From contig CALFZE010000124.1 in the NCBI GenBank assembly GCA_937952285.1, positions 36,649 through 100,648 of the forward strand: DNA of 64,000 nt, in the 5' to 3' direction. Within the stretch, counting starts at the first letter, position 1. The number at the start of each line of letters is the position of its first letter. Of the stretch, positions 1 to 64,000 are shown piece after piece. The translations under genes were made by a program, and so were the position numbers. Source of the DNA: an uncultured Bacteriovoracaceae bacterium. GTDB taxonomy: Bacteria > Bdellovibrionota > UBA2428. The notes beneath the pieces were generated by a model. It did no database searches, was not told the origin of the DNA, and saw nothing but the letters and a program-made list of their open reading frames with translations.

Positions 1-931
1 TGAGGTTCTCGACCGCGACGGCGCCCTTGCCCTTACGCATCTTTTCCTGGATCCATTTGCGGCGCTCGCGCACTTCCTGGCCCGAGGCCACGCTCAAAAC
101 GCCAAGGCCGTAGGTTCCCGCGTCGTTCTTCACGAAAACCCGCGGGGTCTCGCCGATCTCGCGCTCGCCGTAACCGCGTTTCAGCGTCTCGATCATCTGG
201 TCGACCTTGTTCGCGAGATGATCGATGCCTTCGTCCGTGGAGAGGTCCGGCAAGGGGATCGTCCACGAGAGCGGCGCGAAGTACCAGGGATCGAAGAAGT
301 CGAGTTGGCGCGCGATCGATTTGAGCAGCCCCTCGACGATCTGCTGATGGTCGGACTTGCGACGGCGGTACCACCCGAGCTTCGGGCTCGGGAAGGTAGG
401 CAGGTGCACGTCCTTCAGGAAAGCCGGCAATCCGCCGGACAGATCGTGGTTGAGCAGGATCGCGTCCGCGCCCTCGAGCGCGACTTGGGGGGGAAGGTAT
501 TCGAGCACGGCGCCCGACGCGGTCTTGAGCGGCCAAGCCTTCGGGATCGGCGGTCCCGACCAGGCCAAGCGCACCTCGCACCCGGCCTCGCGCAGCAGTC
601 CCAAGATCCCGCTGAGGTTCTCGAGGTAACCGGCGTTGTTCGTGTGCGACTCGGGCACCACGGTAATTTTCCAAGGCGCGGTCTTGAGCAGTTTGGCGGC
701 CAGAAACTCCCGCATGCGCTGCGATCCCCGCGCCCGATCGTTCGCGGTCAGCACGTTGAAGCCCGCCGGGAAGAGATTCACGTCGACCGCGCAAACCTTC
801 CAGCCGGAGTCCCGGATATCGAGCGAGGCGTAGACCGGATAACCGCAACTCGAAACGCGGGCTTGCAACAAAGGCAATACCTCGTCCATGCGCTCGACGA
901 GCACCTCGAAAAACTTCGCGGCCGAGGACAT
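1..931 (-). CDS. Putative glutamate--cysteine ligase-like protein (GshA/ATP-grasp-like), C-terminus beyond window edge
   Basis: Manual translation of minus strand from ATG at 929-931: MSSAAKFFEVLVERMDEVLPLLQARVSSCGYPVYASLDIRDSGWKVCAVDVNLFPAGFNVLTANDRARGS.... The frame is open to position 1, so it is absent from the ORF track. The ATG overlaps the upstream ArsA stop (ATGA). The family assignment is from memory of the GshA-type YPVYASLDIRDSGWK N-terminal region and is tentative. Confidence 0.45.
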   Translation of the reverse strand, partial: MSSAAKFFEVLVERMDEVLPLLQARVSSCGYPVYASLDIRDSGWKVCAVDVNLFPAGFNVLTANDRARGSQRMREFLAAKLLKTAPWKITVVPESHTNNAGYLENLSGILGLLREAGCEVRLAWSGPPIPKAWPLKTASGAVLEYLPPQVALEGADAILLNHDLSGGLPAFLKDVHLPTFPSPKLGWYRRRKSDHQQIVEGLLKSIARQLDFFDPWYFAPLSWTIPLPDLSTDEGIDHLANKVDQMIETLKRGYGEREIGETPRVFVKNDAGTYGLGVLSVASGQEVRERRKWIQEKMRKGKGAVAVENL

Positions 932-2001
932 CAGAGAAACCTTCCTTCCTGTATGAGCTGCCGACCTAAACGGGTCAGGCGATTCAGATCGAGTTCGTGG
1001 CCCGAGGCGCGCGCGAGCTCCGCGCGGGGGGCGTCACCCAAACGGGCGGCGATCTCGGCGCGGAGCCGCGCCTCGTTCGCCTGTCGGGCCCGCAGAGCCG
1101 ACGCGGTTTCCGCGCCGAGCGCCGCCTCGAGCGCGCCCGGGGGAAGCGGGTCCGCCGGCAGGCACTTGTTCAGGGCGAGAACGCGTCGGCCCGGCAGGCC
1201 GCGCGTTTCGATCTCGCGCGAGAGAAAAACGGCTTCCTCGACGGGATAGGTCTCGGGAGTCGCCACGAGCAAGAATTCCGTGCGGTCCGAACCCGTCCAC
1301 ATCTCGATCTCCCGCGCGCGTCGCTTGAGAACTTCGTAGACGGGACGAAACTCCGTCAGCAAGGTGGAGAGCTCGCCGAGAAAACTCTTCCCGAGGAAGC
1401 CGCGAAAAAGTTCGAGGGCCTGTCCGCGGCCCGTGTCGATCAATCTCGAAAAGAAACCCTTCTCCGTCAAGCGTTCGGACTCCACGAAAAAGCGGAGCAC
1501 GCTCTCGTCGAAGAAACGGAGCAGGTGACCAGGGCTGTCGAGAAAATCGAGCGCGTGCCGGGAGGGCGGCGTATCGAGGATGCACACGTCAAAGTCGCCG
1601 CCGCGGCCGACCGCGAGAATCCGCTCGACGCCCAAGTACTCCTCGATGCCGCCGAGTTGGCCCTGCAGCACCTTGAAGAGACGATTGCCGAGCACGCGGT
1701 CGGCGGTCTGCGGCGCGTACTGGCGCACGAGACTCTCGAGCGCGCTGCGGGAATCCAACCAAAGCGCGTCGGCCGATCCGCCGCCCGGCGCTTCGAAAAC
1801 CCGTCGCGGTTCGATCGACAGGGACTCGAGCCCCAGGATCGTCGCCAGGCGCTTGGCCGGATCGACGGTCAGCACGACGCTCCTCAGCCCGAGCTCGGCG
1901 AAGCCGAGCGCGAGCGCCGCCGAAAGCGTCGTCTTCCCCACGCCGCCGCCGCCCAAAGTGACGACGAGCCGGGCCTTCGGCACCTCGATCGAAGGATTCA
2001 C
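931..2001 (-). CDS. ArsA/GET3-family P-loop ATPase (anion-transporting ATPase-like), second of a tandem pair
   Basis: Carries GGGGVGKTT Walker A and the DTPPSRHALDFLD signature (the ArsA DTAPTGHT-like motif). It is 356 aa. Its start overlaps the upstream ArsA-like gene by 4 nt. Confidence 0.8.
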   Translation of the reverse strand: MNPSIEVPKARLVVTLGGGGVGKTTLSAALALGFAELGLRSVVLTVDPAKRLATILGLESLSIEPRRVFEAPGGGSADALWLDSRSALESLVRQYAPQTADRVLGNRLFKVLQGQLGGIEEYLGVERILAVGRGGDFDVCILDTPPSRHALDFLDSPGHLLRFFDESVLRFFVESERLTEKGFFSRLIDTGRGQALELFRGFLGKSFLGELSTLLTEFRPVYEVLKRRAREIEMWTGSDRTEFLLVATPETYPVEEAVFLSREIETRGLPGRRVLALNKCLPADPLPPGALEAALGAETASALRARQANEARLRAEIAARLGDAPRAELARASGHELDLNRLTRLGRQLIQEGRFL

Positions 2002-2936
2002 GTGCTTCCCCCTTGCGACCAGGCCGCGGCGAAACGCTCCACGACGACCTTCGCCGAAGCCTCGACGAAGTCCGGAATCTTCACGAAGGTCGCCGCGTCC
2101 AGCTTCGTCCGCAGCTCGGACTCAAGACGGGCTTGCTCATCGTGCCGCTCGCGTTCGAACTTCACTTCCTCGCGCCAAGCCTCGGAAAGGTTTTCGCCGG
2201 ACTCACCCTGCGCTTGCGCGCGCGGACGGCAGCGATTGAAAAGCAAAGACGGACGGGGCAGGCGCAGACGTTCCAACTCGGAGCGCAACTCGATCGTCTC
2301 CCGCACCGGAACTTCTTCGGGCAAGGCGACGATCCAGAATTTCGTCCGCTCCGGGTCGCGCACGAAATCCATGATCTCGGAGGCCTGACGGAAGATGAGT
2401 CCCGACCCGAAAACTTCGACGAGGGCCGCCACGCTCTCGAAAAGCGCGAGGCCATGCCCCGTCGCGGGCGCGTCGACGACGACGTCCGACCAGGGCTCGG
2501 AATCCGAAGCGCGCCCGTAGGCGGCTTCCCAGTGAAGCTTGCCCAGCAGCACGGAGGGTTCGAGGCCGGGGCAAACGTCGATGAACGCCGATACGATCTT
2601 GTTGTCGGTGACCTTCTCGGCGACGCGCTCGCGCAGGCCGGCCGTCACGGAAGCCAGCGTCCCGGTTTCGTTACCGAGCGCGAGGAGCTTGCCGAAGTAC
2701 TGCCGAAAGGTCTCCTTCGGGAGGATGCGCGATCCGAAGCCGCCGGGGATGCCGAGCGGTCGGTTCTCGAAGGGAGCCCCCGGCAATCCCAACCACTCCA
2801 GGGCGCGGCCCGATCCTTGGACGTCGACGAGCAAGACGGGACGCCGGCCGGTCGCGAGCAACTGCCGCGTCAAGGCCGCCGCCGCGGTCGACTTCCCGAC
2901 CCCGCCTTTTCCGGTCACGATGTGCAGCTTAGCCAT
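1998..2936 (-). CDS. ArsA/GET3-family P-loop ATPase, first of a tandem pair
   Basis: Start placed at the internal MAKLHIVTGKGGVGKST (ATG 2934-2936) rather than at the track's upstream start. Contains the VDAPATGHGLALFES signature. About 313 aa. Confidence 0.75.
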   Translation of the reverse strand: MAKLHIVTGKGGVGKSTAAAALTRQLLATGRRPVLLVDVQGSGRALEWLGLPGAPFENRPLGIPGGFGSRILPKETFRQYFGKLLALGNETGTLASVTAGLRERVAEKVTDNKIVSAFIDVCPGLEPSVLLGKLHWEAAYGRASDSEPWSDVVVDAPATGHGLALFESVAALVEVFGSGLIFRQASEIMDFVRDPERTKFWIVALPEEVPVRETIELRSELERLRLPRPSLLFNRCRPRAQAQGESGENLSEAWREEVKFERERHDEQARLESELRTKLDAATFVKIPDFVEASAKVVVERFAAAWSQGGST

Positions 2937-3684
2937 GCTTGACTGCAGCTTCTCTCGCGAAGGGAGCTTCGAGGATACGTACGACCGTCCGAATGACGTT
3001 TCGATCGTGGAGAAGCCCGGCGTGCCCGATACCGTCGAAAATAAGATTGGGAACGTGGGGCAAGAAAGTCGCCTGCGACTTGGCGACCAGATCGAGCCCA
3101 CCGCGCAAGTTCCAGTAATGGACCTGGCCGGGCAACGGCTCGTCACGCAGCCGCGCGAAGAGTTTCGAGCCCGAACGGAGGTCGCGAATGCAGGGAGGGA
3201 ACGGAAAGCGGAAGAAGAAGTTTCCTCCGTGGGGAACGCCCAAAAAAACGACCTTGTCGACGAGCGAAGCAAAGTCCGGATCGAGCAGGGCCACGCGGGT
3301 CACCATGCCCCCGAGCGAATGCGCGACGATGCGGGCGCGGCCCAATGGGTTCGCGTGCGCGCAACGCGCGAGCGCGCGACGCACGAAACGCTTGAGCTCC
3401 TCGGCCATCTTCTCGAGGGATTGGATCGAGGTCCAAAGCTCGAGCGTCGACAGGTTGCGGAAGCCCTCGCGACCGAGCACCCGCTCGAAGCGGTGGAACG
3501 CGGAGGCGTTGTGGAAAATCCCGTGCACGAGCACGACCGGCGCGCAATGCTCGGCACGGCTCGTGTCTTCGTTCGCCATCGCGTTGCGCAGGAAAGCCGA
3601 CTGCACGCGATCCAGGCCCCAGCCCACGGGATGATAGGTCGTCACGGCGACCGTCCTCAAGGATTCACGGATCCAATGCCTCAC
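2929..3684 (-). CDS. alpha/beta-hydrolase fold protein (esterase/lipase-like)
   Basis: HSLGG nucleophile-elbow motif (GxSxG) and a VLVHG oxyanion region. 251 aa. Confidence 0.7.
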   Translation of the reverse strand: MRHWIRESLRTVAVTTYHPVGWGLDRVQSAFLRNAMANEDTSRAEHCAPVVLVHGIFHNASAFHRFERVLGREGFRNLSTLELWTSIQSLEKMAEELKRFVRRALARCAHANPLGRARIVAHSLGGMVTRVALLDPDFASLVDKVVFLGVPHGGNFFFRFPFPPCIRDLRSGSKLFARLRDEPLPGQVHYWNLRGGLDLVAKSQATFLPHVPNLIFDGIGHAGLLHDRNVIRTVVRILEAPFAREAAVKHG

Positions 3685-4766
3685 GCGGACTCCTGCGCGC
3701 GCGCGACGCTCGCGCGGTGGGCGACCCGGCGCGACATCTCGAGGAAAATCTTCGCGACCTCGTGCTCCGGCTGGCTCGCCACGACGGGTTTCCCGTTATC
3801 GCCCGCGCGCACGAGCGTCACGTCGAGCGGAACGCGTCCCAAGAAAGGAACGCCCAGGCGTTCCGCTTCTTTCTCGGCGCCGCCCGAGCCGAAGATATCC
3901 GTTTCCCCGCGACAATGCGGACACACGAAACCGCTCATGTTCTCGACGAGTCCGAGCACCGGGATTTTCATTTTGCGGAACATCGCGATGCCTTTCGAGG
4001 CGTCCGCCAAGGAAAGGTCTTGCGGCGTCGACACGACGACGGCGCCCGCCACGTCGACGGCGTGATACAACGCGAGGTGAACGTCACCGGTTCCGGGCGG
4101 CAGATCGACGACGAGGTAATCGAGTTCCGGCCACTCGACGTCTCTCAGCATCTGTTCGACGGCCTTACCGGATTGGGGGCCACGCAAAAGCGTCGCTTCG
4201 CCCACGGGGGCGAAAAAGGCGAAACTCATGCAGGGCATTCCGTAAGCCGTCACGGGTTGGATTCTACCCTGCTTCACGGCCGGCATCGCCGTCAGCCCGA
4301 GTTGAATCGCGGCCGAGGGTCCCTGAACGTCGGCATCCAAGAAACCGACCCGGGCTCCTTCGCGGAGCAGGGAAAGCGCGAGATTCAGCGCGACGGTGGA
4401 CTTTCCGACCCCGCCCTTGCCCGCGCCCACGGCGATGACCTGGGCGATGCCGGGGAGGGACTTCGCGCCCCGTCCCGATTGGACGCGCCCCGTCACGGTC
4501 AGCTTGAGGGATCGAACGCCGGCCACGCCTTCTACGAGGCGTCGCGCCTCGGATTCGAAATGAGAGCGTAGCGGGCAAGCCGGCGTCGTAAGCTCCAGCG
4601 TCAAGGAGACCTCGTGGCCGAGAGGATACCGCTTGAGCAAGAGCTCCTTCACGAATCCGGCCGAGACGACGTCCTTATCGAGATCCGGGTCCTTGAGTTC
4701 GCGCAAAGCGTTCAAGATCCGATCGCGCAATCCGGCTTCTCCAGCGTCGTTCGCCGCGTCGTTCAT
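3681..4766 (-). CDS. apbC: Mrp/ApbC/NBP35-family Fe-S cluster carrier ATPase
   Basis: N-terminal MIP18/DUF59-like region (TTPACPL), deviant Walker A GKGGVGKST, and a CPHC motif (FVCPHCRGETDIF). 361 aa. Confidence 0.85.
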   Translation of the reverse strand: MNDAANDAGEAGLRDRILNALRELKDPDLDKDVVSAGFVKELLLKRYPLGHEVSLTLELTTPACPLRSHFESEARRLVEGVAGVRSLKLTVTGRVQSGRGAKSLPGIAQVIAVGAGKGGVGKSTVALNLALSLLREGARVGFLDADVQGPSAAIQLGLTAMPAVKQGRIQPVTAYGMPCMSFAFFAPVGEATLLRGPQSGKAVEQMLRDVEWPELDYLVVDLPPGTGDVHLALYHAVDVAGAVVVSTPQDLSLADASKGIAMFRKMKIPVLGLVENMSGFVCPHCRGETDIFGSGGAEKEAERLGVPFLGRVPLDVTLVRAGDNGKPVVASQPEHEVAKIFLEMSRRVAHRASVARAQESA

Positions 4767-4856
4767 GACTCAGAATGCTGCCCCCTTCGTCCCGATCTGT
4801 CCATGTCGGAACTCGTCGTGCTAAGCTGCCTCGCGGACAGAACCTGAGGAGGTCCC

Positions 4857-5462
4857 ATGAAAGCCCCGTCTCTCGCTCGCATCGCACTCGCCTTCGTCGC
4901 CGTTGCCTTCGTGGGATGCGCGGAACGCCGCTTTACGGAAGGCGAGTACGACGACGTCAACGAAGTCCGTCTCCTCGACGACAAGTTCAACGAGTCCGAC
5001 ATCACCGCGCTCGCCGACGAGATGATCGGATCGATGGCCGCCCACCCGATCTTCGTGGACGCCAAGCTCCCGCCCGTCGTGCAGGTCGAAACGGTCCGCA
5101 ACAAGACGACCGAACACATCGACACGAAATCCATCACCGACACGATCCGTACGGCGCTCATCAAGACGGGCAAGGTCCGCTTCGCCAACAAGGAAGACCG
5201 CGCCACGCTCGACAACGAAGTCGACTACCAACAGCAATCCGGGCGCGTTCGCCGCGACACGCAGAAGCCGCGCGACGGCTCGATCGGCACGGATTACATC
5301 CTGAGCGGCGATCTCATTTCGAACGTGCAGGAAGTCGGCAACCGCAAGCTCGTCTTCTACCGCTTGACGCTGAACCTCACGAACCTCACGACGGGCCTCA
5401 TCGAGTGGTCCGAAGAGAAGCCCCTGCGTAAGCGCTTCAAGAAGCGCGGCGTCGGCGCGTAA
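4857..5462 (+). CDS. lpoB: Penicillin-binding protein activator LpoB-like lipoprotein
   Basis: Lipobox VGCA. The blocks VVQVETVRNKTTEHID, GTDYILSGDLIS and YRLTLNLTNLTTGLIEW align with conserved E. coli LpoB blocks (VDSVNNRTN, GAHYVLYSSASG, LMLVQTGEIIW). Confidence 0.7.
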   Translation: MKAPSLARIALAFVAVAFVGCAERRFTEGEYDDVNEVRLLDDKFNESDITALADEMIGSMAAHPIFVDAKLPPVVQVETVRNKTTEHIDTKSITDTIRTALIKTGKVRFANKEDRATLDNEVDYQQQSGRVRRDTQKPRDGSIGTDYILSGDLISNVQEVGNRKLVFYRLTLNLTNLTTGLIEWSEEKPLRKRFKKRGVGA

Positions 5463-5483
5463 TCCCGAAGACGCGTCCCCGGA

Positions 5484-6707
5484 ATGCCCGTGAGCCTTCG
5501 CTTCGGCCTCGTCCTTTGCGCGGGGCTCGCAAGCGCCTGCGCCTCCGATCGCTACGTCACGGAGTCCGCGCACCGCGACTTCGATCGCCGCGACTACGCG
5601 ACGGCCGCGGAAAACTACGGAAAAGCCGCGTCCGAAGCGGGCGCCAACCAAGTCCTCTTCCTGCTGGACCAGGCGACCTCGCGTTTCGCGGCCCGCGAAT
5701 ACGACAAAGCCCTGCCCCTCTTCTTGCGCGCCGAGGATCTCATGGCGATCAAGGACTACACGAGCGTCAGCGAAGAGATCGGCACGCTCGCGACGGGCGA
5801 AGGTATCCGCGGCTACAAGGGCGAGGACTTCGAAAAAATCCTCGTGAACGTTTACCTCGCGCTCGGCTTCGCGAGCCTCGACAAGCTGGAAGACGCCCAA
5901 GTCGAAGCCCGCAAGATCAACCAACTCCTTTACCGCATGATCACCGAAGGCAAGCGCAACTACCAAGAGTCGCCCTTCGCGCGTTACCTTTCGGCCATGC
6001 TGTGGGAAGCCACGGGCGAAACGAACTCCGCCTACATCGACTACAAGAAAGCCTACGAGCTCGACCCCGGCTTTCCCGATCTCGGATCCGATCTGCTCGC
6101 GACGTCCAAGCGCATGGGCTTCGACGACGAGTTCGCGCGTTGGCGCGAAGCCTTCCCCCAATCTTCCCCTCGCGCGATCCCCAAAGACTCGGGCGAGGTC
6201 GTCGTTTTCTTCGAGAAGGGCCGCGGCCCGCTCAAAGTCCCCCGCTACGACGACGACGCCTCCCTTCCTCGCTACGTCAGCCGTTACAGCGACGAGATGG
6301 CGGCGCAAGTTCTCGTGAACGGCGTCGCGACGGCGAACGCGAGCGACGTGCTCGACGTCACCCGGCTCTCGAAAAGTTTTCTCGAAGATCGCATCGGCCG
6401 CCTTCGGGCCGCGCGACTCGCCGGAGCCGCCGTTAAGGGTGCCATCGCCTACGGCGTCGGCAAGGCGAGCGGCTCGGATGACTTGGGTTGGCTCACTTTC
6501 TTCCTGCTGCTCTTCAGCGACCGCGCCGACCTCCGTAGCTGGCGCACCCTGCCGTCGAGCATCCAGATGGCCCGCTTTCCGCTTCCCGCGGGCCGCTACG
6601 ACCTGGCCGTGGACGTGGCCGGGATCGACGGTCGGCCGATGCGACGCATCGATCTCGGCCGGATCGATCTGAAGGCCGGCCGCAAAGTCTTTCGCACGGC
6701 CCGCTGA
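5484..6707 (+). CDS. Lipoprotein of unknown function, frequent LpoB neighbour (COG3014-like, TPR-like N-terminus)
   Basis: Signal/lipobox LCAGLASACAS. 407 aa. Sits 21 nt downstream of the LpoB-like gene. The family call is from memory of lpoB neighbourhoods. Confidence 0.45.
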   Translation: MPVSLRFGLVLCAGLASACASDRYVTESAHRDFDRRDYATAAENYGKAASEAGANQVLFLLDQATSRFAAREYDKALPLFLRAEDLMAIKDYTSVSEEIGTLATGEGIRGYKGEDFEKILVNVYLALGFASLDKLEDAQVEARKINQLLYRMITEGKRNYQESPFARYLSAMLWEATGETNSAYIDYKKAYELDPGFPDLGSDLLATSKRMGFDDEFARWREAFPQSSPRAIPKDSGEVVVFFEKGRGPLKVPRYDDDASLPRYVSRYSDEMAAQVLVNGVATANASDVLDVTRLSKSFLEDRIGRLRAARLAGAAVKGAIAYGVGKASGSDDLGWLTFFLLLFSDRADLRSWRTLPSSIQMARFPLPAGRYDLAVDVAGIDGRPMRRIDLGRIDLKAGRKVFRTAR

Positions 6708-6749
6708 CGAACTCCTTCGCTTCGTAGCCCGATCGAAGGGCTTGCCAGG

Positions 6750-7475
6750 TTGCGCACGCCCCCTATGATGGGCCCCATGTTTGGCCCCATTCGCAACGTC
6801 GTCTTCGATCTCGACGGTACCCTCGTCGAGACCATGCCTTCCATCATTCGTGGGCTCAAGCTCGCGGTCGAAAGCGGCCTGGGCCGCGAAGTCACCCAAG
6901 CCGAGCTCGTCGCGACTTTCGGTCCGCCGCCCTTGGGCATCATGCGGACTTGGTTCAGCGACGAAGCCGTCGCGCAGCGCGCGCACCAGGTTTGGCTCGA
7001 CTTCGAGCGCGACCTCGATCCGAACGAGATGCGCGCCTTCCCCGGCGTGCCCGAGATGCTCGAGGGGCTGGCGGCGTCGGGAGTCGGACTTTTCCTGTTC
7101 ACGGGCCGCGACCGCAACGGCGCGCTCCGCACACTACAGCACAACGGTTGGCTCGATCGCTACTTCCTCGCCGATCGCATGCGCTGCGGGGACGACGGCT
7201 TCCCGCCGAAACCCGCGCCCGAAGGCCTCGTGCGCCTGCTCGCCGATCATGGCATCGACCCGGCGAGCACCCTCATGGTCGGGGATCACTCGATGGACGT
7301 GAAGGCGGGCCGTGCCGCGGGCACCAAAACCGGTGCCGCCCTTTGGGATCTACCACCCGGCGAAAAGACTCAACGCGCCCGTTTTCGCGAAGCTTGGAGC
7401 AAGTGGGACGGCCTTCCCGTCGACGTGCGCCTCATCGAACCCACCAGCCTCCTGAGCTGGTTGAAGAAGCCCTAG
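6750..7475 (+). CDS. HAD-superfamily hydrolase (phosphoglycolate phosphatase-like)
   Basis: HAD motif I VVFDLDGTLV, motif III K..GD (MVGDHSMDVKAG). The true start may be a later ATG (MGPMFGP). Confidence 0.75.
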   Translation: MRTPPMMGPMFGPIRNVVFDLDGTLVETMPSIIRGLKLAVESGLGREVTQAELVATFGPPPLGIMRTWFSDEAVAQRAHQVWLDFERDLDPNEMRAFPGVPEMLEGLAASGVGLFLFTGRDRNGALRTLQHNGWLDRYFLADRMRCGDDGFPPKPAPEGLVRLLADHGIDPASTLMVGDHSMDVKAGRAAGTKTGAALWDLPPGEKTQRARFREAWSKWDGLPVDVRLIEPTSLLSWLKKP

Positions 7476-8512
7476 ATCCCCCAACCCTCGATCGGAACTT
7501 TCGCTTCGAGAAAAATTTCTCCCGCGCCGTCGAGGCCGGCGTAGGTTCCCATCCAAGCTCCCCAGGCGGAACTCCCTCCGCCTCCGGAAGGCCACCCGTG
7601 ACAGAGGACGCGGACCTTGAGACGAGTTTGGTCGTAGGCGTAGGGAACACCGGTGCAAGCACTGAGGTTATCGCGAGCCAAGCGGCTGAAAAATCCGACC
7701 GGCGCCGCGTAACTGTCGACGACGTTCAATGCGAAAGGCAACTTCACGAGGTCGATCCGCGCTCCGGCCGGAAGCTGAAACAGGGTTAGTCCGGTTCCGT
7801 CGGTTCCGCCGGCCGTCTGTTGAAAGCGCCAGACCACTTCCATCGAATCTCCCACCCGACGCCAACTCACTCGGTCGACCGTGGTCGTCCCCTTCGTGGG
7901 CGCCGTGGCCGTGCTCGTCACAACCGCGGGGCCCGCATTTTGCCATTCCGTCACGGTCACCGACGCCGATTGCCCGCATCCCTGGATCGGACCCACGCCC
8001 GGCGTCGTGAGGACCGAGCGCTTGACTCTCAAGGAAACGGGAAACTTCCGATCGACCTCGAAGTTCTGCCCGGAAAGCCGGATCTTCAGTTCCAGCTGAG
8101 CCAAAACGACGTCAAACTTATCCGCTCCCACGTCGAAGCTATTCATCACGGTACCCGCGCTGAACGAAGCCGCCGTCACCGTGAAGTTTGGCTGGGCCGC
8201 GCCCAAAACAAAAATATTCTGGGCCGAAAGGCCGATCGGAAAACTCTGAATCGACGGATTGCCACCCGTCAAAGCGTAGTTACGCGCGGTCGCGGGCGAC
8301 AGGTTCGTCACGGAATCCGAGCAGGCCTGCGGCGAAGCCGTCGTGATCCTAACGAGGGATTCGAAATCGACGAGCTCCCCGTAAGAGGTGGCTCGTTTTT
8401 GAGTCGAAAAAACACCCTTAAAAAGCCCCGAAAATCCGACCGCCAAGAATCCCAACATCGCGGCCCCGACCAAGATCGACGCGAGGGAAAAGCCATCTCT
8501 ACCGTTCTTCAT
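7472..8512 (-). CDS. Large prepilin-like protein (class III signal-like N-terminus GFSL plus hydrophobic helix, no Glu+5)
   Basis: Start chosen at MKNGRDGFSLASILVGAAMLGFLAV (ATG 8510-8512). The C-terminus is Cys- and Gly-rich. Paralog of the 62152..63120 gene, sharing an STQK(R/G)xTS...FE(S/T)L block. Confidence 0.5.
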   Translation of the reverse strand: MKNGRDGFSLASILVGAAMLGFLAVGFSGLFKGVFSTQKRATSYGELVDFESLVRITTASPQACSDSVTNLSPATARNYALTGGNPSIQSFPIGLSAQNIFVLGAAQPNFTVTAASFSAGTVMNSFDVGADKFDVVLAQLELKIRLSGQNFEVDRKFPVSLRVKRSVLTTPGVGPIQGCGQSASVTVTEWQNAGPAVVTSTATAPTKGTTTVDRVSWRRVGDSMEVVWRFQQTAGGTDGTGLTLFQLPAGARIDLVKLPFALNVVDSYAAPVGFFSRLARDNLSACTGVPYAYDQTRLKVRVLCHGWPSGGGGSSAWGAWMGTYAGLDGAGEIFLEAKVPIEGWGI

Positions 8513-8552
8513 TCCATCAAAGTAACAGCTGTCTCGGACCCAAAGAAGCCGG

Positions 8553-10022
8553 CTAGGTCGTTCCAACGCCGGAACTTTCGAGCGCCGATCGACAGACCTC
8601 CACGTCGGAAAACACGCGTCTCTCCGTTCCGACGATCTGGTAGTCCTCGTGTCCCTTGCCGGCGACCACGCAGATGTCGCCCGGAGCGAGACCCGCGATC
8701 ACGGACTCGATGGCTTCACGGCGATCCACGATCGCTCGGTAACGGCCGCCCGCGAGGCCGCGGGTCATGTCGTCCAAGATCGAGGTCGGGGATTCGGATC
8801 GAGGGTTGTCGGAAGTGAACACGGCTTCGTCCGCGGTGAGCGCCGCGCGCGCCATGAGCGGACGCTTGGAGCGGTCACGGTCTCCCCCGCAGCCCACGAC
8901 GCAAACGAGACGCCCGCCCGAGGGGCGAAGCTCCTTCAGCGCATCGATGACTTTGAGCACGGCATCCGGCGTGTGGGCATAGTCCACGAAAACGTGACGA
9001 TTGCCCCGCGGATCGATCACCCTCTCAAGCCGTCCGCGCGCGCCGCCGAAGGAAGCGACGGCCCGACGGCAGACTTCGTCCGACACGCCGAGACCTCGGG
9101 CGACTTCCAGGCAACCCACGATATTTTCGGCGTTGTAGCGACCGAGCATCGGGCTCGCGAAAGAGGCCCCGTCGGCGCGCCGAATCTTCAGCCCGCCGAC
9201 GTCGTGGGACTCGACCTCGAAACCCTCGCCGAGGCCGACGACGTTCGCGCGTGCCCCCGGCGCGACCCTCCGAGCGATACGATGGCCCGCCTCGTTGGCG
9301 TTCAGCACGGCCACCGGCCGTTTCGCCGCGGCAACGGAATCCGCCAAGAGGCGCCCGAAGAGCTCCGCCTTGGCCGCTTCGTAAGCCTCCATGGTGCCGT
9401 GATAATCCAGATGATCCTGGGTCAGGTTCGTGAAGAGGGCCGCGTCGAAGTCGCAGCCGTCCGCCCGACGGAGCGAAAGTGCGTGGCTGCTAACCTCCAT
9501 CACGACGGCATCGACGCCATCGTCGACGAGCGAGCGCAGAAGTGTCTGGAGGGTGGGAGCGTCGGGCGTCGTGAACCCCGTTTCGAGCGCGCGCTCGGGG
9601 CTTTCCGGTTGCCTACCCGCCCAGAGCGAAACTCCGAGCGTGCCGATCTCGGCGCTTCGCCACCCGTTCTCGACGAAGATACGGCGCAGAAGACTCGCGC
9701 AGGTCGTCTTGCCGTTCGTCCCGGTAACGCCGACGAGCTTCAGGCGTCGACTCGGAAAGCGGCAGGACTCGGCCGAAGCGAGCGCCAACTCGCGCCGAAG
9801 GTCCGCGCGGCGTTCGTAACTCGTCAGCGCGGCATCGCGATCGTAAAGCGTGGCGTCGACGAACACGCGCGCGGGCGCGCGGGCGAGGAGCTGCGCGCGC
9901 GTTTCGGCGGGCTGCTCGGCGAAGAGGCAGACGACCTCGTCCGACCCCGACGGTGCCTGACGGGAGTCCCAGATCCACACGCCTTGGGAACTCTCGATCC
10001 GGGGAAACTTCTCGACTCTCAT
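8553..10022 (-). CDS. murE: UDP-N-acetylmuramoyl-L-alanyl-D-glutamate--2,6-diaminopimelate ligase
   Basis: GVTGTNGKTT P-loop, DYAHTPDA motif. 489 aa. Confidence 0.9.
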   Translation of the reverse strand: MRVEKFPRIESSQGVWIWDSRQAPSGSDEVVCLFAEQPAETRAQLLARAPARVFVDATLYDRDAALTSYERRADLRRELALASAESCRFPSRRLKLVGVTGTNGKTTCASLLRRIFVENGWRSAEIGTLGVSLWAGRQPESPERALETGFTTPDAPTLQTLLRSLVDDGVDAVVMEVSSHALSLRRADGCDFDAALFTNLTQDHLDYHGTMEAYEAAKAELFGRLLADSVAAAKRPVAVLNANEAGHRIARRVAPGARANVVGLGEGFEVESHDVGGLKIRRADGASFASPMLGRYNAENIVGCLEVARGLGVSDEVCRRAVASFGGARGRLERVIDPRGNRHVFVDYAHTPDAVLKVIDALKELRPSGGRLVCVVGCGGDRDRSKRPLMARAALTADEAVFTSDNPRSESPTSILDDMTRGLAGGRYRAIVDRREAIESVIAGLAPGDICVVAGKGHEDYQIVGTERRVFSDVEVCRSALESSGVGTT

Positions 10023-11956
10023 CGGAGCTTCAAAACAACTTTCTCGCCCGCCTTCAAGCGCGCGCCGGCGGCCGGGAACTGGTCCGCGACGAAGCGCCCG
10101 TTACCCAGCAATTCGAGAACCGCGCCGCGCTCCTGCAGGATGCGCAGCGCCCCGGATAAGGGGAGCCCCTTGAAATCCGGGAGCTCGTTCGAGGGGAGCG
10201 AGACCTTCGCGAAGCTCTCGCTCGAGGCGGACGAAGCGGCCGGGCGACGAGCCAACGGCGCCGTCGACGGCGGCGGAAGCGGCGTAGGAGCCCGCGACGG
10301 ATTCGAGAAGCGCAAAGCCGCCGAGGCGATCCGCGAGAAAACGGGGGCGGCCACCCCGCCTCCGTAGTATCCGCCCGTGCGCGGTTCGTCGATCAAGACG
10401 TAGATCACGAAGCGAGGATCCTGCGCCGGCAGGAATCCCGCGAACGACGACCAGTAGGCGCCCGACTTGTAACCCCGGGCTTCGTAGTCGACTTTCTGGG
10501 AGGTTCCGGTTTTTCCCGCGACCCGAAAGCTATCGACCTTAGCCGCGGTTCCCGTGCCCTCTTCCTCGACGACCTTCTCCAAGATTCCCCGCATGGTTTT
10601 GGCCGTCGCCGCCGACAACACGCGTTCGCGCGACGAGGTGCCGTGCCCGCGCGCGAAACGCGGTTTGACCCGGTAGCCGCCGTTCGCGATGACGGCGTAG
10701 GCCGTCGCGATCTGCAGCGGCGTCGAAGCGAAACCCTGGCCGAAGGACATCGTGGCTTGTTCGAGCTTCTGGGCCGCGGTCGGGCGGCGAAAGAGTCCCT
10801 TGGACTCCGCGCCCAAGTCGACGCCCGTCGCGCCGATGAGACCGACCGAGCGGAAGGCCTGCTCGACTTTTTCCCACCCCATCTTCTGCTGAAGCACGAC
10901 GGTGCCGACGTTGCTCGAGTAGCGGATGAGGTCGACGATGCTGACGTTTGCGAAACGGTGCTTGGCGTCGGCTTCGCCGATCGTCTTGCGGCCGATCTTG
11001 ATGAAGCCGTTGCCGGCCGAGATTTTGGATTGCGGGTTCACGAGCTTGTCTTCGAGCGCCTGGGCGACGACGAAGGGCTTCACGACGCTGCCGGGCTCGA
11101 TCGGGTCCGTCAAAAGACGAAAGCGCCGCGAATCGGCGGACGACAGGCCCGCCGCGTTCGGATCGAAAGTCGGCACGCTCGCGGCCGCCAGGATCTCTCC
11201 ATTGTGGGGATCGAGCACGAGCGCCGTGCCGCTCACCGCGTCGTGCTTACGCACGGCTTCCATGAGAGCGGATTCGACCGAAAACTGAAGGTGCGCATCG
11301 ATCGTGAGCTCAAGGTCTTGGCCGTGGTAGGAATCGAGACGGATCTGGTCGGCCTCCGAGAAGAGCGGCCGTCCGAGCGCGTCCCGGCGCAGCGTGATCT
11401 GGCCGCGCTCGGCCCGCAGACTTTCGTCGAAGGCCCGTTCGACGCCCTCCACGCCCTTGCCGTCGATCGAGACGAAACCGAGGGCGTGCGAGGCGAGCGT
11501 GCCTTGCGGGTACTGGCGACGGTACTCGCGGAGGGTACCCACCCCCGGCAGCGTGCGCAGATCGAGCCGACGAAGGCGCTCGAGCGCGCGCTCGTCGAGC
11601 TGGCGCGCGAGCCACGAGAACTTGCGTCCCGAGTGATCGCGGATGCGGTCCCGCAGGCCGCGGGCCTCGGTGCCCAGCACCGGCGCGAGGGCCTTCGCCA
11701 CCGCGTCGGGATCCTTGACGAGACGGGGATTCACGAAAACCGAAACCGTGTTCGTCGAGACGGCGAGCTCGCGCCCGTTACGATCGCGGATCGTGCCACG
11801 ACGGCCGACGAGATCGATTTTCTGTAGCAGCTGGCGGCGGGCGAGCGCCTCGACCTTGGGGCTCGGCAGGATCTGCAATTGGAAGGACCGCGCGAGCACC
11901 GCGAGGAACCCGACGAGAAGCCCGAGCGCCAGCAGGCGCAAGCGAAGCCGCATCAT
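10019..11956 (-). CDS. ftsI: Class B penicillin-binding protein (FtsI-like transpeptidase) with C-terminal PASTA-like domain
   Basis: SVVKPF (SxxK), SSN and KTGT motifs. C-terminal GALRILQERGAVLELLGNGRFVADQFPAAG is PASTA-like. 645 aa. Confidence 0.85.
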   Translation of the reverse strand: MMRLRLRLLALGLLVGFLAVLARSFQLQILPSPKVEALARRQLLQKIDLVGRRGTIRDRNGRELAVSTNTVSVFVNPRLVKDPDAVAKALAPVLGTEARGLRDRIRDHSGRKFSWLARQLDERALERLRRLDLRTLPGVGTLREYRRQYPQGTLASHALGFVSIDGKGVEGVERAFDESLRAERGQITLRRDALGRPLFSEADQIRLDSYHGQDLELTIDAHLQFSVESALMEAVRKHDAVSGTALVLDPHNGEILAAASVPTFDPNAAGLSSADSRRFRLLTDPIEPGSVVKPFVVAQALEDKLVNPQSKISAGNGFIKIGRKTIGEADAKHRFANVSIVDLIRYSSNVGTVVLQQKMGWEKVEQAFRSVGLIGATGVDLGAESKGLFRRPTAAQKLEQATMSFGQGFASTPLQIATAYAVIANGGYRVKPRFARGHGTSSRERVLSAATAKTMRGILEKVVEEEGTGTAAKVDSFRVAGKTGTSQKVDYEARGYKSGAYWSSFAGFLPAQDPRFVIYVLIDEPRTGGYYGGGVAAPVFSRIASAALRFSNPSRAPTPLPPPSTAPLARRPAASSASSESFAKVSLPSNELPDFKGLPLSGALRILQERGAVLELLGNGRFVADQFPAAGARLKAGEKVVLKLR

Positions 11957-12282
11957 CGAAGCGAGGCGCCCTTCGCGCGCGGCGATTCGGGGAAGAGCAC
12001 GCGTTTTCCGTCCGGACGCTCGAAGCCGCTACCTTCGCTCACGAGGGATTCGGCCAAGCGCTCGAGGCTGGCGGGCCCCATGAGCCGTTCCCGCTGGACG
12101 CGCAGGCTCGCGATCTTCGACTCGAACTCGCGGATCTTGGCGCGTTGCTCGGCGACCGCGAAGCCCTTCGTCACGACGAGGGTACGCAACTGGATGTGGA
12201 GCAGGAAGAAAAGCACGCAAAGACCGACGAAGGCGAGAACCTTCAAGACGGCCTTCTGATGATGGTTCAGCGACTCCCCCAA
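11953..12282 (-). CDS. ftsL: Cell division protein FtsL-like
   Basis: 109 aa, one TM helix then a coiled-coil. Positioned between rsmH and ftsI. Confidence 0.6.
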   Translation of the reverse strand: MGESLNHHQKAVLKVLAFVGLCVLFFLLHIQLRTLVVTKGFAVAEQRAKIREFESKIASLRVQRERLMGPASLERLAESLVSEGSGFERPDGKRVLFPESPRAKGASLR

Positions 12283-12317
12283 GCGCTCCCCCTCCGGACG
12301 GCATGTACGCGGTCGTT

Positions 12318-13202
12318 CTAGCGTCGGCGTTCCAAGATCCGAAGCTTCGCGCTTCGGCTTCGCGGGTTCGCCGCGATCTCTTCGTCGGACGGAATCACCG
12401 GACGCTTAGACAGAATATCGAAGGCCCCGTCCTCGGCCAAGTCACGAAAGCGGTTTTTGACCAGACGGTCTTCGATGGAATGAAAAGAGATGATCGCGAG
12501 GCGACCGCCGACCGCGAGCGCGTCCGGGGCCCAACGTAGCAAGGCCTTCAATTCGCCGACTTCGTCGTTGATCGCCATGCGAAAGGCCTGGAAGGCGCGC
12601 GTCGCCGGATGGATACGACTGTCGCTACCGTAGTTCAGGCTCTTCGAGATACGATCCGCCAAGGTCTTGGCGCTCACGAAGGCGTCGCCCCCCCAAGACT
12701 TCAGGTCCCGCGCGAGTTTGCGAGCTTTGGGCTCCTCGCCGAAGCCGTCGAGGATCTCGACGAGGTCCGCCTCGCTCGTCGCCGCGAGCCACTCCGAGAA
12801 CGAAGCGCCGCGCGTGGGGTCCATGCGAAAGTCCGGCGCTTGCTCCGAACGAAGGCTAAGTCCGCGCGCGGGGTCGTCGATCTGAAACGAGGAGATCCCG
12901 AGGTCCGCCAGCACGAACGCGAGCTTCCCGTCGAAGTCGGGGCGCTTCGAAAAAACGCCCGCCCGAAAATCCACGCGAGCCTCGACGCCCTTGTCGTGCG
13001 CGGTTTTCATCACGCGCGCTTGCGCTTCGGGGTCGCGATCGATCGCGAGGCCGCGCCAACGTGGAGAAGCGAGCAAACACTCGGTGAGATGCCCACCGGC
13101 GCCCGCCGTTCCGTCGATCAAAATGGCGTCTTCTTCACGCAAAGGCGAAGTGCGCGCAGCGTCAATTATTTCGGCAAGAAGAACGGACACATGTAAATTC
13201 AT
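12318..13202 (-). CDS. rsmH: 16S rRNA (cytosine1402-N4)-methyltransferase
   Basis: DGTAGAGGH SAM-binding motif, typical RsmH/MraW length (294 aa). Confidence 0.9.
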   Translation of the reverse strand: MNLHVSVLLAEIIDAARTSPLREEDAILIDGTAGAGGHLTECLLASPRWRGLAIDRDPEAQARVMKTAHDKGVEARVDFRAGVFSKRPDFDGKLAFVLADLGISSFQIDDPARGLSLRSEQAPDFRMDPTRGASFSEWLAATSEADLVEILDGFGEEPKARKLARDLKSWGGDAFVSAKTLADRISKSLNYGSDSRIHPATRAFQAFRMAINDEVGELKALLRWAPDALAVGGRLAIISFHSIEDRLVKNRFRDLAEDGAFDILSKRPVIPSDEEIAANPRSRSAKLRILERRR

Positions 13203-13285
13203 TGTAAGTTCGAAGACATTACGCGATGCAGCTAAATGGTCAACCTAAATCCCTAAGTTTCTAGAGATTTTTTTGCATCACCCCC

Positions 13286-13313
13286 TCAAGCCCGCCGTCA
13301 AAATTCCGATGAA
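13286..13313 (+). promoter_or_regulatory. Sigma-28 (FliA)-like promoter candidate TCAAG-N15-CCGATGAA for flagellin 1, about 300 nt upstream of the ATG
   Basis: Same architecture as the fla2 candidate. Consensus is TAAAG-N15-GCCGATAA. Confidence 0.35.
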
Positions 13314-13592
13314 CTGAGCATGATCGGCGTCACAGATTTGACGATCGATCTCAACCCGCGGGTTGCTCGCATCGGTCCAGTACCGCAGCGCAGTCCCAGG
13401 GTCGGAAGGAAGGAGGTTCGGAAGACGGAACGGAGGTTTTGACTACGGACGGACTCTGCACGGTGGGATGGACCCCCGAGGCAGCTGTCAAAGAAACCGA
13501 TTTTTGTTCTGACAACGAAGGCCAAGGAGAGTGGGCCAAACGATCGAGAAGGCCGGCAGCCGACTCGAACGTCACAAAACACGGAGGTGGAA

Positions 13593-13616
13593 ATGAAACA
13601 GTCTAAAGGAGACTAA
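13593..13616 (+). other. Conserved 7-codon uORF (MKQSKGD) ending 2 nt before the flagellin 1 ATG
   Basis: Own SD ACGGAGGTG 5 nt upstream. The stop TAA is followed by AA then the flagellin ATG. A counterpart MNTFDGD lies at the same position upstream of flagellin 2. Confidence 0.3.
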
Positions 13617-13618
13617 AA

Positions 13619-14452
13619 ATGGGACTTCGCATTAATACGAACCAGATCGCCGTGAACGCTCAACGTAACCTCCGCGGCAACCAAGCCACGCTTCAAGGTT
13701 CTTCCGAGAAGCTCGCTTCGGGTTACCGTATCAACAAGTCGGCCGACGACGCCGCCGGTCTCGCGATCAGCGATAACCTCGGCGGTATGGTCCGCTCGTA
13801 CCAACAAGCGGGTCGTAACGCTCAAGACGGTATCTCCTTCGTTCAGGTCGCCGAAGGCGGCATGGGTGAAGTCGGTAACATGCTCAACCGTCTCCGCGAA
13901 CTCTCGGTCCAAGCCGCTTCCGATACGATCGGCTCGCGTGAACGCGAGTTCCTCGACCGCGAAGCGCAACAGCTCAAACTCGAAGTTGAACGCGTCGCCC
14001 AGTCGACCGAGTTCAACGGCACCAAACTCTTGAACGGTTCGGGCACCAAGCTCGACTTCCAAATCGGCGTGAACAACGACGACTTCCTCGACCGGATCGG
14101 TTACGACCCGTCGCAGACGAACGTTTCCGCGGACGCCCTCGGTATCAGCGGAATCAACCTCGCCGACAAAGCGACGGCGCAAGGTGGTCTTAACAACATC
14201 GATAACGCGATCCTCGTTCTGAACAGCAACCGCGCAACGCTCGGTGCCCTTCAGAACCGCCTGACCTCGACGTACGCGAGCACGGAAATCGCGGTCGAGA
14301 ACTTCAGCGCCGCCAAGAGCCGTATCCGCGACACGGATTTCGCGTCGGTCACGGCTGATATGACCCGCGATATGGTCAAGACCCAAGCCTCGACGGCCGT
14401 CTTGAGCCAAGCGAACTCGTCCACCCAAATGGCCCTCCGCCTCTTGGGCTAA
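13619..14452 (+). CDS. fliC: Flagellin (short, D0/D1-only, 277 aa)
   Basis: MGLRINTNQIAVNAQRNL N-terminus and LSQANSSTQMALRLLG C-terminus. SD AAGGAG. Confidence 0.95.
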   Translation: MGLRINTNQIAVNAQRNLRGNQATLQGSSEKLASGYRINKSADDAAGLAISDNLGGMVRSYQQAGRNAQDGISFVQVAEGGMGEVGNMLNRLRELSVQAASDTIGSREREFLDREAQQLKLEVERVAQSTEFNGTKLLNGSGTKLDFQIGVNNDDFLDRIGYDPSQTNVSADALGISGINLADKATAQGGLNNIDNAILVLNSNRATLGALQNRLTSTYASTEIAVENFSAAKSRIRDTDFASVTADMTRDMVKTQASTAVLSQANSSTQMALRLLG

Positions 14453-14481
14453 GACCCTCCTCGATCGTCAAAGTTCTGACG

Positions 14482-14523
14482 CCGGAAATTCCCTCCAAGC
14501 GGGGGAATTTCCGGCTTTTTTTT
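14482..14523 (+). terminator. Rho-independent terminator after flagellin 1
   Basis: CCGGAAATTCCC-loop-GGGGAATTTCCGG stem followed by CTTTTTTTTT. Confidence 0.65.
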
Positions 14524-14667
14524 GCCCTTCATACAAAGAAAATAATCGGCTTCGCTTCCCTGCGACGCACGAGATCAATTCCAATGTCTCTGAAGACATT
14601 CTGCACAGAGTCAATTTAACAATTCACGCCTTCTTGATGCGACCTTAAGAATCTTTCCAAAGTCGCC

Positions 14668-14694
14668 TCAAGACCTCCTCCCCATCACCGATAG
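14668..14694 (+). promoter_or_regulatory. Sigma-28-like promoter candidate TCAAG-N15-CCGATAG for flagellin 2, about 315 nt upstream of the ATG
   Basis: Direct motif reading, coordinates +/-1. Confidence 0.35.
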
Positions 14695-14985
14695 CGCCCA
14701 TGTGCGAGGAGAGTCAGCTCTTCGCCGACACCTACTCCCAGGTGGATCTGCCGTGCGCTCCATTCGCGCGCGACTGTCTCCCAGGGTCGGAAGGAAAGGA
14801 GGTTCGGAAGACGGAACGGAGGTTTGACTAAGGAAGGACTCTGCCAACGGGGTCGGGAAATGATCTCCCCTGGCAGCTGTCAAAGACTGATTTTTTTCTG
14901 ACTACTGAGAGCCACGGAATCAACAGGCTCCTTGTTCGAGAAGGCCGGCAGCCGACTCGTTCATGAATCAAACACGGAGGTGAAA

Positions 14986-15009
14986 ATGAACACGTTTGAT
15001 GGAGACTAA
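14986..15009 (+). other. Conserved 7-codon uORF (MNTFDGD) ending 2 nt before the flagellin 2 ATG
   Basis: Same arrangement as upstream of flagellin 1 (SD GGAGGTG, stop TAA, AA, ATG). Coordinates +/-1. Confidence 0.3.
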
Positions 15010-15011
15010 AA

Positions 15012-15845
15012 ATGGGACTTCGTATCAATACTAACCAGATCGCGGTGAACGCTCAGCGCAACTTGCGAAACAACCAAGCCGTTTTGCAAGGCTCTTCCGA
15101 GAAACTCGCTTCGGGTTCCCGGATCAACAAGTCGGCCGACGACGCCGCTGGTCTCGCGATCAGCGACAACCTCGGCGGTATGGTCCGCTCGTACCAACAA
15201 GCGGGTCGTAACGCTCAAGATGGTATCTCTTTCGTGCAAGTCGCCGAAGGCGGCATGGGCGAAATCGGCAACATGTTGAACCGTCTGCGCGAGCTCTCGG
15301 TGCAAGCGTCTTCGGACACGATCGGCAACCGCGAGCGAGAGTTCCTCGATCGCGAAGCGCAACAGCTCAAGCTCGAAATGGAACGCGTCGCCCAGTCGAC
15401 CGAGTTTAACGGCACCAAGCTCCTCTCGGGGCAAGGCACCAAGCTCGACTTCCAAATCGGCGTGAACAACGACGACTTCCTTGACCGGATCTCCTACGAT
15501 CCGTCTCAAACGAACGTCTCGGTTGACGCGCTCGGCATGAGCGGAATCAACTTGTCCGACAAGGCCGCGGCCCAATCGGGTCTCGCCAACATCGACAACG
15601 CGATTCTCGTGTTGAACAGCAACCGCGCGACGCTCGGTGCTCTTCAAAACCGCCTGACCTCGACCTACGCGAGCACGGAAATCGCGGTCGAGAACTTCAG
15701 CGCCGCCAAGAGCCGTATCCGCGACACGGATTTCGCGTCGGTCACGGCTGATATGACCCGCGATATGGTCAAGACCCAAGCCTCGACAGCCGTCTTGAGC
15801 CAAGCCAACCAGTCCACCCAAATGGCTCTCCGCCTCTTGGGCTAA
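15012..15845 (+). CDS. fliC: Flagellin paralog 2 (277 aa), tandem duplicate of 13619..14452
   Basis: Near-identical protein. The last ~200 nt are almost identical at the DNA level while the 5' part carries many synonymous differences. Confidence 0.95.
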   Translation: MGLRINTNQIAVNAQRNLRNNQAVLQGSSEKLASGSRINKSADDAAGLAISDNLGGMVRSYQQAGRNAQDGISFVQVAEGGMGEIGNMLNRLRELSVQASSDTIGNREREFLDREAQQLKLEMERVAQSTEFNGTKLLSGQGTKLDFQIGVNNDDFLDRISYDPSQTNVSVDALGMSGINLSDKAAAQSGLANIDNAILVLNSNRATLGALQNRLTSTYASTEIAVENFSAAKSRIRDTDFASVTADMTRDMVKTQASTAVLSQANQSTQMALRLLG

Positions 15846-15918
15846 GACCGGATCCTTTGACCTGACCTTGAATGCGGAAGATGAGCTGAGATCCTAAGCA
15901 GAGTCGAATCAGAAAGAC

Positions 15919-15958
15919 GGCCTCCGGAGGCGAAAGCTTCCGGGGGCCTTTTTGTTTT
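15919..15958 (+). terminator. Rho-independent terminator after flagellin 2
   Basis: GGCCTCCGGAGG-loop-CTTCCGGGGGCC stem followed by TTTTTGTTTT. Confidence 0.6.
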
Positions 15959-16199
15959 CGGCGAAAACAAACTCGCCCAAGGCGGATTCTCTCCTCCCTA
16001 ACCTCACGCAAACCCTTCGTTGCTCATGACGCACGCTCGGAGCACATAGAAGCTTGACCCAAGTTTCGCCATGACGCACCTCCGACCCTCACGCTCCGTC
16101 TATCGGGCCTTCATCCCAAAATCGAGGCCTCAGAGCTTCAATCAAATTATTGAATTTACTCAATTTTTTGACGACCTGATTTTTTTTGACGCATCACGC

Positions 16200-16226
16200 T
16201 AAAGTTTTGACGCGCGCAGTCGATAT
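16200..16226 (+). promoter_or_regulatory. Sigma-28 promoter candidate TAAAGTTT-N11-GTCGATAT for flagellin 3
   Basis: 8/8 match to the sigma-28 -35 box and 6/8 to the -10 box, about 115 nt upstream of the ATG. Confidence 0.5.
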
Positions 16227-16342
16227 GTGACTCAGAGCGTTAAACGGTGTCCAGCGGAGGCAACGGAACCTTCGAGGGAGACTTGCAACGCCAAATGACG
16301 CAACGCAGCAATAGTGCGGCGTTGCTTAGGGAGGGTTACTCA

Positions 16343-17173
16343 ATGGGTCTTCGTATTCAAACCAACATTGCGAGCGTGAACGCTCAACGCAACCTGCGCC
16401 AAAATAGCGGCGGGGCCGAACGTTCGATGGAACGCCTCGGCAGCGGCTTCCGAATCAACAAATCCATGGACGACGTCGCCGGCCTCGCGATTAGCGAAAC
16501 GATGAAGGGCCAGCTACGGGGTCTCGGACAAGCCGAGCGAAACGCGCAGGACGGTATCTCCTTCGTGCAGGTGGCCGAATCGGGCCTCAACGAAACCTCC
16601 AACTTGCTCAACCGTGTTCGGGAACTCGCAACCCAAGCCGCGTCCGACACCATCGGCGATACGGAACGTGGGTTCGTGAACATTGAAGTCCAACAGCTCG
16701 TGACCGAAATGGATCGGATCGCGACGACGACCGAATACTCCGGTTCTCGACTCCTGGATGGCTCGGGCCAAACGCTCGACTTCCACGTCGGCTTCCGAGG
16801 CGACCCCTCGAAAAACGTGATCAGCTACGACGCCGGCGCCGCGAACGCACAAACTTCCGCGCTCGGCGTGGATGGAGTGAGCGTTGCCTCTAAAGATGAC
16901 GCACGGGGTACGCTCGACGTCATCGACCAGGCCATCTCGAAAGTCGCCGCGATGCGAGCCGGCTTCGGTGCGATTCAAAGCCGGATGAGCTCGACGATCA
17001 GCAACATCTCGGTCTACCGAGAAGCTCTCAGTGCCGCGAACTCCCGGATTCGAGATGCCGACATGGCCGAAGAATCCGCGAACCTCGCGAAGGCCAACAT
17101 CTTGCAACAAGCCGGTACCGCGGTCTTGGCGCAAGCCAACAGCGCGAACGCTCTCGCCCTGAAGCTGCTCTAG
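16343..17173 (+). CDS. fliC: Flagellin paralog 3 (divergent, about 276 aa)
   Basis: Start taken at the internal MGLRIQTNIASVNAQRNL with SD GGGAGGG, not at the track ORF start 16247. C-terminus ANSANALALKLL. Confidence 0.9.
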   Translation: MGLRIQTNIASVNAQRNLRQNSGGAERSMERLGSGFRINKSMDDVAGLAISETMKGQLRGLGQAERNAQDGISFVQVAESGLNETSNLLNRVRELATQAASDTIGDTERGFVNIEVQQLVTEMDRIATTTEYSGSRLLDGSGQTLDFHVGFRGDPSKNVISYDAGAANAQTSALGVDGVSVASKDDARGTLDVIDQAISKVAAMRAGFGAIQSRMSSTISNISVYREALSAANSRIRDADMAEESANLAKANILQQAGTAVLAQANSANALALKLL

Positions 17174-17358
17174 TTCCCATCATCCGTAACGAATTGGACG
17201 GAGGTCACGCCGGCCGGAGGCCGGTCCCACGACGAAGTGGTTAAGGACCTCCCTTCTTTCCCGCTGACGGGGAGAATCGGTAACGGCTGGTGCCCTTCGT
17301 TCCAAATCGTACTGTGCCCGGGTCAGCGCCGAGAGGCGCCGGCCCGGGCCATTTTTCT

Positions 17359-17949
17359 TCAGAGCGCGAACTGACAGATCTTAAGCGTGCCTCGATCCGA
17401 AAAGGCGACGACCCCGGCGCTGGAATCCATCTCCCGAATTGCGTACAGACTCTCACGCAAACGTCCGGCGGCCTTGGCCGACCCGGCGAGCGCCGGAGGC
17501 GCTTCGCCGCGCGAGTAATACGCATTTTCAAGATCGCTGATCTGACCAACCAACGTATCGACGAGACCCATAAGGCTTTCTTGCCAGTTCTTCTCGGTCC
17601 AACCGTTCGTCAGCGTCATCCCGGCTCCGCAGACCTCTTTGATATCCTGCAAAGTCCGCTCCATGGCGCCTCGCTTGGCGGCGACCAACGCGATGATTTG
17701 GCTTTCGATCGACTCGCCGCCGATGACCTTGTCCGCTTTCTGGATGAGGGCATCCAGGCCGCGGTCGCCGCCCCCCGCGCCGACGTCGCCGGGATTCTTG
17801 TCCGCGCTCAACCTCGCCCGCTTGACCCGTGTCTTCTCCGCCGAAGCCGGAAGACGGGACGGGCCCGCGGAAGCGCTTGCGCAGGCGCCGAGGCCCAGGA
17901 ACGCCCCGAGCACGAGACCCATGGCCGTGATTTTGGATTTTTTCTTCAT
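17359..17949 (-). CDS. Lipoprotein of unknown function (196 aa)
   Basis: Real start at the internal MKKKSKITAMGLVLGAFLGLGAC (lipobox LGAC), with SD AAGGAG. The upstream portion of the 459-aa track ORF is an Arg-rich antisense artefact. The ATGA overlap with the upstream gene indicates coupling. Confidence 0.6.
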   Translation of the reverse strand: MKKKSKITAMGLVLGAFLGLGACASASAGPSRLPASAEKTRVKRARLSADKNPGDVGAGGGDRGLDALIQKADKVIGGESIESQIIALVAAKRGAMERTLQDIKEVCGAGMTLTNGWTEKNWQESLMGLVDTLVGQISDLENAYYSRGEAPPALAGSAKAAGRLRESLYAIREMDSSAGVVAFSDRGTLKICQFAL

Positions 17950-18773
17950 GTTTTCTCCTTTTCTTTCACCGACGCATCGTCGGCGATTCTGAACAACTGA
18001 ATGGAAAGCGCATAAACCTGCTTTGCTTTCGGGTCGTCGAGCGACTCCGCGGTTTCCCGACGAAAGCGACGTATCTTCTCGCGCGCCTTCGTCATTTCCT
18101 TCGGATCGAAGAGGAAGACCGTGCTCGTATGGTCGCGCTCCTCGAAAGCGTCTTGGGCAAGCGAACGTTGCGCCGCCGAAAGAATCTGCGCCTGGTAGTT
18201 CCGTAAGGCCGACGACGGCACGCTGCCGGGAGCGAGCAGTACGTCCGAGGCACGCCACCGGCCGGCCTCGTCCTTCCAGATGAGCTCGAGCCGCTTGAGC
18301 CGCTCCCAGCTTTCCTCCACGACGGAGCGGGCCAACCCGAAGCTCCGCGCCAACTTGCCGAAGTCGAGTCGAAAACCCTCCGAACGCACGAGCTCGCGCA
18401 AGGCGAGGTGCTGCCAGTCCGAGATGATCCGGAACGCGTCGAGCGAAAGACGATGCTGGGAAAGGTGCCGGCGCTGCTCGATGCGCGCGCGGGCCATGGC
18501 TTTCTGCGTCGCGCTTCGCGCGTGTTCGCTGTCGACGAGATCGCAGAAATATTCGCCCTCGCTGCCGACCCAACCCAAGCGACGGGAGATCGCCTCGGCC
18601 TTCGTTCGCGATAAGCCTTCGCGACCGCTCAAGATCGAAGACAGGCGTCCCGGGTGCAGCGCAAGATCGCGCGAGAAAGCCCGCAGCGAATAGCGAGGAT
18701 TCGCCGCCATTCGACCACGCAGCTCTTCGCGCAACCAATCGCGGTAGGACGCGACGGCATCGACTTTGCCCAT
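17946..18773 (-). CDS. HTH-domain protein of unknown function (TIGR02147-like family)
   Basis: 275 aa. The N-terminal region resembles a winged-helix/HTH. Normal amino-acid composition, and it overlaps the downstream lipoprotein start by ATGA. The family name is a tentative recollection. Confidence 0.5.
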   Translation of the reverse strand: MGKVDAVASYRDWLREELRGRMAANPRYSLRAFSRDLALHPGRLSSILSGREGLSRTKAEAISRRLGWVGSEGEYFCDLVDSEHARSATQKAMARARIEQRRHLSQHRLSLDAFRIISDWQHLALRELVRSEGFRLDFGKLARSFGLARSVVEESWERLKRLELIWKDEAGRWRASDVLLAPGSVPSSALRNYQAQILSAAQRSLAQDAFEERDHTSTVFLFDPKEMTKAREKIRRFRRETAESLDDPKAKQVYALSIQLFRIADDASVKEKEKT

Positions 18774-18893
18774 GAAATTCCCCCTCGGGGCATTAAAGCG
18801 CAGGATCCCGGAGGCGGGTAGAACTCACGCTACAAAGTGTTGCGCGAGATCGCGTGAGCGCACGCGCGCGCAAAGATTTGCTAGACTAATACG

Positions 18894-19547
18894 ATGAGCC
18901 TCACGCGGAAAACACTGCTCCTTGGCGCCGTTCTTTCGTCCTCGGCCTACGCCCAAGACTATCCCTACGACGACGAACCCTCGGGTGAAGCCCCCCTTCC
19001 GCCGGAGGGACCGACGGAAACGCCGACGCCCGCCCCCGCGCTGCCCACCGAAGGCCCCGGTCGCGCGTCGCCCAAACGCACCCGTCAGCCCTCGCTCTTT
19101 CGCGTCGCCCTCAAGGCGGGCGCAAACTTCGCCGTCCTCAGCAGCGCCGCCGCGGGAAGCCATTCGGGCATGGGCATCGAAGGCGTCGTCGCGATGGGGT
19201 GGGATCTCGCATACCAGCCGATATTCCTGGAGCTCGAGTTCGGGTACCGCAGCCACTTCATGGGCGACGACCCGCTCCACATCGTTCCGATCCGCTTCGG
19301 AACCTTCTACCGAAAACGGATGGCGCGGACCCGACTCTGGAAGCCGGGAGTCGCGGTTTCCTTCGACGCGCGCATGGAAGCTTCGGCGAACGGATCCGGC
19401 TCGGATCTGAACTTCCTGCCCGCGCTTCATCTGAGCAACCAATTCGAGTTCGGTAACTTCCTCGCGGAACCCGTCGTGAGTCTCTACCGTCTCGGCTCGA
19501 CGGGTAACTCGATCGCGGCCGCGTTCCGGCTCGGTTACCGTTACTGA
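18894..19547 (+). CDS. Outer-membrane beta-barrel protein (OmpA-like beta-barrel / OMP_b-brl family)
   Basis: Signal peptide LLLGAVLSSSAYAQ, Pro-rich linker, alternating-hydrophobic strands, C-terminal FRLGYRY aromatic end. Confidence 0.65.
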   Translation: MSLTRKTLLLGAVLSSSAYAQDYPYDDEPSGEAPLPPEGPTETPTPAPALPTEGPGRASPKRTRQPSLFRVALKAGANFAVLSSAAAGSHSGMGIEGVVAMGWDLAYQPIFLELEFGYRSHFMGDDPLHIVPIRFGTFYRKRMARTRLWKPGVAVSFDARMEASANGSGSDLNFLPALHLSNQFEFGNFLAEPVVSLYRLGSTGNSIAAAFRLGYRY

Positions 19548-19584
19548 TCCGCGTCACCGAACACGAGGTACGTAGGCAAAGTTC

Positions 19585-22551
19585 GTGCGGGGCGACTATA
19601 TTCGCCCGATGCCGTCGACATTCCTCCCGCGTTACCTCTTCCGAATTTTCCTCGGCGCGGGCGGGGGCTTCTTCGTGCCGACGGCCGCCGCCATCACCTC
19701 GGGCAGCGAATCGGTCGACGCCATTTCGGGAGGAAGCTACCGCACCTTTCGACTCCCTTCGCATCACTTGCATTTCGACGTCGAGCTCGAGCGCCTCGCC
19801 CGGTCGCTCGCGCCCCGCTTCGAGAACTACCTCGACGGGCTCCAGTCGAGGCTGAAGTTCCGTTTGAAGCGGCCGATGCCCGTCTTCTTGGTGAAACGCG
19901 GATTCGGCAACGCCTTCGTCACGTTTCCTTCGGCGGCCTCGCCTTCTTTCTCGGTCCTTTCGCCTCGGCTCACGGCGGCCGAGCTCGGCTCGCCCACTTT
20001 CCTCTACGCCGGCGACGACGAAGGCGTTTTCGACACTTTCCGACACGAAGCCATGCATTACGTGGAAGAAGACCAGCGACGGAGCTTCTGGTCCGCGCTC
20101 ATGGGCGACGCGCCTTACTCCCTCCCTTCGGGTACGGCTTGGGCCGCCGAAGCCTGGGCGGTCGTCCACGAGAAGCCCTCGAACCCCTACTCCGGACGCA
20201 TGAAAGAATCCTACTTCGGAGCGCTCATGCGCGCGAACGTGTCCGGACGCGCGACGCCCGCCCCGACCGAGTGGGACCTCAGCGCGAACAATCCGGATTG
20301 GCGACTGCTCGGCAGCCACTACGTCGTGGGCTCGAACTTCTTCGCCTTCCTGGCGCGCACGCACGGCCTCGCGAAAGTGGACGATTTTATGATCCACCGA
20401 AACGGCTTCTCGGCGAGCTCCGCCTACGAAAAAAGCTTCGGCAAAGACTTCGAGGCGCTTTACGGAGAGTTCCGACGCGAAACCGCCGACGAAGTCCGTC
20501 GTCAAAGCGCCTCGGGGGCGGCCGTCGTTTTTGACGACGACATCGGGCGCATCAACGCGTTAGGTACCACCCTGAACGGCGAAAAAATCTTCGTCGGAAG
20601 CTCGCTCGACCGAACGCCGCGCCTCTACCGGGTTTCGGCCGACGGCAAACGCGACTTGGGCTCCGCCGCGCTCTTCGAATGGATCGCTCCGTTGGGCGGT
20701 CGCCTCGCCTTCGCCCCTTGGCAATGGTCCGAGGCCCGCGTCCCGGGCGCGCTGGATTTCTTTTCGGCGGAAAGCAACGCCGAGGGCAACGAAAGCCGGC
20801 CCGGCCTCTATCGCTACCATCTCGAAGCGGGAACGCGTCGTAGGCTCCGCGGCCTGCCCCTCGCGCGTGCCGCCGTCTCGCGTGGCGACCGGGCGGGATA
20901 CTACGCTCTCGTTCAGTCGGACCCGAACGAGAATCGCTTCCGCCTGGAAGAAGGCCCCCTCGACGAAGACGGCCCGACCCGCGTGCTTTCCGAGTGGTCG
21001 GAGTTCTCCAGCGTTTCGCAGCTGCGCCAGCACCCGGAGTCCGGCGCGCTCTACTTCGCCGCCATCCGACCGGAAGGCAGTTGGGGAATCTACCGGATCG
21101 ACGCGAATCCGAACGCGACGCCGCAGCCGCTCGTCGACACGCGAGGCCAGGATCTCTTTCCGCTCGTCGATCGGGCGGGCAACGTCTTCTTTCTTTCCGA
21201 CCTGAACGGACGGAGTTTTCAGGTCTACCGCTTGGACGGCGAACGGGTTTGCCGTCTGAGCGACGAGCCGTTCTTCGTGTCGAGCTTCGGATGGGGCGCG
21301 AACGAGCGCGAGCTCTTGGCCGTGAGCCGCCGAGGCCCGAGCGAAGTCCTCGTCTCGCTTTCGACCGAAGCGCGGAACTGCGTTTCCATGGCCGAGGTCG
21401 CGGCCGCGTCGACGAGTGTTCCCTCCTTCCGGAGCACCACGGTCGCGGCGACCGAAGAATCCGCTTGGCAAGGGCTTTGGCCGGCGACCCGCGCCCTGCT
21501 CCCCCGCTACACCCGCAGCGGCGACTTCGGAGTCCAGGCGCTCCTGTCCGGCGAGTCTCCCTACAAAGACTGGTCTTGGACTCTGCTCGGCGACTGGGAA
21601 GCCACCGACGAGAACACCCATATTCTCGGGGGAACGATCGGATGGCACGCTTTCTTTCCCGTCGTTTCGCGCCTCCGGGTCGAAGCGAGCCCGCTCGCGC
21701 TCGGCTACGCGTTCGTGCCCGACGCGCGCTTCTTGAACGCGAGCCTCGAGTTGCAGCGCGAACTCGGCCATCATCTTTTCCGGGGCCGCGCGGTCGCGAC
21801 GACCCAAACGGACGATGCCGCTTCGGATCCCGACCCCTACGGGTCGGCCACGGAGATCGGCGTGGCCCACTCCTTCTCGAACACCCAGCAGTCCGCGCTG
21901 GCCGCGGCTCCCCAAAGGGGTTGGTCGCTTTCGACGGCGTTCGAGGTCAATCCGAGTTACTTCGGCCAGGCGTCCACGCGAGCCGTCCTTTCGGCCCGAC
22001 AAACTTTTCATCTGCCGATCGAATCGTTCGCGCGCAATCACTCCCTGAGCCTGAGCCTCTCCGAGACGAAAGCGTTCAACGGTCTCCTGCGGGTTCAAGG
22101 TATCGGCGGCGGCAACGGCTTCGACTACGAGATCGAGTCCGCCGTCGCGCAGGGCTACGGTTTCGGCCGTCTCGTGGGCGCCGGAGAAACCCTTTTCGCC
22201 TATCCCGATTTCCGCATGACGGCCAATCTCATCTTGAGGGGGACGCTCGCCTACGTCATCCCGTTGAACTTCCTGCGAAGCGGCCTCTCGCAAGTCGCGG
22301 GAAGGCGCTGGCTCAACCCCGAGACCTCCGCGATGAACGTCTCGTTTTTCTACGACACGACCGTCGCCCGGGACGGTGACATCGACGTTACGGAGCAGCG
22401 GGGCAGCGTCGGCATCCGAAGCGACTGGTCTCTCTGGTTGAACGAGAACCAAAGCACGGGGATCTCGGCCAGCTACATCGGCGCTTTCGAGCTTCAGGAC
22501 GAACGCGCCCTGCGCCACACTTTCGCGACGAGCGCACGGATCTACTACTGA
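19585..22551 (+). CDS. Large secreted multi-domain protein: HExxH metallopeptidase-like N-region, TolB-like beta-propeller, C-terminal beta-barrel-like domain
   Basis: HEAMHYVEE motif. PD40-like repeats (RLYRVSADGKRDL, ALYFAAIRPEGSWGIYRID, FFLSDLNGRSFQVYRLDG). C-terminal RIYY. 988 aa, 37 nt downstream of the OMP gene. Confidence 0.55.
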   Translation: MRGDYIRPMPSTFLPRYLFRIFLGAGGGFFVPTAAAITSGSESVDAISGGSYRTFRLPSHHLHFDVELERLARSLAPRFENYLDGLQSRLKFRLKRPMPVFLVKRGFGNAFVTFPSAASPSFSVLSPRLTAAELGSPTFLYAGDDEGVFDTFRHEAMHYVEEDQRRSFWSALMGDAPYSLPSGTAWAAEAWAVVHEKPSNPYSGRMKESYFGALMRANVSGRATPAPTEWDLSANNPDWRLLGSHYVVGSNFFAFLARTHGLAKVDDFMIHRNGFSASSAYEKSFGKDFEALYGEFRRETADEVRRQSASGAAVVFDDDIGRINALGTTLNGEKIFVGSSLDRTPRLYRVSADGKRDLGSAALFEWIAPLGGRLAFAPWQWSEARVPGALDFFSAESNAEGNESRPGLYRYHLEAGTRRRLRGLPLARAAVSRGDRAGYYALVQSDPNENRFRLEEGPLDEDGPTRVLSEWSEFSSVSQLRQHPESGALYFAAIRPEGSWGIYRIDANPNATPQPLVDTRGQDLFPLVDRAGNVFFLSDLNGRSFQVYRLDGERVCRLSDEPFFVSSFGWGANERELLAVSRRGPSEVLVSLSTEARNCVSMAEVAAASTSVPSFRSTTVAATEESAWQGLWPATRALLPRYTRSGDFGVQALLSGESPYKDWSWTLLGDWEATDENTHILGGTIGWHAFFPVVSRLRVEASPLALGYAFVPDARFLNASLELQRELGHHLFRGRAVATTQTDDAASDPDPYGSATEIGVAHSFSNTQQSALAAAPQRGWSLSTAFEVNPSYFGQASTRAVLSARQTFHLPIESFARNHSLSLSLSETKAFNGLLRVQGIGGGNGFDYEIESAVAQGYGFGRLVGAGETLFAYPDFRMTANLILRGTLAYVIPLNFLRSGLSQVAGRRWLNPETSAMNVSFFYDTTVARDGDIDVTEQRGSVGIRSDWSLWLNENQSTGISASYIGAFELQDERALRHTFATSARIYY

Positions 22552-22553
22552 CC

Positions 22554-22976
22554 CTAGACCGGGCGCATGACTTTGGCGCCCATCTTCCGTTCGCGGTCGA
22601 TGAGTTCCAGAAGCCGGCCCACGGTCACCCGAAAGCGATTGGGGGTGTAGGGCCGCTGCAGCACGGCGAGGGCGCCCAACGAAAGCGCGCGATTTTCGAC
22701 CTCGTTCGCCATCATTCCCTGGTATCGGTGCGAAAGCACGACGCGCGCCGCGGGCTCGAGCTCCTTCAACTTCGTCAGACAGTAAAGTCCGTCGCGTTTT
22801 GGCAGCTGCAGTTCGACGAAGACGAAGTCGGGCCTCAACTTCTGCCAGGCGCTCATCCATCCCGAACCCGCCCGGGCCCACTCCACGACCTGGATGCCAT
22901 TCGCTTCCAGATTCGCGCGGAGTTCGGAGGCGTTTTCCTCGTAGTAATCCACGATCATAGCCGTGCAGGTCGCCAT
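22554..22976 (-). CDS. Atypical single-domain response-regulator receiver (pseudo-receiver: D13Y, D57E, K109R by CheY numbering)
   Basis: Aligns to CheY: MIVDYYEEN (beta1), FVFVELQLPKRDG (beta3, Asp57 replaced by Glu), VLSH (beta4), VLQRPY (beta5). Start taken at MATCTAM. Confidence 0.6.
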   Translation of the reverse strand: MATCTAMIVDYYEENASELRANLEANGIQVVEWARAGSGWMSAWQKLRPDFVFVELQLPKRDGLYCLTKLKELEPAARVVLSHRYQGMMANEVENRALSLGALAVLQRPYTPNRFRVTVGRLLELIDRERKMGAKVMRPV

Positions 22977-22998
22977 GGACTCAGTGTAACATGCTCCC

Positions 22999-24693
22999 GT
23001 GCCTTCACCCCGCTTCTTCGCGCGCGCGTCGGTCTTCAAGCTGCTCCCGGCCCTCTTGGTCGGGCTGATCCCGTTCGACCTCCTTGACCAGGCTCTGCTC
23101 TCCCGCCTCTACCGCATTCGAGGCGAACGACCGGGCCCGGCGGCCATCAAAGTCGTGCTCGTTCGCGACCCCGAGGAGATGTCGGATTTCCTGCGCGTCG
23201 TGCGGCCGCTCACGGATCTGCCCTGCATCAACTTGAGCCGGTGGAATCCGGGCGAACGTTCCTGTCTCTTTTTGCCGGTCGAGGAGATCTCGCGCCCTCG
23301 GGAGATCTTCACGTTCGCGCCCAGCCTCGCGCGCTTTCTGGGGCGGGAAGTCCCGCCTCCCTTCCACGCCGACGGCGGGATTCAACCGCTCTACTACGGG
23401 AACATTGCCGTCTTCCGGCCCCTGACCGTCCCGGAAGCCATCGCTTCGGTCAAATCGCTCTTCGGTCCCGGCGACATCCTGGTCTTCGCGCCGACGAGTC
23501 CCGTCCCCACGATCCCCGCCGAAACGCCGGCCGGAAGCCTGAACCAAGTCGAGATCGCCTTGAACATGGTGGGCAACGCTTTCGAAGAGCGCTCCCTCGC
23601 TTCGACGTCGCGCACCCTCCAGGTCATGCACTCGGCCGCGGCCTCGGCGCTCGTCGCCTGGATCCTGTACTCCTATCCGATCGTCCTGACGGCGGTGCTC
23701 ACCCTCTTGCTCGGCCTGGTCCAGCTCATCCTCGCGCTCGTCGTCTTCGATACGCTCGACGTCCAACTGCTCGCCGTCGCGCCGCTCGTGGCGATGCTCA
23801 CGGCCTACCTCCTCGGCCTGAGCGATCGGCTCAACAGCCGTGAACGCGAAGCCTGGTCCCTGGAACAGCGATCCGAGAGCCTGCGCGAGCTCGACGAGAT
23901 GAAATCCAATTTTCTCTCCCTCATTTCCCACGACCTCAAGACGCCCATCGCCAAGATGCAGGCCATGCTCGAACGCATGGCCCACGGCGAACTCGGGTCG
24001 CTCACCCCGACGCAGAACGAAACGCTCTCCCGCATCCTCTCGGCGAACGGGCACCTCCAACGAACGATCTCGACGCTGCTGCTGCTCAACCGCATCGAGA
24101 CGGGCCAGTTTCAGATCCGGCGGGAACCCACCGACCTTCTCGAGCTGATCGACGAAACCACGAAGGCGCACCAAGGTCCCGCGCAGGATCGCAACATCCG
24201 CATCGAGAAGGAGCTCGAGCCGCTCTTCCTGGCCGAGGTCGATCGCGGCCTCATCCGCGAAGTCATCAACAACCTCCTGGACAACGCGCTGAAGTACTCG
24301 CCCGCCGCCTCCGTCATTTCGGTCCGCTGCGGAGAGCTCGACAACTCGCCCGACCTTTCCCCGCCGCAACCGGCCATCTGGATCGAGATCCAAGACCGCG
24401 GCACGGGTATCCCGCCGCAGGACCGCGAACGCGTCCGGCAGAAGTTCGTGCGGGGCTCGAACGAAAACACGGCCGCGGACCAATCCGTCAAAGGCACCGG
24501 CCTCGGACTCTTCCTGAGCGGCTTCTTCGTCGAGAAACACGCGGGCCACATGCGCATCGTCTCGCGGACGCGCGGAGAGCCCTACGACCCGGGCTCGCCG
24601 GCCGCCCAGTACTTCGCCGAGGACGAGTCCGGTACCGTGGTGCGGATCAGCCTTCCCGTCGACGAAAGCTTCCTGACGCCCGAAGCCACGTAA
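22999..24693 (+). CDS. Sensor histidine kinase with N-terminal extracytoplasmic sensor domain and multi-TM region
   Basis: H-box SLISHDLKTPIAKM. HATPase_c N, G1 and G2 boxes (NNLLDNALKYS, DRGTGIP, GTGLGL). 564 aa. Confidence 0.8.
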   Translation: MPSPRFFARASVFKLLPALLVGLIPFDLLDQALLSRLYRIRGERPGPAAIKVVLVRDPEEMSDFLRVVRPLTDLPCINLSRWNPGERSCLFLPVEEISRPREIFTFAPSLARFLGREVPPPFHADGGIQPLYYGNIAVFRPLTVPEAIASVKSLFGPGDILVFAPTSPVPTIPAETPAGSLNQVEIALNMVGNAFEERSLASTSRTLQVMHSAAASALVAWILYSYPIVLTAVLTLLLGLVQLILALVVFDTLDVQLLAVAPLVAMLTAYLLGLSDRLNSREREAWSLEQRSESLRELDEMKSNFLSLISHDLKTPIAKMQAMLERMAHGELGSLTPTQNETLSRILSANGHLQRTISTLLLLNRIETGQFQIRREPTDLLELIDETTKAHQGPAQDRNIRIEKELEPLFLAEVDRGLIREVINNLLDNALKYSPAASVISVRCGELDNSPDLSPPQPAIWIEIQDRGTGIPPQDRERVRQKFVRGSNENTAADQSVKGTGLGLFLSGFFVEKHAGHMRIVSRTRGEPYDPGSPAAQYFAEDESGTVVRISLPVDESFLTPEAT

Positions 24694-24779
24694 AATCCTT
24701 CGGATCCCTGGACCCGATCCACGCCTGAAATTCGAGGAATCCTGACGGCGGACTCGCGAGGTCCTGCTAAGATGAACGC

Positions 24780-26252
24780 ATGAGTTCCGATCCCCTCCGC
24801 ATCCTCATCGCCGACGACGAAGCCGATCTTCGGCTCGGCATCCGCTCGCAACTGACGCCCCGAGGTTTTCAGATCGACGAAGCCGCCGACGGCGAAACGG
24901 CCTGGCAGATGATCCAAGCGAATTCCTACGACCTCGTGCTGCTCGACGTCCGGATGCCGGTCCTCGACGGGTTGACCGTGCTCAAGCGCATCCGCGACGA
25001 TCGCTCGACGACGACCGTCGCCGTCATCACGGCGCACGCGAACCTCAAGGACGCCGTCCAGGCCATCCACGACGGCGCTTTCGACTACATCGAGAAGCCG
25101 CTCAAGCGCGAGCGCCTCGACGAGCTCGTCGACAAGGCCCTCGAGGCACGCAGCCTCATCGCCCAGATCGCTTTCTCCCGCCCGCGCGAAGCCGCGGCCG
25201 CGCCCGAGGCAACGGCGGAGACGAGCCCGGATCCGCGCCAGGACTTCATCGGCCATTCCCACCCGATGCAGCGGATCTTCAAGCTCATCGAGCGCCTCGC
25301 GAACGTGAACACGAGCGTCTTGATCCGCGGCGAGAACGGCACGGGCAAGGAGCTCGTCGCCAAGGCGATCCACTTCAATTCTCCGCGCAAGCATCGCCCC
25401 TTCGTCGCCGTGAACTGCGGCGCGATCCCCGAGGATCTCATGGAGAGCGAGTTCTTCGGGCACGAGAAAGGGGCCTTCACGGGCGCCCACACGCGCAAGA
25501 TCGGGAAGTTCCAGTTCGCCTCGGGCGGGACCCTTTTTCTCGACGAGGTGGGCGACCTGCCGCTGCCCATGCAGGTCAAGCTCCTGCGCGTCCTCCAGGA
25601 ACAGAAGATCACTCCCGTCGGCTCGAACCGCGAAATGAAAGTCGACGTCCGCATCGTCGCCGCGACGAACCGCGACCTCGAAAAGATGATGGAGACGAGT
25701 CGCTTCCGGAATGACCTCTTCTACCGGCTCAACGTCATGCCCGTGTTCCTGCCGCCCCTGCGCGAACGCACGGACGACCTGCCCTACCTCGTTCCCCATT
25801 TCATCCAGAAGTTCAACGCGAAGCACGGCCGCAACGTGCGGGGGATCACGGCCGACGCGCTCGCCAAACTCAAGACCTACGACTGGCCGGGCAACATTCG
25901 CGAGCTCGAGAACGCGATCGAGCACGCCTTCGTCGTGGAAACGGGCGACGAGCTGACCTACGAAAGCTTTCCGGGCCACATCTCCGAAGCGCTGCTCGAC
26001 AAGGAAGAAGGCTGGTCGCTCCCGGGCTCGACCGGTAGCGGCGGCGCGAGCGGCACGATCCGGGCCGAGGTCGCGCTTTCGCTGAACTACCACGAAGACA
26101 AGGAACGCTTCGAACGCGAGTTCATCATCCAGGCCCTGCGCTCGAACGGCGGCCGGATCAACCAGACGTGCGAACATGCGGGCATCCCCAAGAACACGCT
26201 GCTGCGCAAGATGAAGAAGTACGGCATCAACGCCAAGGATTACGAGTCATGA
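24780..26252 (+). CDS. Sigma-54-dependent response regulator (NtrC family: REC + AAA+ + Fis-type HTH)
   Basis: REC with DLVLLDVRMP. GENGTGKELVAKAIH Walker A. GAFTGA motif. ESFPGHIS...LRKMKKYGI C-terminal HTH. Confidence 0.9.
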   Translation: MSSDPLRILIADDEADLRLGIRSQLTPRGFQIDEAADGETAWQMIQANSYDLVLLDVRMPVLDGLTVLKRIRDDRSTTTVAVITAHANLKDAVQAIHDGAFDYIEKPLKRERLDELVDKALEARSLIAQIAFSRPREAAAAPEATAETSPDPRQDFIGHSHPMQRIFKLIERLANVNTSVLIRGENGTGKELVAKAIHFNSPRKHRPFVAVNCGAIPEDLMESEFFGHEKGAFTGAHTRKIGKFQFASGGTLFLDEVGDLPLPMQVKLLRVLQEQKITPVGSNREMKVDVRIVAATNRDLEKMMETSRFRNDLFYRLNVMPVFLPPLRERTDDLPYLVPHFIQKFNAKHGRNVRGITADALAKLKTYDWPGNIRELENAIEHAFVVETGDELTYESFPGHISEALLDKEEGWSLPGSTGSGGASGTIRAEVALSLNYHEDKERFEREFIIQALRSNGGRINQTCEHAGIPKNTLLRKMKKYGINAKDYES

Positions 26253-26683
26253 TCCATCGCTTCTTCTCGAAGTCGGCGCTCCCGCCCCTTTCCCAGCAAC
26301 TCGCCCAAACGCCGATCTCGAAGTTCATGACCCGCAATCCCTACAGCGTGATGAAGACGACGCCGGTCGGGATCGCGATCCAAACGATGTTGACCCATGG
26401 CATCAGCGGCCTTCCCGTCGTCGACGTCTCCCAGGTCTGCATCGGCCTCTACACCGAGCTCGACGCCATGATCCAGGCCGCCAGCCAACCGCTCGACGCG
26501 CCGATCCGCTTTCGAAGCCCGGCGATTTCGGTTCAATCGGACTTCACCTTCAAGGAAGTCCTGCTCGTCATGGCCCGTCGCAAGTTGCGCCGGGTTCCGG
26601 TCGTCGACGACCGCAAGCGCCTCCTCGGCATCGTCGCGCGACGGGACATGCTCAAAGCCTTCATGGACGACGTTCAGCGTTGA
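26249..26683 (+). CDS. CBS-domain pair protein
   Basis: Two CBS motifs. The start ATG overlaps the NtrC-type gene stop (ATGA). Confidence 0.7.
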   Translation: MIHRFFSKSALPPLSQQLAQTPISKFMTRNPYSVMKTTPVGIAIQTMLTHGISGLPVVDVSQVCIGLYTELDAMIQAASQPLDAPIRFRSPAISVQSDFTFKEVLLVMARRKLRRVPVVDDRKRLLGIVARRDMLKAFMDDVQR

Positions 26684-26747
26684 GCCTTTCGCGCCCGACC
26701 CACGGGCGCGGCTTGCCGCCAAGGGACGGGGGTTCTAGGTTCGACCT

Positions 26748-27755
26748 ATGTCGAGCGGCAAGAAACGCATCCTTCTCCTTCACACCGGCGGAACCCTCGG
26801 AATGACGCTTTCGGGGCAACCCGACGACAGCGCCCGCTTCGTCGATTCGCTCCGCCAGCACGCGCCGCGGATCTTCGAGATCGCCGATCTCCACGTCGAG
26901 ATTCTCTTCAACAAGGACTCCTCGAACATGGTTCCGGGAGACTGGCTCAAAGTCGCGCGGGCGCTCTCCCAACGCATGAGCGAGTGGGATGGGTTCGTCG
27001 TCACGCACGGCACCGACACGATGGTCTTCACGGCTTCGGCGCTGAGCTACATGCTTCCGTCGCCCTCGAAGCCGATCGTCATGACCGGTTCCCAGCGCCC
27101 GATGGCCGACGCCAAGTCCGACGCCGCCCGCAACCTCATCGCCGCCGTCGAGATCGCGTGCGAGGCCCGCGTGAAGGAAGTCACGATCTTCTTCGACAGC
27201 TACCTGCTCCGCGGAAACCGCGCGAAGAAAGTCTCGATCCCGAGTTTCCAGGCTTTCGAGAGCCCAAACCTTCCGCCCCTCGCGCGCGTCGGCCTTCGCA
27301 CGGACTACGTGCCGGCTCCTTATCCCTCGATCGAGTCGAATCCGGACTTCCGCATCGAAACGCGCGTCGCCGCGCTCGCGCTCTTTCCGGGCATGGACAT
27401 CGAGCTCTTCTACGGTCTCATCGACAAGGGCGTCCGCGGGCTCGTGTTGAAGGCCTTCGGCCCGGGCGATATCCCGCTCGGCGAGCATTCCGTGGTCCAC
27501 CTCATCCGCGCGCTCACGGAGAAGGGTATTCCCACCGTCATTTGCTCACAGGCGCTCTTCGGCGCCGTCGACCTGAACCTCTACGAAACGGGACGCGCGG
27601 CCGCGACCGCGGGCGCGATTTCGGCGGGCGACATGACCTGGGAAGCCGCGCTCGTGAAGATGATGGTCCTGCTCGGACGCGGCTACCCGCTCGGCGCTTT
27701 CCGCGCCGCCTTCCGCAAGAACCTCGCGGGCGAACTGACCGAGGAGTTGATGTGA
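26748..27755 (+). CDS. ansA: L-asparaginase (type I family)
   Basis: HTGGTLGM and HGTDTM motifs. Confidence 0.8.
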   Translation: MSSGKKRILLLHTGGTLGMTLSGQPDDSARFVDSLRQHAPRIFEIADLHVEILFNKDSSNMVPGDWLKVARALSQRMSEWDGFVVTHGTDTMVFTASALSYMLPSPSKPIVMTGSQRPMADAKSDAARNLIAAVEIACEARVKEVTIFFDSYLLRGNRAKKVSIPSFQAFESPNLPPLARVGLRTDYVPAPYPSIESNPDFRIETRVAALALFPGMDIELFYGLIDKGVRGLVLKAFGPGDIPLGEHSVVHLIRALTEKGIPTVICSQALFGAVDLNLYETGRAAATAGAISAGDMTWEAALVKMMVLLGRGYPLGAFRAAFRKNLAGELTEELM

Positions 27756-28600
27756 TGGAATTGTCCGAACGTCTCAAGGCGCTTTGCGATATCGTCGAGT
27801 CCGCCACGCCCTTGCTGCTCGAAGGCTACGCGCGCGTGCCGGGTGCGGATCCGCTGCGTCGTGAGCACCTCGGAATCCAAACCAAGAAATCCGTGAAGGA
27901 TCTCGTCACGGTCTTCGACCAACGGGTCGAAGCCTTCCTCACGGCCGAGCTCGCGCGCCGCTTTCCGGGCGAAGCGATCGTCGGCGAGGAAGCCGTGGCG
28001 GCGTCGGGTCGCTCCGTGCGCGAAACCTGCGAACAACACGACGCCTTCTGGATCATCGATCCGATCGACGGCACGACGAACTATTCGCGCGCCTACCCCT
28101 TCTTCTGTTCGACCGTGGCTTACATCGAAAAGATCAACGGACGTTACCGTCCCGTCGTCGGTCTCGTCTGGAATCCGGTGACCCGCGAAATGTTCTCGGC
28201 GGCCTTGGGCCAAGGGGCCTGGCTGAACCGTGAACGCCTCAAAGTGACGCAGGTCGTCGAGCCCCACCAAGCCCTTTTAACAACCGGATTTGCTTCGGAA
28301 AGAGCGTCGAGCGGGAACCGCGCATTTGATCTCTTCCGCGACCTGACAAAGATGACCTTGGGTGTTAGACGGGATGGATCTGCGGCTTTGGACCTGGCGT
28401 ATGTTGCGGCGGGTCGAATTGACGCATACTGGGAATGGGGTCTCTCGCCCTGGGACACGGCCGCGGGTTTGCTTCTCGTCGAAGAAGCCGGCGGTAAGGT
28501 GACCCACCATGACGGCGGCGAAATCGACCTTATGACCGGAGAGATCGTAGCATCGAACGGCTCCATCCACGGATGGCTCGTTCAGGAGGTTGGAAAGTGA
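27755..28600 (+). CDS. suhB: Inositol monophosphatase family protein (SuhB/ImpA-like)
   Basis: WIIDPIDGTTNY and WDTAAG motifs. The start overlaps the asparaginase stop. Confidence 0.8.
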   Translation: MELSERLKALCDIVESATPLLLEGYARVPGADPLRREHLGIQTKKSVKDLVTVFDQRVEAFLTAELARRFPGEAIVGEEAVAASGRSVRETCEQHDAFWIIDPIDGTTNYSRAYPFFCSTVAYIEKINGRYRPVVGLVWNPVTREMFSAALGQGAWLNRERLKVTQVVEPHQALLTTGFASERASSGNRAFDLFRDLTKMTLGVRRDGSAALDLAYVAAGRIDAYWEWGLSPWDTAAGLLLVEEAGGKVTHHDGGEIDLMTGEIVASNGSIHGWLVQEVGK

Positions 28601-28620
28601 TCGAGACCAAGAAAAAGGGC

Positions 28621-28908
28621 ATGAACCAGCACGACATCAAGCAGGAGCTGGTGAACTTCACGCGCGAAGCCGACCTTCGTAACGCTCCCATGTGGCTCAA
28701 GGACGCCATCAAGGCTTGGGTCGAAGCCGTCGAGCTCAACCAAGATGAATTCGGCTACTACAACGCCGACAAGGTGAAGGTCACGGCTCGCACGGACTAC
28801 CTTTCGCTCGATACCCTGCTCGAGACCGACGAGAACTACGACAAATTCCGCGACTGGTTCAACCGCCAGCGCGCTCGTTTCGATCGCTCGTCGAACGCCG
28901 CCCGCTAA
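28621..28908 (+). CDS. Hypothetical small protein (95 aa)
   Basis: MNQHDIKQELVNF.... No recognisable family. Followed by a GC-rich hairpin at about 28921..28946. Confidence 0.4.
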   Translation: MNQHDIKQELVNFTREADLRNAPMWLKDAIKAWVEAVELNQDEFGYYNADKVKVTARTDYLSLDTLLETDENYDKFRDWFNRQRARFDRSSNAAR

Positions 28909-28984
28909 AATCTTCTCCTCGGACGCCCCGTTCCAAGGGCGTCCGATTCATCCCGCGCCTCGGTGGCCGGATTCAACGCCCAAA

Positions 28985-30523
28985 TCAGAACGAATGCGAA
29001 TAGGCCGCGTGAAAGAGACTCGACGTTAAGAGCGTCGAGAGCGAACGCGTCGTCCGCGTGCCAAGCCCCTCGAACGACGAATTGCTGCGCACGAAACTAA
29101 GCCCGGCCGAAAGCTTCGATTCGGCATTCAGCCGATAGGTCGCTCCCGCATCGAAGGTCCAGTTCACGCTATCCGCGTAGGCACCACCCGTTTTGGGCGA
29201 CTCTTGCAGATTCACGCTGAAGCTCCGGACCCCGCGAAAGTAAGCCCCGATATCCCGAAGCACGGGCACGCTGAGCGCCAGCTGGAGGTCGAGACCCGAG
29301 TAGGTTTTCGACGAAGGGGCCACCACGCTCGAGGTCGAGTCCAGCGAGTAAGCAAGACGCCCGTAGCCGCCGCCGAGCTCCAAGTAGCCCAGGCCTTCCG
29401 AATCCTCGATGAAGATGATTCGGTAAGCGCCGTAAGTGCGCAGGGCCGTCGAGCTGCCGCCGATGGCCGAGCCCGCGGCGTAGACGGCCGGAGGCCGACC
29501 GAAATTCATGAAGGCGTAAGCACCTTCCAAGCCCACCAACCACTCGCGGGTCAGGTAAAGTCGAGTCGCGAGCTCGAAGCCCTGCGTGAAGCCCGACATT
29601 TCGAGCGCATCGGTGCCACCTTCGACGCTCTCCGTGTGGCGACTGATCCCCGAAAGCGCCCGCAGCGAAACGTCCAAGAGACGTCCCGACGAGAAGAGCC
29701 CTTCTTCCGCGGAAGGCTCGGCCACGGGCGACGGCGCGACGGCCTCGGACGGACTCGGCGTGGCCGCCGCAGCCGTTTGGGCCACCACGCGCACGAGATA
29801 GCGATCGCCGAGCTGAATCGGATCGAGGCTCGACTCGCTCTCGACGCGCGCGATGCTTTGTTCGCCGACCGATTGAACGACGGCTTGGCCCGAAACGCTC
29901 GACTCGATACCGAGCAAAGTGCGCAACGTGGGGTGACGGCGGATTTCCTGCAAACGCCGCAGCTCGAGACGATCGCCGACCTTGAGCCCCTCCTGCACTC
30001 CGCCTTCCAGGGTCAAGGTCCCCAGGTCACGGGCGACGACGTAACCGCGGCCCGGAATGCGACGCCAGATATCGCGTACCCACTCGACGAGGCGCTGTTT
30101 ACGCGTGGCCTCTTCGCCGGGGCCGGCTTCCGGAAGTCCGAGCGTCTCGTAGTAGAGGGGCTGACCGTCGAGCGTCGAGTACCAGCGCATGTCGATCTGA
30201 ACGCCGCGACGAATCAAATGGACGATCCCATCCACCTTGTACCGAAGGCCAAGGCTACGCACGGCGCCGGCCGAATACCACGGGAAGTCCGCCGGAACCT
30301 CGACGGGAACGAGCGGACCCGCTTTTTGCGTGACCCAGCGAACGCGACCCCGCGCGACGAACTGATCCATGATCTGCGCTACGGTCATATCGTCCGGGTA
30401 AGCCTGCCCCGCGCCGCGGACGAGAAGGATCTGGCGCTGATCAAAGGGCCAAGGATCCGCGGCCCAGGACCGTCCGCTCAACAAAAAAAGACACAGGGCT
30501 CCGAAAACTCCTAAGCGCCGCAT
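28985..30523 (-). CDS. Secreted protein with C-terminal outer-membrane beta-barrel-like domain (512 aa)
   Basis: Real start at the internal MRRLGVFGALCLFLLSGRSWAADP (ATG 30521-30523). The upstream 357 aa of the 869-aa track ORF is antisense to the LptA-like gene. The C-terminus ends SHSF. Confidence 0.55.
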   Translation of the reverse strand: MRRLGVFGALCLFLLSGRSWAADPWPFDQRQILLVRGAGQAYPDDMTVAQIMDQFVARGRVRWVTQKAGPLVPVEVPADFPWYSAGAVRSLGLRYKVDGIVHLIRRGVQIDMRWYSTLDGQPLYYETLGLPEAGPGEEATRKQRLVEWVRDIWRRIPGRGYVVARDLGTLTLEGGVQEGLKVGDRLELRRLQEIRRHPTLRTLLGIESSVSGQAVVQSVGEQSIARVESESSLDPIQLGDRYLVRVVAQTAAAATPSPSEAVAPSPVAEPSAEEGLFSSGRLLDVSLRALSGISRHTESVEGGTDALEMSGFTQGFELATRLYLTREWLVGLEGAYAFMNFGRPPAVYAAGSAIGGSSTALRTYGAYRIIFIEDSEGLGYLELGGGYGRLAYSLDSTSSVVAPSSKTYSGLDLQLALSVPVLRDIGAYFRGVRSFSVNLQESPKTGGAYADSVNWTFDAGATYRLNAESKLSAGLSFVRSNSSFEGLGTRTTRSLSTLLTSSLFHAAYSHSF

Positions 30524-30589
30524 ATCCGCATTGTAGGTCGGCTTTCGGATGCCCGAAAGGGCGAAGGCTTTGCTAAAGTCTTTCTCTCG

Positions 30590-31702
30590 ATGATGGAATT
30601 CCGCGGTCGGCGATCTTCGGTCCTGCTTTTCTCGCTTCTGACGATTCCCGCGCGCCAACCTAACGTCGAGATCCGCGGTTTCAACTTCGTCGAAGCCAAG
30701 CAAAACAAAAAATCGATGGAGATCCGCGCCGCCGCCGCGGACGTGTACAAACCCGAGGACCTCATGGTGCTCAAGGAGCCGCTGACCTTGCTGTGGAGCA
30801 AGGAGCGCGCTCCCTACCGCGTGAACGGGGCGGTCGGCGTGCTCAAGACGGCGACCCGCGATCTCGAAGTGCGGGGCGGCTCGCAGCTGCTGAGCCCGGA
30901 CGAGCTCCTCTTCGTCACGGAGAAGCTCCGCTACGATCCCGCCGCGAACGACTTCTTGAGCGACGAAAGCGTCGAAGTTCGACGCCTCCGGATGAACTCC
31001 GACGCCGCCTTCAAACTTGCCGGCCAGGGGCTCCGTATCGACCTGGACCGCTCGCTCTACGAAATCCACTCGAAAGTCCGCGCGAGCCAACGCGTTTCTT
31101 CGGCGAGCAACTTCCTCGTGACTTCGCGACGCGCGGAAATCACGCCCGAACTTCGGCAGGCTTATTTCTACGGAAGCGTCGACGTCCGCTCGAAGTACCT
31201 TTCCTTGCGCGGCGACGAGCTCACCATCCATTTCAAGGACAACAAACCCTCGAAGCTCGTCATGGTCGGCCGCGGACGCAATCCCAAGATCCAAGCGACG
31301 ATGGGCAAACTCAAGCTCATCTCGCAGGGCCTCGACGTAACCCTCGGGCCCTCGGGAGAGATGGAGCGCAGCGAAGCCAAGGGATCCGTCGACGCGATTT
31401 TCGACGACGGAACCAAGTTCGTGGCCGAGCGTCTCGTCTCCGTAAAGGAGAACGGCCAGTCCGTCTTTATCCTCGAAGGCCAGGTGAATATCTTCACGGG
31501 CGAGCGCACCGCCACGAGCGAGTTCGCGCGCTTCTACCCCGATACGGGCGATATCCACCTGGAGCGGGTCGCCGCCGTCAAGAAAGGCGATCAACTCATC
31601 GAGGGAGAGCGGATCCGCTTCTCGACCAAGAACTCCGAGGTTCGAGTCGAGAAGGCGAAAGGCCGGGTCGGTCGTCAGGATCTCGGCCTCGGCGGTCGCT
31701 AA
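30590..31702 (+). CDS. LptC/LptA (OstA-like) beta-jellyroll periplasmic protein
   Basis: 370 aa. N-terminal TM then an LptC-like region, and an OstA_N-like C-terminus (LSLRGDELTIHFKDNKPSKLVMVG, ERVAAVKKGDQLIEGERIRF). Confidence 0.5.
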   Translation: MMEFRGRRSSVLLFSLLTIPARQPNVEIRGFNFVEAKQNKKSMEIRAAAADVYKPEDLMVLKEPLTLLWSKERAPYRVNGAVGVLKTATRDLEVRGGSQLLSPDELLFVTEKLRYDPAANDFLSDESVEVRRLRMNSDAAFKLAGQGLRIDLDRSLYEIHSKVRASQRVSSASNFLVTSRRAEITPELRQAYFYGSVDVRSKYLSLRGDELTIHFKDNKPSKLVMVGRGRNPKIQATMGKLKLISQGLDVTLGPSGEMERSEAKGSVDAIFDDGTKFVAERLVSVKENGQSVFILEGQVNIFTGERTATSEFARFYPDTGDIHLERVAAVKKGDQLIEGERIRFSTKNSEVRVEKAKGRVGRQDLGLGGR

Positions 31703-31722
31703 GAAAGTCAGGAGAAAGCAAC

Positions 31723-32199
31723 ATGCTCAAGCAACTCTTCGGCAGCGGACTCAAAGTCGGCGACGCGGCCCCCGATTTCTCCGGACGGGACCAGGAGGGC
31801 CGCGCCCGCGCGCTGAGCGATTACCGCGGACGCTGGCTCGTCCTGTACTTCTATCCGAAAGACGATACGCCAGGCTGCACGGCCGAAGCCTGCAGCTTCC
31901 GCGACGACCGAAGCGAGCTCGAGAAGATGGGCGCTTCGGTGCTGGGCGTAAGCGTGGACGACGCCGCTTCCCACGAAAAATTCTCACAGAAGCATGGGCT
32001 CAACTTTCCCATCATCGCCGATCCGGACAAGACGATCACGAAGGCCTACCAAAGCCTTTCGCCCCTCGGCGTCGCGAATCGGGTGACCTTCCTGATCGAT
32101 CCCGAAGGCCGAATTCGCGACCTCATCGCGTGGGCGCCCTGGTCGAGCTACGCGAAAACCGTCGCCAAACGACTCGGTCGGCTCTTGGGCGAGGCTTGA
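31723..32199 (+). CDS. bcp: Peroxiredoxin (Bcp/thiol peroxidase family)
   Basis: FYPKDDTPGCT peroxidatic-Cys motif. SD AGGAGAAAG. Start at MLKQLFGSG. Confidence 0.85.
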   Translation: MLKQLFGSGLKVGDAAPDFSGRDQEGRARALSDYRGRWLVLYFYPKDDTPGCTAEACSFRDDRSELEKMGASVLGVSVDDAASHEKFSQKHGLNFPIIADPDKTITKAYQSLSPLGVANRVTFLIDPEGRIRDLIAWAPWSSYAKTVAKRLGRLLGEA

Positions 32200-32254
32200 G
32201 CGCGGCCGCCGGCGTTCATTTCGCTACGCGCGCCAAGCCTGCTAGACTGGACGC

Positions 32255-33283
32255 ATGACGCTGACTCAACTTCTCGTCGTCGCGGCTTTAACCCTCTCCT
32301 CCGCTGGCGCCGCGGCCCAGACGCGGGCCAAACCCAGGCCGTCGCCCAAACCTAAAGTCCTCCCGCTCCCCAAGGAAACCGTCGCCGAAACGCTCGGACT
32401 CGAACGGGGCGAAGCGGATCTCGTCGCGCCGATCGAAAAACTCTCCCCCGCGAACGGAGCGGACGCCCCCGAAGAAACGGAACGCGCCGAAAGTCCGCGC
32501 CCCGTGAGCCGTCCCATCATCTCGGGCCCCACGCGGCCGAAGCGCGCGACGCCGGCCCGCGCCAATGCCCCCACTCCCACTCCGACCCCGACGATCGTGA
32601 ACAACGACGCGGACGACGATCGGCCGCCCGCGCCGATCTCTTCTTCGATCGACGTCTACGCCGACGATGAACGTCCGATGGTCCCCACCGTCAATACCGA
32701 TCCGGCGCCGGTCTCGTCGGGCGCCTGGGGTCGGATACGCGTCCGAAACTCGAATGAAAAGTTCGGGGAGCGCATTGCCGTGGCGCCGCGCGTCCACTTC
32801 GGCGTTCACGCGGTCGCTTCGCGTTGGCGCCAAATCGCTCCGAGCGTTCCCAACGGAAGTCTCGCTTTCGAGATCGGAGCCTCGCGCGAATTCGCGTCGG
32901 GATTGGAAGGTCGCCTCGGTTTCTTGCTCATGCGTGCCTCGACCAATTCCACCGACCGCGAGAACGTGGGCGCCTTCACGGTGAACGCGGACCTTCGCGT
33001 TTTCCCCTGGGGTCCTTCGTCGTTCCGCCCCTTCGGTGAACTCGGCCTGGCCTTCGGCGAATACCTTGCCTGGAGCGTCATGGCCGAGAACGAAGAGATC
33101 GTTATCTTTCGCAAGAACTCGAATGGACTGCTCTTCGGCCTGCGGCCGGCGTTGGGGATGAGATTTGCCGTCACCGACCAGATCGCGACCGATCTCCGGG
33201 TCGGCTACGACGCCTTCTTCGACAATCCCAACTACCGCATCGGCGGCTGGATCGCGGGCGTGAACCTGAGCCTTACCCGCTGA
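32255..33283 (+). CDS. Secreted protein with Pro-rich linker and C-terminal beta-barrel-like domain
   Basis: Signal peptide ending SAGAAAQ, PSPKPK repeats, C-terminal alternating-hydrophobic strands. Confidence 0.5.
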   Translation: MTLTQLLVVAALTLSSAGAAAQTRAKPRPSPKPKVLPLPKETVAETLGLERGEADLVAPIEKLSPANGADAPEETERAESPRPVSRPIISGPTRPKRATPARANAPTPTPTPTIVNNDADDDRPPAPISSSIDVYADDERPMVPTVNTDPAPVSSGAWGRIRVRNSNEKFGERIAVAPRVHFGVHAVASRWRQIAPSVPNGSLAFEIGASREFASGLEGRLGFLLMRASTNSTDRENVGAFTVNADLRVFPWGPSSFRPFGELGLAFGEYLAWSVMAENEEIVIFRKNSNGLLFGLRPALGMRFAVTDQIATDLRVGYDAFFDNPNYRIGGWIAGVNLSLTR

Positions 33284-35546
33284 GGGTCAGCTCCATCCTT
33301 CCGCCCCACCACTTCTCGATCATCCGTCGCAACGGGCGATTCTCGAGACGCTCGAGGCGGGGATCCTCGTCCAAAATCGCCCGCGCTTCGCGGCGCGCGA
33401 CCTCGAGCACGTTCAAATCGCGCAGGATGTGCGCCACGCGAAAGCCCGGTAGGCCGCTCTGACGACGCCCCAGGAACTCGCCCGGACCGCGGATCTCGAG
33501 ATCCTTCTCGGCGATGTAGAATCCATCCTCGGAATTTTCCATCACGCCGAGTCGCTCGCGCACCGACTCCGAAGGATTATCCGAGGACAAGAGCACGCAG
33601 AAGCTTTCCTTCGCGCCCCGGCCCACGCGACCGCGGAGCTGGTGGAGCTGCGAAAGACCGAAGCGCTCGGCGTGTTCGATCACGATGACCGAGGCGTTGG
33701 GCACGTCCACGCCGACTTCGATGACGGTGGTCGCCACGAGGATGCGCGTCTCGCCGGCCGAAAATGCGCGCATCGCCTTGTCCTTCTCGGCGGCTTTCAT
33801 TCGCCCGTGCAGAAGGCCGATCGGCGTCGCGGGGAAGCGCGCGCGCCACTCGTCGAAGGCCGTCTTCACGTCCTTCAAATCGAGTTCCTCGGATTCTTCC
33901 ACGAGCGGATAGACGAGGTAAATCTGCCGGCCTTCCTCGAGGAACTGACCGAGCCGATGCACGAGGGCGTCGAAAGCACGGCGCTTCACGACATGGGTGC
34001 GGATTGGGATACGCCCCGGGGGCTTCTCCTTCACGAGACTCACGGAAAGATCGCCGTAAAGAGTCAACGCCAGCGAACGGGGGATGGGCGTGGCCGTCAT
34101 CACGAGCAAGTGCGGCGTGAGTCCCGTGGCCTGGTGCTTGAGACCGAGCCGCTGCTCGACGCCGAAGCGGTGCTGTTCGTCGATGATGACGAAGGCGAGC
34201 TTCTCGAAAACCGTCGTGTCCGTGAGCAGCGCCTGCGTACCGATGACGAAGCGGCTTTCGCCGCGTTCCAACTTCTCGCGCACCTCGCGCTTGGTCTTCG
34301 CGGTGAGCGCGCCCTTGAGCAGGATGGCTTCGTGCGCCCGCTCGGGGAAGAGGCGCGCGAAGTTCGCGAAATGCTGGTTCGCGAGGATCTCGGTCGGCGC
34401 CATGAGCGCGACCTGGTAACCCGCGTCCATGACGGCCAGCGCCGAGAGGAACGCGACGATCGTCTTGCCCGCGCCCACGTCGCCCTGGAGCAATCGGTGC
34501 ATGGGGATGCGTTCTCGCGCGCAGCTCAAGTCGTGCGCGATATCCTCGAGCCCACGTCGTTGGTCACCCGTCAGGCGGAAAGGAAGCTTCGCCTCGGCTT
34601 CGTCCAACCACGCGGGACGGAACGCGATTGCCGGCACCCGGTCCGCCGCGCGATCCTGCACGACCCGCCACTCCGAGCGTCGCAGGTGCAACGCGAGCGA
34701 CATCAAGAAGAGCTCTTCGAAGACGACGCGCCGGAAGCATGCGCCGCCGGGGCGCAGCTCCGTCGCGCTCGGATCCCAATGCTTCGGAAAATGCAGCTCG
34801 CGCAGACTCACCGCGAGCGGCGGCAAACCCAGTCGCTCGGTCAATGCGCGCGGCAGGATATCGGGCAGCCGACGCGCGGGAGGAAGATCGAGCGCGTGAA
34901 AAAGAATTTTGCGCAGCGCCTTGGTCGAGACCCCTTGGATCTCGCGGTAGATCGGCGCGAATATTCCTTTTTCCCACTCGGGCGCTTCCGCGCGCGAGTC
35001 GAGGATATCGGGATGCGCGATCTGCAGGCGACCGCGAAAACCCTGAGCCTTCCCCCGAAAAAAGACCGTCGTGCCTTCGGGAAAGCTCTTGTTCCAATGC
35101 CCGCCGAAAGCCTGAAAGAAAACGAAGTGCACGCGCGGACTGAAAACCGTGGCGATCTCGACGTCCTCGGCCTTCGCGTCGGGGCCGAGCAAGCGCACGG
35201 AAGCCTCGAGACGAGCCCGACCACCGGGCCCCATGCGTTGCACGGCCCACTTCTCGATGACCCCACGCGAATACACGGTGTCGCCCGTGAGGGCGGCTTC
35301 TTCGATCGCGGCGTAGTCGTAGAACTTTCGACGATCCTCGTAGGACCGCGGCAAAAGAAAGAGCAAATCCCAGAGCGTACGGATTTCCGCCTTCGCCAAG
35401 AGCTCGGCGAGCTTCTCGCCGACGCCCTTCACGAAGCGAACGTCGAGGTCCCACGCCTCGGCGTTCGCCGCCGTAAGGCTAGTGGTAGGAGATTTCGGCG
35501 ACTTCGTAGGCGATATCGCCTTTGGGAGATCGGACGACGGCTTCAT
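33273..35546 (-). CDS. recG: ATP-dependent DNA helicase RecG
   Basis: GDVGAGKT Walker A, DEQHRFG, wedge-domain region. The annotated start overlaps the greA 3' end by 68 nt, so the true start is probably slightly downstream. Confidence 0.9.
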   Translation of the reverse strand: MKPSSDLPKAISPTKSPKSPTTSLTAANAEAWDLDVRFVKGVGEKLAELLAKAEIRTLWDLLFLLPRSYEDRRKFYDYAAIEEAALTGDTVYSRGVIEKWAVQRMGPGGRARLEASVRLLGPDAKAEDVEIATVFSPRVHFVFFQAFGGHWNKSFPEGTTVFFRGKAQGFRGRLQIAHPDILDSRAEAPEWEKGIFAPIYREIQGVSTKALRKILFHALDLPPARRLPDILPRALTERLGLPPLAVSLRELHFPKHWDPSATELRPGGACFRRVVFEELFLMSLALHLRRSEWRVVQDRAADRVPAIAFRPAWLDEAEAKLPFRLTGDQRRGLEDIAHDLSCARERIPMHRLLQGDVGAGKTIVAFLSALAVMDAGYQVALMAPTEILANQHFANFARLFPERAHEAILLKGALTAKTKREVREKLERGESRFVIGTQALLTDTTVFEKLAFVIIDEQHRFGVEQRLGLKHQATGLTPHLLVMTATPIPRSLALTLYGDLSVSLVKEKPPGRIPIRTHVVKRRAFDALVHRLGQFLEEGRQIYLVYPLVEESEELDLKDVKTAFDEWRARFPATPIGLLHGRMKAAEKDKAMRAFSAGETRILVATTVIEVGVDVPNASVIVIEHAERFGLSQLHQLRGRVGRGAKESFCVLLSSDNPSESVRERLGVMENSEDGFYIAEKDLEIRGPGEFLGRRQSGLPGFRVAHILRDLNVLEVARREARAILDEDPRLERLENRPLRRMIEKWWGGRMELTLSG

Positions 35547-35949
35547 CGCCCTCCTTCTTGCCCAAAAGGGCGCGCGCGATGGGAGAGGTCACGGAAATCT
35601 TGCCTTTGGAAAGGTCCGCCTCGGGTTCGCCGACGATCTGGTAACGGATCTTCTTTCCGTCTTCGTCCGTGATCGTAACCGTCGCCCCGAAAAGAATCTT
35701 GTCCGATTGGATGGTCTTCGGGTCGATGATTTCGGCGCGCGCGAGCTTGTCGCCGATCTCAAGGATGCGGCCTTCGATGAAGCTCTGCTTTTCGCGAGCC
35801 GCCGAATAATCGGCGTTCTCGGAAAGGTCTCCGTTCGCACGGGCCACGGCGATCGCCTCGATAACGTTCGGACGCTCGACGCTCTTCAAATGACGCAGCT
35901 CTTCTTCAAGGGCGCGTTTGCCATCGACCGTAAGGGGGATCTTATCCAT
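35479..35949 (-). CDS. greA: Transcription elongation factor GreA
   Basis: Start at MDKIPLTVDGKRALEEELRHLK. 156 aa. Confidence 0.9.
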   Translation of the reverse strand: MDKIPLTVDGKRALEEELRHLKSVERPNVIEAIAVARANGDLSENADYSAAREKQSFIEGRILEIGDKLARAEIIDPKTIQSDKILFGATVTITDEDGKKIRYQIVGEPEADLSKGKISVTSPIARALLGKKEGDEAVVRSPKGDIAYEVAEISYH

Positions 35950-36044
35950 AGAGGTCGACCCTAATGAAAAGCTCTCGAAAAGAAAAGGAAAACACACCCT
36001 CTCTCGAGGACGCTTCTAAAGGACTTCCATTATGTCGCGCAGCG

Positions 36045-39000
36045 TTAAATCTGCTGCGCCGACAGCTTCGAAGCGAAGTCTTGGATCGCGATCGGACGGA
36101 CGTTGCCGCGAATAAGCGCCTGGATCGCCATCGAGGCCATCTCCGCCCCCGAAATCGTCGTGAAGAGAGGAATCCGGTTCGCGAGCGCCGCCTTGCGGAT
36201 CGTGACGCCGTCGCGAAGCGAGTTCAGCGAACCCGTCGTATTCACAACCAGATTCACCTTGGCTTCTTTCAGGACCCAAAGCAGATCCTGCCCCAGAGCG
36301 TTCTGACCGATCTTGGCGACGGATTGGCAGCTCACGCCGGCGCGGTTCAGGTATTCCGCCGTTCCCGGGGTACCCCAGATCTCAAAACCAAGCAGCTGGA
36401 AGAGCCGCGCGACGTTCAGACCGCGGGACTTGTCCTGATCGCGAACCGAGAAGAGCACCCCGCCGCGAACCGGAAGCTTCATGCCGGCCGCGATGTAGGC
36501 CTTGGCCAGAGCGCCACCCGCCGTCGGGTCAATGCCCATGACTTCGCCCGTGCTGCGCATTTCGGGCCCAAGAATCGGGTCCACGGTACGGAACTTCGAG
36601 AACGGGAAGACCGGAACCTTCACGGCGTAACCGTTGCTCGGCAGATGATGGAGATCTCCGTCGACCTTGCCCGCCACCAGACTCGGCACCTTCTCGCCCA
36701 AACCGGCGCGGATACCCCACTCGATGAGCGGGTAGCCGGTCGCCTTGGCGAGGAAGGGGAGGGTCCGCGAAGCGCGAGGGTTGGCTTCGAGCACGTAAAC
36801 GCGATCGTTCATGATCGCCATCTGGATATTGAAGAAGCCACGGGCTCCCGCCGCGACCGCGATACGACGCGCCATCTCGGCCATCTCGTCGACCTTCGAG
36901 GCCGGCAAGCGGAACGGAGGCAGCACGCACGAGGAGTCGCCGCTATGGATGCCGGCTTCCTCGACGTGTTCCATGACGCCCGCGATCCAAGCTTGCTCGC
37001 CGTCGCAGATGCCGTCGATATCGAACTCGACGGCTTCGTTCAGGAAACGATCCAGGAAAAGCGGGTAGCTCTCGCTGACTTCCTTCGCCTCGGTGAAGGC
37101 CTGGGCCAAGTCACGCTCGCTGGCGCAAATCTTCATCCCGCGACCGCCCAACACGAAGGAAGGACGAACGAGGATCGGAAACCCGATTTTACGGGCCGCG
37201 GCCTGCGTCTCCTCGAAGGAGGTCGCCGTCGCGTAGGCCGGGAACTCGATCTTAAGCTTCTTAAGAAGGTTCGCGAAGAGATCGCGGTCTTCCGCGAGGT
37301 CAATCGCCTCGCGCGTCGTGCCGAGAATCTTGTAGCCGGAGCGCTCCACGAACTCGGCCAGTTTGAGCGGCGTTTGGCCGCCCGTCTGCAGGAGCACGTA
37401 GGCTTCGCCGCCTTTTTCTCGGATCGGGTCGAGCTCACGCTTGAGGATGGGCCCCACGGTCTCTTCGGTCAAAGGCTCCAGATAAAGGCGCGTCGAGATC
37501 GAAGGATCCGTGCTCACCGTCTCCGGGTTGCAGTTGATCATGATCGTCTCGAAGCCGAGCTTCTGCAGGCTGAGCGAAGCGTGCACGCAGCAGTAATCGA
37601 ACTCGATACCCTGACCGATACGGTTCGGGCCCGACCCGAGGATCGCCACGCGGCCGCGCTTGCCCGCCGGAAGCGGAGGCGCGTCGCCGGCGCTGCCGTC
37701 GAAGTTCTGGCCGCCGAAATCGACGCGGCCGACGCTCGATTGCGTCGAGTAAAAGAACGGCGTCTTCGCGCGCGTTTCGGCGCTGCACGTGTCGATCATC
37801 TCGTAGCGGATCTTCTTCACGTCCGAAGGCAAGCGGTTCTCGCGCGGCCCCAGCTTCTTCTCGAGCTGGTAGCGACGGATCTCACGCGTGAACCAAGGAT
37901 CCCAGCCCAGGATCTCCGAGAGTTCTTCGGGATCGAAACCGCAGGCCAACGCGTCCCACGCCGCGAAACCGCGACGCGAGTAGGCCTTACGCAAGAGTTC
38001 GTCGGCCTCGGCCTTCCACGCGGCCACGGGATCGACCGAGGAAACCGGCGCGAACATCGGCCAGCTGCGCTCCAGGCTGCAGAGCCCCTTATGGAAGGCT
38101 TCGCCCAGCGAGCCTCCGAGCGTGAGCGCCTCGCCGACGCTTTGCATCTGCGGCAGGAGCTCGTCCTTGGCGCCCGGGAACTTCTCGAAGTGCCAGCGAG
38201 GGATCTTGACCGCGACGTAGTCGAGCGGCGGCTCGAAACAGGCCTTCGTCGTCTGCGTGACGACGTTCTGGATCTCGGCCAAGGTGTAGCCGAGCGCGAG
38301 CTTCGTCGCGACGTAGGCGATCGGGAAACCCGTCGCCTTGGAAGCGAGCGCGCTCGAGCGCGAAACGCGGGGGTTCATCTCGATGATGATGCGGCGACCG
38401 GTCTGCGGTTGCACCGCGAACTGGACGTTGCAGCCGCCCGTCTCGACGCCGATCGTGCGGATGAGCTCGAGCGAATCCGTGCGCATGGCCTGGTACTCGC
38501 GGTCGGTGAGGGTCTGCGCGGGCGCGACCGTAATCGAATCGCCCGTATGCACGCCCATCGCATCGATGTTCTCGATCGAGCAGACGATGATCGCGTTGTC
38601 GTTGCGGTCACGCATGACCTCGAGTTCGTACTCTTTCCAACCGAGGACGCTCTCTTCCACGAGCGTCTCGCCGATCGGCGACTCGGTCAGCGCGGAGCGT
38701 GCCTTCTCGAGCAGCTCGTCGGCGGTGTAAACGAGGCTCTGGCCCGTGCCGCCGAGCGTGAAACTCGGGCGCAGGATGAAGGGGAAGCCGCACTCACGGG
38801 CAAAGGCTTCGATTTCCTCGATCGAGCGGCAGACGGCCGAGCGGGGCGCGTCGAGGCCCAGCCCCATCGCGACTTCGCGGAAGGCGCGACGGTCTTCGGC
38901 CAGGTTGATCGACTTGATGTTCGCGCCGAGCAGCGCGATGCCGTCGAGCGCCTGCGGGATGCGCGAGAGCGCCATCATGAGGTTGAGCGCCGTCTGGCCG

Positions 39001-39275
39001 CCCATCGTCGGCAGGATCGCGTCGACCTGTTCGCGGCGCATGATCTCGAGCACCGTGAGGGGCTCGAGCGGTTCGATGTAGGTGCGGTCGGCCATCGCCG
39101 GATCCGTCATGATCGTCGCCGGGTTCGAGTTCAGGAGGATGACGCGAAGCCCTTCCTCCCGCAGCGCGCGGCAGGCCTGGCTGCCCGAGTAGTCGAACTC
39201 GCAAGCCTGGCCGATCGTGATCGGGCCGCTGCCCAGCAAAAGAACGTTCTTGAAGGGATACTTCCGGGAGCTCAT
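36045..39275 (-). CDS. carB: Carbamoyl-phosphate synthase large subunit
   Basis: Start at the internal MSSRKYPFKNVLLLGSGPITIGQACEFDYSG (ATG 39273-39275). 1076 aa. The upstream part of the track ORF is junk. Confidence 0.95.
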   Translation of the reverse strand: MSSRKYPFKNVLLLGSGPITIGQACEFDYSGSQACRALREEGLRVILLNSNPATIMTDPAMADRTYIEPLEPLTVLEIMRREQVDAILPTMGGQTALNLMMALSRIPQALDGIALLGANIKSINLAEDRRAFREVAMGLGLDAPRSAVCRSIEEIEAFARECGFPFILRPSFTLGGTGQSLVYTADELLEKARSALTESPIGETLVEESVLGWKEYELEVMRDRNDNAIIVCSIENIDAMGVHTGDSITVAPAQTLTDREYQAMRTDSLELIRTIGVETGGCNVQFAVQPQTGRRIIIEMNPRVSRSSALASKATGFPIAYVATKLALGYTLAEIQNVVTQTTKACFEPPLDYVAVKIPRWHFEKFPGAKDELLPQMQSVGEALTLGGSLGEAFHKGLCSLERSWPMFAPVSSVDPVAAWKAEADELLRKAYSRRGFAAWDALACGFDPEELSEILGWDPWFTREIRRYQLEKKLGPRENRLPSDVKKIRYEMIDTCSAETRAKTPFFYSTQSSVGRVDFGGQNFDGSAGDAPPLPAGKRGRVAILGSGPNRIGQGIEFDYCCVHASLSLQKLGFETIMINCNPETVSTDPSISTRLYLEPLTEETVGPILKRELDPIREKGGEAYVLLQTGGQTPLKLAEFVERSGYKILGTTREAIDLAEDRDLFANLLKKLKIEFPAYATATSFEETQAAARKIGFPILVRPSFVLGGRGMKICASERDLAQAFTEAKEVSESYPLFLDRFLNEAVEFDIDGICDGEQAWIAGVMEHVEEAGIHSGDSSCVLPPFRLPASKVDEMAEMARRIAVAAGARGFFNIQMAIMNDRVYVLEANPRASRTLPFLAKATGYPLIEWGIRAGLGEKVPSLVAGKVDGDLHHLPSNGYAVKVPVFPFSKFRTVDPILGPEMRSTGEVMGIDPTAGGALAKAYIAAGMKLPVRGGVLFSVRDQDKSRGLNVARLFQLLGFEIWGTPGTAEYLNRAGVSCQSVAKIGQNALGQDLLWVLKEAKVNLVVNTTGSLNSLRDGVTIRKAALANRIPLFTTISGAEMASMAIQALIRGNVRPIAIQDFASKLSAQQI

Positions 39276-39913
39276 CAGAAAATCGGGTTCTCCGTATAGA
39301 TGTGATGAACGTCGATATGGGCGTACTGTTCCATTTTCAGTCGCATCGAAGCCAAGCGATGAAGGAGCGCGAGTCGCTTCTTCTCGTCGAGGAAACGCAC
39401 GAGCTTGATCTGCTTGAGCAGGAAGGGCCTCGCTTCGGCCGGGTGGAACACGAAGGAACTTCCGAAGACGAGACGGTCCTTGTACTTGATGAGGCGCGCC
39501 TCGAAGACGTCGCCCTTCGTGAAGCCGCGGTTGATCGCGTCGTCCTCGACGATGAACTTCTCGTTCGTGAAGAGATCCTTCACGTAGATGTCGTCGCCCT
39601 TGGCCTTGAGCAGTTCGAAAAGCGAGTGGTTGGACTTCGCGAGGTCCTCGAAGATCGAGCGCTCGTCCGCGGCGACCGTGTCGAGTTTCTCCAGCACGAA
39701 GAGCTTGACCGGCGCGAGCTGCGCTTGATCCATCGGGCGATCGAAGAGGTACCAGTCGAGGAACGCCGTCATGCGGATCTCGAACTTCTCGGAGCCCTCG
39801 GCGATCTCGCCCGTGCGCGCGCAATATTCCTGCCGCGCGCGTTTCACTTCCTCGTAGAAGTCGCCCCGCGTGTAGGCGTCCATCACGCGGTCGATGTAAG
39901 CTCTAATTCCCAC
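39275..39913 (-). CDS. Conserved hypothetical protein located between carA and carB (212 aa)
   Basis: Normal composition. Its stop overlaps the carB ATG (ATGA) and its start region overlaps the carA end. Confidence 0.6.
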   Translation of the reverse strand: MGIRAYIDRVMDAYTRGDFYEEVKRARQEYCARTGEIAEGSEKFEIRMTAFLDWYLFDRPMDQAQLAPVKLFVLEKLDTVAADERSIFEDLAKSNHSLFELLKAKGDDIYVKDLFTNEKFIVEDDAINRGFTKGDVFEARLIKYKDRLVFGSSFVFHPAEARPFLLKQIKLVRFLDEKKRLALLHRLASMRLKMEQYAHIDVHHIYTENPIF

Positions 39914-41093
39914 AGAACATCGCCTTTCGTACGAAATCCCGGATGAGCACGAAGCTCTCCATCGGTCCCGGCGCGGCCTCCGGGTGGAACTGCACCGTCT
40001 CGCAATTGTATTCCGGCGCGCTCAAGCCCTCGACGCTTCCGTCATCGGCGTGGACGAAGGAAACGCGGACGCCCTTGGGAAGCGATTCGGCGTCCACGGC
40101 GAAACCGTGGTTCTGGCTCGTGATCCACGTACGCTGCGGCTCGCCCGTCGGGGAAAGCTGCACGACGGGATGGTGGATCCCGCGGTGTCCGAACTTCATC
40201 TTGTAGGTCTTGGCGTCCACGGCGTGGGCGACCAGTTGGTGGCCCAGGCAAATCCCGAAGATCGGCTTCTTGCCCAAGACTTTCTTGAGCTCGGCGATGA
40301 TATGCGTCGCGGCGGCCGGATCCCCGGGGCCGTTGCTCAAGAAGATCCCTTCGCGACCCGCGGCCAAGATCTCCTCGGCCTTGGCCGTCGCCGGCATAAC
40401 TTGCAGGTCGGCTCCCATCGCGGAAAGGATCCGCAGGGTGTTCGTCTTGACGCCGAAATCCCAAACCGCGATACGCGGCTTCGCGAGCTGCTTCTGGTCG
40501 GCCGGGCGCGCGAAGCTCGATTGCATCGGCCAGTAGCCGTAGCGACCGGGTTGCTCGACCGCGGCGACCTCGTAGGGTTTTTCGCAGGTCACGAGCCCCG
40601 TCAGGTCGCGCCCCTTCATGCTCGGGACTTTCGCCCGGATGTAGTCGAGCGCCTCGCCCTTGGTCATGGATCCGCGCTTATAGACGAGCCCACGCTGGCT
40701 GCCCGACTCGCGCAGGACGATCGTGAGCGCGCGCGCGTCGATGCCGTCGACCGCGAAGCGGCCTTCCTTCACGATCCATTCCGGGATCGAGGACTTCGCG
40801 CGCCAGTTCGAGGGAACTTCCTCAAGACGGCGACAAACGAGCCCCTCGGCCCAGATCTTCGAGCTTTCCGCGTCCTCGCCCGTGTAGCCGGTGTTCCCGA
40901 CGTGGGCGGCCGTCGACACGAGCACCTGGCCCGCGAAGCTCGGATCCGTGAGGGATTCTTCGATCCCCGACATCGCCGTACAGAAGACGAATTCGCCCGA
41001 ACGCGGGGTCGAGAAATCCCCCCAACCACGTCCTTCGAACTCAACGCCATTTTCCAAGATAAAAGAGACCGCGACCGGTTCCCGAGTCGTCAT
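39903..41093 (-). CDS. carA: Carbamoyl-phosphate synthase small subunit (glutamine amidotransferase)
   Basis: GICLGHQ catalytic-Cys motif, HH pair. 396 aa. Confidence 0.9.
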   Translation of the reverse strand: MTTREPVAVSFILENGVEFEGRGWGDFSTPRSGEFVFCTAMSGIEESLTDPSFAGQVLVSTAAHVGNTGYTGEDAESSKIWAEGLVCRRLEEVPSNWRAKSSIPEWIVKEGRFAVDGIDARALTIVLRESGSQRGLVYKRGSMTKGEALDYIRAKVPSMKGRDLTGLVTCEKPYEVAAVEQPGRYGYWPMQSSFARPADQKQLAKPRIAVWDFGVKTNTLRILSAMGADLQVMPATAKAEEILAAGREGIFLSNGPGDPAAATHIIAELKKVLGKKPIFGICLGHQLVAHAVDAKTYKMKFGHRGIHHPVVQLSPTGEPQRTWITSQNHGFAVDAESLPKGVRVSFVHADDGSVEGLSAPEYNCETVQFHPEAAPGPMESFVLIRDFVRKAMFCGN

Positions 41094-41184
41094 CGGGGGC
41101 GAAGCCTGAACCGACAGACCCCCATTATCAAGAAGGAAATCAGTCCCTTTGAAGGATTCTTCGGACTGTCCCCGTCAGGGGATT

Positions 41185-42093
41185 TCAGGACTTCGTTTCG
41201 AGCACCCACTCGAGGAGTTTAGCGCGGAGCAAAACGCCCATTTCAGCCTGTTTCAGGATGAGCGAGCGGGGATCTTCGAGCCAATCCGGCTCTAACTCGA
41301 CGCCCCAATTGATGGGCCCCGGGTGCATGAGCCGTTGGTGCTCGGCGAGATCACGCCGGCCCAAGCGGAAATTGTTCACGAAGGCTTCCGTCACGGCCGC
41401 CGCCGGTCCGTCCATGCGCTCGCGCTGGACCCGAAGGGCCATGACGACGTCCTGATCCTTGATCGCGCTCCGGGAATCCGACCAATCATGGTCGACGGCC
41501 CAAGCCGGGCGCCATTCTTCGGGACTCATGAGGGTCAGGCGGATGCCGAGCTTCCGCGCGAGCTTGGACCAACTTTGGGCGACCCGCGAGTGCCGCAGAT
41601 CCCCGTAGATACCGATTTTGAGGGCCCGCAGGCGCCCTTCGTCCCAGTGCACGAGGTCGAGCAAAGTCGTCAGATCCAAGAGCGCTTGGGTCGGATGCTC
41701 GCCGACTCCGTCCCCGGCGTTCACGACCGGACCAAGCCCCAAGTCGCGGCAACCCTGCAAGCCGCCCGTGACCTGGGTGCGGATCACAAAGGATCCCATC
41801 CCCATAGCCTTCAAATTGCGCAGGGTGTCCTCGACGGTCTCGCCCTTCTCGATCGAAGTTCCCTTCGAAAGTACGAGCACGTGGTTGAGACCGATACGCT
41901 GGCAGGCGCGAATGAAGCTGACCGCCGTCCGGGTCGAAGGTTCCAAGAAAACAAGCCCGACCGCGGGCTTGGCCGGATCGATCGGTCGAAAAGCCGGCGG
42001 CTTCTTCAAAGCCGAACGACAAAGCTCAAGAACTTCGGATTCCGTAAAATCATCAATCGATACGCAATGACGCACGAAACGGTTTTCTAACAC
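41185..42093 (-). CDS. pyrB: Aspartate carbamoyltransferase catalytic subunit
   Basis: STRTR, HPTQ and HPGP motifs. 302 aa. Confidence 0.9.
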   Translation of the reverse strand: MLENRFVRHCVSIDDFTESEVLELCRSALKKPPAFRPIDPAKPAVGLVFLEPSTRTAVSFIRACQRIGLNHVLVLSKGTSIEKGETVEDTLRNLKAMGMGSFVIRTQVTGGLQGCRDLGLGPVVNAGDGVGEHPTQALLDLTTLLDLVHWDEGRLRALKIGIYGDLRHSRVAQSWSKLARKLGIRLTLMSPEEWRPAWAVDHDWSDSRSAIKDQDVVMALRVQRERMDGPAAAVTEAFVNNFRLGRRDLAEHQRLMHPGPINWGVELEPDWLEDPRSLILKQAEMGVLLRAKLLEWVLETKS

Positions 42094-42213
42094 AAAGGTG
42101 CCTAGCTCGGCGCCCCCGGCTCGGCGCCCCCAACTCCTTTTGGTTCAGCGGGTGCGTCATGGCTCTTTTCAACCTGTCTTGCGCCCGGCATCAAAGGACG
42201 GGATTCTGGACCC

Positions 42214-42804
42214 ATGGCCCGTCCTACGAAACCGCCGATCGACGATTCCTACTACCGCAACTACGCCGGCTCGGGCCGATCCTACGACTCCGTCTACCGC
42301 GACTACAGCTATTCGGAAGAATGCGCCGAACTCTTCTCGAGCGGTCGTTATCCCCGTCCCAAAAGCCTGCTCGTGCTGGGACCGGCGACCGGCCGAGTGC
42401 TCCAGGACTTTCACCGGGACCTCGGCGTAAAAGCTTGGGGCTGCGAGATCAGCGAGTGGGCTTGGGAGCGGATTCCCGCCGAGTACCGGGCCCGGGTCGC
42501 CCGCGCGAGCATGATCGACTACTTGAGCGAGCTCCGCGAAAGCGGTGCCCGCCTCGACCTCTGCTTCACGAACGCCCTCGGTTACCTGGCCACCCCGACC
42601 GTGGATCCCGTTTTGAACGGCCTCGCGCATTCCACCCGCTACGTGCACTTCCGTTCCAGTTTCCTCGGCGCGGCTTGTCCCGATCCCTACCGCCAAACGC
42701 TTAAGCCCTACGCCTGGTGGGTCGGACGCTTCGAAGCCGCCGGCTTCAAGACCCATTTCGAAGCCGACGGTTCCCCGCTCTATCTCTGGGAATCCCTCCG
42801 CTAA
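42214..42804 (+). CDS. Putative SAM-dependent methyltransferase-like protein
   Basis: VLGPATG motif I-like. 196 aa. Confidence 0.4.
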   Translation: MARPTKPPIDDSYYRNYAGSGRSYDSVYRDYSYSEECAELFSSGRYPRPKSLLVLGPATGRVLQDFHRDLGVKAWGCEISEWAWERIPAEYRARVARASMIDYLSELRESGARLDLCFTNALGYLATPTVDPVLNGLAHSTRYVHFRSSFLGAACPDPYRQTLKPYAWWVGRFEAAGFKTHFEADGSPLYLWESLR

Positions 42805-42954
42805 GTTTGCCAGTCCGGCCGACCGCTCCGAAATCCGGGAATAGCTGCCCGCCGCACGCTTCCGCGCTCGCTAAACCTCACCCTCACCTGGCCCCCCGCT
42901 TGCTGAGACGGAACCCGGAGCGCATGTCGCGCTCCATCTTCACAGGGAGTCCGC

Positions 42955-43599
42955 ATGAAAAATCTCGTCTTCGTTTCTTTGCTTCTCGCCACGCCCGCCT
43001 TCGCCCAAACCAAACTCTCCATCGTCGAGTTCGAAAACAAGGCGAACTCGGGCGACTGCCGCTTCGACGGTTGGGCCTGGTGGAATCAAAACCTCGGTAG
43101 CGCCTTCAAAGAAATGCTCGTCGGCGAGATCAAGAAGCACTCACGCTTCAAGCTCTACGAACGCGCCACCATTCGAAAGGTCTACGAAAACGAGCACGAT
43201 CTCGTGAACTCCGAGAACGCCCCCAAGAAAGCCAAGGGCCAGTTCCAGGTCGCGGATTTCACCCTCGCCGGATCGGTCAGCGAGTTCGAATACTGCTCCT
43301 CCGGACGCACGGGCGGCATCCGCCTCGGCGGACTCGGCATCCTGAACGACCTCTCGATCGGCGGAGAAACCCAAGAAGCCAAGGTCGTCGTCGACATCCG
43401 CGTCATCAACACCGAAACGGGCGAGATCACGGCCACCACGCAAGGCGAAGGCACGGTCAAAGATGGCAAGCTCGATCTGGGCGTGAGCCTCGGGCCCGTC
43501 TCGACGAACCTCGGCGGCCACGAGGGCACGCCGATCGCCAAGGCCGCACGCCTCGCCATCCACAACGCGACGAACGAAATCGTCTCGCGGATTCCTTAG
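42955..43599 (+). CDS. CsgG-family (curli assembly/transport component-like) periplasmic protein, no lipobox Cys
   Basis: KLSIVEFENKAN, RFKLYERATIRKVYENEHDL and ADFTLAGSVSEF match CsgG/COG1462 family blocks. Signal peptide ends AFAQ. Confidence 0.55.
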   Translation: MKNLVFVSLLLATPAFAQTKLSIVEFENKANSGDCRFDGWAWWNQNLGSAFKEMLVGEIKKHSRFKLYERATIRKVYENEHDLVNSENAPKKAKGQFQVADFTLAGSVSEFEYCSSGRTGGIRLGGLGILNDLSIGGETQEAKVVVDIRVINTETGEITATTQGEGTVKDGKLDLGVSLGPVSTNLGGHEGTPIAKAARLAIHNATNEIVSRIP

Positions 43600-43600
43600 A

Positions 43601-45467
<1,867 letters not shown>

Positions 45468-45484
<17 letters not shown>

Positions 45485-45716
45485 TTGTCTCTTCTGGCTT
45501 CTTTGCCTTAGGACCTACCCCGAGACTGGAGCCCGGGAAAGTCTCGAAGAGCGAAGTCTGACCGGGAAGCTGTTCGGCATAACGCTGCAGAATTAAATCG
45601 ATTCCCATCCGAATGTACTCGGCGATCGGGACGCGGGTGCGCTCGTGCAACTGCTTGAGCCCTTGCACCTGCTCCTCCGTCAGGTAGACGGTCGTCGAGA
45701 TCTTCTTCCGGGCCAT
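45468..45716 (-). CDS. Ribbon-helix-helix (CopG/Arc-like) protein upstream of lepA
   Basis: Start at the internal [43 protein letters not shown]. 82 aa. Overlaps the lepA start by 17 nt. Confidence 0.55.
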
Positions 45717-45823
45717 ACATGTATGGTAACACGTTGCACCAAAACCTGGAAAGCTATTTATGTTATGATTTCCATATCTTGAGAAGTAGAGTCCAAATCC
45801 CTCTTCTGAGCTTGGCCGCGAGC

Positions 45824-46432
45824 ATGGCTTTATGGAGCTGCTCGTCGAGCTCGAAGACTCCGCCAAGCTCGACGAGTAAAGGCTCGGACGAAAGCTCGGT
45901 TTCTCGCGAAGCCAAACTGCTGGGCCCGCGCCAACGTTTCCAGCCTCTCGCCGTCGGCGGCGACGGCTTTCCGCGCATGACGAAAGTTTTCGCGGAAGGC
46001 ACGCAAAAACTCGAACGCATCGATTTCGATTTCAATGCGGACGGACGCGTCGACTTCATCCAGTATTTCGATCCGACCGGCGCTTGGGTCCGCAAGGAAG
46101 CCTCCGATCTGGACGGGGACGGCCTCTTCGACGTCCTGAGCACTTTCGACAAGAAAGGCGCCAAGGCTCCCGAGCTCGTCGCGCAGGAATTCAATGCCCG
46201 CTACGAGAACCGTCCTTCCGTTTGGAAGGAGTATCGCAACGGCGTGCTCGCAAAGCGGGCCTTAGACCGCAAGGGTCGCGGCCGGCCGGACTATTGGGAG
46301 ATCTACGAGGGAGAGCGCCTCCTTCGCGTCGAGCGCGACGATGACGGCGACGGCCAACCCGACAAAGGCGCGCGCTTCCCGCGGGTCGTCGCGCCCGAAG
46401 GCAGCGAACCGGGGCGTCCCAAGCTTCGCTGA
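45824..46432 (+). CDS. Lipoprotein with three DxDGDG-type (EF-hand/dockerin-like) acidic loop motifs
   Basis: Start at MALWSCSSSSK (lipobox LWSC). Motifs DFNADGRVD, DLDGDGLFD, DDDGDGQPD. Confidence 0.5.
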   Translation: MALWSCSSSSKTPPSSTSKGSDESSVSREAKLLGPRQRFQPLAVGGDGFPRMTKVFAEGTQKLERIDFDFNADGRVDFIQYFDPTGAWVRKEASDLDGDGLFDVLSTFDKKGAKAPELVAQEFNARYENRPSVWKEYRNGVLAKRALDRKGRGRPDYWEIYEGERLLRVERDDDGDGQPDKGARFPRVVAPEGSEPGRPKLR

Positions 46433-46537
46433 AGTCCGGATTCCTCCGCGAGTTTCCGGAACGCCGGACGACGCCCGCGCCGACTAAATAAATAATAGCG
46501 ACTTAGGTCTGGCACGTCGGTTGCTTCGCCGTGCGGC

Positions 46538-47479
46538 ATGAAGAGCCCACTCGCTACCCCTTCATCCCCCACCTCGCATTTCTTTCCCCAGGGACTGAGT
46601 CGTTCCCCGACGCCGGCCAAGCCTCCGAAGCCGGTTAGCGTCGCGGTGGAGCATCCGCTCCTCGAAGAGTGGTTCTGGGGACTCGGCCAGGCGCTCGCCG
46701 AACTCCGGGCGGACATCGAGATCGCCGCCTCGAAAGACATCAACATCCTCGTCGTCGGCGAAACGGGGACCGGCAAGGAATACGTCGCCTCGCTGCTCCA
46801 CGAACAGCGTCTCCGTCGAATGCGCCGTCGGCCCTCCGAGTCGACTCCCTTCGTGCCGGTGAACTGCGGCGCGATCCCCGAGAACTTGGCCGAGTCCATG
46901 CTCTTCGGCCACGAGCGCGGGGCCTTCACTTCCGCCCGCGATCGGCGAGCCGGAAAGTTCGAAGTCGCCGGCCAGGGCACGCTCTTCCTCGACGAGATCC
47001 AATGTCTCGACAAGAACCTGCAGGCCAAATTGCTGCGGGTTCTGCAGACGCGCAAGGTCGAGGCGCTCGGCGCGCGCGAGGCCGTCGACATCGACTGCCA
47101 GATCGTCGCGGCGAGCAATATCCCCCTCGAGATTCTCGTGAACAACCAACGCTTTCGACGGGATCTCTACTACCGCTTGAACGTCTTTCCGCTTTACCTG
47201 CCGCCGCTGCGCAAGCGGAAGGAAGACCTGCCGACGATCGTCCGCGGCCTGCTTCGACGCCTCGAGAAGACCCTGGGCTTCACCGGCCTCGAGGTCGAAG
47301 CCTCCGCCTTCGAGCAGATCGTTCGCTACGACTGGCCCGGAAACATCCGCGAGCTCGAGCACGCGCTTCTGTACGCCGCGCTTCGCAGCCGTACGGGAAG
47401 CATCACTTCCGCCCATCTGCCCAGCTTCGTGACGGGTGCCCTTAAAGCTTACTTGAGCGAAGGGGAGTGGGACCTATGA
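46538..47479 (+). CDS. Stand-alone sigma-54 activator AAA+ core (no receiver, no HTH)
   Basis: VVGETGTGKEYVA Walker A, a GAFTSA variant of GAFTGA, and DWPGNIRELE. 313 aa, ends 45 aa after the AAA+ lid with no Fis-type HTH. Confidence 0.75.
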   Translation: MKSPLATPSSPTSHFFPQGLSRSPTPAKPPKPVSVAVEHPLLEEWFWGLGQALAELRADIEIAASKDINILVVGETGTGKEYVASLLHEQRLRRMRRRPSESTPFVPVNCGAIPENLAESMLFGHERGAFTSARDRRAGKFEVAGQGTLFLDEIQCLDKNLQAKLLRVLQTRKVEALGAREAVDIDCQIVAASNIPLEILVNNQRFRRDLYYRLNVFPLYLPPLRKRKEDLPTIVRGLLRRLEKTLGFTGLEVEASAFEQIVRYDWPGNIRELEHALLYAALRSRTGSITSAHLPSFVTGALKAYLSEGEWDL

Positions 47480-47484
47480 TCCGC

Positions 47485-48264
47485 TCACTTGACCTTCTCG
47501 ACCTTGAAGTCCCGCGAAGCTTTGGTCTGGAGCAGTCTTTCGCCTTCGCGCATGGCCCAGACCTCTTGAACGAAGGAGCCGACGCTAACCTGGAACCAGG
47601 GCGCCCCGTCCCCGGACTTGATGGGGCGCATGTAGGCATCGTTGAATCCGAGTTTCCGCAGGGCGCCAACCTTGGCGGTCGCTTCCTCGGCGGTGGCGAA
47701 ACTCTGAACGCGAACCGTGAACTGGTTCGAGATCGGCGTGAACACGTCGCGGGCCGCGGGCTTTCTTTCGAAGAGCGAGCGCACCGATTTTTCGGGTCCC
47801 TTCTCGAGCCGATTCGCCTCGGCGGCTTCGGCGCGCGCGATACGCGCGTCTTCGGCTTTGACCTCGGGAGGTTTTGGGCTGGCTTCGCCGGCCCATCCCG
47901 GATTCGCGCCAAAATGAGCGGCCGCATCCGCGACCGACTTTGGATCCGTACTCTGTCCTTCCTGCATAACGAGCTCGCGCAGCGCCTCTTGCTTGGCTTC
48001 CGCGTAGGCCGCCTTCAAATCGGCGCCAGCCTCGGCGATCGGCGCGACGGTCGCCGGCTTGGCATCGACCGAAGCGGGCGCGCGCCCTCCGTGTTCTTCG
48101 CCGTGCGCGACCTCGGCGACGAGCGGTGACGCCGGCCGCATGCCCATCCCAACCATGATCCCAAACGTGAACACCAACCCGGAGAAAAGAACCATGATCC
48201 CCAAGAGCGTCCATACTTCGAAACGGTCGAGCTCGAATCTCGTGCGCGGAGTCATCCTCCCCAT
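47485..48264 (-). CDS. SPOR-domain cell-division protein (DedD/FtsN-like)
   Basis: One TM (WTLLGIMVLFSGLVFTFGIMV), a Pro/Ala/Glu-rich linker, and a C-terminal SPOR domain (FTVRVQSFATAEEATAKVGALRKLGFNDAYM). Confidence 0.65.
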   Translation of the reverse strand: MGRMTPRTRFELDRFEVWTLLGIMVLFSGLVFTFGIMVGMGMRPASPLVAEVAHGEEHGGRAPASVDAKPATVAPIAEAGADLKAAYAEAKQEALRELVMQEGQSTDPKSVADAAAHFGANPGWAGEASPKPPEVKAEDARIARAEAAEANRLEKGPEKSVRSLFERKPAARDVFTPISNQFTVRVQSFATAEEATAKVGALRKLGFNDAYMRPIKSGDGAPWFQVSVGSFVQEVWAMREGERLLQTKASRDFKVEKVK

Positions 48265-48553
48265 TGTATCGGCCCGCGGGGGGACCGCGCTCGACAAATT
48301 CCCGGCGTCGGAAAACCGGCGCCGCGGGCAAGCTCTCTCGGAATATCTCATCCTCACGGCCCTCGTGGCCGTCGCCTCCATCGGCGTCATCCAGCTTCTG
48401 GGCAGCAACCTGAACCGCTCCCTGGGCGAAGTCGCCGCGGCCCTGGGGGGAGAAAGAAAGGAAATAACCAAGAAAACGGTCGAGGAAAAACATTACGAAG
48501 TCCGCGACCTGGGCGATTTCAACAAGGCCATGGAAGACAAGGACAGCAAATGA
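48242..48553 (+). CDS. flp: Flp-family type IVb prepilin
   Basis: Leader ...DKFPASENRRRG then mature QALSEYLILTALVAVASIGVIQLL. This is the Flp G/xxxEY motif (compare Caulobacter PilA ...KDESGATAIEYGLIVALIAV). The start is uncertain: GTG at 48242 or ATG at 48194. Confidence 0.55.
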   Translation: MRGVILPIVSARGGTALDKFPASENRRRGQALSEYLILTALVAVASIGVIQLLGSNLNRSLGEVAAALGGERKEITKKTVEEKHYEVRDLGDFNKAMEDKDSK

Positions 48554-48876
48554 CCGCCCGTCAAAAAGGAAACGTCCTCGTCGAGTGTCTGGTGCTGACG
48601 CCGGTGTGGGTCGCGCTTTTCTCGATCGCCTTCGGCGGCCTCGGCCAGCTCGCGATCCGCGAGGCCTTCCGCGCGAAGGCCTACCTGCTCGCCCGCGCCC
48701 ATCTCTACGGGAATGACCGCGGCGTCTGTTCGATCTCGTTCCCCAAGATCCCCGTCTTCGCCGAAAGCGTCGCTTGCCGGTGCTCGGGAGCGGGCACGGT
48801 AAGCGTCGACGTCCGGGGGCGGGGCCCTTTTCGCTACACGCTCGACATCGACCTGGTTAACGGAGGTGTCTCGTGA
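48550..48876 (+). CDS. tadE: TadE-like pseudopilin
   Basis: RQKGNVLVECLVLTPVWVALFSIAFGG matches the TadE/TadF N-terminal motif (G-x-x-x-VE-F/C-A/L). ATGA overlap with flp. Confidence 0.6.
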   Translation: MTARQKGNVLVECLVLTPVWVALFSIAFGGLGQLAIREAFRAKAYLLARAHLYGNDRGVCSISFPKIPVFAESVACRCSGAGTVSVDVRGRGPFRYTLDIDLVNGGVS

Positions 48877-49412
48877 TCGCCCTCTTCCTTGCCTTCCTGG
48901 GAGCAATTTTTCTTTCGGGACTCGAGACCAATCCGATTTCATTCGTTTCCGAAGTGGCCAGCGGCATTCACAAGACGTCCCGACTGGATCACGAAGTCGC
49001 TCGCCTTTCCGATTCGGCGGCGAACGCCATTCAGAACGTCGAACTCGCGAACGACCGTCTCGAGAAACTCAAGGTGCAGTGCCTCGCGCTCAATTTGATC
49101 GGCGCCATCGTGGAAGCTCCGCTCCTGCGGGGGATCGGCGAGGCCATCGCGCTGGAACAGGACTTCGCTTGGCGCGCCTGGACGTTGTCGAGCCGAACTT
49201 CGGGCGACTTCGCCATCCATCACCGCGAGCCCTTGCGCGGGGTACCCGGCGCCTGCCTCATTCCGGGCTCACTCGCCTGGCGAAGCTTCGGCCATCCCAT
49301 CGTGTCCCTCACCTGGTCCGAACAACCTTCGCGAGCCGGATCGAACGTCTACCTTTCGCTTCGCGGCGAGGCGTATTGGACCTACCACGGCCAGGGAGTA
49401 CGGGCCCTATGA
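48873..49412 (+). CDS. Membrane protein of unknown function in the Flp/TadE mini-operon
   Basis: 179 aa, N-terminal hydrophobic helix MIALFLAFLGAIFLSGL. ATGA overlap with tadE. Confidence 0.45.
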   Translation: MIALFLAFLGAIFLSGLETNPISFVSEVASGIHKTSRLDHEVARLSDSAANAIQNVELANDRLEKLKVQCLALNLIGAIVEAPLLRGIGEAIALEQDFAWRAWTLSSRTSGDFAIHHREPLRGVPGACLIPGSLAWRSFGHPIVSLTWSEQPSRAGSNVYLSLRGEAYWTYHGQGVRAL

Positions 49413-49539
49413 TGCCGCTCGAAGCACTCGTCCTGCTGCTCGCAACTTGCGTCCTGGCCGCGGGAATCGTCGAGGTCGCCCAGAGGGCGGACCTTTTTCA
49501 CGCGGAACTTCTCAGAACATCCTACGGGAGATTCGAATC

Positions 49540-50034
49540 ATGTCGTCGACCGACAAATTCGCCTGGCTTGAACCTTTGACGCCTTCGACCGCGGAAATCC
49601 CCGCCGAGGTTCCGGTCGTCCCGGATCGCTACGAGCGAATCAAGAAGCTGCGTCCTTTCGCGCCCTGGATCGGAATCACGATCGCGTTTGCCGTCCTCAT
49701 GAGTTTTCGCCGCGAGGCTCCCGCCCGGATCGAAGGCGGCGCCCCGACGACGATCGAAGTCGTCGCGCCCGTTCTGCCGCTCGCGCCTAGGACCACGCTC
49801 CGAAACGACCAGTTCCAGATCTTTCCCGTTCGAAAGTCCCAGCTCACAAAGACCCAACTTCAGGACATCGTACGTCCCGAGCAGGTCCGCCACTTCAACG
49901 GCACGATCCGAACGCGCAAACTCGTCTCGCCCGACCGTCCCCTTCGCTGGTCCGATCTCGAGTGGACGAAACCCGAACGCGGCGCCGGACGCCCCCAAGT
50001 TTTCTACGGTAATCCCGGAAAGGACACCCCATGA
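49540..50034 (+). CDS. Membrane protein with possible SAF/CpaB-like domain (164 aa)
   Basis: Start at MSSTDKF with SD GGGAG. TM WIGITIAFAVLMSF. The family call is weak. Confidence 0.35.
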   Translation: MSSTDKFAWLEPLTPSTAEIPAEVPVVPDRYERIKKLRPFAPWIGITIAFAVLMSFRREAPARIEGGAPTTIEVVAPVLPLAPRTTLRNDQFQIFPVRKSQLTKTQLQDIVRPEQVRHFNGTIRTRKLVSPDRPLRWSDLEWTKPERGAGRPQVFYGNPGKDTP

Positions 50035-50540
50035 GCACGACCCTAGGCTGCCTTGTCTTTCTTCGGCTGGCTTCCGCCAGCGCCCAGCTTCCCGCGCACG
50101 TGGAGTCCCTGCTGCTCGAGCGGGTGCGCGCGGGGATCGAGAGCCAAGCACCCGACCTCGACATCCGTTTCGACCGCGACGACTGCGAGGACCGGGCGAC
50201 CTACGCGTTCGGCCTCGACTCGCTCGTGCTCGAAGGCGCTTCGAAACGATGGACGGGACGGGCACTCGTCGCGATACCCGACCTGCTCGACGGCCGGCGA
50301 ATCGACTACGGTCCCTACCTGCGACACGGAGACGGTGATACGCCACGAACGGTCGTCCCCATCCCGGTGGCGCGCGACGAATCGAGCGCCCGGCCTTGGC
50401 TCTTGGGCCTTGGCGGTGGCGCGATCGGTGCCGGGGCCGGCGCCATTTTCAGCCCGAACGACGCCAGCCGTCCATTGAACGCCGTCGTCTTCGGACTTGG
50501 CGGAGCCCTCCTCGGCAGCATCCTTGGTTTTGTTTTCTAA
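50031..50540 (+). CDS. Secreted protein with C-terminal glycine-zipper transmembrane segment (169 aa)
   Basis: Signal peptide ending ASASAQ. C-terminal LGLGGGAIGAGAGAIF...VVFGLGGALLGSILGFVF. ATGA overlap with the upstream gene. Confidence 0.45.
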   Translation: MSTTLGCLVFLRLASASAQLPAHVESLLLERVRAGIESQAPDLDIRFDRDDCEDRATYAFGLDSLVLEGASKRWTGRALVAIPDLLDGRRIDYGPYLRHGDGDTPRTVVPIPVARDESSARPWLLGLGGGAIGAGAGAIFSPNDASRPLNAVVFGLGGALLGSILGFVF

Positions 50541-50556
50541 TTATTGGAGTGACATC

Positions 50557-51798
50557 ATGAAACGATTTCTTCTGACTTACATGACTTTCGTTCTGAGCGC
50601 GTGCGCCTTCGTCCCCGATCCTTCGATGAGACCGACGTCGGAAAGCGGCCCGCCCCCGAAGATGCCGGAGGTGATCGAGACTTCACCAAGCGAAGTCGAA
50701 ACGCCGGACACAAAACCGGCCGCGAAAGTTTCCGGTGAAACGCCGATCTCCCTCTCGAAACTCGAATTGAAGGTCGTCGGAGAGACGCAGCCGGACCAAT
50801 ACTCGGTTCTCGTCCGTTGGAACTACTCGGAAAGCCGTCACTACAAGCTCGTCCGCCAAGCCCAACACAAGACGGAGCTTATCGTGCTCGGGGTTCACGA
50901 CCAGGGCATGGGAGAGTACCGCGACCAAACGGTCGACGCCGGCGGCCGCTACGTCTACGCGCTCCAAGCGCAAGACGTCGCCGCGCGCACGGAGCTTCTG
51001 CAAAAAATCGCGATTCCTAAGGACTTCGTCATTCAGGGTGAAATGAGTGCGGGAGCGATTCCCACCGGAACGACGCGTTTGTTTCTCGCCAAGAACGCCG
51101 TGCTTCGCTCGGTCGCGCCGCTCACGGCGACGCGTATCGAAGTCCAGGAAATCGTCGCCGCGGAAGGATCCCGAATCGAGCCGGTTTCGGGACACGACGT
51201 CGTGCCGAACGGTTCGCCGGCGCCCTTCTCGGTGAAAGCCCTCAGCGCGAGGGGTTTCCTCTCCGTTTCGACCCGAGGATTCATCGGAGAAAGAGGCCGG
51301 GACGGCGGAAGCGGGGCCACGGGAGCCGCCGGCCCTCCCGGCATGCCTAGCTTCATCGCCGAGGAACAGGCCGGGCACGACTGCGGGAACATGCGGCGGG
51401 TCGGAGGATTCTGCCGCGCCGTTAAGGTTTGTCAGTCCGAACCGACGAACGGCGGCGGTGGCAACGTCGGCGGTCCCGGGGGGAACGGCGGAATCGGCGC
51501 GACGGGTTCCGACTCGGTCCGGGTTCGGATCGAGATCAAAGACGCCAAACATCTCGTCGTCCGTTACGACTCCGAAGGTGGAGCGGGGGGCGCGGGAGGA
51601 AGCGGTGGAGCGGGCGGGGCCGGCGGCGCGGGCGGCTCGCCCGGAACCCATACGCCGCCCTGCGCGAGAAGGGCCAGCGCCGGGCCGAGAGGCCCCCAAG
51701 GCCCGCGCGGTCAAGACGGAGCACGCGGCGCCCCCGGCAAAGCGCTCGATCCTTGCCTCATCTTGGGAGATACGACCCTAGGACTTTGCCGAGACTAA
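50557..51798 (+). CDS. Lipoprotein with C-terminal collagen-like (Gly-X-Y) repeat region
   Basis: Start at MKRFLLTYMTFVLSACAF (lipobox LSAC, SD GGAGTG). C-terminal GGAGGAGGSGGAGGAGGAGGSPG...GPRGPQGPRGQDGARGAPGKA. Confidence 0.6.
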   Translation: MKRFLLTYMTFVLSACAFVPDPSMRPTSESGPPPKMPEVIETSPSEVETPDTKPAAKVSGETPISLSKLELKVVGETQPDQYSVLVRWNYSESRHYKLVRQAQHKTELIVLGVHDQGMGEYRDQTVDAGGRYVYALQAQDVAARTELLQKIAIPKDFVIQGEMSAGAIPTGTTRLFLAKNAVLRSVAPLTATRIEVQEIVAAEGSRIEPVSGHDVVPNGSPAPFSVKALSARGFLSVSTRGFIGERGRDGGSGATGAAGPPGMPSFIAEEQAGHDCGNMRRVGGFCRAVKVCQSEPTNGGGGNVGGPGGNGGIGATGSDSVRVRIEIKDAKHLVVRYDSEGGAGGAGGSGGAGGAGGAGGSPGTHTPPCARRASAGPRGPQGPRGQDGARGAPGKALDPCLILGDTTLGLCRD

Positions 51799-51802
51799 GT
51801 TC

Positions 51803-52267
51803 TTAGAGGGAAGCCGGCGTCGGCAGCGGATCCAGCCGGCATCCCTTCGACGCGAGCTTGGTCAGAGCGCCCGCCCGGGCTTCGACCACGAAAATCGCGG
51901 GGCCTTTGCTTTCGTAGACGGGGAGCTTGTCTTCGCGCTGGAGCGGGCTCGTTCCCTTCATCAAGGTGGCCGAAACGAAGTGCCCCCGACGATCGAAAAA
52001 GGCGATGTCGATGTCGAAGGGGACGTTTTTCATCCAAAAGGTTTGGACCTCCTCGGAAGTGAAGACGAAGAGCATGCCTTTGCCGACGGGAACTTCCGTT
52101 CGATTCATGAGCCCAATGCGACGGGACTCGGGCTTGTCCGCGACCTCCAGCGAGAAGGCCTGATCGCAAACCCGGAACGATTTGGCGGGTAGAGACTGCG
52201 GCTTCGTTTGCGCGAAGCTCGACGAGGTCAATACGAGGGTGACGAGGAAGAAAGAAATCCGACGCAT
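51803..52267 (-). CDS. DUF192 (COG1430) secreted protein
   Basis: GLMNRTEVPVGKGMLFVF...FWMKNVPFDIDIAFFD matches DUF192 conserved blocks. Has a signal peptide. Confidence 0.6.
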   Translation of the reverse strand: MRRISFFLVTLVLTSSSFAQTKPQSLPAKSFRVCDQAFSLEVADKPESRRIGLMNRTEVPVGKGMLFVFTSEEVQTFWMKNVPFDIDIAFFDRRGHFVSATLMKGTSPLQREDKLPVYESKGPAIFVVEARAGALTKLASKGCRLDPLPTPASL

Positions 52268-52977
52268 CTTTCGAAGTGTGGCCAAGAAAGGCCCGTGATT
52301 TCAACCCATTTTCGATAAACCGCGATTTCTTGTGCGGCGCTCAGGCTTTTTCCGCGGTCGGCAAAGAAGGTCCAAAGCTTGGCGAAATCCGGAACTTGCA
52401 CGCCGAGGCCGTGGGACCACGCCGCGCGCTCGATCTCGCTCCAGGCACCGGACTTGAGGATCTCGGCCGCAAAATCCCCGTAGCCGAGGTGGTGAGCCGC
52501 CCAAAGCCAGAAAGCGATGCGGGGAAGTTTGCCGAGTTTCTCGAGCTCCGGAAATGAGGCATCACGCAAGAAACGGCCAAGGCCGCGAAAGAAGCTCGGA
52601 TCCCCGAGCCCCTCCGGCACCAGATCGCGAATCAAGGCGACCGCAAAAAGGCCGCAATCCAGTCGATAGTAGGAACTCCGCAGGTGGGGAAAGGACTCGC
52701 GCAGATCGACGCGGTCGAGACGCCAAAGCGCCACGCCGCCGCCCTCGGGATCACGGGGGACGACGAGATGCGCGGTGCCGAAATTGCCGGGATCGAGCGA
52801 GGCGCCGAAACGGCGCTTGGAAGACTGGGCGCCTTTCGCGACGGCCGAGATCTTTCCCTCTTCGGCGGAAATCAGGCGCACGATGGAGTCTTTCTCACCG
52901 AGCGGCAGGCTTCCCAAAATCAGCACGGGAAGCGCGATCGTATCGCCCGCCCGACGCGGAGCGGTCGCGGACGTCAC
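52228..52977 (-). CDS. recO: DNA repair protein RecO
   Basis: N-terminal OB-fold block ILGSLPLGEKDSIVRLISAEEGKISAVAKGA. 249 aa. Confidence 0.7.
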   Translation of the reverse strand: MTSATAPRRAGDTIALPVLILGSLPLGEKDSIVRLISAEEGKISAVAKGAQSSKRRFGASLDPGNFGTAHLVVPRDPEGGGVALWRLDRVDLRESFPHLRSSYYRLDCGLFAVALIRDLVPEGLGDPSFFRGLGRFLRDASFPELEKLGKLPRIAFWLWAAHHLGYGDFAAEILKSGAWSEIERAAWSHGLGVQVPDFAKLWTFFADRGKSLSAAQEIAVYRKWVEITGLSWPHFERCVGFLSSSSPSY

Positions 52978-54005
52978 GCGAGCGAGTCTCCGCCTTCAAC
53001 GTCGCTCAGCGGAACTTCGTGGCGGTAGGTCAGATAGAAAAGTCCGCCCGAGAGGTTCACGATGAGACTTAAAGCCTGGAAACCCGTGATCAGCGTGGCT
53101 CCGAACGAGGGAGGCGAAACGGCGAGCGCCTGGAACATCGACGCGAAGGCGAGCTGCCCGACCCCGAGGCCCATAGGAGCGATAGGCAAGGACATCGCGC
53201 AAAGGCCCATCGAGGCCGCCATCACGAAAAGCGAGAAGGGCAGCTCGACGGCGTGGCCGAAGAGGAGCTGCGCCATCCCGTACATGAGACCTAGGTTCGC
53301 GACGTGGATGACAAACGACAAGCCGTAAACGAACCAAAGCATGGCCGCCTGGCTACCGTAGATCCTCAGGACGTCATCGAGGATGCGCCCCAGACGCATC
53401 GCGCGAAAGCGAGGCGGAACCAACGCGCGAAGTTTTTCGTGAAGCAGCGGAACGAGCACGAGACCCGCGAGCGACGCCGCCAAACCCCACACCAAAAGAT
53501 GGCCCAACGTCGTCATAAGCAAGCGAGGACCGTCCGCGAGAGCTTCGATGCGTTCACGGCCGAGCAAGTAACCGACGCCGCCTACCCCGATCAGCGCGAC
53601 CAAACCCAGCCCACGATCCAAAAGGACCGAAGAAACGGTCAAGGTACGGCGGGAAGGATAGCGGCGCGCGACGTAAACGGCCTTCACGACGTCGCCGCTG
53701 ACGGTGCCCGGCAGCACGGCCGAGAAGAACGCGCCAACCATTCCCAGTCTCATCGCATCAAAAAAGCTCATCTGGACGCCAAGGCGCTGGACGAGAATGC
53801 GCCAGCGCCAGAAGCCGACCGCAAGCAGGGCGTAGACGCCGACCAGAATGAGAAGCGTCCATTCCGGCGACGAAAAAAGCGGGCCCAGCTCGGAGAAAGA
53901 AAGTCGATCGCTCCGGATAAGATAGGTCACCAAGCCGACCGCGAGCGCCCACTTGAAAAGACTCGTCCAGTTCAGGGCCGATCCTCGCGAATTCTTTTCA
54001 GACAT
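52974..54005 (-). CDS. UPF0104 / lysylphosphatidylglycerol-synthase-TM-like (flippase-like) membrane protein
   Basis: About 8 TM helices. Start at MSEKNSRG. Confidence 0.6.
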   Translation of the reverse strand: MSEKNSRGSALNWTSLFKWALAVGLVTYLIRSDRLSFSELGPLFSSPEWTLLILVGVYALLAVGFWRWRILVQRLGVQMSFFDAMRLGMVGAFFSAVLPGTVSGDVVKAVYVARRYPSRRTLTVSSVLLDRGLGLVALIGVGGVGYLLGRERIEALADGPRLLMTTLGHLLVWGLAASLAGLVLVPLLHEKLRALVPPRFRAMRLGRILDDVLRIYGSQAAMLWFVYGLSFVIHVANLGLMYGMAQLLFGHAVELPFSLFVMAASMGLCAMSLPIAPMGLGVGQLAFASMFQALAVSPPSFGATLITGFQALSLIVNLSGGLFYLTYRHEVPLSDVEGGDSLA

Positions 54006-54020
54006 TCTATAAGGGTTTAG

Positions 54021-55010
54021 ATGCAAGCCGAGAGGACTTCAACGGTCGTCGTAACGGGAGCCGCGGGCTTTTTGGGAAGCCATATCTGCGAGCGCTTCCT
54101 GAAGGACGGCCACCGGGTCCTCGGGATCGATAACCTTCGCACGGGCCTTCGCGCCAACGTCGAGTTCCTAGCCTCGCTTCCGACGGGCCGGGAGCGCTTC
54201 TGTTTCGTCGAAGCCGACGCCTCCGAGCCCTGGACGAGCTGGCTTGACCGGGCCCCGGAGGCCTGGATGAAGGACGTTCCCTACGTTTTCCACTTCGCGA
54301 GTCCGGCTTCGCCTCCGCTTTACCAGCGGTGGCCGCTCGAGACGCTCGCCGTAAACTCGGTCGGGCTTTGGTCCGCGCTCGATTTCGCGACCGAACGCGG
54401 CGCGCGCGTCATCTTCGCCTCGACGAGCGAGATTTACGGGGACCCGGCCGTTTCGCCCCAGCCGGAAACCTATTTCGGCAACGTAAACGGAATCGGGCCG
54501 CGCGCCTGCTACGACGAAGCCAAGCGCTTCGGCGAAGCCCTCATCGTGAGTTACAACCAGGCCAAAGGCACTCGGCACGGTTTCGTCCGCATCTTCAACA
54601 CCTACGGACCTCGCATGAACCCGGATGATGGCCGGGTCGTCGTGAATTTTCTTCGCCACGCCCAACTCGGACAACCGCTCCCCGTCCAAGGCGACGGCAA
54701 GCAGACCCGCTCCTTCTGTTACGTCGACGATCTCGTCGAAGGCCTCGTGCGCTTCGCCAAGAGCGAGGAAGTCGGCCCCATCAACCTTGGCAACGATCGC
54801 GAGTTCACGATCCTCGAACTCGTCGCCGCCGTGCAGAGCCTCTACCCCGAGAAGCCGCTCGCGCTTCGGCAATTGCCCGCGGCGATCGACGATCCCAAAC
54901 GACGAAGGCCGGATTTGAGCCTGGCTAAGTCGAAGCTGGGATGGTCGCCCACGATCGAACTCGAGAGCGGCCTGCGGCGCATGTCGGAATGGCTCGCGAC
55001 CCAAACATGA
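54021..55010 (+). CDS. UDP-glucuronate decarboxylase / UDP-xylose synthase-like NAD-dependent epimerase/dehydratase
   Basis: GAAGFLGSH Rossmann motif, YDEAKR catalytic YxxxK, TYGPRM. 329 aa. Confidence 0.85.
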   Translation: MQAERTSTVVVTGAAGFLGSHICERFLKDGHRVLGIDNLRTGLRANVEFLASLPTGRERFCFVEADASEPWTSWLDRAPEAWMKDVPYVFHFASPASPPLYQRWPLETLAVNSVGLWSALDFATERGARVIFASTSEIYGDPAVSPQPETYFGNVNGIGPRACYDEAKRFGEALIVSYNQAKGTRHGFVRIFNTYGPRMNPDDGRVVVNFLRHAQLGQPLPVQGDGKQTRSFCYVDDLVEGLVRFAKSEEVGPINLGNDREFTILELVAAVQSLYPEKPLALRQLPAAIDDPKRRRPDLSLAKSKLGWSPTIELESGLRRMSEWLATQT

Positions 55011-55873
55011 TTCGCGTCGTCGTCGTCTCCTATCGCAACGAGGCCACGTTGGATTCGTTGCTCGGATCCCTCGGGGAGAAACTTCGGACGAAGGCCGAGA
55101 TCGTGATGTGGACGAACGACGAGGGGAGCCGTGCTTTCCTCGAGGATTGGAAGCGGAGGCACCTTTCGTTTCCCCTTCCCGTTTTCGTGGGCGGTGACGG
55201 AACGAACGTCGGATTCTCGAAGGCCTGTAACCGTGCGGCGACCTTCGAAACGGGAAGCCCCAAGGCGGACGCGTTCTTCTTCGTCAATCCGGACGCGCGC
55301 CTGCTGACCCCGGTCGAAGACGCCGACGTAAGCGCCCTGCTCTCCCACCACGCCATCGTCGGCATACGCGTCTACGACGGCGACGCGAAAACTCCCCAAG
55401 CGAGCTCGCGCGGCTTTCCTTCCTTCGCGACCGCGATCACCGGTAGGGAAGGCTTCCTGACGAGACTGTGGCCCGGAAACCCTTGGAGCCAGCGCTACCT
55501 GCGGCCGGACCTCTTCGAAAAGAACGGCGTGGCCCGCGTCGACTGGGCGTCGGGAAGCGGACTTTTCGCGCCCCGGGACTTATGGGAACGCCTCGGAGGT
55601 TTCGACGAGCGTTTCTTCCTGTACGTCGAAGACGTCGACTTGGGACGCAAGGCCCAAGCGGCGGGGATTCCCGTCGTGCACGACCCGCGCCTTGCCATCG
55701 CGCACAGCATCGGCGGATCCTACGCCGGACGCCGAAGCTACCGCGCCGATCTTCACCATCACCGTGGCATGTGGAAGTACTACCTTAAGTGGTCGCGGGG
55801 GCCGCGGCTTCTCCTGGCCCCCCTCGTTTTGCTCGGAATTCTCGCCCGCTTTCTGCTGAGGCGCTTCGCTTGA
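55007..55873 (+). CDS. Glycosyltransferase family 2
   Basis: Start at MIRVVVVSYRNEATL, ATGA overlap with the upstream gene. DVD motif (YVEDVDLGRK). Confidence 0.7.
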   Translation: MIRVVVVSYRNEATLDSLLGSLGEKLRTKAEIVMWTNDEGSRAFLEDWKRRHLSFPLPVFVGGDGTNVGFSKACNRAATFETGSPKADAFFFVNPDARLLTPVEDADVSALLSHHAIVGIRVYDGDAKTPQASSRGFPSFATAITGREGFLTRLWPGNPWSQRYLRPDLFEKNGVARVDWASGSGLFAPRDLWERLGGFDERFFLYVEDVDLGRKAQAAGIPVVHDPRLAIAHSIGGSYAGRRSYRADLHHHRGMWKYYLKWSRGPRLLLAPLVLLGILARFLLRRFA

Positions 55874-56868
55874 AGGCCGTGATCCTCCTGGCGACTTACA
55901 ACGGCGAGCGCCACCTCGCCGAGCAGCTCGAAAGTTTGGCCGCTCAGACGCATCGCGATTGGCAGCTGTGGGTTCGCGACGACGGGTCCACCGATCGGAG
56001 CCCGCAGATCGCACGGGATTTCGCGGCCCGTGGCTTCGACGTGCGTTTGTTGCCGAGCGATGGCCGACGTTTGGGTCCCGCCGCGAGCTTCGGATACCTA
56101 CTGGGACGGGCGTTGGCAGAACCGACGTCGAACGAACGGATCTTTTTCTTCTGCGACCAGGACGACATTTGGAAGGCCAACAAGATCGCGCGCACGCTCG
56201 AATGCTTTGCGGACGTGAGCCATCGAGGTCGCGCGGTGTTTTCGGATCTCGAGGTCGTCAACCAGGATTGCCGTCCGATCGCGAGTTCGTTTCAGACGAT
56301 GGCCCGCCTGCGTTACCGCGCGGAAAACCCGCTCACTTCTCTCATCGTTCAGAATCACGTCACGGGTTGCACGCTCGCCTTCGATGCGGAACTCGCGCGG
56401 CGTTCCCTGCCGTTTCCGGCGGATCTCATGATGCACGACTGGTGGATCGCCCTGCTCGCGGCCGCGAGCGGAGAGCTCGTCGAAATCGAAGAAACGACTC
56501 TTCTCTATCGTCAGCACGAGGCCCAGGCCTCGGGTGGAGTCCGCGCCGGCCGTCTTGCCCGATTCTGGGGGCTCCTGAAACGCTGGACGCCCCTCGTAGC
56601 TCTGATGGAAGGACGTTTCCGCCAAAGCCGCGCGCTCGAGACCCGGCTCCGCGAAAGGGACTTGGCCCCAAAGGCCCAGGCTTTCTTGGCGACTTACCAT
56701 CGAAGGGCCGTCCGTCCTTTTCCTTTCTCGGCTTTAGGGATCTGGGTCCTGGGCATCCGTCTCCAGACGCTTCCCCGCACGCTCGTCTACGCGCTTCTGC
56801 TGGGATTGACGAGAGAACGGATCCGAAGCGTCCTCGCCTTGCCGTCCACTAGGCCCGATCGGGCATAG
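55870..56868 (+). CDS. Glycosyltransferase family 2 (second)
   Basis: Probable TTG start overlapping the upstream stop (TTGA). KAVILLATYNGERHL, WVRDDGSTDRS and CDQDDIW (DxD) motifs. Confidence 0.65.
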   Translation: MKAVILLATYNGERHLAEQLESLAAQTHRDWQLWVRDDGSTDRSPQIARDFAARGFDVRLLPSDGRRLGPAASFGYLLGRALAEPTSNERIFFFCDQDDIWKANKIARTLECFADVSHRGRAVFSDLEVVNQDCRPIASSFQTMARLRYRAENPLTSLIVQNHVTGCTLAFDAELARRSLPFPADLMMHDWWIALLAAASGELVEIEETTLLYRQHEAQASGGVRAGRLARFWGLLKRWTPLVALMEGRFRQSRALETRLRERDLAPKAQAFLATYHRRAVRPFPFSALGIWVLGIRLQTLPRTLVYALLLGLTRERIRSVLALPSTRPDRA

Positions 56869-56929
56869 ATCCTGCTCCGGCGGAGGCTAGGCCGCGCGAG
56901 GTGCCGGCCTTTAAGGAGGTAGAATCATC

Positions 56930-57352
56930 ATGTCATCCGTCAACCGTGTTCTGATCTGTGGGACCTTGGGCCACGACGTCGATCTGAAGACGACTCGTAA
57001 CGGGCGGCCTTTCTGTCGCATGAGTCTCGCGACGAACGGCCCCGCGAAAGACGCCGAAGGAAAGCGGCGAACTTACTGGCACAGCGTGCACGTCTTCGGT
57101 CCCCAGGCCGAATCGATGATCGCGCAGGCCCGTAAAGGATCGCAAATCTGGGTGGAGGGACGCTTGGAGACTTTCTCGCAAGAAGTCGAGAATGGACCGA
57201 AGGTCTGGAAGACTTGCGTCACGGCCGAAAGGATCAATGTGCTGTCCCGCTCGAGTTCCGACGCAACGCCCTCCGACGCGTCGATCGCCGAGGAGGCCCG
57301 CTTTCTGAAGGCGACCGACGCCGAGGCGATGGAGGACGTGATTCTGCACTAG
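56930..57352 (+). CDS. ssb: Single-stranded DNA-binding protein-like (OB fold), non-canonical C-terminal tail
   Basis: VNRVLICGTLGHDVDLKTTRNG and KGSQIWVEGRL align with the E. coli SSB core. Ends AMEDVILH instead of the acidic DDDIPF-type tail. Confidence 0.7.
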   Translation: MSSVNRVLICGTLGHDVDLKTTRNGRPFCRMSLATNGPAKDAEGKRRTYWHSVHVFGPQAESMIAQARKGSQIWVEGRLETFSQEVENGPKVWKTCVTAERINVLSRSSSDATPSDASIAEEARFLKATDAEAMEDVILH

Positions 57353-57368
57353 GGCCCAAAAGGAAAAC

Positions 57369-57394
57369 GGGCGCTTCCCCAAAGGGAAGCGCCC
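57369..57394. terminator. Bidirectional hairpin between convergent ssb-like and lon genes (mainly a lon terminator)
   Basis: GGGCGCTTCCCC-AAA-GGGAAGCGCCC 11-bp stem. On the minus strand it is followed by a T-rich tract GTTTTCCTTTT. Confidence 0.6.
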
Positions 57395-57419
57395 GTCCTT
57401 CGTGGGTTGGGTAACTCGC

Positions 57420-59885
57420 TTAGGCCGCGTCTTCGATTCGACGGACCTTGCTGCGGCTTGCGGCCGCCGAAGGTTCCTTGCTCGAGCTGGCACCGCTGCG
57501 ACCCGTCTCGCCGCCGCGGCGACGGAAGGGAGAGCGGGCGAGAGCGACGTCGAGGACTTCGCTCACGTTCTTCACCGGCACGAAGCGAAGTTGCTTCTTG
57601 TACTCGTCGGGGATCTCGACGAGATCCTTTTCGTTGCGGTACGGGATCACGACCGTCGAGATTCCGTGGCGCATCGCCGCGAGGGCCTTCTCTTTGAGGC
57701 CACCGATCGGCAACACCTTGCCGAGGATGCTCACTTCGCCCGTCATCGCGACGTCCTTCGAGACCGGGATTCCCGTCAGCAAGCTCACGATACCCGTGGT
57801 GATCGTGATACCGGCCGAGGGACCGTCCTTCGGAACCGCGCCCGAGGGGAAGTGGATATGGATCTCGTTCTTGGTGAACCAAGCGTCATCGACGCCGAGT
57901 TCCTTGGCGTGGGCGCGGATCCAGCTCATGGCCGCGTGGCAAGATTCCTTCATCACGTCGCCGAGGCTACCCGTGGTCATCACGCCGCCGCGACCCTTCA
58001 TCGAAGTCACTTCGACTTCGAGGACCTCGCCGCCGTTCTGCGTCCAAGCGAGGCCGGTCACGCAACCGACTTCGTCCTTTTCGCGGGCGTCGGTCGGGAG
58101 GTAGCGCGGGGGTCCCAAGAAGCGCTCGACCGCCGCGTCGTTCACTTCGATCTTGGGGAAAGGCGCGGTGCCGTCCCACGTTGCGACTTCCTTCGCGACC
58201 TTGCGGGCGCAGGTGCCGATGAGGCGTTCGAAGTTACGCAGACCGGCTTCGCGGGTGTACTGCGAGATGATCTTGCGCAGTCCCGGCTCGACGAAGTCGA
58301 TGGCATCCATCGTGATACCGTTCTCTTCGACTTGCTTGCGAATGATATAGCGGTTCGCGATCTTGAGCTTGTCTTCCTCGCTGTAGCCGGCGAGCTGAAG
58401 AACTTCCATCCGGTCGCGGAGCGGGGCCGGGATGGCTTCGAGCACGTTGGCCGTCGCGATGAACATGACGTTCGACAAGTCGAAGGGCATGTTCAGGTAG
58501 TGGTCGCGGAAGCTGTGGTTCTGCTCGGGGTCGAGGACCTCGAGGAGCGCCGACGAGGGGTCGCCCTTGTAGTCCTGGCCGAGTTTGTCGATCTCATCGA
58601 GCATGATGACCGGGTTGTTCGTGCCGGCTTGCTTGAGCGCTTGGATCAAGCGGCCCGGGAGCGCGCCGACGTAGGTTCGGCGGTGACCGCGGATTTCGGC
58701 TTCGTCATGGACGCCGCCCAGGGAGATCCGCACGAATTGGCGGCCCATGGAGCGGGCGATCGACTTGCCGAGCGAGGTCTTGCCGACGCCCGGAGGACCC
58801 GAGAGGCAGAGGATCGGTCCGCGGTTCGAACGCTTGAGCTTGCGCACGGCGAGGAACTCGAGGATGCGGTCCTTGACCTTCTCGAGGTCGAAATGGTCTT
58901 CGTCGAGGATCTTCTTGGCTTCGACGAGGTCGAGCTTGTCCGTCGAGGCCTTCGCCCACGGCAAGTCGCAGAGCCAATCGAGGTAGGTGCGCACGATCGT
59001 CGCTTCGGAAGCGTCGGGGTGCATGCGCTCCAGGCGGCCGAGTTGCTTGACGGCTTCGGCGCGGATTTCGTCGGTCATCGGCGCGTTCTCGACGCGGTTG
59101 CGGAGTTCGTTGATCTCGTCCGCGCGCGGGTCGTTCTCGCCGAGCTCGTTCTTGATGGCGCGCATCTGTTCGCGCAGGAACTGCTCGCGTTGGTTGCGGC
59201 CCGCGTCTTCGCGCGATTGGCCCTTCACCTTCTGCTGCATCTGGAGGATTTCGAGTTCCTTCGCGAGGATCTCGCGGACCTTCATGAGACGCTCGGAGGG
59301 ATCGAGGGTCTCGAGGATTTCTTGCGATTCGCTGACCTTGAGACCGAGGTTCGAAGTCACGAGGTCGGCGAGACGACCCGGATCCGAGATCTCTTCGACG
59401 ACCATCAGGATGTCGGGCGAGAGCATCTTGCCGAGGTTGATGACCTTCTCGAGCTGTTCCTTGACGGCCTTCATCTGCTGCTCGTCTTCGGCCTTGCGCT
59501 CCGGACGCACCGTCTCTTCGATGCGGGCGATCTTGACCGTGTAGAACGGCGCGCTGCTCTCGTACTGGGTGATCGACGCTTTCGCGATACCCTGCGCGAG
59601 AATCTTAATACGACCGTCGGGAAGCTTGCGCATCCGCATGATCATGGCGACGGTGCCGATGCCGAAGATACCTTCGGGCGCCGGATTGTCTTCGCCGATC
59701 TCTTTCTGGCTCGACAAGAAGATGAGACGATCGCGCCCGAGGGCTTCGTTCACCGCCTTGATCGACGATTCGCGCCCTACGAAGAGCGGCAAGATCATGA
59801 AGGGAAATACGACGACATCCCGAACCGGAAGCATGGGCAGGGTATCGGGGATGATGATGTCATCGGCGTCTCGGGTCAGCGACAT
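57420..59885 (-). CDS. lon: ATP-dependent protease Lon (La)
   Basis: N-terminal LON domain, GPPGVGKTS Walker A, PKDGPSAGIT catalytic-Ser motif. 821 aa. Confidence 0.95.
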   Translation of the reverse strand: MSLTRDADDIIIPDTLPMLPVRDVVVFPFMILPLFVGRESSIKAVNEALGRDRLIFLSSQKEIGEDNPAPEGIFGIGTVAMIMRMRKLPDGRIKILAQGIAKASITQYESSAPFYTVKIARIEETVRPERKAEDEQQMKAVKEQLEKVINLGKMLSPDILMVVEEISDPGRLADLVTSNLGLKVSESQEILETLDPSERLMKVREILAKELEILQMQQKVKGQSREDAGRNQREQFLREQMRAIKNELGENDPRADEINELRNRVENAPMTDEIRAEAVKQLGRLERMHPDASEATIVRTYLDWLCDLPWAKASTDKLDLVEAKKILDEDHFDLEKVKDRILEFLAVRKLKRSNRGPILCLSGPPGVGKTSLGKSIARSMGRQFVRISLGGVHDEAEIRGHRRTYVGALPGRLIQALKQAGTNNPVIMLDEIDKLGQDYKGDPSSALLEVLDPEQNHSFRDHYLNMPFDLSNVMFIATANVLEAIPAPLRDRMEVLQLAGYSEEDKLKIANRYIIRKQVEENGITMDAIDFVEPGLRKIISQYTREAGLRNFERLIGTCARKVAKEVATWDGTAPFPKIEVNDAAVERFLGPPRYLPTDAREKDEVGCVTGLAWTQNGGEVLEVEVTSMKGRGGVMTTGSLGDVMKESCHAAMSWIRAHAKELGVDDAWFTKNEIHIHFPSGAVPKDGPSAGITITTGIVSLLTGIPVSKDVAMTGEVSILGKVLPIGGLKEKALAAMRHGISTVVIPYRNEKDLVEIPDEYKKQLRFVPVKNVSEVLDVALARSPFRRRGGETGRSGASSSKEPSAAASRSKVRRIEDAA

Positions 59886-59996
59886 GGAGCCTCCTCGCAG
59901 TTGCTCATTCCATGAACCCGATCTTTTTCGGGCTCATAAATTGGCTTCGGCGGAGCGAGACGAGTTCTTGAGCCGGAACCGGTGAAGATCTTTTGA

Positions 59997-61913
59997 CTAG
60001 TTGTCGCGGCGCTTAATCTGAATGCCGTTCAGGTGGTGGAAGGCGCCCTTGCGAACTTCGAAAAGCTGCAGTTCCGAGAGAACTTCGCGCCCGGAGTCCC
60101 AGCGGTGTTGCCCGAGAACGCCCTCAAAAGTGCCGAGGCCCTCGAGACGCGTCCGGAGCTCGTCCCGCGAGGCGGGCGAACTTTCGTTTCCGTAGGCCAA
60201 GCGCAAGGCCGTCCCGACGTCGTAGCCGAGAGCGTTCAAAGAATTCGGTAAAGTTCCGCGTTTTGACTGGAAGAGATTCAAGAAATCCTTAGACGCTTTC
60301 GAATTGCGCTCCGCGGCAAACATGTCCACAAAAAGAGCCCCATCCAAGTACTGTCCGGCGCGCTCCAGGAGGCGGTTCGACTTCCAGGTATTCGGCCCCA
60401 AAAGCTTGGGCGTCGTCACGTTGGAATAAAGGAGGGTCGGCACGATCTGCCCCAGGGCCCGGAAGGAGTCCGGAATGAAAACGACGTCAAAGTCGACGAT
60501 GGGGCCCGGTTTGGCCGACTCGAGCTCACGCTTCGTGGCCTTGCGGGTGCCGGCCAGACGCTCGTCGAGCTTCTTGCGAAGTTCTTCGGCTTCTTTCGAA
60601 CGCCAGTTCGGGAATCCCGTTCCGGTCATGTTCTCGACCGGAATCTTGAAGTCGGCTTGCGAAGGCGCGTAACTCTCGGCCGCGGTGACTTCGGCGCCGT
60701 ATTCTTGAACGATGCGAAAATACTCCGTCGCGAACTCGCGACCGAAGGCGTCTTCCGGAAAGAGGATCGCGAAACGGCGCGCCCCGAGACGATCGTAGGA
60801 ATAACCGACCAGAGCGCGAACCTGACGTTCCGGCGTCAGGCCTACGCGGAAGACCGACGAGCCTTTCTCGAGAATCCCGCGCCGCGGAGAAAGCGAGATA
60901 TTCGGCACGCCCAACTGGCCGGCACGCTCGGCCACCAGCTCGGCTTGGTCGCCCGAAACGGGGCCGACGACGAGCATGACGCGTTCGTCGAAGAGCAGAC
61001 GTTCCAAGCCCTGCAGCGCACTTTCCTTGGTGTCCCCGGCATCGGCCGCCACGATCTCGATCGGATCCTTGGACATCTCCCCGATCGCGAGTTCAAGGCC
61101 CATGCGAATCGCGCGACCCGCCGACTCCTGCGGGCCCGACAAGGGCAGCAAGAGACCCACTTTGCGCGGCATCGCCGTCTCGAGCGAGCCCAGTCGGTTC
61201 GCGAGCTGTTCGGCCTTCGTGTAATCCGGCGTTCCGGGACGGGCGATCGCCTTGAGCTGAGCGAGAACCTGCTCGGCCTCGACTTTTTGGCCACGCGAAA
61301 TTCGCAGGGTCGCCAAACGATAGAGGACTTTGTTCGCCGGGAACTGCGTCGGGTACTCCTTCGCGAGGAACGAAAGGTCCGCTTCGCTCATCTGGACGTC
61401 GATCATTTCGGAGAGCTTCGATTCGATCGCACGCTGGGCCGCGGCGTCGGTGAGCTCCGCGCGGGCTTTGAGCATCGCGAGGGCCGACTCCAGCCAACGG
61501 CGCTCTTCGCCCGCGACGCGCGCCCAGAACGAGAAGAAGTCGGCGCGCATCGGACCGGGGATTTCGCGGGCCGAAACCTTGGCCAGCGTATCGAGCGCGA
61601 CCTTCGGTTTACCCAGCGAATAGTTCGCGCGGGCCGTCAAAAGAATGGCCTCGCCACGGGCCGCCGATTCTTGGGACTGCGAGCGGATCGCGCTCAAGCT
61701 CGAGATAACGTCGGCGTATTCCGCGCGATCGAATTTTTCGCGGGCAAGCTTAAGCGTAGCGCCGGGGTCCTGGGCCTGTTGCATCGGAGCGGGCGCTTGG
61801 GCCTGGCCGAACGCCATGGGGACGCCCAGGATCGCGGATCCCAACACGAAGGAACGAGACAACAGCACTCCGAGACTAAGCATGAGCGCAAGACTACCAT
61901 CGTGGCCTAGCAA
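59997..61913 (-). CDS. lpoA: LpoA-like protein (TPR N-domain plus periplasmic-binding-protein type I-like C-domain), no lipobox Cys
   Basis: Signal peptide with SPI site AFGQA. TPR-like helices. The VGLLLPLSGPQESAGRAIRMG block is typical of the LpoA/LppC (COG3107) C-domain. 638 aa. Confidence 0.6.
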   Translation of the reverse strand: MLGHDGSLALMLSLGVLLSRSFVLGSAILGVPMAFGQAQAPAPMQQAQDPGATLKLAREKFDRAEYADVISSLSAIRSQSQESAARGEAILLTARANYSLGKPKVALDTLAKVSAREIPGPMRADFFSFWARVAGEERRWLESALAMLKARAELTDAAAQRAIESKLSEMIDVQMSEADLSFLAKEYPTQFPANKVLYRLATLRISRGQKVEAEQVLAQLKAIARPGTPDYTKAEQLANRLGSLETAMPRKVGLLLPLSGPQESAGRAIRMGLELAIGEMSKDPIEIVAADAGDTKESALQGLERLLFDERVMLVVGPVSGDQAELVAERAGQLGVPNISLSPRRGILEKGSSVFRVGLTPERQVRALVGYSYDRLGARRFAILFPEDAFGREFATEYFRIVQEYGAEVTAAESYAPSQADFKIPVENMTGTGFPNWRSKEAEELRKKLDERLAGTRKATKRELESAKPGPIVDFDVVFIPDSFRALGQIVPTLLYSNVTTPKLLGPNTWKSNRLLERAGQYLDGALFVDMFAAERNSKASKDFLNLFQSKRGTLPNSLNALGYDVGTALRLAYGNESSPASRDELRTRLEGLGTFEGVLGQHRWDSGREVLSELQLFEVRKGAFHHLNGIQIKRRDN

Positions 61914-62151
61914 CCGAAAGCACGACTGTCGGCACCCGCGTATCGAGCGCGCCTAAGCATCGGTAGGACTTATCTAAAGCACCGCCTCAAGTAGGTAAAC
62001 GCGCTCATGCGATCCTGGCTCGCCGAGCCAAAACAAAGCACGAGGAATGCACCTGCGCCGCACGGACTCGGCTTCGTAAGGGACCTGGACGAGTCGAACT
62101 TTTTCAAAAATCCGTCACCGATAGAGGAGAATTCCGCTATCTTCGAGTTCC

Positions 62152-63120
62152 ATGAATGACATGCGTCGACGCGGCTTTTCTCTCGTTACCGTGTTGGTGA
62201 GCAGCGCCCTCTTGGGGACGTTGGCCCTCGTATTTACGTCGATGATGAGGAGCACGCAAAAGGGGCAGACGAGCGTTCGTAATGCCGCCGATTTCGAGAC
62301 GTTGAAATCGACGGTCGCCATGATCTTGGGCAACCGAGCGAAGTGCGCGACCGCCTTTTGGAACTCGGCGGGGACGGCCGCGGCAAAGTATTCACCGACG
62401 GGCACGGTTTCCGCGACGGAGTCCTTCGGGTCTTTGCGACTCGGTTCATCGACGGTCGCGGCCGCTGGACTAGATCTGGGCGCGGGACTCACCTTGACGG
62501 GGCTTAGCTTGGAGCCGGTCGCGGGAATCGCTCCCGATACGACTTCGATCCCGGGGCACGTCGTACACTCGGTGGCTTTGACCCTGGAAGCGGCCAAGTC
62601 GCAGGACTCCATTGGCGCCAAGACACTGTCGAACGCCTCCAATCCTTTTCGCTTCGAGATTGTCACCGACTCCTCCGAGTTTGTGGTGGACTGTCGGGGA
62701 GCCGCTAATTCCACAGCCGTGGTCACGGCAAGCGCCGCTCGCGTTCGTTTCACGGGAATCTACGCGTCGAAGAAAGTCGACTTTATGACGAAGGCCGCGT
62801 ACCCCATGACGCTCGCACCCGGTGTTTCGAATCCGGTCGCGACGTGGGCCAGTTCCACGGAATTGTATGTGCTTTCAGCGCCGCCCGGATCCTCGACTTC
62901 GTCGGAGGTCAGAGCTCCCTTCGTTGAGATACCCGCGTTTTCTTGGGATGGTTCGAGTTTCTACGGAATCGGCTGCAATGGCGCCACCGGATGGACTTTG
63001 AGTGGATGCATGCTCTCGGTGAGCGGAGCTCAAGAGAATAATCTCACCGTACCGAACGGCTGTATATCGAACACCTGGGCCGACATGACAATCTTGGGCA
63101 TCGTCTGCGTCCGTCGCTAG
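62152..63120 (+). CDS. Large prepilin-like protein, paralog of 7472..8512
   Basis: MNDMRRRGFSLVTVLVSSALLGTLALVFTSMMRSTQKGQTS. No Glu+5. Cys- and Gly-rich C-terminus. A CCGATAG motif lies about 30 nt upstream. Confidence 0.5.
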   Translation: MNDMRRRGFSLVTVLVSSALLGTLALVFTSMMRSTQKGQTSVRNAADFETLKSTVAMILGNRAKCATAFWNSAGTAAAKYSPTGTVSATESFGSLRLGSSTVAAAGLDLGAGLTLTGLSLEPVAGIAPDTTSIPGHVVHSVALTLEAAKSQDSIGAKTLSNASNPFRFEIVTDSSEFVVDCRGAANSTAVVTASAARVRFTGIYASKKVDFMTKAAYPMTLAPGVSNPVATWASSTELYVLSAPPGSSTSSEVRAPFVEIPAFSWDGSSFYGIGCNGATGWTLSGCMLSVSGAQENNLTVPNGCISNTWADMTILGIVCVRR

Positions 63121-63147
63121 CCTAGCCAAAGAAAGTTTCGACCAAAT

Positions 63148-64000
63148 CTAGAACCAGTCCTTCATTTTCTTGAGGAAGGATTGGCTCTCGGGAAAGCTTT
63201 CTCCGCCGATCGCGGCGAAGCGCTCCAAAAGCTGGCGTTGTTCGCTCGTTAACTTGGACGGAACCTCGACCTGGATCATGACGTACTGATCCCCACGGTC
63301 GCGACCGCCGAGTTGCGCGATACCCTTCGCCTTCAAACGGAAGCGCTTGTTCGACTGGGTGCCGGCTGGAATCTTGAGCTTCACCGTGCCACCGAGCGTC
63401 GGAACGTCGATCTCGGTCCCGAGCGCCGCCTGCGGAAAAGAGATCGGAACGGAGCAATGCACGTCCACGCCATCGCGGCGGAAAAAGGGATGCTCGTCGA
63501 CTTCGATGACGACGTAGAGATCGCCCGACGGCGCGCCCATCGTGCCCGCTTCGCCTTCGCCGCGTAGCTTGAGCCGCTGCCCCGAATCGATACCCGCCGG
63601 AACCTTGACCTGAAGGCGAGTCGTTTCGGTCTTGCGGCCCGAACCGCGGCAATCGCCGCACTTGCTCTTGATGATCTGGCCGCTGCCCGAACAATCCGGG
63701 CACGTCTTGGAGAGGGTGAAGAAACCTTGCTGAAAGCGAATCTCGCCCGCGCCACGGCAGGTGCCACAGGTTTCCGCCGAAGTGCCCGGACGAGCGCCCG
63801 TGCCTGAACAAGTCTTGCAGGCCGTCTCGCGCGGAACCTGGATCGTTTTCTCGACGCCGAAAGCGGCTTCTTCGAAGGACACCGAAAGATTGTAACGAAG
63901 ATCGGCGCCCCGCTGGCCACGCACCCCACCCCGGCCGCCGCGACCACCCGGGCCACCGGCGCCGAAGACTTCCGAGAAGATGTCGCCGAAAAGATCGTTC
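63148..64000 (-). CDS. dnaJ: Chaperone DnaJ, N-terminal J-domain beyond window edge
   Basis: Four CxxCxGxG zinc-finger repeats (CKTCSGTG, CGTCRGAG, CPDCSGSG, CGDCRGSG) and the C-terminal substrate-binding domain. The frame continues past 64000 (…DIFSEVFGAGGPGG…). Confidence 0.85.
   Translation of the reverse strand, partial: NDLFGDIFSEVFGAGGPGGRGGRGGVRGQRGADLRYNLSVSFEEAAFGVEKTIQVPRETACKTCSGTGARPGTSAETCGTCRGAGEIRFQQGFFTLSKTCPDCSGSGQIIKSKCGDCRGSGRKTETTRLQVKVPAGIDSGQRLKLRGEGEAGTMGAPSGDLYVVIEVDEHPFFRRDGVDVHCSVPISFPQAALGTEIDVPTLGGTVKLKIPAGTQSNKRFRLKAKGIAQLGGRDRGDQYVMIQVEVPSKLTSEQRQLLERFAAIGGESFPESQSFLKKMKDWF

Follow-up and report, generated by a model that had tools for sequence, protein, structure and literature searches.

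Two flagellin genes behind long leaders

The window, by which we mean the whole 64-kb stretch of DNA analyzed here, carries two tandem flagellin genes, and this locus raises the question of what the long sequence between their promoters and their start codons does. Flagellin control, exerted together with FliW, is regarded as the original function of CsrA. To our knowledge, it has been dissected in few cultured species only, all of which have short leaders with two sites. The two genes of the window, flagellin 1 (13619..14452, + strand, with Pfam flagellin domains) and flagellin 2 (15012..15845, + strand), both encode 277 aa. Their identity amounts to 94% for the proteins, 88% for the nucleotide sequences, and 74% when four-fold sites alone are compared. 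Flagellin 1 is followed by an intrinsic terminator (14481-14515), and a terminator also follows flagellin 2 (15919-15948).

FliA class III promoters lie ahead of late flagellar genes and have a -35 element TAAA(G), a spacer of about 15 nt, and a -10 element (G)CCGATA(A/T). Both genes have such a sequence upstream, and the match makes them predicted sigma-28 (FliA)-type promoters: CTCAAG-N15-CCGATGAA at 13285..13313 (+ strand), an exact match to the pattern, for flagellin 1, and CTCAAG-N15-CCGATAG at 14667..14694 (+ strand), also a pattern match, for flagellin 2. The initial annotation had placed a sigma-28-like motif at the head of each leader, and the exact matches at these positions bear it out. 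In the whole window, CTCAAG-N15-CCGAT has three exact matches, two of which are the flagellin promoters (13285-13310 and 14667-14692); with at most one mismatch there are six matches for 2.0 expected. Transcription from the upstream promoter would start near 13320 for flagellin 1. Each flagellin gene would be a separate transcription unit, expressed from a FliA (sigma-28)-type promoter with a folded 5' UTR of about 300 nt.

With this putative start, leader 1 is a 5' UTR of about 299 nt (13320..13618, + strand) with a variable part (13320-13400) and a conserved structured part (13401-13618). Neither an intrinsic terminator nor another promoter was found inside it (13320-13618). Leader 2 has about 311 nt (14701..15011, + strand). 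The two can be aligned from the promoter to the ATG as near-identical blocks with diverged stretches between them, which agrees with their first description as homologous leaders of about 300 nt with shared blocks. Since the blocks are 100% identical between the paralogs, versus 74% identity at four-fold sites, they are better conserved than near-neutral sites.

Conservation of the leader in orthologous loci

The leader is kept ahead of orthologous flagellins (72-81% aa identity) in 8 further uncultured lineages of Bdellovibrionota, and all these loci adjoin rsmH (syntenic rsmH and fliC). Outside this set, a flagellin search of genome contigs returned relatives with at most 61% identity, mostly from Bacteriovoracia, whose leaders are not homologous; the search of metagenome contigs gave one close locus, which belongs to the species of L047. 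In 10 out of 10 long leaders, a promoter of the sigma-28 type is kept at about 300 nt upstream. Most orthologous leaders have CTCAAG or CTAAAG, N15, and CCGATAG at the same place, the exceptions in the -10 element being L055b (CCGAAGG) and L104 (CCGATTG).

These data bear on another explanation of the shared blocks, namely that they are left over from a recent tandem duplication or belong to a protein-coding region. The two copies are indeed tandem paralogs, and a metagenome gene caller (JGI) put a 98-aa ORF on leader 1. We give this explanation almost no credence: the blocks are found in orthologous loci with a single copy, the fold described below covaries by compensatory base-pair changes, and the identity of the blocks exceeds that of four-fold sites. 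The question of a duplication residue, already raised in the initial annotation, can thus be answered in the negative, and the comparison supports the view that the leaders are functional and did not arise by neutral duplication. We rejected the 98-aa ORF because its frame has an in-frame TGA, and the antisense ORFs over the leaders because they are not shared by the two paralogs and lack Pfam matches. In practice, this means that gene callers have annotated a spurious 98-aa ORF on the leader.

A structured RNA with five helices

Analysis of the five closest sequences with RNAalifold predicted five helices, P1 to P5, with compensatory changes in 19 out of 54 pairs. On a MAFFT alignment of all nine leaders, the same program recovered P2 alone, because the variable hairpins misalign. 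Given the register shifts of the MAFFT alignments (A6, A7, A10), we used N-padded alignments made by hand (A8, A9) and covariance models trained on two sequences. In the structural alignment A8 (9 leaders, 25 pairs), 99% of the cells are paired and 21 pairs show compensatory changes, with the proviso that A8, A13, and A14 were fitted to the structure and that only about 10 distinct sequences exist. None of 500 shuffles matched these values, and slid controls had at most 45% of the cells paired.

The covariance models R1 and R2 were built from the two window copies only. R1 recovered 8 out of 8 other leaders, at 17-57 bits, and R2 recovered 6 out of 8. In the corresponding Infernal alignments, 95% (R1) and 97% (R2) of the cells pair, and compensatory changes affect 13 of 15 and 8 of 16 pairs, respectively. 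When run on 84 distant flagellin loci (454 kb), the models had no matches. Hence, the covariance search proposed at the outset retrieves the orthologous leaders and leaves the distant loci aside. The leader has no relevant match in Rfam at the gathering score or at E<=10, and the z-scores of the minimum free energy of whole leaders are unremarkable (-1.8, -0.5, and -2.4). Since compensatory base-pair changes imply selection on the RNA, we conclude from the compared sequences that the leader is a structured RNA with five helices.

P1 is a long-range helix. Its 5' strand, GUCGGAAGG (13401..13409, + strand), is the start of the GGA-rich block and pairs with UGUUCUGAC (13505..13513, + strand), a conserved T-rich/CTGAC block; in the RNA, GUCRGAA at the 5' end of the GGA block is matched by the conserved UUCUGAC. 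Compensatory changes affect 6 out of 9 pairs and are seen in L096 and L097; the alignment by model R2 also supports the helix. As P1 includes G.U pairs, the fold is specific to the + strand. The conserved T-run was also considered as a terminator or attenuator, and was rejected because it has no adjoining hairpin and is the 3' strand of P1.

Within P1 lies P2 (13452..13489, + strand), GAC-U-CUGC paired with GCAG-CU-GUC, which ends in the apical hairpin GGG[AUGGA]CCC (loop 13468-13472). All its cells pair and its stems covary; by inspection, 8 out of 10 leaders have GGA in the apical loop. The hairpin P3, AGGCC[AAGGAGAGUG]GGCCA (13519..13538, + strand), has compensatory changes in 5 of 5 pairs in alignment A8 and in 4 of 5 in the model alignment, and its loop contains A(A/C/G)GGA in 8 of 10 leaders, again by inspection. 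GGA is missing from the P2 and P3 loops of L106 and from the P2 loop of L104. The last two hairpins, P4 (13545..13567, + strand) and P5 (13580..13589, + strand), are treated below. In leader 2, the helices are at 14786-14794 and 14894-14902 (P1), 14837-14881 (P2), 14909-14930 (P3), 14937-14959 with the loop at 14946-14950 (P4), and 14973-14982 (P5).

A conserved loop without GGA

The conserved block GAGAAGGCCGGCAGCCGACTCG forms P4, CGAG-AA-GGC[CGGCA]GCC-GA-CUCG, in which 7 out of 7 pairs show compensatory changes around an invariant CGGCA loop that has no GGA. The exact string is present in 8 of 10 leaders; by inspection, the hairpin loop reads GGCA in L055b and CGGCAA in L104. It lies at a fixed distance from the ATG (-59 to -71 nt). 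No pseudoknot partner or conserved complement of the loop was found within the leaders. Pairing with the 5' strand of P2 was rejected, since P2 covaries and the loop does not. The CGGCA loop is not explained by CsrA.

This loop is one reason to consider that the leader could be a platform or sensor for another factor, such as an RNA-binding protein, a trans-acting sRNA, or a small ligand, acting at the P4 loop and/or at P1-P2, with the GGA motifs being secondary. That the loop is invariant while both of its stems fully covary, at a fixed distance and with no intramolecular partner, would fit such a factor, as would the closed and conserved P1-P2 domain and the lack of an Rfam family for the leader. 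We nevertheless regard this reading as very unlikely. L097 and L053 are devoid of the CGGCA hairpin and have the remainder of the leader, no conserved junction resembling a ligand pocket is evident, and flagellin mRNAs have a well-established regulator, CsrA, whose motif is present many times in the leader.

Which GGA motifs are conserved

The GGA block of leader 1 has 8 GGA, and each leader has 14 in about 300 nt, versus a mean of 5.6 +/- 2.4 per 300 nt in the window. This count is only weakly above that of shuffles preserving dinucleotides (P = 0.07-0.16), which means that the raw number mostly results from purine richness. The GGA signal lies instead in which motifs are conserved and in their position in the fold. 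Inspection of the leader sequences in the purine-rich joining region (13410..13451, + strand), which has AAGGAGG, CGGAAGACGGAAC, and GACUACGGACG, identified the cores AAGGAGG in 9 of 10 leaders, GGA(C/A)GAC in 10 of 10, and A-N-GGA-N(1-2)-GGA(C/U) in 10 of 10. The GGA-rich block of the initial annotation is present in the window, but inspection of the alignment shows about 5 of its 8 GGA to be kept in the orthologs L047 and L051. Its proposed role as the CsrA element has to be shifted, as the best CsrA-like sites are in the loops of P2, P3, and P5 and at the Shine-Dalgarno (SD) sequence.

The CsrA hexaloop motif is CANGGANG (PMC4894983). It has 38 matches in the window for 31 expected, i.e., it is not enriched. 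ACACGGAGGUG, the sequence of P5 (CAC[GGAG]GUG), fits this motif and is a candidate upstream CsrA site that we call BS1. P5 is kept in 10 out of 10 long leaders, with stem variants such as CACC/GGUG and GCAUC/GGUGC, and in all 10 the GGA of its loop lies 24-30 nt upstream of the GGA of the flagellin SD. The latter, AAGGAGA (13606..13612, + strand), is the candidate site BS2. The GGA site overlapping the SD reads GGAGA(C/T) without exception in the 10 long leaders (GGAGAC in leader 2). By itself, a GGA at this place is weak evidence, since most SD sequences contain one. The P5-SD distance is within the 10-63 nt over which a CsrA dimer can bridge two sites (PMC7652899).

Part of this pattern could be due to the ribosome. 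The leader might be a module for expression that is independent of CsrA, where a folded 5' UTR stabilizes the mRNA and purine tracts resembling an SD act as standby or landing sites for ribosomes that, together with a coupled upstream ORF (uORF), increase the translation of a highly abundant protein. AAGGAGG in the joining region and GGAGGUG in P5 are perfect complements of the anti-SD and the best-conserved GGA elements, the flagellin SD is not sequestered, and the enrichment in GGA comes mostly from purine and dinucleotide content. On the other hand, the hairpin loops keep GGA and not GGAGG (AUGGA, GUGGAAU, UGGAUG, and ACGGAAUC), which points to CsrA and not to ribosome binding; the first three of these loops, and ACGGAAU, are poor matches to the anti-SD. 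Furthermore, GGA in short hairpin loops on covarying stems is the signature of CsrA, and BS1 and the SD have a geometry like that of hag and flaA.

A seven-codon uORF around the flagellin SD

Each leader of the window ends in a uORF of seven codons: ATG AAA CAG TCT AAA GGA GAC TAA (MKQSKGD*) at 13593..13616 (+ strand) and ATG AAC ACG TTT GAT GGA GAC TAA (MNTFDGD*) at 14986..15009 (+ strand). In both, GGAGGTG lies 3 nt ahead of the ATG, and only 2 nt separate the TAA from the ATG of the flagellin gene (13619 and 15012). The flagellin SD is inside codons 5-7 of the uORF. We could thus locate all the features initially described, i.e., uORFs of seven codons with their own SD, a TAA 2 nt from the ATG, and the flagellin SD inside. 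The claim that the uORF is conserved also holds, since it is found in 8 out of 11 leaders with its start and stop kept and an interior that has diverged to about 37% identity on average. Its length is seven codons in every case, the start being ATG or TTG and the stop TAA, TGA, or TAG. The NTG start and AA at codon 2 are invariant, and indels occur on both flanks and none inside. GGAGG is followed after 4-7 nt by ATG or TTG in 8 of 11 leaders, and the stop ends 2-4 nt ahead of the flagellin ATG in 8 of 8.

The three leaders that lack the uORF keep the upstream GGA hairpin, and the uORF is thus dispensable. By inspection, L104 has neither the start codon of the uORF nor its in-frame stop near the SD, whereas L106 has ATA in place of the start and an in-frame TAA upstream of the SD. 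P5 is intact in these two leaders. Hence, the assignment of GGAGGTG as the SD of the uORF is right in that it precedes the uORF, but its primary role is independent of it. No conserved helix sequesters the flagellin SD in alignments A8 or A13. The sole helix predicted over it by RNAalifold has 3 bp and is broken in 2 of the 5 close sequences. Unlike in idlP-iraD, coupling would thus not have to be obligatory here, and we consider translation of the uORF and its coupling to flagellin as plausible from the conserved geometry.

Probable control of the leader by CsrA

The leaders of hag in Bacillus subtilis and flaA in Campylobacter jejuni have a two-site CsrA layout (PMC7652899, PMC4894983). By analogy with them, a mechanism of the CsrA type would be the best fit for the leaders studied here, and we infer from the motifs and their positions that CsrA/FliW binding would take place on them. 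The flagellin leader is probably, though far from certainly, under multi-site control by CsrA, with coupling through the uORF. In the mechanism that we propose, P1 encloses the purine-rich strand and the hairpin domain P2, and is followed by the hairpins P3, P4, and P5. The fold would display GGA triplets in loops and single strands, and could thus offer the CsrA dimer several sites to dock on. Of these, the P5 loop and the SD 24-30 nt downstream would be the pair that matters: one dimer bridging them would block ribosome entry, as in hag and flaA, and the export of flagellin would free FliW and thereby release CsrA. The upstream GGA sites may raise CsrA occupancy or allow an abundant mRNA to soak up CsrA. 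In most members, the GGAGG of P5 doubles as the SD of the uORF that encloses the flagellin SD, so that ribosomes terminating on the uORF could be delivered to the flagellin start by termination-reinitiation. A single CsrA dimer might then shut both routes of ribosome entry.

We found neither csrA nor fliW, be it in the window (64 kb) or in the fetched loci (about 620 kb): searches with tblastn using CsrA of B. subtilis and Escherichia coli had no matches in the window or in any fetched locus, and Pfam scans of 36 ORFs of the window revealed no CsrA, FliW, or FliS. This lack of csrA in the window and the fetched loci would be in line with the module independent of CsrA evoked above. Yet, the phylum encodes both proteins: Bdellovibrio bacteriovorus has a FliW, Bd0543 (PMC12546842), and its CsrA represses a hag reporter of B. 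subtilis (PMC13443453). Together with the conserved GGA-only loops, this leads us to regard control without CsrA as unlikely. Among the distant flagellin leaders of Bdellovibrionota, 30 out of 39 have one or more hairpin loops with GGA ahead of the SD, with a mean of 1.15 such loops per leader versus 0.18 in shuffles.

Comparison with known systems

The favored reading, CsrA control with uORF coupling, has partial precedents. Like the mRNAs of hag and flaA, the present ones encode a flagellin, putatively late and dependent on sigma-28/SigD-type factors, and have a GGA in a hairpin loop about 20-30 nt upstream of the GGA of the SD, with an upstream site that fits CANGGANG. The flaA mRNA titrates CsrA, a likeness that we propose for the present leader. 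However, the leaders of hag and flaA are short (about 45 nt for the 5' UTR of flaA), with two sites and no uORF, whereas the leader studied here, known from sequence, has about 300 nt, five covarying helices, at least five conserved GGA positions, a conserved loop without GGA, and, in the majority of cases, a uORF that surrounds the SD of flagellin. The other flagellin leaders of Bdellovibrionota (Bacteriovoracia and others, L002-L045) likewise have 1-3 hairpin loops with GGA ahead of an AAGGAGGA SD. They differ in having about 80-100 nt, in being impossible to align with the present leader, and in that uORFs of comparable geometry are rare (3 of 39).

In E. coli, CsrA represses iraD through the coupled uORF idlP (PMC5574718). 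There too, a short uORF has an SD that is a CsrA site (a candidate in our case) and a stop adjoining the start of the regulated gene. In idlP-iraD, structure hides the main SD, the CsrA sites all lie far upstream, and coupling accounts for the whole of the repression. Here, the uORF encloses the flagellin SD, which is a candidate site for CsrA in its own right and is free of any conserved sequestering helix, and 3 out of 11 leaders have no uORF. The presence of several GGA in hairpin loops and single-stranded linkers of one folded RNA is also reminiscent of the Csr/Rsm sponge RNAs (CsrB, RsmY/RsmZ). Unlike these, the leader is not a separate sRNA: the stretch up to the flagellin ORF (13320-13618) is free of terminators, no Csr/Rsm family of Rfam is matched at E<=10 or at the gathering score, and the sites are fewer.

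One can go further and see the leader as an undescribed family of cis-regulatory RNA, in which an RsmZ-like CsrA sponge (P1-P2-P3) would be fused to a two-site operator, such that the mRNA would both sense and set the level of free CsrA, ribosomes on the uORF would, like a latch, prevent CsrA from binding after the onset of translation, and a second factor would read CGGCA. The upstream site of the operator would then be the SD of a uORF of fixed length, seven codons, enclosing the flagellin SD. Taken as a whole, this joint scenario is conceivable but rather unlikely. The leader suggests that a clade of uncultured Bdellovibrionota has built a far larger RNA around the same CsrA core, with further GGA sites in a closed domain, an invariant loop that is unexplained, and a mini-uORF around the ribosome-binding site of flagellin. 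If true, this would add a family to Rfam and provide a natural combination of two-site repression by CsrA and uORF coupling on a flagellin mRNA, as well as a test bed for the idea that abundant mRNAs under CsrA control also act as CsrA sponges.

The window has a third flagellin gene (16343), which had been set apart from the start for its short leader without the shared blocks. This leader has about 107 nt and is indeed not homologous to leaders 1 and 2. It likewise has an ACGGA in a hairpin loop.

A conserved leader upstream of the tandem flagellins

Flagellin 1 (13619-14452, + strand) and flagellin 2 (15012-15845, + strand) are tandem paralogs with 94% protein, 88% nucleotide and 74% four-fold-site identity. 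The Pfam scan covered the first and third flagellins, each matching Flagellin_N and Flagellin_C, and the second was placed by its paralogy to the first. Intrinsic terminators were found for flagellin 1 (14481-14515) and flagellin 2 (15919-15948). The initial annotation described two homologous leaders behind sigma-28-like promoters, and we confirm both: CTCAAG-N15-CCGAT is present at 13285 and 14667, and leaders 1 and 2 are near-identical in blocks (alignment A1). Exact matches to this promoter number three in 64 kb, two of them being the leader promoters, and allowing up to one mismatch gives 6 in the window against 2.0 expected. The third exact match (58813-58838, - strand) falls inside the interval of a long ORF on the + strand (57402-59915) and is probably due to chance.

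The window derives from a metagenome contig (JGI 3300006417). The nearest flagellins in species-representative genomes are at most 58% identical over their full length, come nearly all from Bdellovibrionota, mostly Bacteriovoracia, and have leaders without homology to leaders 1 and 2. A large protein database revealed a graded series of closer flagellins (70-81% identity), some labelled Bdellovibrionales, and the contigs of closer relatives provided eight further lineages (L047, L051, L096, L097, L053, L055, L104 and L106). The synteny between rsmH and flagellin is the same in all eight, and the two genes are 408-459 nt apart except in L055 (247 nt). In these comparisons, limited to about ten distinct leaders, the orthologs keep the promoter (CTCAAG or CTAAAG-N15-CCGATAG; alignments A2 and A3) and the elements GAAAGGAGG...GGA(C/A)GAC, GACUA-N-GGA-N-GGAC, UGUCAAA, a GCCA-N-GGA hairpin, CCGGCAG, ACA(C/A)GGAGGU and GGAGA(C/T). 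Hence, the blocks are not merely part of a duplicated unit.

Leader structure

RNAalifold on the five closest sequences predicted five helices, with compensatory changes in 19 of 54 pairs. In leader 1, P1 pairs 13401-13409 with 13505-13513, P2 (GAC-U-CUGC...GCAG-CU-GUC with an apical hairpin) spans 13452-13489, and P3, P4 and P5 occupy 13519-13538, 13545-13567 and 13580-13589. The strands of P1 account for both the start of the GGA-rich block and the conserved T-rich/CUGAC block. In a hand-made structural alignment of nine leaders, with each segment verified against the true sequence, 25 pairs were 99% paired and 21 of them showed compensatory changes; none of 500 shuffles equalled this and slid controls reached at most 45% paired. 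In P1, 6 of 9 pairs showed compensatory changes. Since a hand alignment is biased towards its own structure, two covariance models were trained on just the two window leaders. R1, covering P3-P5 and the uORF, recovered all eight other leaders (17-57 bits), and in the Infernal alignment 95% of cells paired, with compensatory changes in 13 of 15 pairs. R2, covering P1 and P2, recovered six of the eight (97% paired, 8 of 16 pairs compensatory). In 454 kb from 84 distant flagellin loci neither model had a match, and an Rfam search of the leaders gave no match. Given the G.U pairs in P1, the predicted fold is specific to the + strand, and its covariation argues that the region is transcribed, the upstream promoter being the genuine one.

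A neutral duplication or a protein-coding region is very improbable as an explanation of the leaders, being refuted by orthology and covariation. A 98-aa ORF was called by JGI over leader 1 in the metagenome copy of the locus (L001, 1150-1446, i.e. 13320-13616 in the window), ending at the uORF stop, but it is spurious, as an in-frame TGA interrupts it at codon 41 (table 11); the antisense ORFs are non-conserved and lack Pfam matches.

The P4 loop CGGCA (13554-13558; 14946-14950), located at -59 to -71 nt relative to the ATG, contains no GGA and is invariant in 8 of 10 leaders, with two stems beneath it that covary fully. We regard it as quite unlikely that the leader is the platform of some other factor, with this loop at its core. 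A search of the leader and of the first 120 nt of coding sequence found no conserved complement of the loop.

GGA motifs and candidate CsrA sites

Nine leaders were counted and contain 12-14 GGA each, where the window has 5.6 +/- 2.4 per 300 nt. Shuffles that preserve dinucleotides come close to these counts (P = 0.04-0.4), so the evidence lies in the placement of the motifs rather than in their number. By our inspection of ten leader sequences, GGA is kept in all ten in the P5 loop, the flagellin SD, the tandem A-N-GGA-N-GGA directly 5' of P2 and GGA(C/A)GAC, in nine as AAGGAGG, and in eight each in the P2 apical loop and the P3 loop. The GGA-rich block of the initial annotation does hold eight GGA in leader 1, of which only about five are kept in L047 and L051 (inspection of A2). 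The stems under the GGA loops change completely between leaders, and the loops preserve GGA rather than GGAGG (AUGGA, GUGGAAU, UGGAUG, ACGGAAU), a pattern that, judging from the sequences, is more in keeping with CsrA than with anti-SD pairing.

ACACGGAGGUG matches the CsrA hexaloop motif CANGGANG (PMC4894983) and sits at 24-30 nt from the GGA of the SD; this P5-to-SD spacing falls within the 10-63 nt over which a CsrA dimer bridges sites (PMC7652899). The likeness to hag and flaA resides in the layout of two sites, one of them at the SD (PMC7652899, PMC4894983). Elsewhere in the phylum, 30 of 39 distant flagellin leaders present GGA in one or more hairpin loops ahead of the SD, with an average of 1.15 such loops per leader versus 0.18 in shuffles. 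The CsrA of B. bacteriovorus represses a B. subtilis hag reporter (PMC13443453), and its FliW is Bd0543 (PMC12546842). Searches for csrA and fliW in the 64-kb window and every fetched locus found neither.

A nested uORF

As annotated initially, 7-codon uORFs occur at 13593-13616 and 14986-15009. In both window leaders the uORF has its own GGAGGTG 3 nt before the ATG, and its TAA ends 2 nt ahead of the flagellin ATG. The uORF is found in 8 of 11 leaders (MKQSKGD, MNTFDGD, (TTG)NYLTGD, (TTG)NLFTGD, MNRQFGD, MNLQTGD, MNIYTGD, MKKFEGD). Its length from start to stop is constant (24 nt), and the spacers vary (4-7 nt from GGAGG to the start, 2-4 nt from the stop to the flagellin ATG). The NTG start and the AA of codon 2 never vary, the stops are TAA, TGA or TAG, and codons 3-5 have a mean identity of 37%, which indicates selection on the reading frame and not on the peptide. 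The uORF is absent from the short, diverged L055a, from L104, in which the start and also the in-frame stop at the SD have been lost, and from L106, where ATA replaces ATG, an in-frame TAA precedes the SD and the linker is 4 nt longer. Since ACA(C/A)GGAGGU(G/A) is retained in L104 and L106 despite this loss, it has a role apart from the uORF, which is an add-on. A stabiliser or standby-site module acting independently of CsrA, with a coupled uORF, is an unlikely reading of the leader, whose loops preserve GGA.

The idlP-iraD coupling (PMC5574718) is a plausible precedent, yet it does not match every feature, because RNAalifold on the five closest sequences found no conserved helix sequestering the flagellin SD. 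Comparable uORFs occur in just 3 of 39 distant leaders. In L028 and L036, two AGGAGGA motifs flank a 3-codon uORF (ATGAAACCATGA) some 45 nt before the flagellin ATG, and L005, another Bdellovibrionota leader, has a 7-codon TTG uORF enclosing the SD; nested mini-uORFs may have more than one origin.

Proposed mechanism

The leader is best read as a new variant of the known CsrA-type flagellin leader; it is restricted to this clade, has structural support and includes a nested uORF that is conserved. The initial observation is confirmed and its regulatory interpretation supported in part. With modest confidence, we favour the following scheme as a whole. FliA would transcribe the ~300-nt leader, and a CsrA dimer would reach from the P5 loop to the flagellin SD, blocking both ribosome entry sites. 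Flagellin export would free FliW, which would remove CsrA, allowing ribosomes to enter both at the uORF and at the flagellin SD; after ending the uORF, ribosomes would reinitiate 2-4 nt further on. The GGA sites upstream, in P1-P3, could provide extra affinity, or the mRNA could titrate CsrA as flaA does.

The third flagellin and its neighbourhood

The leader of flagellin 3 (16343-17173, + strand) is non-homologous to leaders 1 and 2 and lacks their conserved blocks, as previously noted. It is strongly structured (16236-16342, z = -3.07), with a hairpin CGGAGG[CAACGGAA]CCUUCG presenting ACGGA in its loop upstream of the SD UAGGGAGGG, and may be a further candidate CsrA-type target. Three ORFs near the flagellin cluster (17359-18738, -, 459 aa; 19585-22551, +, 988 aa; 28985-31594, -, 869 aa) have no Pfam matches. 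The dcw cluster is divergent from the flagellins, on the minus strand (rsmH at 12318-13202, then ftsI and murE), and this divergent arrangement (murE-ftsI-small ORF-rsmH; 8553-13202) is kept in the orthologous L047 and L097. Also kept in these two loci are genes for a response regulator, histidine kinase and sigma-54 activator downstream of the flagellins (22554-26252), which may be flagellar regulators.

Follow-up and report, generated by a model that had tools for sequence, protein, structure and literature searches.

A probable divergent WD40-like Omp85 protein with a predicted zinc peptidase domain in an uncultured Bacteriovoracaceae bacterium

Within the Omp85/TpsB superfamily, Heinz and Lithgow (2014) described a WD40-like Omp85 cluster, comprising proteins with PF01103 and PF07676, and for approximately 95 of its members listed Phyre2 matches to BamA/TamA, to TolB and to peptidases of the M1 and M9 families (Tables S2 and S3 in PMC4104836). 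The lack of POTRA domains is typical of the non-POTRA Omp85 subfamilies (PMC4104836), and the cluster was later restated as having "divergent WD40 and peptidase domains" (PMC11358297). We found no functional study of this family in the literature. An Omp85 barrel fused to an N-terminal hydrolase is also known from the patatin-like Omp85 proteins PlpD and FplA ("type Vd"). The N-terminal enzyme domain of PlpD was once thought to be secreted and in 2024 was shown to be periplasmic (PMC11116518). Among enzymes retained on the periplasmic side by means of an Omp85 barrel, PlpD offers the best precedent.

In the window, that is, the whole analysed stretch of 64,000 nucleotides from an uncultured Bacteriovoracaceae bacterium, two adjacent genes encode proteins of 217 aa and 988 aa (Table 1). 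Both open reading frames are present as described in the initial annotation, including the intergenic gap of 37 nt; another possible start of the 988-aa frame is the ATG at 19609. The interpretation of the longer frame as a GC-rich chance ORF was rejected, as its product has homologs at 39–43% identity (E-values 1e-230 and 4e-199), and an exhaustive profile search yielded 744 representatives at E ≤ 1e-3. A 773-aa ORF on the opposite strand (20560–22881) was discarded as a shadow ORF. The 988-aa protein matches no model in a Pfam and NCBIfam search. Three domains are visible in its AF2 model (pLDDT 88.5, pTM 0.89), and conservation was assessed in 50 aligned relatives sharing 16–43% identity.

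Table 1. Features of the two genes; residues refer to the encoded protein, positions to the window.
Feature	Residues	Position	Strand	Basis
217-aa small outer-membrane protein ORF		18894..19547	+	ORF call
988-aa predicted peptidase/TolB-propeller/Omp85 ORF, stop codon included		19585..22551	+	GTG start 19585
Signal-peptide-like region	~1-37	19585..19695	+	read from sequence
Predicted gluzincin-type (peptidase-MA-like) domain	52-306	19738..20502	+	profile matches, model, conservation
Predicted active-site helix with H154-E155-A-M-H158	148-164	20044-20058 (HEAMH, residues 154-158)	+	AF2 helix positions
Predicted "glutamate helix" with E189	185-194	20149-20151 (E189)	+	AF2 helix positions
Candidate M1-type catalytic Tyr	246	20320-20322	+	alignment
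Predicted six-bladed TolB/PD40-like beta-propeller	313-601	20521..21387	+	model, profile, Foldseek
Linker (33 residues), two short helices only	602-634	21388..21486	+	DSSP of model
Predicted 16-stranded Omp85-type beta-barrel	635-988	21487..22548	+	AF2 + Foldseek
Degenerate lid-lock motif LFAY	870-873	22192-22203	+	aligned at (V/L)RG(Y/F) position
Strand-13 motif FFYD	921-924	within barrel 21487..22548	+	motif statistics

The N-terminus of the 988-aa protein starts with basic residues followed by LFRIFLGAGGGFFVPTAAA, with pLDDT below 50 in this region, and its ortholog from one of the homologous loci (L002) has a clear signal peptide, MHRIPSPLSSLFFVFSLATTSVRA. We propose that the protein would be exported via Sec prior to the insertion of its barrel.

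It had been suggested that the N-terminal region is zincin-like, as it contains an HEAMH motif, and this was borne out by the comparison with gluzincins: the M1 aminopeptidases (LTA4H, ColAP 3cia and the tricorn factor F3), the M9 collagenases and the Pfam family Peptidase_MA_2. Both in these proteins and in the model of the 988-aa protein, HExxH is situated on one helix and the glutamate ligand, within a W-x-x-E-G/A context, on the next long helix, while a downstream tyrosine, Y246, aligns with the catalytic tyrosine of M1. Residues H154, E155, H158, E189, E196 and Y246 are invariant in all 50 aligned relatives. Thus, the third zinc ligand, whose presence the initial annotation left to be checked, has a candidate in E189, aligned on the glutamate of the M1 motif WLNEG and, more weakly, on that of WFDEG in ColG. 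The profile of the N-terminal domain matched the M1 aminopeptidase 3cia with E 4.5e-5 (WFxEG on WLNEG, hYlvG on PYVKG), and the whole-family profile matched it with E about 1e-4; the alignment of the domain profile with the M9 collagenase ColG (HEYTH...WFDEGTA) was weak (E 0.28). Sub-threshold matches to Peptidase_MA_2 (PF13485) were observed in six of the 50 relatives (best E 3.6e-5, 24 bits against the cut-off of 32.4), and at the gathering score there was no match in the 988-aa protein itself. Taken together, the profile matches and the helix layout of the model point to a gluzincin fold.

At the same time, the domain differs from the known gluzincins. The spacing between HExxH and the glutamate is 31 residues, compared to 18 in M1 and approximately 28 in M9, and in size the domain falls far short of an M1 enzyme. 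In the place of the M1 motif GxMEN, there is a conserved F(G/N)NA(F/Y)V segment upstream of HExxH, represented by GFGNAFV at residues 106–112, where N109 is retained in 49 and A110 in 43 of the 50 aligned relatives. As the exopeptidase motif GxMEN is absent upstream of HExxH in the 988-aa protein, the latter does not belong to M1, and one should not assume that it acts as an exopeptidase. The peptidase itself is presumably active, since the catalytic set is invariant over relatives as distant as 16–43% identity.

The central part of the protein, initially described as TolB/PD40-like repeats, is modelled as a propeller with approximately 23–24 strands grouped by four. The best match to this region, both by profile and by structure, is TolB of the Tol-Pal system, also a six-bladed PD40-type propeller (E 3.5e-34 for the family profile; E 8.9e-7 for the Foldseek comparison of the 988-aa model with 3iax). 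PD40 repeats from Pfam were found in 28 of the 50 relatives and not in the 988-aa protein itself. Unlike the latter, TolB is soluble in the periplasm, and its propeller is preceded by an alpha/beta domain of its own, with neither a peptidase nor a barrel. No POTRA-like beta-alpha-alpha-beta-beta unit was observed in the linker following the propeller or in the rest of the model (DSSP/AF2).

For the C-terminal region, the expectation of an outer-membrane barrel holds: the model and Foldseek indicate a transmembrane 16-stranded barrel rather than a soluble sandwich. The strands span residues 635–985, a long 50-residue loop 6 (832–881) joins strands 11 and 12, and the protein ends with RIYY, that is, with an aromatic residue. 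The number of strands, the long loop 6, the C-terminal aromatic residue and, in part, the strand-13 motif (F-x-D) are shared with BamA, TamA and Sam50, and these proteins were retrieved by Foldseek (BamA 7tsz with E 1.4e-7; TamA 4c00 and 8us1; Sam50 7e4h; the F. johnsoniae BamA 9n2e), the matches spanning E-values from 1e-7 to 1e-5. The sequence similarity to them is marginal, with a weak match of the family profile to BamA 8xnb (E 0.01). PF01103 was observed below the threshold in three of the 50 relatives (17–20 bits against the cut-off of 24), and not at the gathering score in the 988-aa protein. The barrel contains a conserved segment, IPLNFL..G.S...GRRWLNPE, at approximately residues 892–913. 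In strand 13, F922-Y-D924-T-T retains the phenylalanine and the aspartate of FxDxG and lacks the glycine, the aspartate being present in just 12 of the 50 proteins family-wide. In loop 6, the (V/L/M)RG(F/Y/W) motif is degenerate, LFAY aligning with LRGY. Among the relatives, the arginine of this motif is found in 42 of 50 and the glycine in 49 of 50; the 988-aa protein is the sole one to lack both, and the only one to lack the glycine. Hence its barrel may behave unlike canonical Omp85 barrels, from which it also differs in having the predicted enzyme and the propeller in place of POTRA.

In structure, the barrel comes closest to insertases (BamA, TamA and Sam50), and the propeller to TolB, a non-enzymatic protein associated with Pal and peptidoglycan. 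One could therefore suppose that the 988-aa protein is a non-catalytic assembly or scaffold factor, either a fused platform similar to BamB–BamA or a tether of the Tol-Pal kind, with the zincin domain serving for binding only. We consider this very unlikely. HExxH, E189 and Y246 are invariant in 50 of 50 sequences down to 16% identity, a pattern that one would expect if the enzyme is active rather than a pseudo-enzyme; POTRA domains, which would receive the substrates, are absent from the model; the propeller is six-bladed and TolB-like, while that of BamB has eight blades (PMC11358297); and the loop-6 Arg-Gly pair, conserved in the insertase Omp85 proteins, is missing.

Judging by the domain architecture and the published description, the 988-aa protein likely falls within the WD40-like Omp85 subfamily, as one of its divergent representatives. 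As in the subfamily, a gluzincin domain ("aminopeptidase-like" in Table S3 of PMC4104836) is followed by a TolB-like PD40/WD40 propeller and then by a C-terminal 16-stranded Omp85-type barrel (AF2, Foldseek), POTRA is absent, and the total length is about 950–1000 aa, a length also seen in the 744 profile hits. The initial annotation could not assign this domain combination to a named family; the named group does exist (PMC4104836), and the architecture with a peptidase, a propeller and an Omp85 barrel, having been catalogued already in 2014, is not new. The Pfam support for the family comes from distant relatives and stays below the gathering thresholds; one of these relatives (P0149) has matches to all three of PD40, Peptidase_MA_2 and Omp85 (PF01103). 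The distant relatives share the Myxococcota source with many of the listed WD40-like Omp85 members. Within the subfamily, by sequence comparison, the 988-aa protein belongs to a rare and very divergent subclade, with about 12 full-length representatives at 23–43% identity, in which the residue preceding HExxH is arginine or threonine, as opposed to mostly cysteine in the main family.

In the model, the strands and loops of the barrel follow the canonical Omp85 order, strands 11 and 12 being joined by loop 6. In this arrangement strand 1 would begin on the periplasmic side, and hence we infer that both the peptidase and the propeller face the periplasm. According to the initial annotation, the protein looks like a self-anchored surface protease or binding protein. 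In that case, by analogy to type V secretion, the barrel would translocate the two domains to the cell surface, where prey or environmental proteins would be their targets. The host is apparently a predator of the Bdellovibrionota type, as judged by synteny with Bdellovibrionota and Bacteriovorax MAGs, and such predators employ many secreted hydrolases. The 33-residue linker is in principle sufficient to cross the barrel, the loss of the lid-lock Arg-Gly could make the lumen-plugging loop less tightly fixed, and the topology of the non-POTRA Omp85 proteins was left open by Heinz and Lithgow (PMC4104836). However, N-terminal appendages of Omp85 proteins are periplasmic in all characterised cases, PlpD included (PMC11116518), TolB-type propellers are periplasmic proteins, and, apart from the strand and loop order, about 550 residues of folded zincin and propeller would need to pass through a 16-stranded barrel filled by loop 6. 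The POTRA located between the passenger and the barrel in Vd-like type V autotransporters is absent from the 988-aa model; PlpD, with its single POTRA, is a homodimeric patatin lipase, whereas here a predicted zinc peptidase and a propeller are combined without POTRA. Thus, surface display is unlikely, and the periplasmic location is preferred.

The 217-aa protein carries a Sec signal peptide (cleavage at ...AYA|QDYPYDD), a Pro-rich disordered linker at approximately residues 27–65, and an eight-stranded barrel at residues 68–216 with the C-terminal GYRY. In agreement with its initial description as an outer-membrane barrel, it is eight-stranded and OmpX/NspA-like: AF2 predicts eight strands (block pLDDT mostly about 80–94), and Foldseek retrieves NspA 1p4t as the best match (E 1e-6, target TM 0.67), followed by OmpX, Ail, OmpA-TM, PagL and OmpW. 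A Pfam/NCBIfam search with this protein gave no match. The signal peptide, the eight long antiparallel transmembrane strands and the C-terminal aromatic residue are common to OmpX, NspA, Ail and OmpA-TM (Foldseek TM 0.54–0.67), unlike which the 217-aa protein is extended at the N-terminus by about 40 Pro-rich residues with an invariant start, QDYPY(D/E)(D/E). Its four homologs (38–46% identity) retain the AQDYPY N-terminus, and so far the family has been seen only in Bdellovibrionota-type contigs.

The two genes had been described as an operon. They might then form a true two-gene module with a dedicated operon, the small protein being, for example, a substrate, receptor or co-anchor of the large one. 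They are adjacent on one strand with the short gap, no convincing terminator was found between them, and both products are outer-membrane barrels; the pairing, though, is not conserved in the loci of the relatives. In five loci with homologs of the 988-aa gene (L001–L005) other genes are located upstream, and no related small outer-membrane protein adjoins. Conversely, in six related Bdellovibrionota loci with the small gene and both flanks present (L006 and L008–L012), flagellin, small outer-membrane protein and response regulator genes are observed in this order, and tblastn at E ≤ 1e-5 detected no relative of the 988-aa protein. The slot after the small gene is occupied by a response-regulator gene at a distance of 35–56 nt in L008–L011, and by unrelated genes in L012 and L006. 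A weak promoter-like site (19573–19602) within the gap region also argues against the module, which we regard as highly improbable. Thus, as gene order in the homologous loci indicates, the 217-aa gene is a chance neighbour of the 988-aa gene and not a member of a conserved functional pair; the latter would have been placed into a variable slot beside the small gene in the window genome, where the two may nevertheless be co-transcribed.

Overall, with a probability of roughly three in four, we consider the 988-aa protein to be a WD40-like Omp85 member whose barrel carries a periplasmic gluzincin and propeller, the 217-aa gene not being a conserved partner. Following Sec export, the C-terminal barrel would insert into the outer membrane and hold, on its periplasmic face and with no POTRA in between, first the zinc metallopeptidase and then the six-bladed TolB-like propeller. 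By analogy with tricorn, DPP-IV and prolyl oligopeptidases, the propeller may be a substrate-binding or gating module, and the protein would trim or degrade polypeptides of the cell envelope where the outer membrane faces the periplasm. BepA, a periplasmic zinc HExxH metalloprotease of the M48 family, is associated with BAM and acts on outer-membrane proteins. By functional analogy it may be the nearest working model for a peptidase–Omp85 fusion, although it is not fused to a barrel, being soluble, carries a TPR domain and belongs to another peptidase family.

A bolder and rather unlikely reading is that the family is a quality-control device of the outer membrane, combining the roles of BamA and BepA in one polypeptide, the barrel of the subclade being perhaps unlocked. 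If so, beta-barrel or lipoprotein substrates that have stalled or been mis-targeted would be recognised at the membrane by the barrel and delivered to the propeller-gated zinc peptidase of the same polypeptide, and the loss of the loop-6 Arg-Gly in the Bdellovibrionota subclade might unlock the barrel for peptide export or prey-directed action.

Both open reading frames on which the initial annotation was based, with the HEAMH motif at residues 154-158 of the 988-aa protein and the C-terminal RIYY, were confirmed from the sequence; the distance between them is 37 nt. The window DNA is approximately 64% G+C, and long chance ORFs are common there. Besides the one listed in the table, there are further shadow ORFs (271 aa) antisense to the flagellin genes; such ORFs are commonly seen in high-GC DNA and do not represent genes. 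A word-indexed search with the 988-aa protein yielded two homologs only, with 43% (E 1e-230) and 39% (E 4e-199) identity, while an exhaustive HMMER profile search yielded 744 cluster representatives at E<=1e-3, mostly of about 950-1000 aa, and AlphaFold2, applied to an alignment of 50 relatives, produced a confident model (mean pLDDT 88.5, pTM 0.89). Thus, the plus-strand 988-aa ORF is a real gene despite the abundance of chance ORFs. No RNA genes were found in the window by the Rfam scan.

Features of the window considered in the analysis (coordinates are window positions)
Feature	Coordinates	Strand	Remarks
Three tandem flagellin genes	13619-14452, 15012-15845, 16247-17173	+	first two near-identical at N- and C-terminal regions
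217-aa ORF	18894-19547	+	small OMP
988-aa ORF	19585-22551	+	GTG start; in-frame alternative ATG at 19609
Degenerate loop-6 motif LFAY	22192-22203	+	residues 870-873; from the 50-sequence alignment
Shadow ORF, 773 aa	20560-22881	-	antisense to the Omp85 gene; not a gene
Response regulator	22554-23039	-	161 aa as listed, TTG start
Histidine kinase ORF	22999-24693	+	divergent from the response regulator, overlaps it
Asparaginase	26748-27755		NtrC-like activator also in the block

Neither the 217-aa nor the 988-aa protein had a match in Pfam or NCBIfam, and phmmer comparison of the latter with PDB sequences returned nothing; matches were obtained with profiles alone. Looking up both proteins by exact match retrieved no contigs. 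In the AlphaFold2 model, a signal-peptide-like N-terminus is followed by an alpha/beta domain (residues 52-306), where H154-E155-A-M-H158 is situated on one helix (148-164) and E189 on another (185-194). H154, E155, H158, E189, E196 and Y246 are kept in 50/50 aligned relatives, which are 16-43% identical to the 988-aa protein, and the family consensus in this domain is CHExxHYV...WFxEGLAxYxE. A profile of the N-domain only aligned with the M1 aminopeptidase 3cia (E 4.5e-5; WFxEG on WLNEG and hYlvG on PYVKG) and, weakly, with the collagenase ColG (E 0.28; HExxH...WFxEGxA on HEYTH...WFDEGTA). In M1 and M9 enzymes the Glu of the WLNEG or WFDEG motif is the third zinc ligand, and in M1 enzymes the Tyr of the aligned motif stabilises the transition state. 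The initial annotation had left the third ligand to be found downstream of HEAMH; as the profile aligns WFxEG with these Glu motifs, the candidate is E189, 31 residues past H158.

The GxMEN motif of M1 enzymes is absent from the 988-aa protein and the ligand spacing is different, which rules out an M1 aminopeptidase proper; hence, judging by its motifs, the N-domain is gluzincin-like, but no M1 aminopeptidase. Peptidase_MA_2 was detected below the threshold in six of the 50 sequences, all distant relatives (best E 3.6e-5). A pseudo-enzyme was rejected in view of the invariant catalytic set, whose strict conservation argues for real enzymatic activity over a purely structural, BamB-like role.

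The next domain (residues 313-601) is modelled as a six-bladed propeller. The family profile matches TolB at E 3.5e-34, Foldseek also matches TolB, and PD40 repeats were detected in 28/50 relatives; a BamB-like propeller is ruled out by the six TolB-like blades. A 33-residue linker without a POTRA-like fold leads to the C-terminal domain (residues 635-985), where the model has 16 long strands, the strands 11 and 12 being joined by a 50-residue loop. The best Foldseek matches of this domain were BamA (7tsz, E 1.4e-7), TamA, Sam50 and Flavobacterium BamA; the family profile weakly matched the C-terminal part of BamA (E 0.01), and PF01103 was seen below the threshold in 3/50 relatives. One relative, P0149, shows Peptidase_MA_2, PD40 and Omp85 together. 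In most relatives the long loop carries the Omp85 loop-6 hallmark (V/L)RG(Y/F); F-x-D, whose Asp is found in 12/50 sequences of the family, is present on strand 13 of the 988-aa protein. This arrangement matches the "lid-lock" described in PMC11358297. Given the strand count, the structural matches and the loop motif of most relatives, the domain is an Omp85-type transmembrane barrel and not a soluble sandwich. Thus, all three domains were called correctly at the outset: a zincin-like N-domain, a TolB-like propeller and a C-terminal barrel.

This combination, which the initial annotation could not name, had already been catalogued. Ten subfamilies of the Omp85/TpsB superfamily were distinguished by Heinz and Lithgow (2014; PMC4104836); the one that they call "WD40-like" or "WD40-Omp85" has a Pfam profile of PF01103 and PF07676 repeats (their Table S2). 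For approximately 95 UniProt members, their Table S3 lists Phyre2 matches to BamA/TamA (~100%) and TolB (~100%), and, as the "best aminopeptidase hit", the M1 and M9 gluzincins 1z5h, 4kxd, 3qnf, 4ar1 and 4ar9 (~99%). In the text of that paper the propeller alone is discussed, as a BamA-BamB-like fusion, and conservation of the peptidase active site is not; a 2024 paper (PMC11358297) ascribes "divergent WD40 and peptidase domains" to the subfamily. The 988-aa protein has the same three-domain architecture as this subfamily, which it probably joins as a new, divergent member. The subfamily is uncharacterised: full-text literature searches found no functional study, and the members are named "hypothetical protein" or "Tol biopolymer transport system component" in databases.

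The divergence is seen at several levels. Only about a dozen representatives (P0001-P0006, P0008-P0012) match over the full length, with 23-43% identity; for the other profile matches, the aligned part is largely the N-domain and propeller (16-20% identity), and the named ones are from Myxococcota. A homolog search that used the 50-sequence profile mostly recovered generic PD40-propeller proteins (kinases, tricorn, amidohydrolases) and yielded little new, and a scan of GTDB species representatives with conserved peptide patterns of the close-subclade alignment detected no close relative. At the loop-6 position, where Arg is found in 42/50 and Gly in 49/50 sequences, the 988-aa protein has LFAY, being the sole aligned sequence without Gly. 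As the flanking residues align in frame, LFAY is a substitution, not a sequencing artefact, and the barrel that carries it might here be purely an anchor. Between strands 12 and 13 there is a segment highly conserved in the close subclade, IPLNFL..G.S...GRRWLNPE (residues ~892-913, window 22258-22323), which is longer than the matching turn of the main family and has no nameable counterpart in BamA.

The initial annotation placed the protease, or binding protein, on the cell surface. The order of strands and loops is the same as in canonical Omp85 proteins, loop 6 joining strands 11 and 12 and F-x-D lying on strand 13; from this order in the model we infer that the N-terminus of strand 1, and with it the peptidase-propeller module, would be periplasmic. 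To our knowledge, N-terminal appendages of Omp85 barrels are periplasmic in every characterised case. The patatin domain of PlpD had long been regarded as secreted until a 2024 study (PMC11116518) showed that it resides in the periplasm, and this precedent together with the strand order makes a surface location probably wrong. In the favoured periplasm-facing model, the 988-aa protein would be a zinc peptidase anchored in the outer membrane. Its propeller would bind or gate substrates in the manner of the propellers of tricorn, DPP-IV and prolyl oligopeptidases, and the targets of the peptidase would be envelope polypeptides close to the outer membrane, at its inner face. BepA offers an attractive analogy, by which the protein may take part in OMP quality control.

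In the 217-aa protein, a typical signal peptide (…AYA|QDYPYDD) precedes a disordered, Pro-rich stretch, after which residues 68-216 form eight long strands; Foldseek matched its model to NspA (E 1e-6, TM 0.67 on target), OmpX, Ail, OmpA-TM, PagL and OmpW. The protein is a genuine small OMP, and its family, for which Pfam has no model, is so far found in Bdellovibrionota-type contigs only. Right after the predicted cleavage site, and before the Pro-rich linker, QDYPY(D/E)(D/E) (window 18957-18980) is invariant in 5/5 members, the AQDYPY core being identical; it may serve as a tag for sorting or for an interaction.

The initial annotation also took the two genes for operon partners. This is probably wrong, as the pairing is not conserved from either side. 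The gene before the 988-aa homolog encodes an unrelated 353-aa protein (locus L001; no similarity to the small OMP, which rules it out as a counterpart), a divergent M14 peptidase (L002) or DUF6607 (L003-5). In L003, and also in L004 and L005, the DUF6607 gene and a downstream gene whose 216-aa product gives a weak Peptidase_M10 match (in L003, 4956-5921 and 9010-9660, respectively) are on the same strand as the ortholog P0003. No relative of the 988-aa protein was found in the loci with small-OMP homologs (L006 and L008-L012; tblastn, E<=1e-5). L008-L012 share a conserved block with flagellin(s), small OMP, convergent response regulator and asparaginase in this order; L009 and L010 (Bdellovibrionota and Bacteriovorax MAGs) also retain the histidine kinase and the NtrC-type activator, so matching the entire window block, and L008 ends just past the response regulator. 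The recurrence of the block in these MAGs suggests an origin of the window in the same phylum. The response-regulator ORF of the window, as listed, exceeds its orthologs (141-142 aa) by about 20 residues, and the actual start codon probably lies some way downstream.

The slot between the small OMP and the response regulator is filled by the 988-aa gene in the window (19547-22554). The response-regulator gene starts 35-56 nt past the small OMP in L008-L011, and the slot holds a transposase-like 268-aa ORF in L012 (8636-9873) and about 5.3 kb of unrelated genes (HNH, HTH_31, DUF3011) in L006 (6687-12033). Being empty or differently filled, the slot is variable, and the adjacency most likely reflects a lineage-specific insertion. 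The L012 ORF (9002-9808, +) has a GGNHIHIIMR motif resembling, by eye, IS200/RAYT-type tyrosine transposases. A DUF4423/TIGR02147 ("Fsuc_second") gene (17946-18773, -) lies upstream of the small-OMP gene in divergent orientation; none of the related loci examined has a counterpart there.

The gap before the 988-aa gene contains no good terminator, terminator-like sites being at the chance level. A sigma-70-like match (TAGGCA-18-TATATT, 19573-19602, +) is weak, with one site against 0.4 expected; its -10 element stops 7 nt short of the alternative ATG. Co-transcription of both genes in this genome is possible, and would not imply that they share a function.

Thus, the apparent operon with the small OMP is removed as a false lead, and an unannotated "hypothetical protein" is assigned to a recognised Omp85 subfamily never studied experimentally. 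Current knowledge is not overturned, and this member does not settle the role of the family. As no current Pfam or NCBIfam model recognises the subclade, annotation would benefit from a family model of its own. Strict active-site conservation is now documented across the whole family and makes the hypothesis of an outer-membrane-anchored periplasmic zinc peptidase testable, the conserved active site and the degenerate lid-lock motif being useful experimental handles.

Follow-up and report, generated by a model that had tools for sequence, protein, structure and literature searches.

Our results favour, with moderate confidence, the reading that a receiver protein encoded in a 64,000-nucleotide stretch of DNA from an uncultured Bacteriovoracaceae bacterium (hereafter the window) is a phosphorylation-independent pseudo-receiver from a small lineage-restricted family. 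It would act via protein contacts, and the histidine kinase and NtrC-type sigma-54 activator (bEBP) encoded beside it would be a working two-component system and an optional neighbour. The protein is a real and fairly ordinary pseudo-receiver, and it shares the loss of the phospho-acceptor Asp with about 2-4% of bacterial receiver domains (PMC12632262, PMC12548384).

A receiver gene divergent from a two-component system

The features of the locus are listed in Table 1. The receiver lies in an open reading frame spanning 22554..23039(-). Its likely start, ATG 22976, is favoured by the family consensus xAMIL ahead of strand beta1; the gene caller's choice, ATG 22958, gives a protein of 134 aa (P0001). 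The protein scores 45.9 bits against the Pfam profile Response_reg (PF00072; cut-off 30.2), and the match spans positions 2-107 of the 111 in the profile. The AlphaFold2 (AF2) model (pLDDT 96.3) contains, in order, the five strands and five helices of a (beta-alpha)5 fold, and its best Foldseek matches are CheY, Spo0F and RR468 (TM-scores 0.85-0.90, normalised to target length). Profile score and predicted fold both place the protein among receiver domains. In the model, helix alpha5 reaches residue 136 and is followed by a basic tail; the tail motif, KVMRP here and KVKMP in P0158, is found again in distant family members. Contigs of two further JGI samples (L005, L006) encode an identical protein, as do NCBI, ENA and Logan assemblies. 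These copies are nucleotide-identical across the receiver gene; they confirm the sequence, so that its substitutions are no sequencing error, and are uninformative on evolutionary retention.

Table 1. Features of the receiver locus (positions counted from the first nucleotide of the window)
Feature	Position	Strand	Basis or remark
217-aa protein	18894..19547	+	tblastn homologues in relatives
Single-domain pseudo-receiver gene (aspartate-less subtype)	22554..22976	-	140 aa; Pfam, AF2, Foldseek
Arg108 codon CGG, conserved Lys position (CheY K109)	22653..22655	-	Alignments
His83 codon CAC, conserved Thr/Ser position (CheY T87)	22728..22730	-	MAFFT, hhalign, AF2 strand end
Glu55 codon GAA, phospho-acceptor position (CheY D57)	22812..22814	-	Alignments; orthologues carry Asp
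Tyr11 codon TAC, second metal-binding acid (DD2, CheY D13)	22944..22946	-	Alignments
Divergent intergenic spacer, 22 nt	22977..22998	.	Between receiver and kinase starts
Membrane histidine kinase, 564 aa	22999..24693	+	Pfam HisKA (PF00512), HATPase_c (PF02518); hydropathy
NtrC-type sigma-54 activator (bEBP)	24780..26252	+	Pfam Response_reg PF00072, Sigma54_activat PF00158, AAA_lid_14 PF25601, HTH_8 PF02954
CBS-pair protein, 144 aa	26249..26683	+	Two CBS stretches (Pfam); ATG overlaps bEBP stop (ATGA)
Type I asparaginase, conserved downstream block	26748..27755	+	Pfam Asparaginase + Asparaginase_C; synteny
Inositol-monophosphatase-family (IMPase) gene	27752..28600	+	PF00459 in orthologous loci; overlaps asparaginase gene end

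The kinase start, a GTG, is backed by the L001 orthologue, whose N-terminus is conserved with that of the window kinase. This leaves a divergent gap of 22 nt, which widens to 40 nt if the receiver starts at ATG 22958. Within the gap, the minus strand carries a -10-like TACACT (22984-22989 in plus-strand numbering), located 7 nt upstream of the receiver's ATG, and most of the orthologous loci have a TAnAnT-like hexamer ahead of the receiver gene. A search of the 400 nt on either side of the receiver start codon revealed no sigma-54 -24/-12 element.

The kinase carries a canonical H-box, SHDLKTP, and, together with its HATPase_c domain, belongs to the HisKA class. Hydropathy indicates a transmembrane (TM) segment at about residues 10-31, an extracytoplasmic region of about 180 aa, and a hydrophobic block of 66 residues (212-277) that is compatible with three TM segments, four altogether. 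CHASE2-type sensors have one TM segment, an extracytoplasmic domain and then three TM segments. The kinase resembles them in topology alone: its sensor region (residues 1-293) matched neither CHASE2 nor any other Pfam family even at E<=10.

The bEBP combines a receiver, a sigma-54 AAA+ domain with the GAFTGA motif and a Fis-type HTH, as NtrC-type activators do, and its receiver is canonical, with DD, D, T and K all present. Its NCBIfam matches are AtoC/NtrC-like, every score being under the equivalog cut-off, and it is 64-78% identical to its orthologues in six lineages. The 4-nt overlap between the bEBP and CBS genes also occurs in orthologous loci. The 217-aa protein has no Pfam match; tblastn detects homologues at 33-42% identity in L001, L002, L010, L012 and L014, and in most relatives the homologue is directly convergent with the receiver.

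An earlier note on this DNA had placed a 140-aa receiver 20-40 nt head-to-head from a 564-aa kinase with an extracytoplasmic sensor, followed by a complete REC-AAA+-HTH sigma-54 activator and a translationally coupled CBS gene. Coordinates, Pfam domains and hydropathy bear out this arrangement, and the fully canonical bEBP receiver agrees with the note's pairing of the kinase with the NtrC-type regulator.

Four of five canonical residues are missing from the receiver

The register of the active site was established by four methods, which agree on the substitutions. In a phmmer search of the PDB, FVFVELQLP of the receiver aligns with LIVLDIMMP of RR468, and VLQRPYTP with VMRKPFSP. A MAFFT alignment with CheY, Spo0F and RR468 pairs D10 with CheY D12, Y11 with D13, E55 with D57, R108 with K109, and H83 with T87, where a one-residue register shift is possible: H83 ends the AF2 strand E79-83 and Ser82 lies one residue before it. 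Profile-profile comparison by hhalign (99.8% probability) gives the identical register, and AF2 places Glu55 at the C-terminal end of strand beta3. No alternative alignment yields an acceptor Asp, since D50 opens beta3 and D62 falls in the DG that is conserved in the beta3-alpha3 loop, positions from which neither could replace it.

DD2, D, T and K are therefore missing from the receiver, which keeps only D10 of the DD pair; Arg108-Pro109 stands for the Lys and cis-Pro after beta5, and a bulky Arg occupies T+1. Acceptor Asp, DD pair, Thr/Ser and Lys, which a canonical phosphorylatable receiver possesses, are each absent or incomplete. Phosphorylation on the canonical Asp is ruled out. Judged by these residues, the protein is a pseudo-receiver as defined in PMC12632262 and, with Glu55 in place of the acceptor, an aspartate-less receiver (PMC4395418). 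The earlier note had read Asp57->Glu, Asp13->Tyr and Lys109->Arg from the sequence, had described Asp-to-Glu receivers as typically non-phosphorylatable, and had suggested alignment with canonical receivers as a check; all three changes are reproduced.

Degeneracy is shared by the family and the Glu is sporadic

The receiver family is rare and lineage-restricted (about 30 representatives among 1.84 billion); the statistics below rest on 30 representatives and the genomic contexts on eight. Its phosphorylation machinery is degenerate throughout: the DD2 acid is gone (acidic in 0/30), the phosphate-binding Thr is His in 30/30, and the switch residue at K-3, an aromatic (Tyr) position, is aliphatic (V, I, A or L) in 30/30. 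The acceptor column ranks only 22nd of 122 in conservation and holds D in 24 members, S in 3, E in 2 and T in 1; the CheY K109 position holds K in 21, R in 6 and other residues in 3. W33, G37, W40, H83, A90 and A97 are invariant. The alpha1 positions that usually dock the kinase DHp helix are polar or charged, which is weak evidence against canonical kinase docking.

To this shared degeneracy the window strain adds the loss of the acceptor Asp and of the Lys; the aspartate-less label does not extend to the whole family. The nearest orthologues, P0002 and P0003 (53-57% identity), have Asp, and the sole other Glu member, P0015, has relatives at at least 90% identity that carry Asp. Given these orthologues and the mix of Asp and Glu inside one 90%-identity cluster, Glu is a sporadic tip-of-tree change and no family trait. 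Glu, which the earlier note emphasised, is thus not a feature of the gene family; the degeneracy common to all members is found at DD2, at K-3 and at the invariant His, which the note missed.

The prevalence of Asp also bears on an unlikely alternative, in which this is a working receiver family with a remodelled site (the DD1 acid, an acid relocated to the start of alpha1, and His for Thr) and Glu55 is a constitutively "on" phosphomimic allele. A remodelled working phospho-site would be possible in the Asp-bearing members, given Asp in 80%, Lys or Arg in 90% (27/30), an acid at DD1 in 73% and an acid at the E14 position, the start of alpha1, in 29/30. Asp is replaced solely by E, S or T and not by arbitrary residues, and Asp-to-Glu changes partially activate many receivers (PMC12632262). 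If the Asp-bearing members were still phosphorylated, Glu here would be a meaningful allele and not drift. However, no member retains DD2, a direct metal ligand, and the whole family has replaced both switch residues, T and K-3. Moreover, 20% of the representatives have lost the acceptor, compared with about 2-4% of receivers in general (PMC12632262, PMC12548384), and the window protein additionally lacks the Lys and has Arg at T+1.

Least credible of all is gene decay, with the losses in the active site as signs of incipient pseudogene formation in the window strain. Of the members sampled, the window copy is indeed the most degenerate (E at D, R at K, R at T+1, Y at DD2), yet its reading frame is intact, it keeps 13/13 invariant or near-invariant family positions (six invariant and seven near-invariant), its GC3 of 0.80 is typical for coding sequence of the window, and its AF2 model is very confident.

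Comparison with characterised pseudo-receivers

The substitutions in the window receiver include the commonest ones in pseudo-receivers, which are Glu at D, Arg at K and a non-acidic DD2 (PMC12632262, PMC12548384; Maule et al. 2015, PMC4395418). The usual replacement of T is Ala (PMC12632262), whereas the window receiver has His, and most characterised bacterial pseudo-receivers are orphans with output domains.

The combination of a kinase, a canonical response regulator and a Glu-bearing, aspartate-less receiver in one locus already has a precedent in CmrRST of Clostridioides difficile, whose CmrT is thought to be constitutively active, possibly contacting its canonical partner or the kinase (PMC12548384, PMC12632262). 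Like the window receiver, CmrT has Glu in the acceptor position and an impaired DD pair. It differs in having an OmpR-type DNA-binding output domain and lying in the same operon, whereas the window receiver is stand-alone and divergently transcribed; in keeping T and K, which are His and Arg here; and in that the window receiver's family is mostly Asp-bearing. In Streptomyces venezuelae, the atypical WhiI heterodimerises with another regulator, BldM (PMC12632262), which would be a plausible route for the window protein onto the bEBP receiver; unlike the window protein, WhiI carries a DNA-binding domain. Plant pseudo-response regulators and fungal Rim15p receivers likewise have Glu for the acceptor Asp and function independently of Asp phosphorylation (PMC12632262), but they are eukaryotic and multidomain, belong to unrelated biology, and have Glu fixed where it is sporadic in the window receiver's family.

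The receiver persists at loci without the kinase

In six of the eight lineages, the receiver is divergent from a kinase-bEBP-CBS-asparaginase-IMPase block, with a head-to-head spacer of 22-120 nt and receivers only 34-57% identical. In L017 it stands opposite CBS-IMPase, with kinase and bEBP absent at the locus, and in L008 opposite asparaginase-IMPase, with kinase, bEBP and CBS absent. Gene order is conserved on both sides: flagellin genes (and the dcw cluster where contigs reach) on one, the IMPase gene, a 92-aa gene and sometimes LptC on the other. The IMPase gene neighbours the receiver wherever a locus extends far enough, and flagellin genes lie about 0.2-5.5 kb from the receiver in every sufficiently long locus except L008. 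The receiver thus holds its place between flagellin genes and IMPase block in both lineages that have neither kinase nor activator, and its link to the kinase is optional rather than obligatory.

These contexts bear on a possible but doubtful alternative, a dedicated third component: a constitutive adaptor or competitor that would bind the kinase or the bEBP receiver and tune phosphotransfer in a branched pathway. The layout kept across six divergent lineages speaks for it, as does CmrRST, for which kinase binding or regulator heterodimerisation has been proposed (PMC12632262, PMC12548384). Against it, receivers with all family-invariant residues persist in the two lineages without kinase and bEBP, the docking positions on alpha1 carry polar or charged residues, and, with gene order conserved on both flanks, the receiver-kinase adjacency may be inherited backbone rather than functional coupling. 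The branched pathway suggested by the earlier note would be a possibility, not the best-supported reading; modulation of a neighbouring two-component system by a pseudo-receiver is an idea already proposed for CmrT (PMC12632262, PMC12548384).

The flagellin neighbourhood raises a further alternative, which we consider very unlikely: a CheY-like motility regulator acting on the flagellar switch without phosphorylation, resembling Cle proteins of Caulobacter. These are single-domain and CheY-like, and their action requires a C-terminal extension rather than phosphorylation (PMC5677366); the window receiver is also a single domain, with its long alpha5 and recurrent basic tail. However, receiver and flagellin genes are convergent or separated, not co-transcribed, and synteny alone is weak evidence in a wholly colinear region. 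The tested CleA and CleD keep a potential acceptor residue (Asp67 in CleA), and Cle proteins, from the CheY/CheB branch, bind c-di-GMP via an arginine-rich motif (PMC5677366).

Under the favoured reading of a phosphorylation-independent pseudo-receiver, the gene, which has the look of an expressed one, would be a chromosomal backbone gene between flagellin cluster and IMPase block, and the kinase-bEBP cassette its optional neighbour. The receiver would signal through protein-protein contact, with the family-conserved W33/G37/W40 patch and the beta4-alpha4 block H83..G87..A90..E94..A97..G101 as likely contact surfaces, and its activity would probably depend on how much of it is made from its own sigma-70-like promoter rather than on phosphotransfer. 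Kinase and bEBP would form a complete canonical two-component system, the bEBP presumably being phosphorylated by the kinase. If the receiver modulated this system, by binding the kinase or by the kind of pairing with the bEBP receiver that has been proposed for CmrT or WhiI, that would be an accessory function and not the reason for the gene's existence.

As a counterpoint, the kinase lies directly opposite the receiver across a very short spacer in 6/8 sampled lineages, which may reflect functional coupling.

Gene organization of the locus

The cluster proposed from sequence inspection, comprising a receiver, a histidine kinase, a sigma-54 activator and a coupled CBS protein, was recovered in full by ORF listing and Pfam. 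The neighboring kinase and NtrC-type activator (bEBP) are canonical. Searched against NCBIfam, none of the four cluster proteins (receiver, kinase, bEBP and CBS protein) scored above a family threshold.

Genes of the receiver locus, with coordinates in the window
Feature	Coordinates	Strand	Source
Stand-alone receiver (140 aa)	22554-22976	-	ORF listing + Pfam
HisKA/HATPase_c kinase	22999-24693	+	ORF listing + Pfam
REC-Sigma54_activat-AAA_lid-HTH_8 activator (bEBP)	24780-26252	+	ORF listing + Pfam
Two-CBS protein; its own ATG overlaps the bEBP stop as ATGA	26249-26683	+	ORF listing + Pfam
Type I asparaginase, then overlapping inositol-monophosphatase-family gene (IMPase)	26748-27755 (asparaginase)	+	ORF listing + Pfam

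The kinase start was placed at GTG 22999 because the N-terminus (SPR..LLPA..VGL.PF.LLD) is shared with an orthologue, and the receiver start at ATG 22976 is favored by the family consensus 'xAMIL' and by the AlphaFold2 strand 4-9. With these starts, the divergent genes are separated by 22 nt (22977-22998), within the head-to-head spacing of 20-40 nt previously suggested. Each promoter therefore lies partly inside the opposite gene, and the transcription units must overlap. Hydropathy of the kinase revealed one N-terminal hydrophobic segment, ~180 non-hydrophobic residues and a 66-residue hydrophobic block fitting three helices. For this sensor region (one TM, ~180 aa, ~3 TM; residues 1-293, 22999-23880(+)), relaxing the Pfam threshold to E ≤ 10 still gave no match; the region is ~40-50% identical among orthologues.

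Four of the five catalytic residues are replaced

The register of the receiver was established by four independent treatments that concur: phmmer against solved receivers, MAFFT with CheY, Spo0F and RR468, a profile-profile alignment of the receiver family against ~80 ordinary receivers (99.8% probability), and the secondary structure of an AlphaFold2 model (pLDDT 96.3, pTM 0.88). The equivalences to CheY are D10=D12, Y11=D13, E55=D57, H83=T87 and R108=K109, with Ser82 as the other candidate for the Thr position. The substitutions listed in the earlier note (Asp57 to Glu, Asp13 to Tyr, Lys109 to Arg) are thus borne out, including by the alignment with canonical receivers, and a further one that it had missed, His at the Thr position, was identified. 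The residue after the Thr position is a bulky Arg, and the aromatic switch position of ordinary receivers (K-3) is Val, not an aromatic. No alternative alignment supplied an acceptor Asp: D50 sits at the start of beta3, while D62 belongs to the conserved DG in the loop that follows this strand. We conclude that the window protein folds as a receiver without four of the five catalytic residues.

Several assemblies made independently encode exactly this protein, so Glu55 is not a sequencing error. These copies, among them loci L005 and L006 from essentially the same strain as the window, carry a nucleotide-identical receiver gene and are therefore uninformative on the selection or evolution of the receiver. 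GAA and GAG are both common (235 and 283 codons), so the GAA codon is silent on how recent the change to Glu is.

A family of stand-alone receivers with a remodeled active site

Word-indexed protein searches returned few relatives. The family became visible only when 1.84 billion representatives were searched exhaustively with a profile, yielding ~30 stand-alone proteins of 119-175 aa (E 1e-38 to 1e-21, far above the general receiver background). When species-representative genomes were scanned with a three-sequence alignment, the sole match was an unrelated Acidimicrobiaceae receiver (28% identity); a metagenome scan with a three-sequence alignment gave one locus, a duplicate of P0003, one of the two nearest orthologues.

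In the alignment of 30 family members, DD2, the second metal-binding acid after beta1, is acidic in none; all 30 have His at the Thr position and an aliphatic residue at K-3. W33, G37, W40, H83, A90 and A97 are invariant, and P49, L58, G63, G87, E94, G101 and P109 nearly so. At the E14 position, where alpha1 begins, 29/30 carry an acid, and the Lys position holds Lys in 21 and Arg in six. Under the definition given in PMC12632262, all members of the family qualify as pseudo-receivers; the window protein belongs, in addition, to the aspartate-less receivers. The window gene is not decaying, as its product retains every invariant family position and its GC3 of 0.80 is of coding type.

The family C-terminus (22554-22600(-) in the window) consists of a long helix, alpha5, followed by a basic tail in which a short motif recurs: KVMRP in the window protein, KVKMP in P0158 and RIKLS in P0011, with P0157 also compared. 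This motif could be a linear interaction motif.

Glu occurs sporadically at the acceptor position

The acceptor is Asp in 24 members, Ser in three, Glu in two and Thr in one (n = 30), and ranks only 22nd of 122 columns in conservation. At the acceptor stretch, the two nearest orthologues have the sequences LIVIDLQLPKRDG (57% identity) and IVVVDLQLPKRDG (53%). The only other Glu member, P0015 (locus L016), rests on one 1.9-kb Logan contig and may reflect an assembly error; the rest of its ≥90%-identity cluster (P0160, P0161 and P0162, L017) has Asp instead and reads LVFVDLMLPEKDG. The residue before the invariant His co-varies in this cluster, being Met with Glu and Thr with Asp.

Asp in the nearest orthologues and the mixed P0015 cluster show that Asp and Glu swap at the tips of the tree. 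Asp is absent in 6/30 representatives, compared to ~2-4% of receivers in general (PMC12632262, PMC12548384). The pattern points to relaxed selection on the acceptor rather than to a designed phosphomimic. Alternatively, the Asp-bearing members may have a remodeled yet working phospho-site, in which case Glu would be a genuine constitutive allele. The two lineages without a neighboring kinase keep both Asp and Lys, bar the single Glu variant P0015, in what is a small sample.

The kinase-activator cassette is optional

We examined the genomic context of the receiver in eight lineages. In six, it faces kinase-bEBP-CBS-asparaginase-IMPase, with 4-nt overlaps between operon genes in several. The lineage of L017, L018 and L019, together with L016, has the receiver facing CBS-IMPase, without kinase, bEBP or asparaginase; in the lineage of L008 and L009 it faces asparaginase-IMPase, without kinase, bEBP or CBS. 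Three architectures (HK-bEBP-CBS-asparaginase, CBS only and asparaginase only) thus surround one receiver gene.

The other flank of the receiver holds, in this order, a gene homologous to the 217-aa ORF of the window, flagellin genes and, in the long contigs L010, L012 and L017, the dcw cluster. L008 has a different flank, with no flagellin gene within its 16-kb locus. The window shares this backbone, including three flagellins. The receiver thus belongs to the backbone of this lineage, with the kinase-bEBP pair as an optional adjoining cassette, and short-range adjacency by itself is therefore weak evidence of functional coupling.

Promoters and sigma-54 sites

A -10-like TACACT lies 6-7 nt ahead of the receiver ATG, and the receiver mRNA may be leaderless; a -10-like hexamer is found just upstream of the receiver gene in most loci. 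In every locus scanned, the 400 nt on either side of the receiver start codon lacked a sigma-54 site, and none was detected upstream of the window's flagellin, bEBP or asparaginase genes. Matches to TGGCAC-N5-TTGCW in the window are not above chance (10 observed vs 14.1 expected), and the search of the window for sigma-54 sites identified no bEBP target.

Possible modes of action

The kinase would signal to the bEBP, while the pseudo-receiver, blind to phosphorylation, would act by protein contacts through its family-specific conserved surfaces. Its level is probably set by its own promoter, given the -10-like hexamer and the lack of a sigma-54 element. Where the cassette is present, the pseudo-receiver could modulate it by binding the kinase or by pairing with the bEBP receiver, a role unnecessary for persistence of the gene. 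Such routes have been proposed for CmrT of Clostridioides difficile and WhiI of Streptomyces venezuelae (PMC12632262). Canonical kinase docking is weakly disfavored, since the family has polar or charged residues at those alpha1 positions through which a receiver usually contacts the kinase helix.

Under one further reading, the pocket has been rebuilt from the DD1 acid, an acid moved to the beginning of alpha1 and the invariant His at the Thr position, with no aromatic switch residue. If it sensed a non-phosphoryl signal, Asp would swap freely with Glu, Ser or Thr. We consider it unlikely that the ~30 members form an undescribed class of stand-alone receivers sensing such a signal (metal, pH, redox or a small ligand at the His), with a dispensable acceptor Asp and kinase-independent coupling to surrounding flagellar or envelope functions.

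A Glu-for-Asp receiver beside a two-component system is common, has precedent and will not surprise a specialist. Like the window, the CmrRST locus joins a kinase and a canonical regulator with an aspartate-less receiver that has Glu at the acceptor; in CmrT this residue is E53, and the DD pair is defective (PMC12548384). The commonest pseudo-receiver substitutions are Glu at the acceptor, Arg at the Lys and a non-acidic DD2 (PMC12632262). The present family is set apart by its stand-alone receivers, by a Thr position that is always His, by an acceptor that is D, E, S or T within one small family, and by a kinase cassette that may or may not adjoin the gene. The mechanism that turns bacterial pseudo-receivers on or off is recognized as unsolved (PMC12632262). 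The locus is of some value here as a natural comparison set: one small protein varies both in its acceptor (Asp, Glu, Ser or Thr) and in whether a kinase-activator pair lies next to it, which would let the roles of acceptor residue and kinase be cleanly judged.

Other features of the window

No Rfam match was found anywhere in the window. Its sole exact sigma-54 promoter match (TGGCAC-N5-TTGC, 46510-46525(+)) precedes by 12 nt a 313-aa ORF (46538-47479(+)) that corresponds to a sigma-54 AAA+ activator core without receiver or HTH, the NCBIfam matches spanning residues 46-298 only.

The flagellin genes are in tandem (13619-14452, 15012-15845 and 16247-17173, all +); the first two have a common conserved upstream block (GGCAGCTGTCAAAGA...), and the third has a sigma-28-like TAAAG-N15-TCGATA ahead of it, at 16200. 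A gene for a DUF4423 (PF14394) protein (17946-18773(-)) lies between the flagellins and the receiver region; such a protein together with several flagellins may hint at a Bdellovibrionota-like origin. The 217-aa ORF and the receiver are separated by an extra, inserted 988-aa ORF (19585-22551(+)), which has no Pfam or NCBIfam match and, among the loci examined, is seen only in the window and the same-strain copies L005 and L006. Its HEAMH (HExxH) motif at residue 154 and C-terminal end (...ARIYY) suggest that a metalloprotease-like domain is joined to an outer-membrane barrel.
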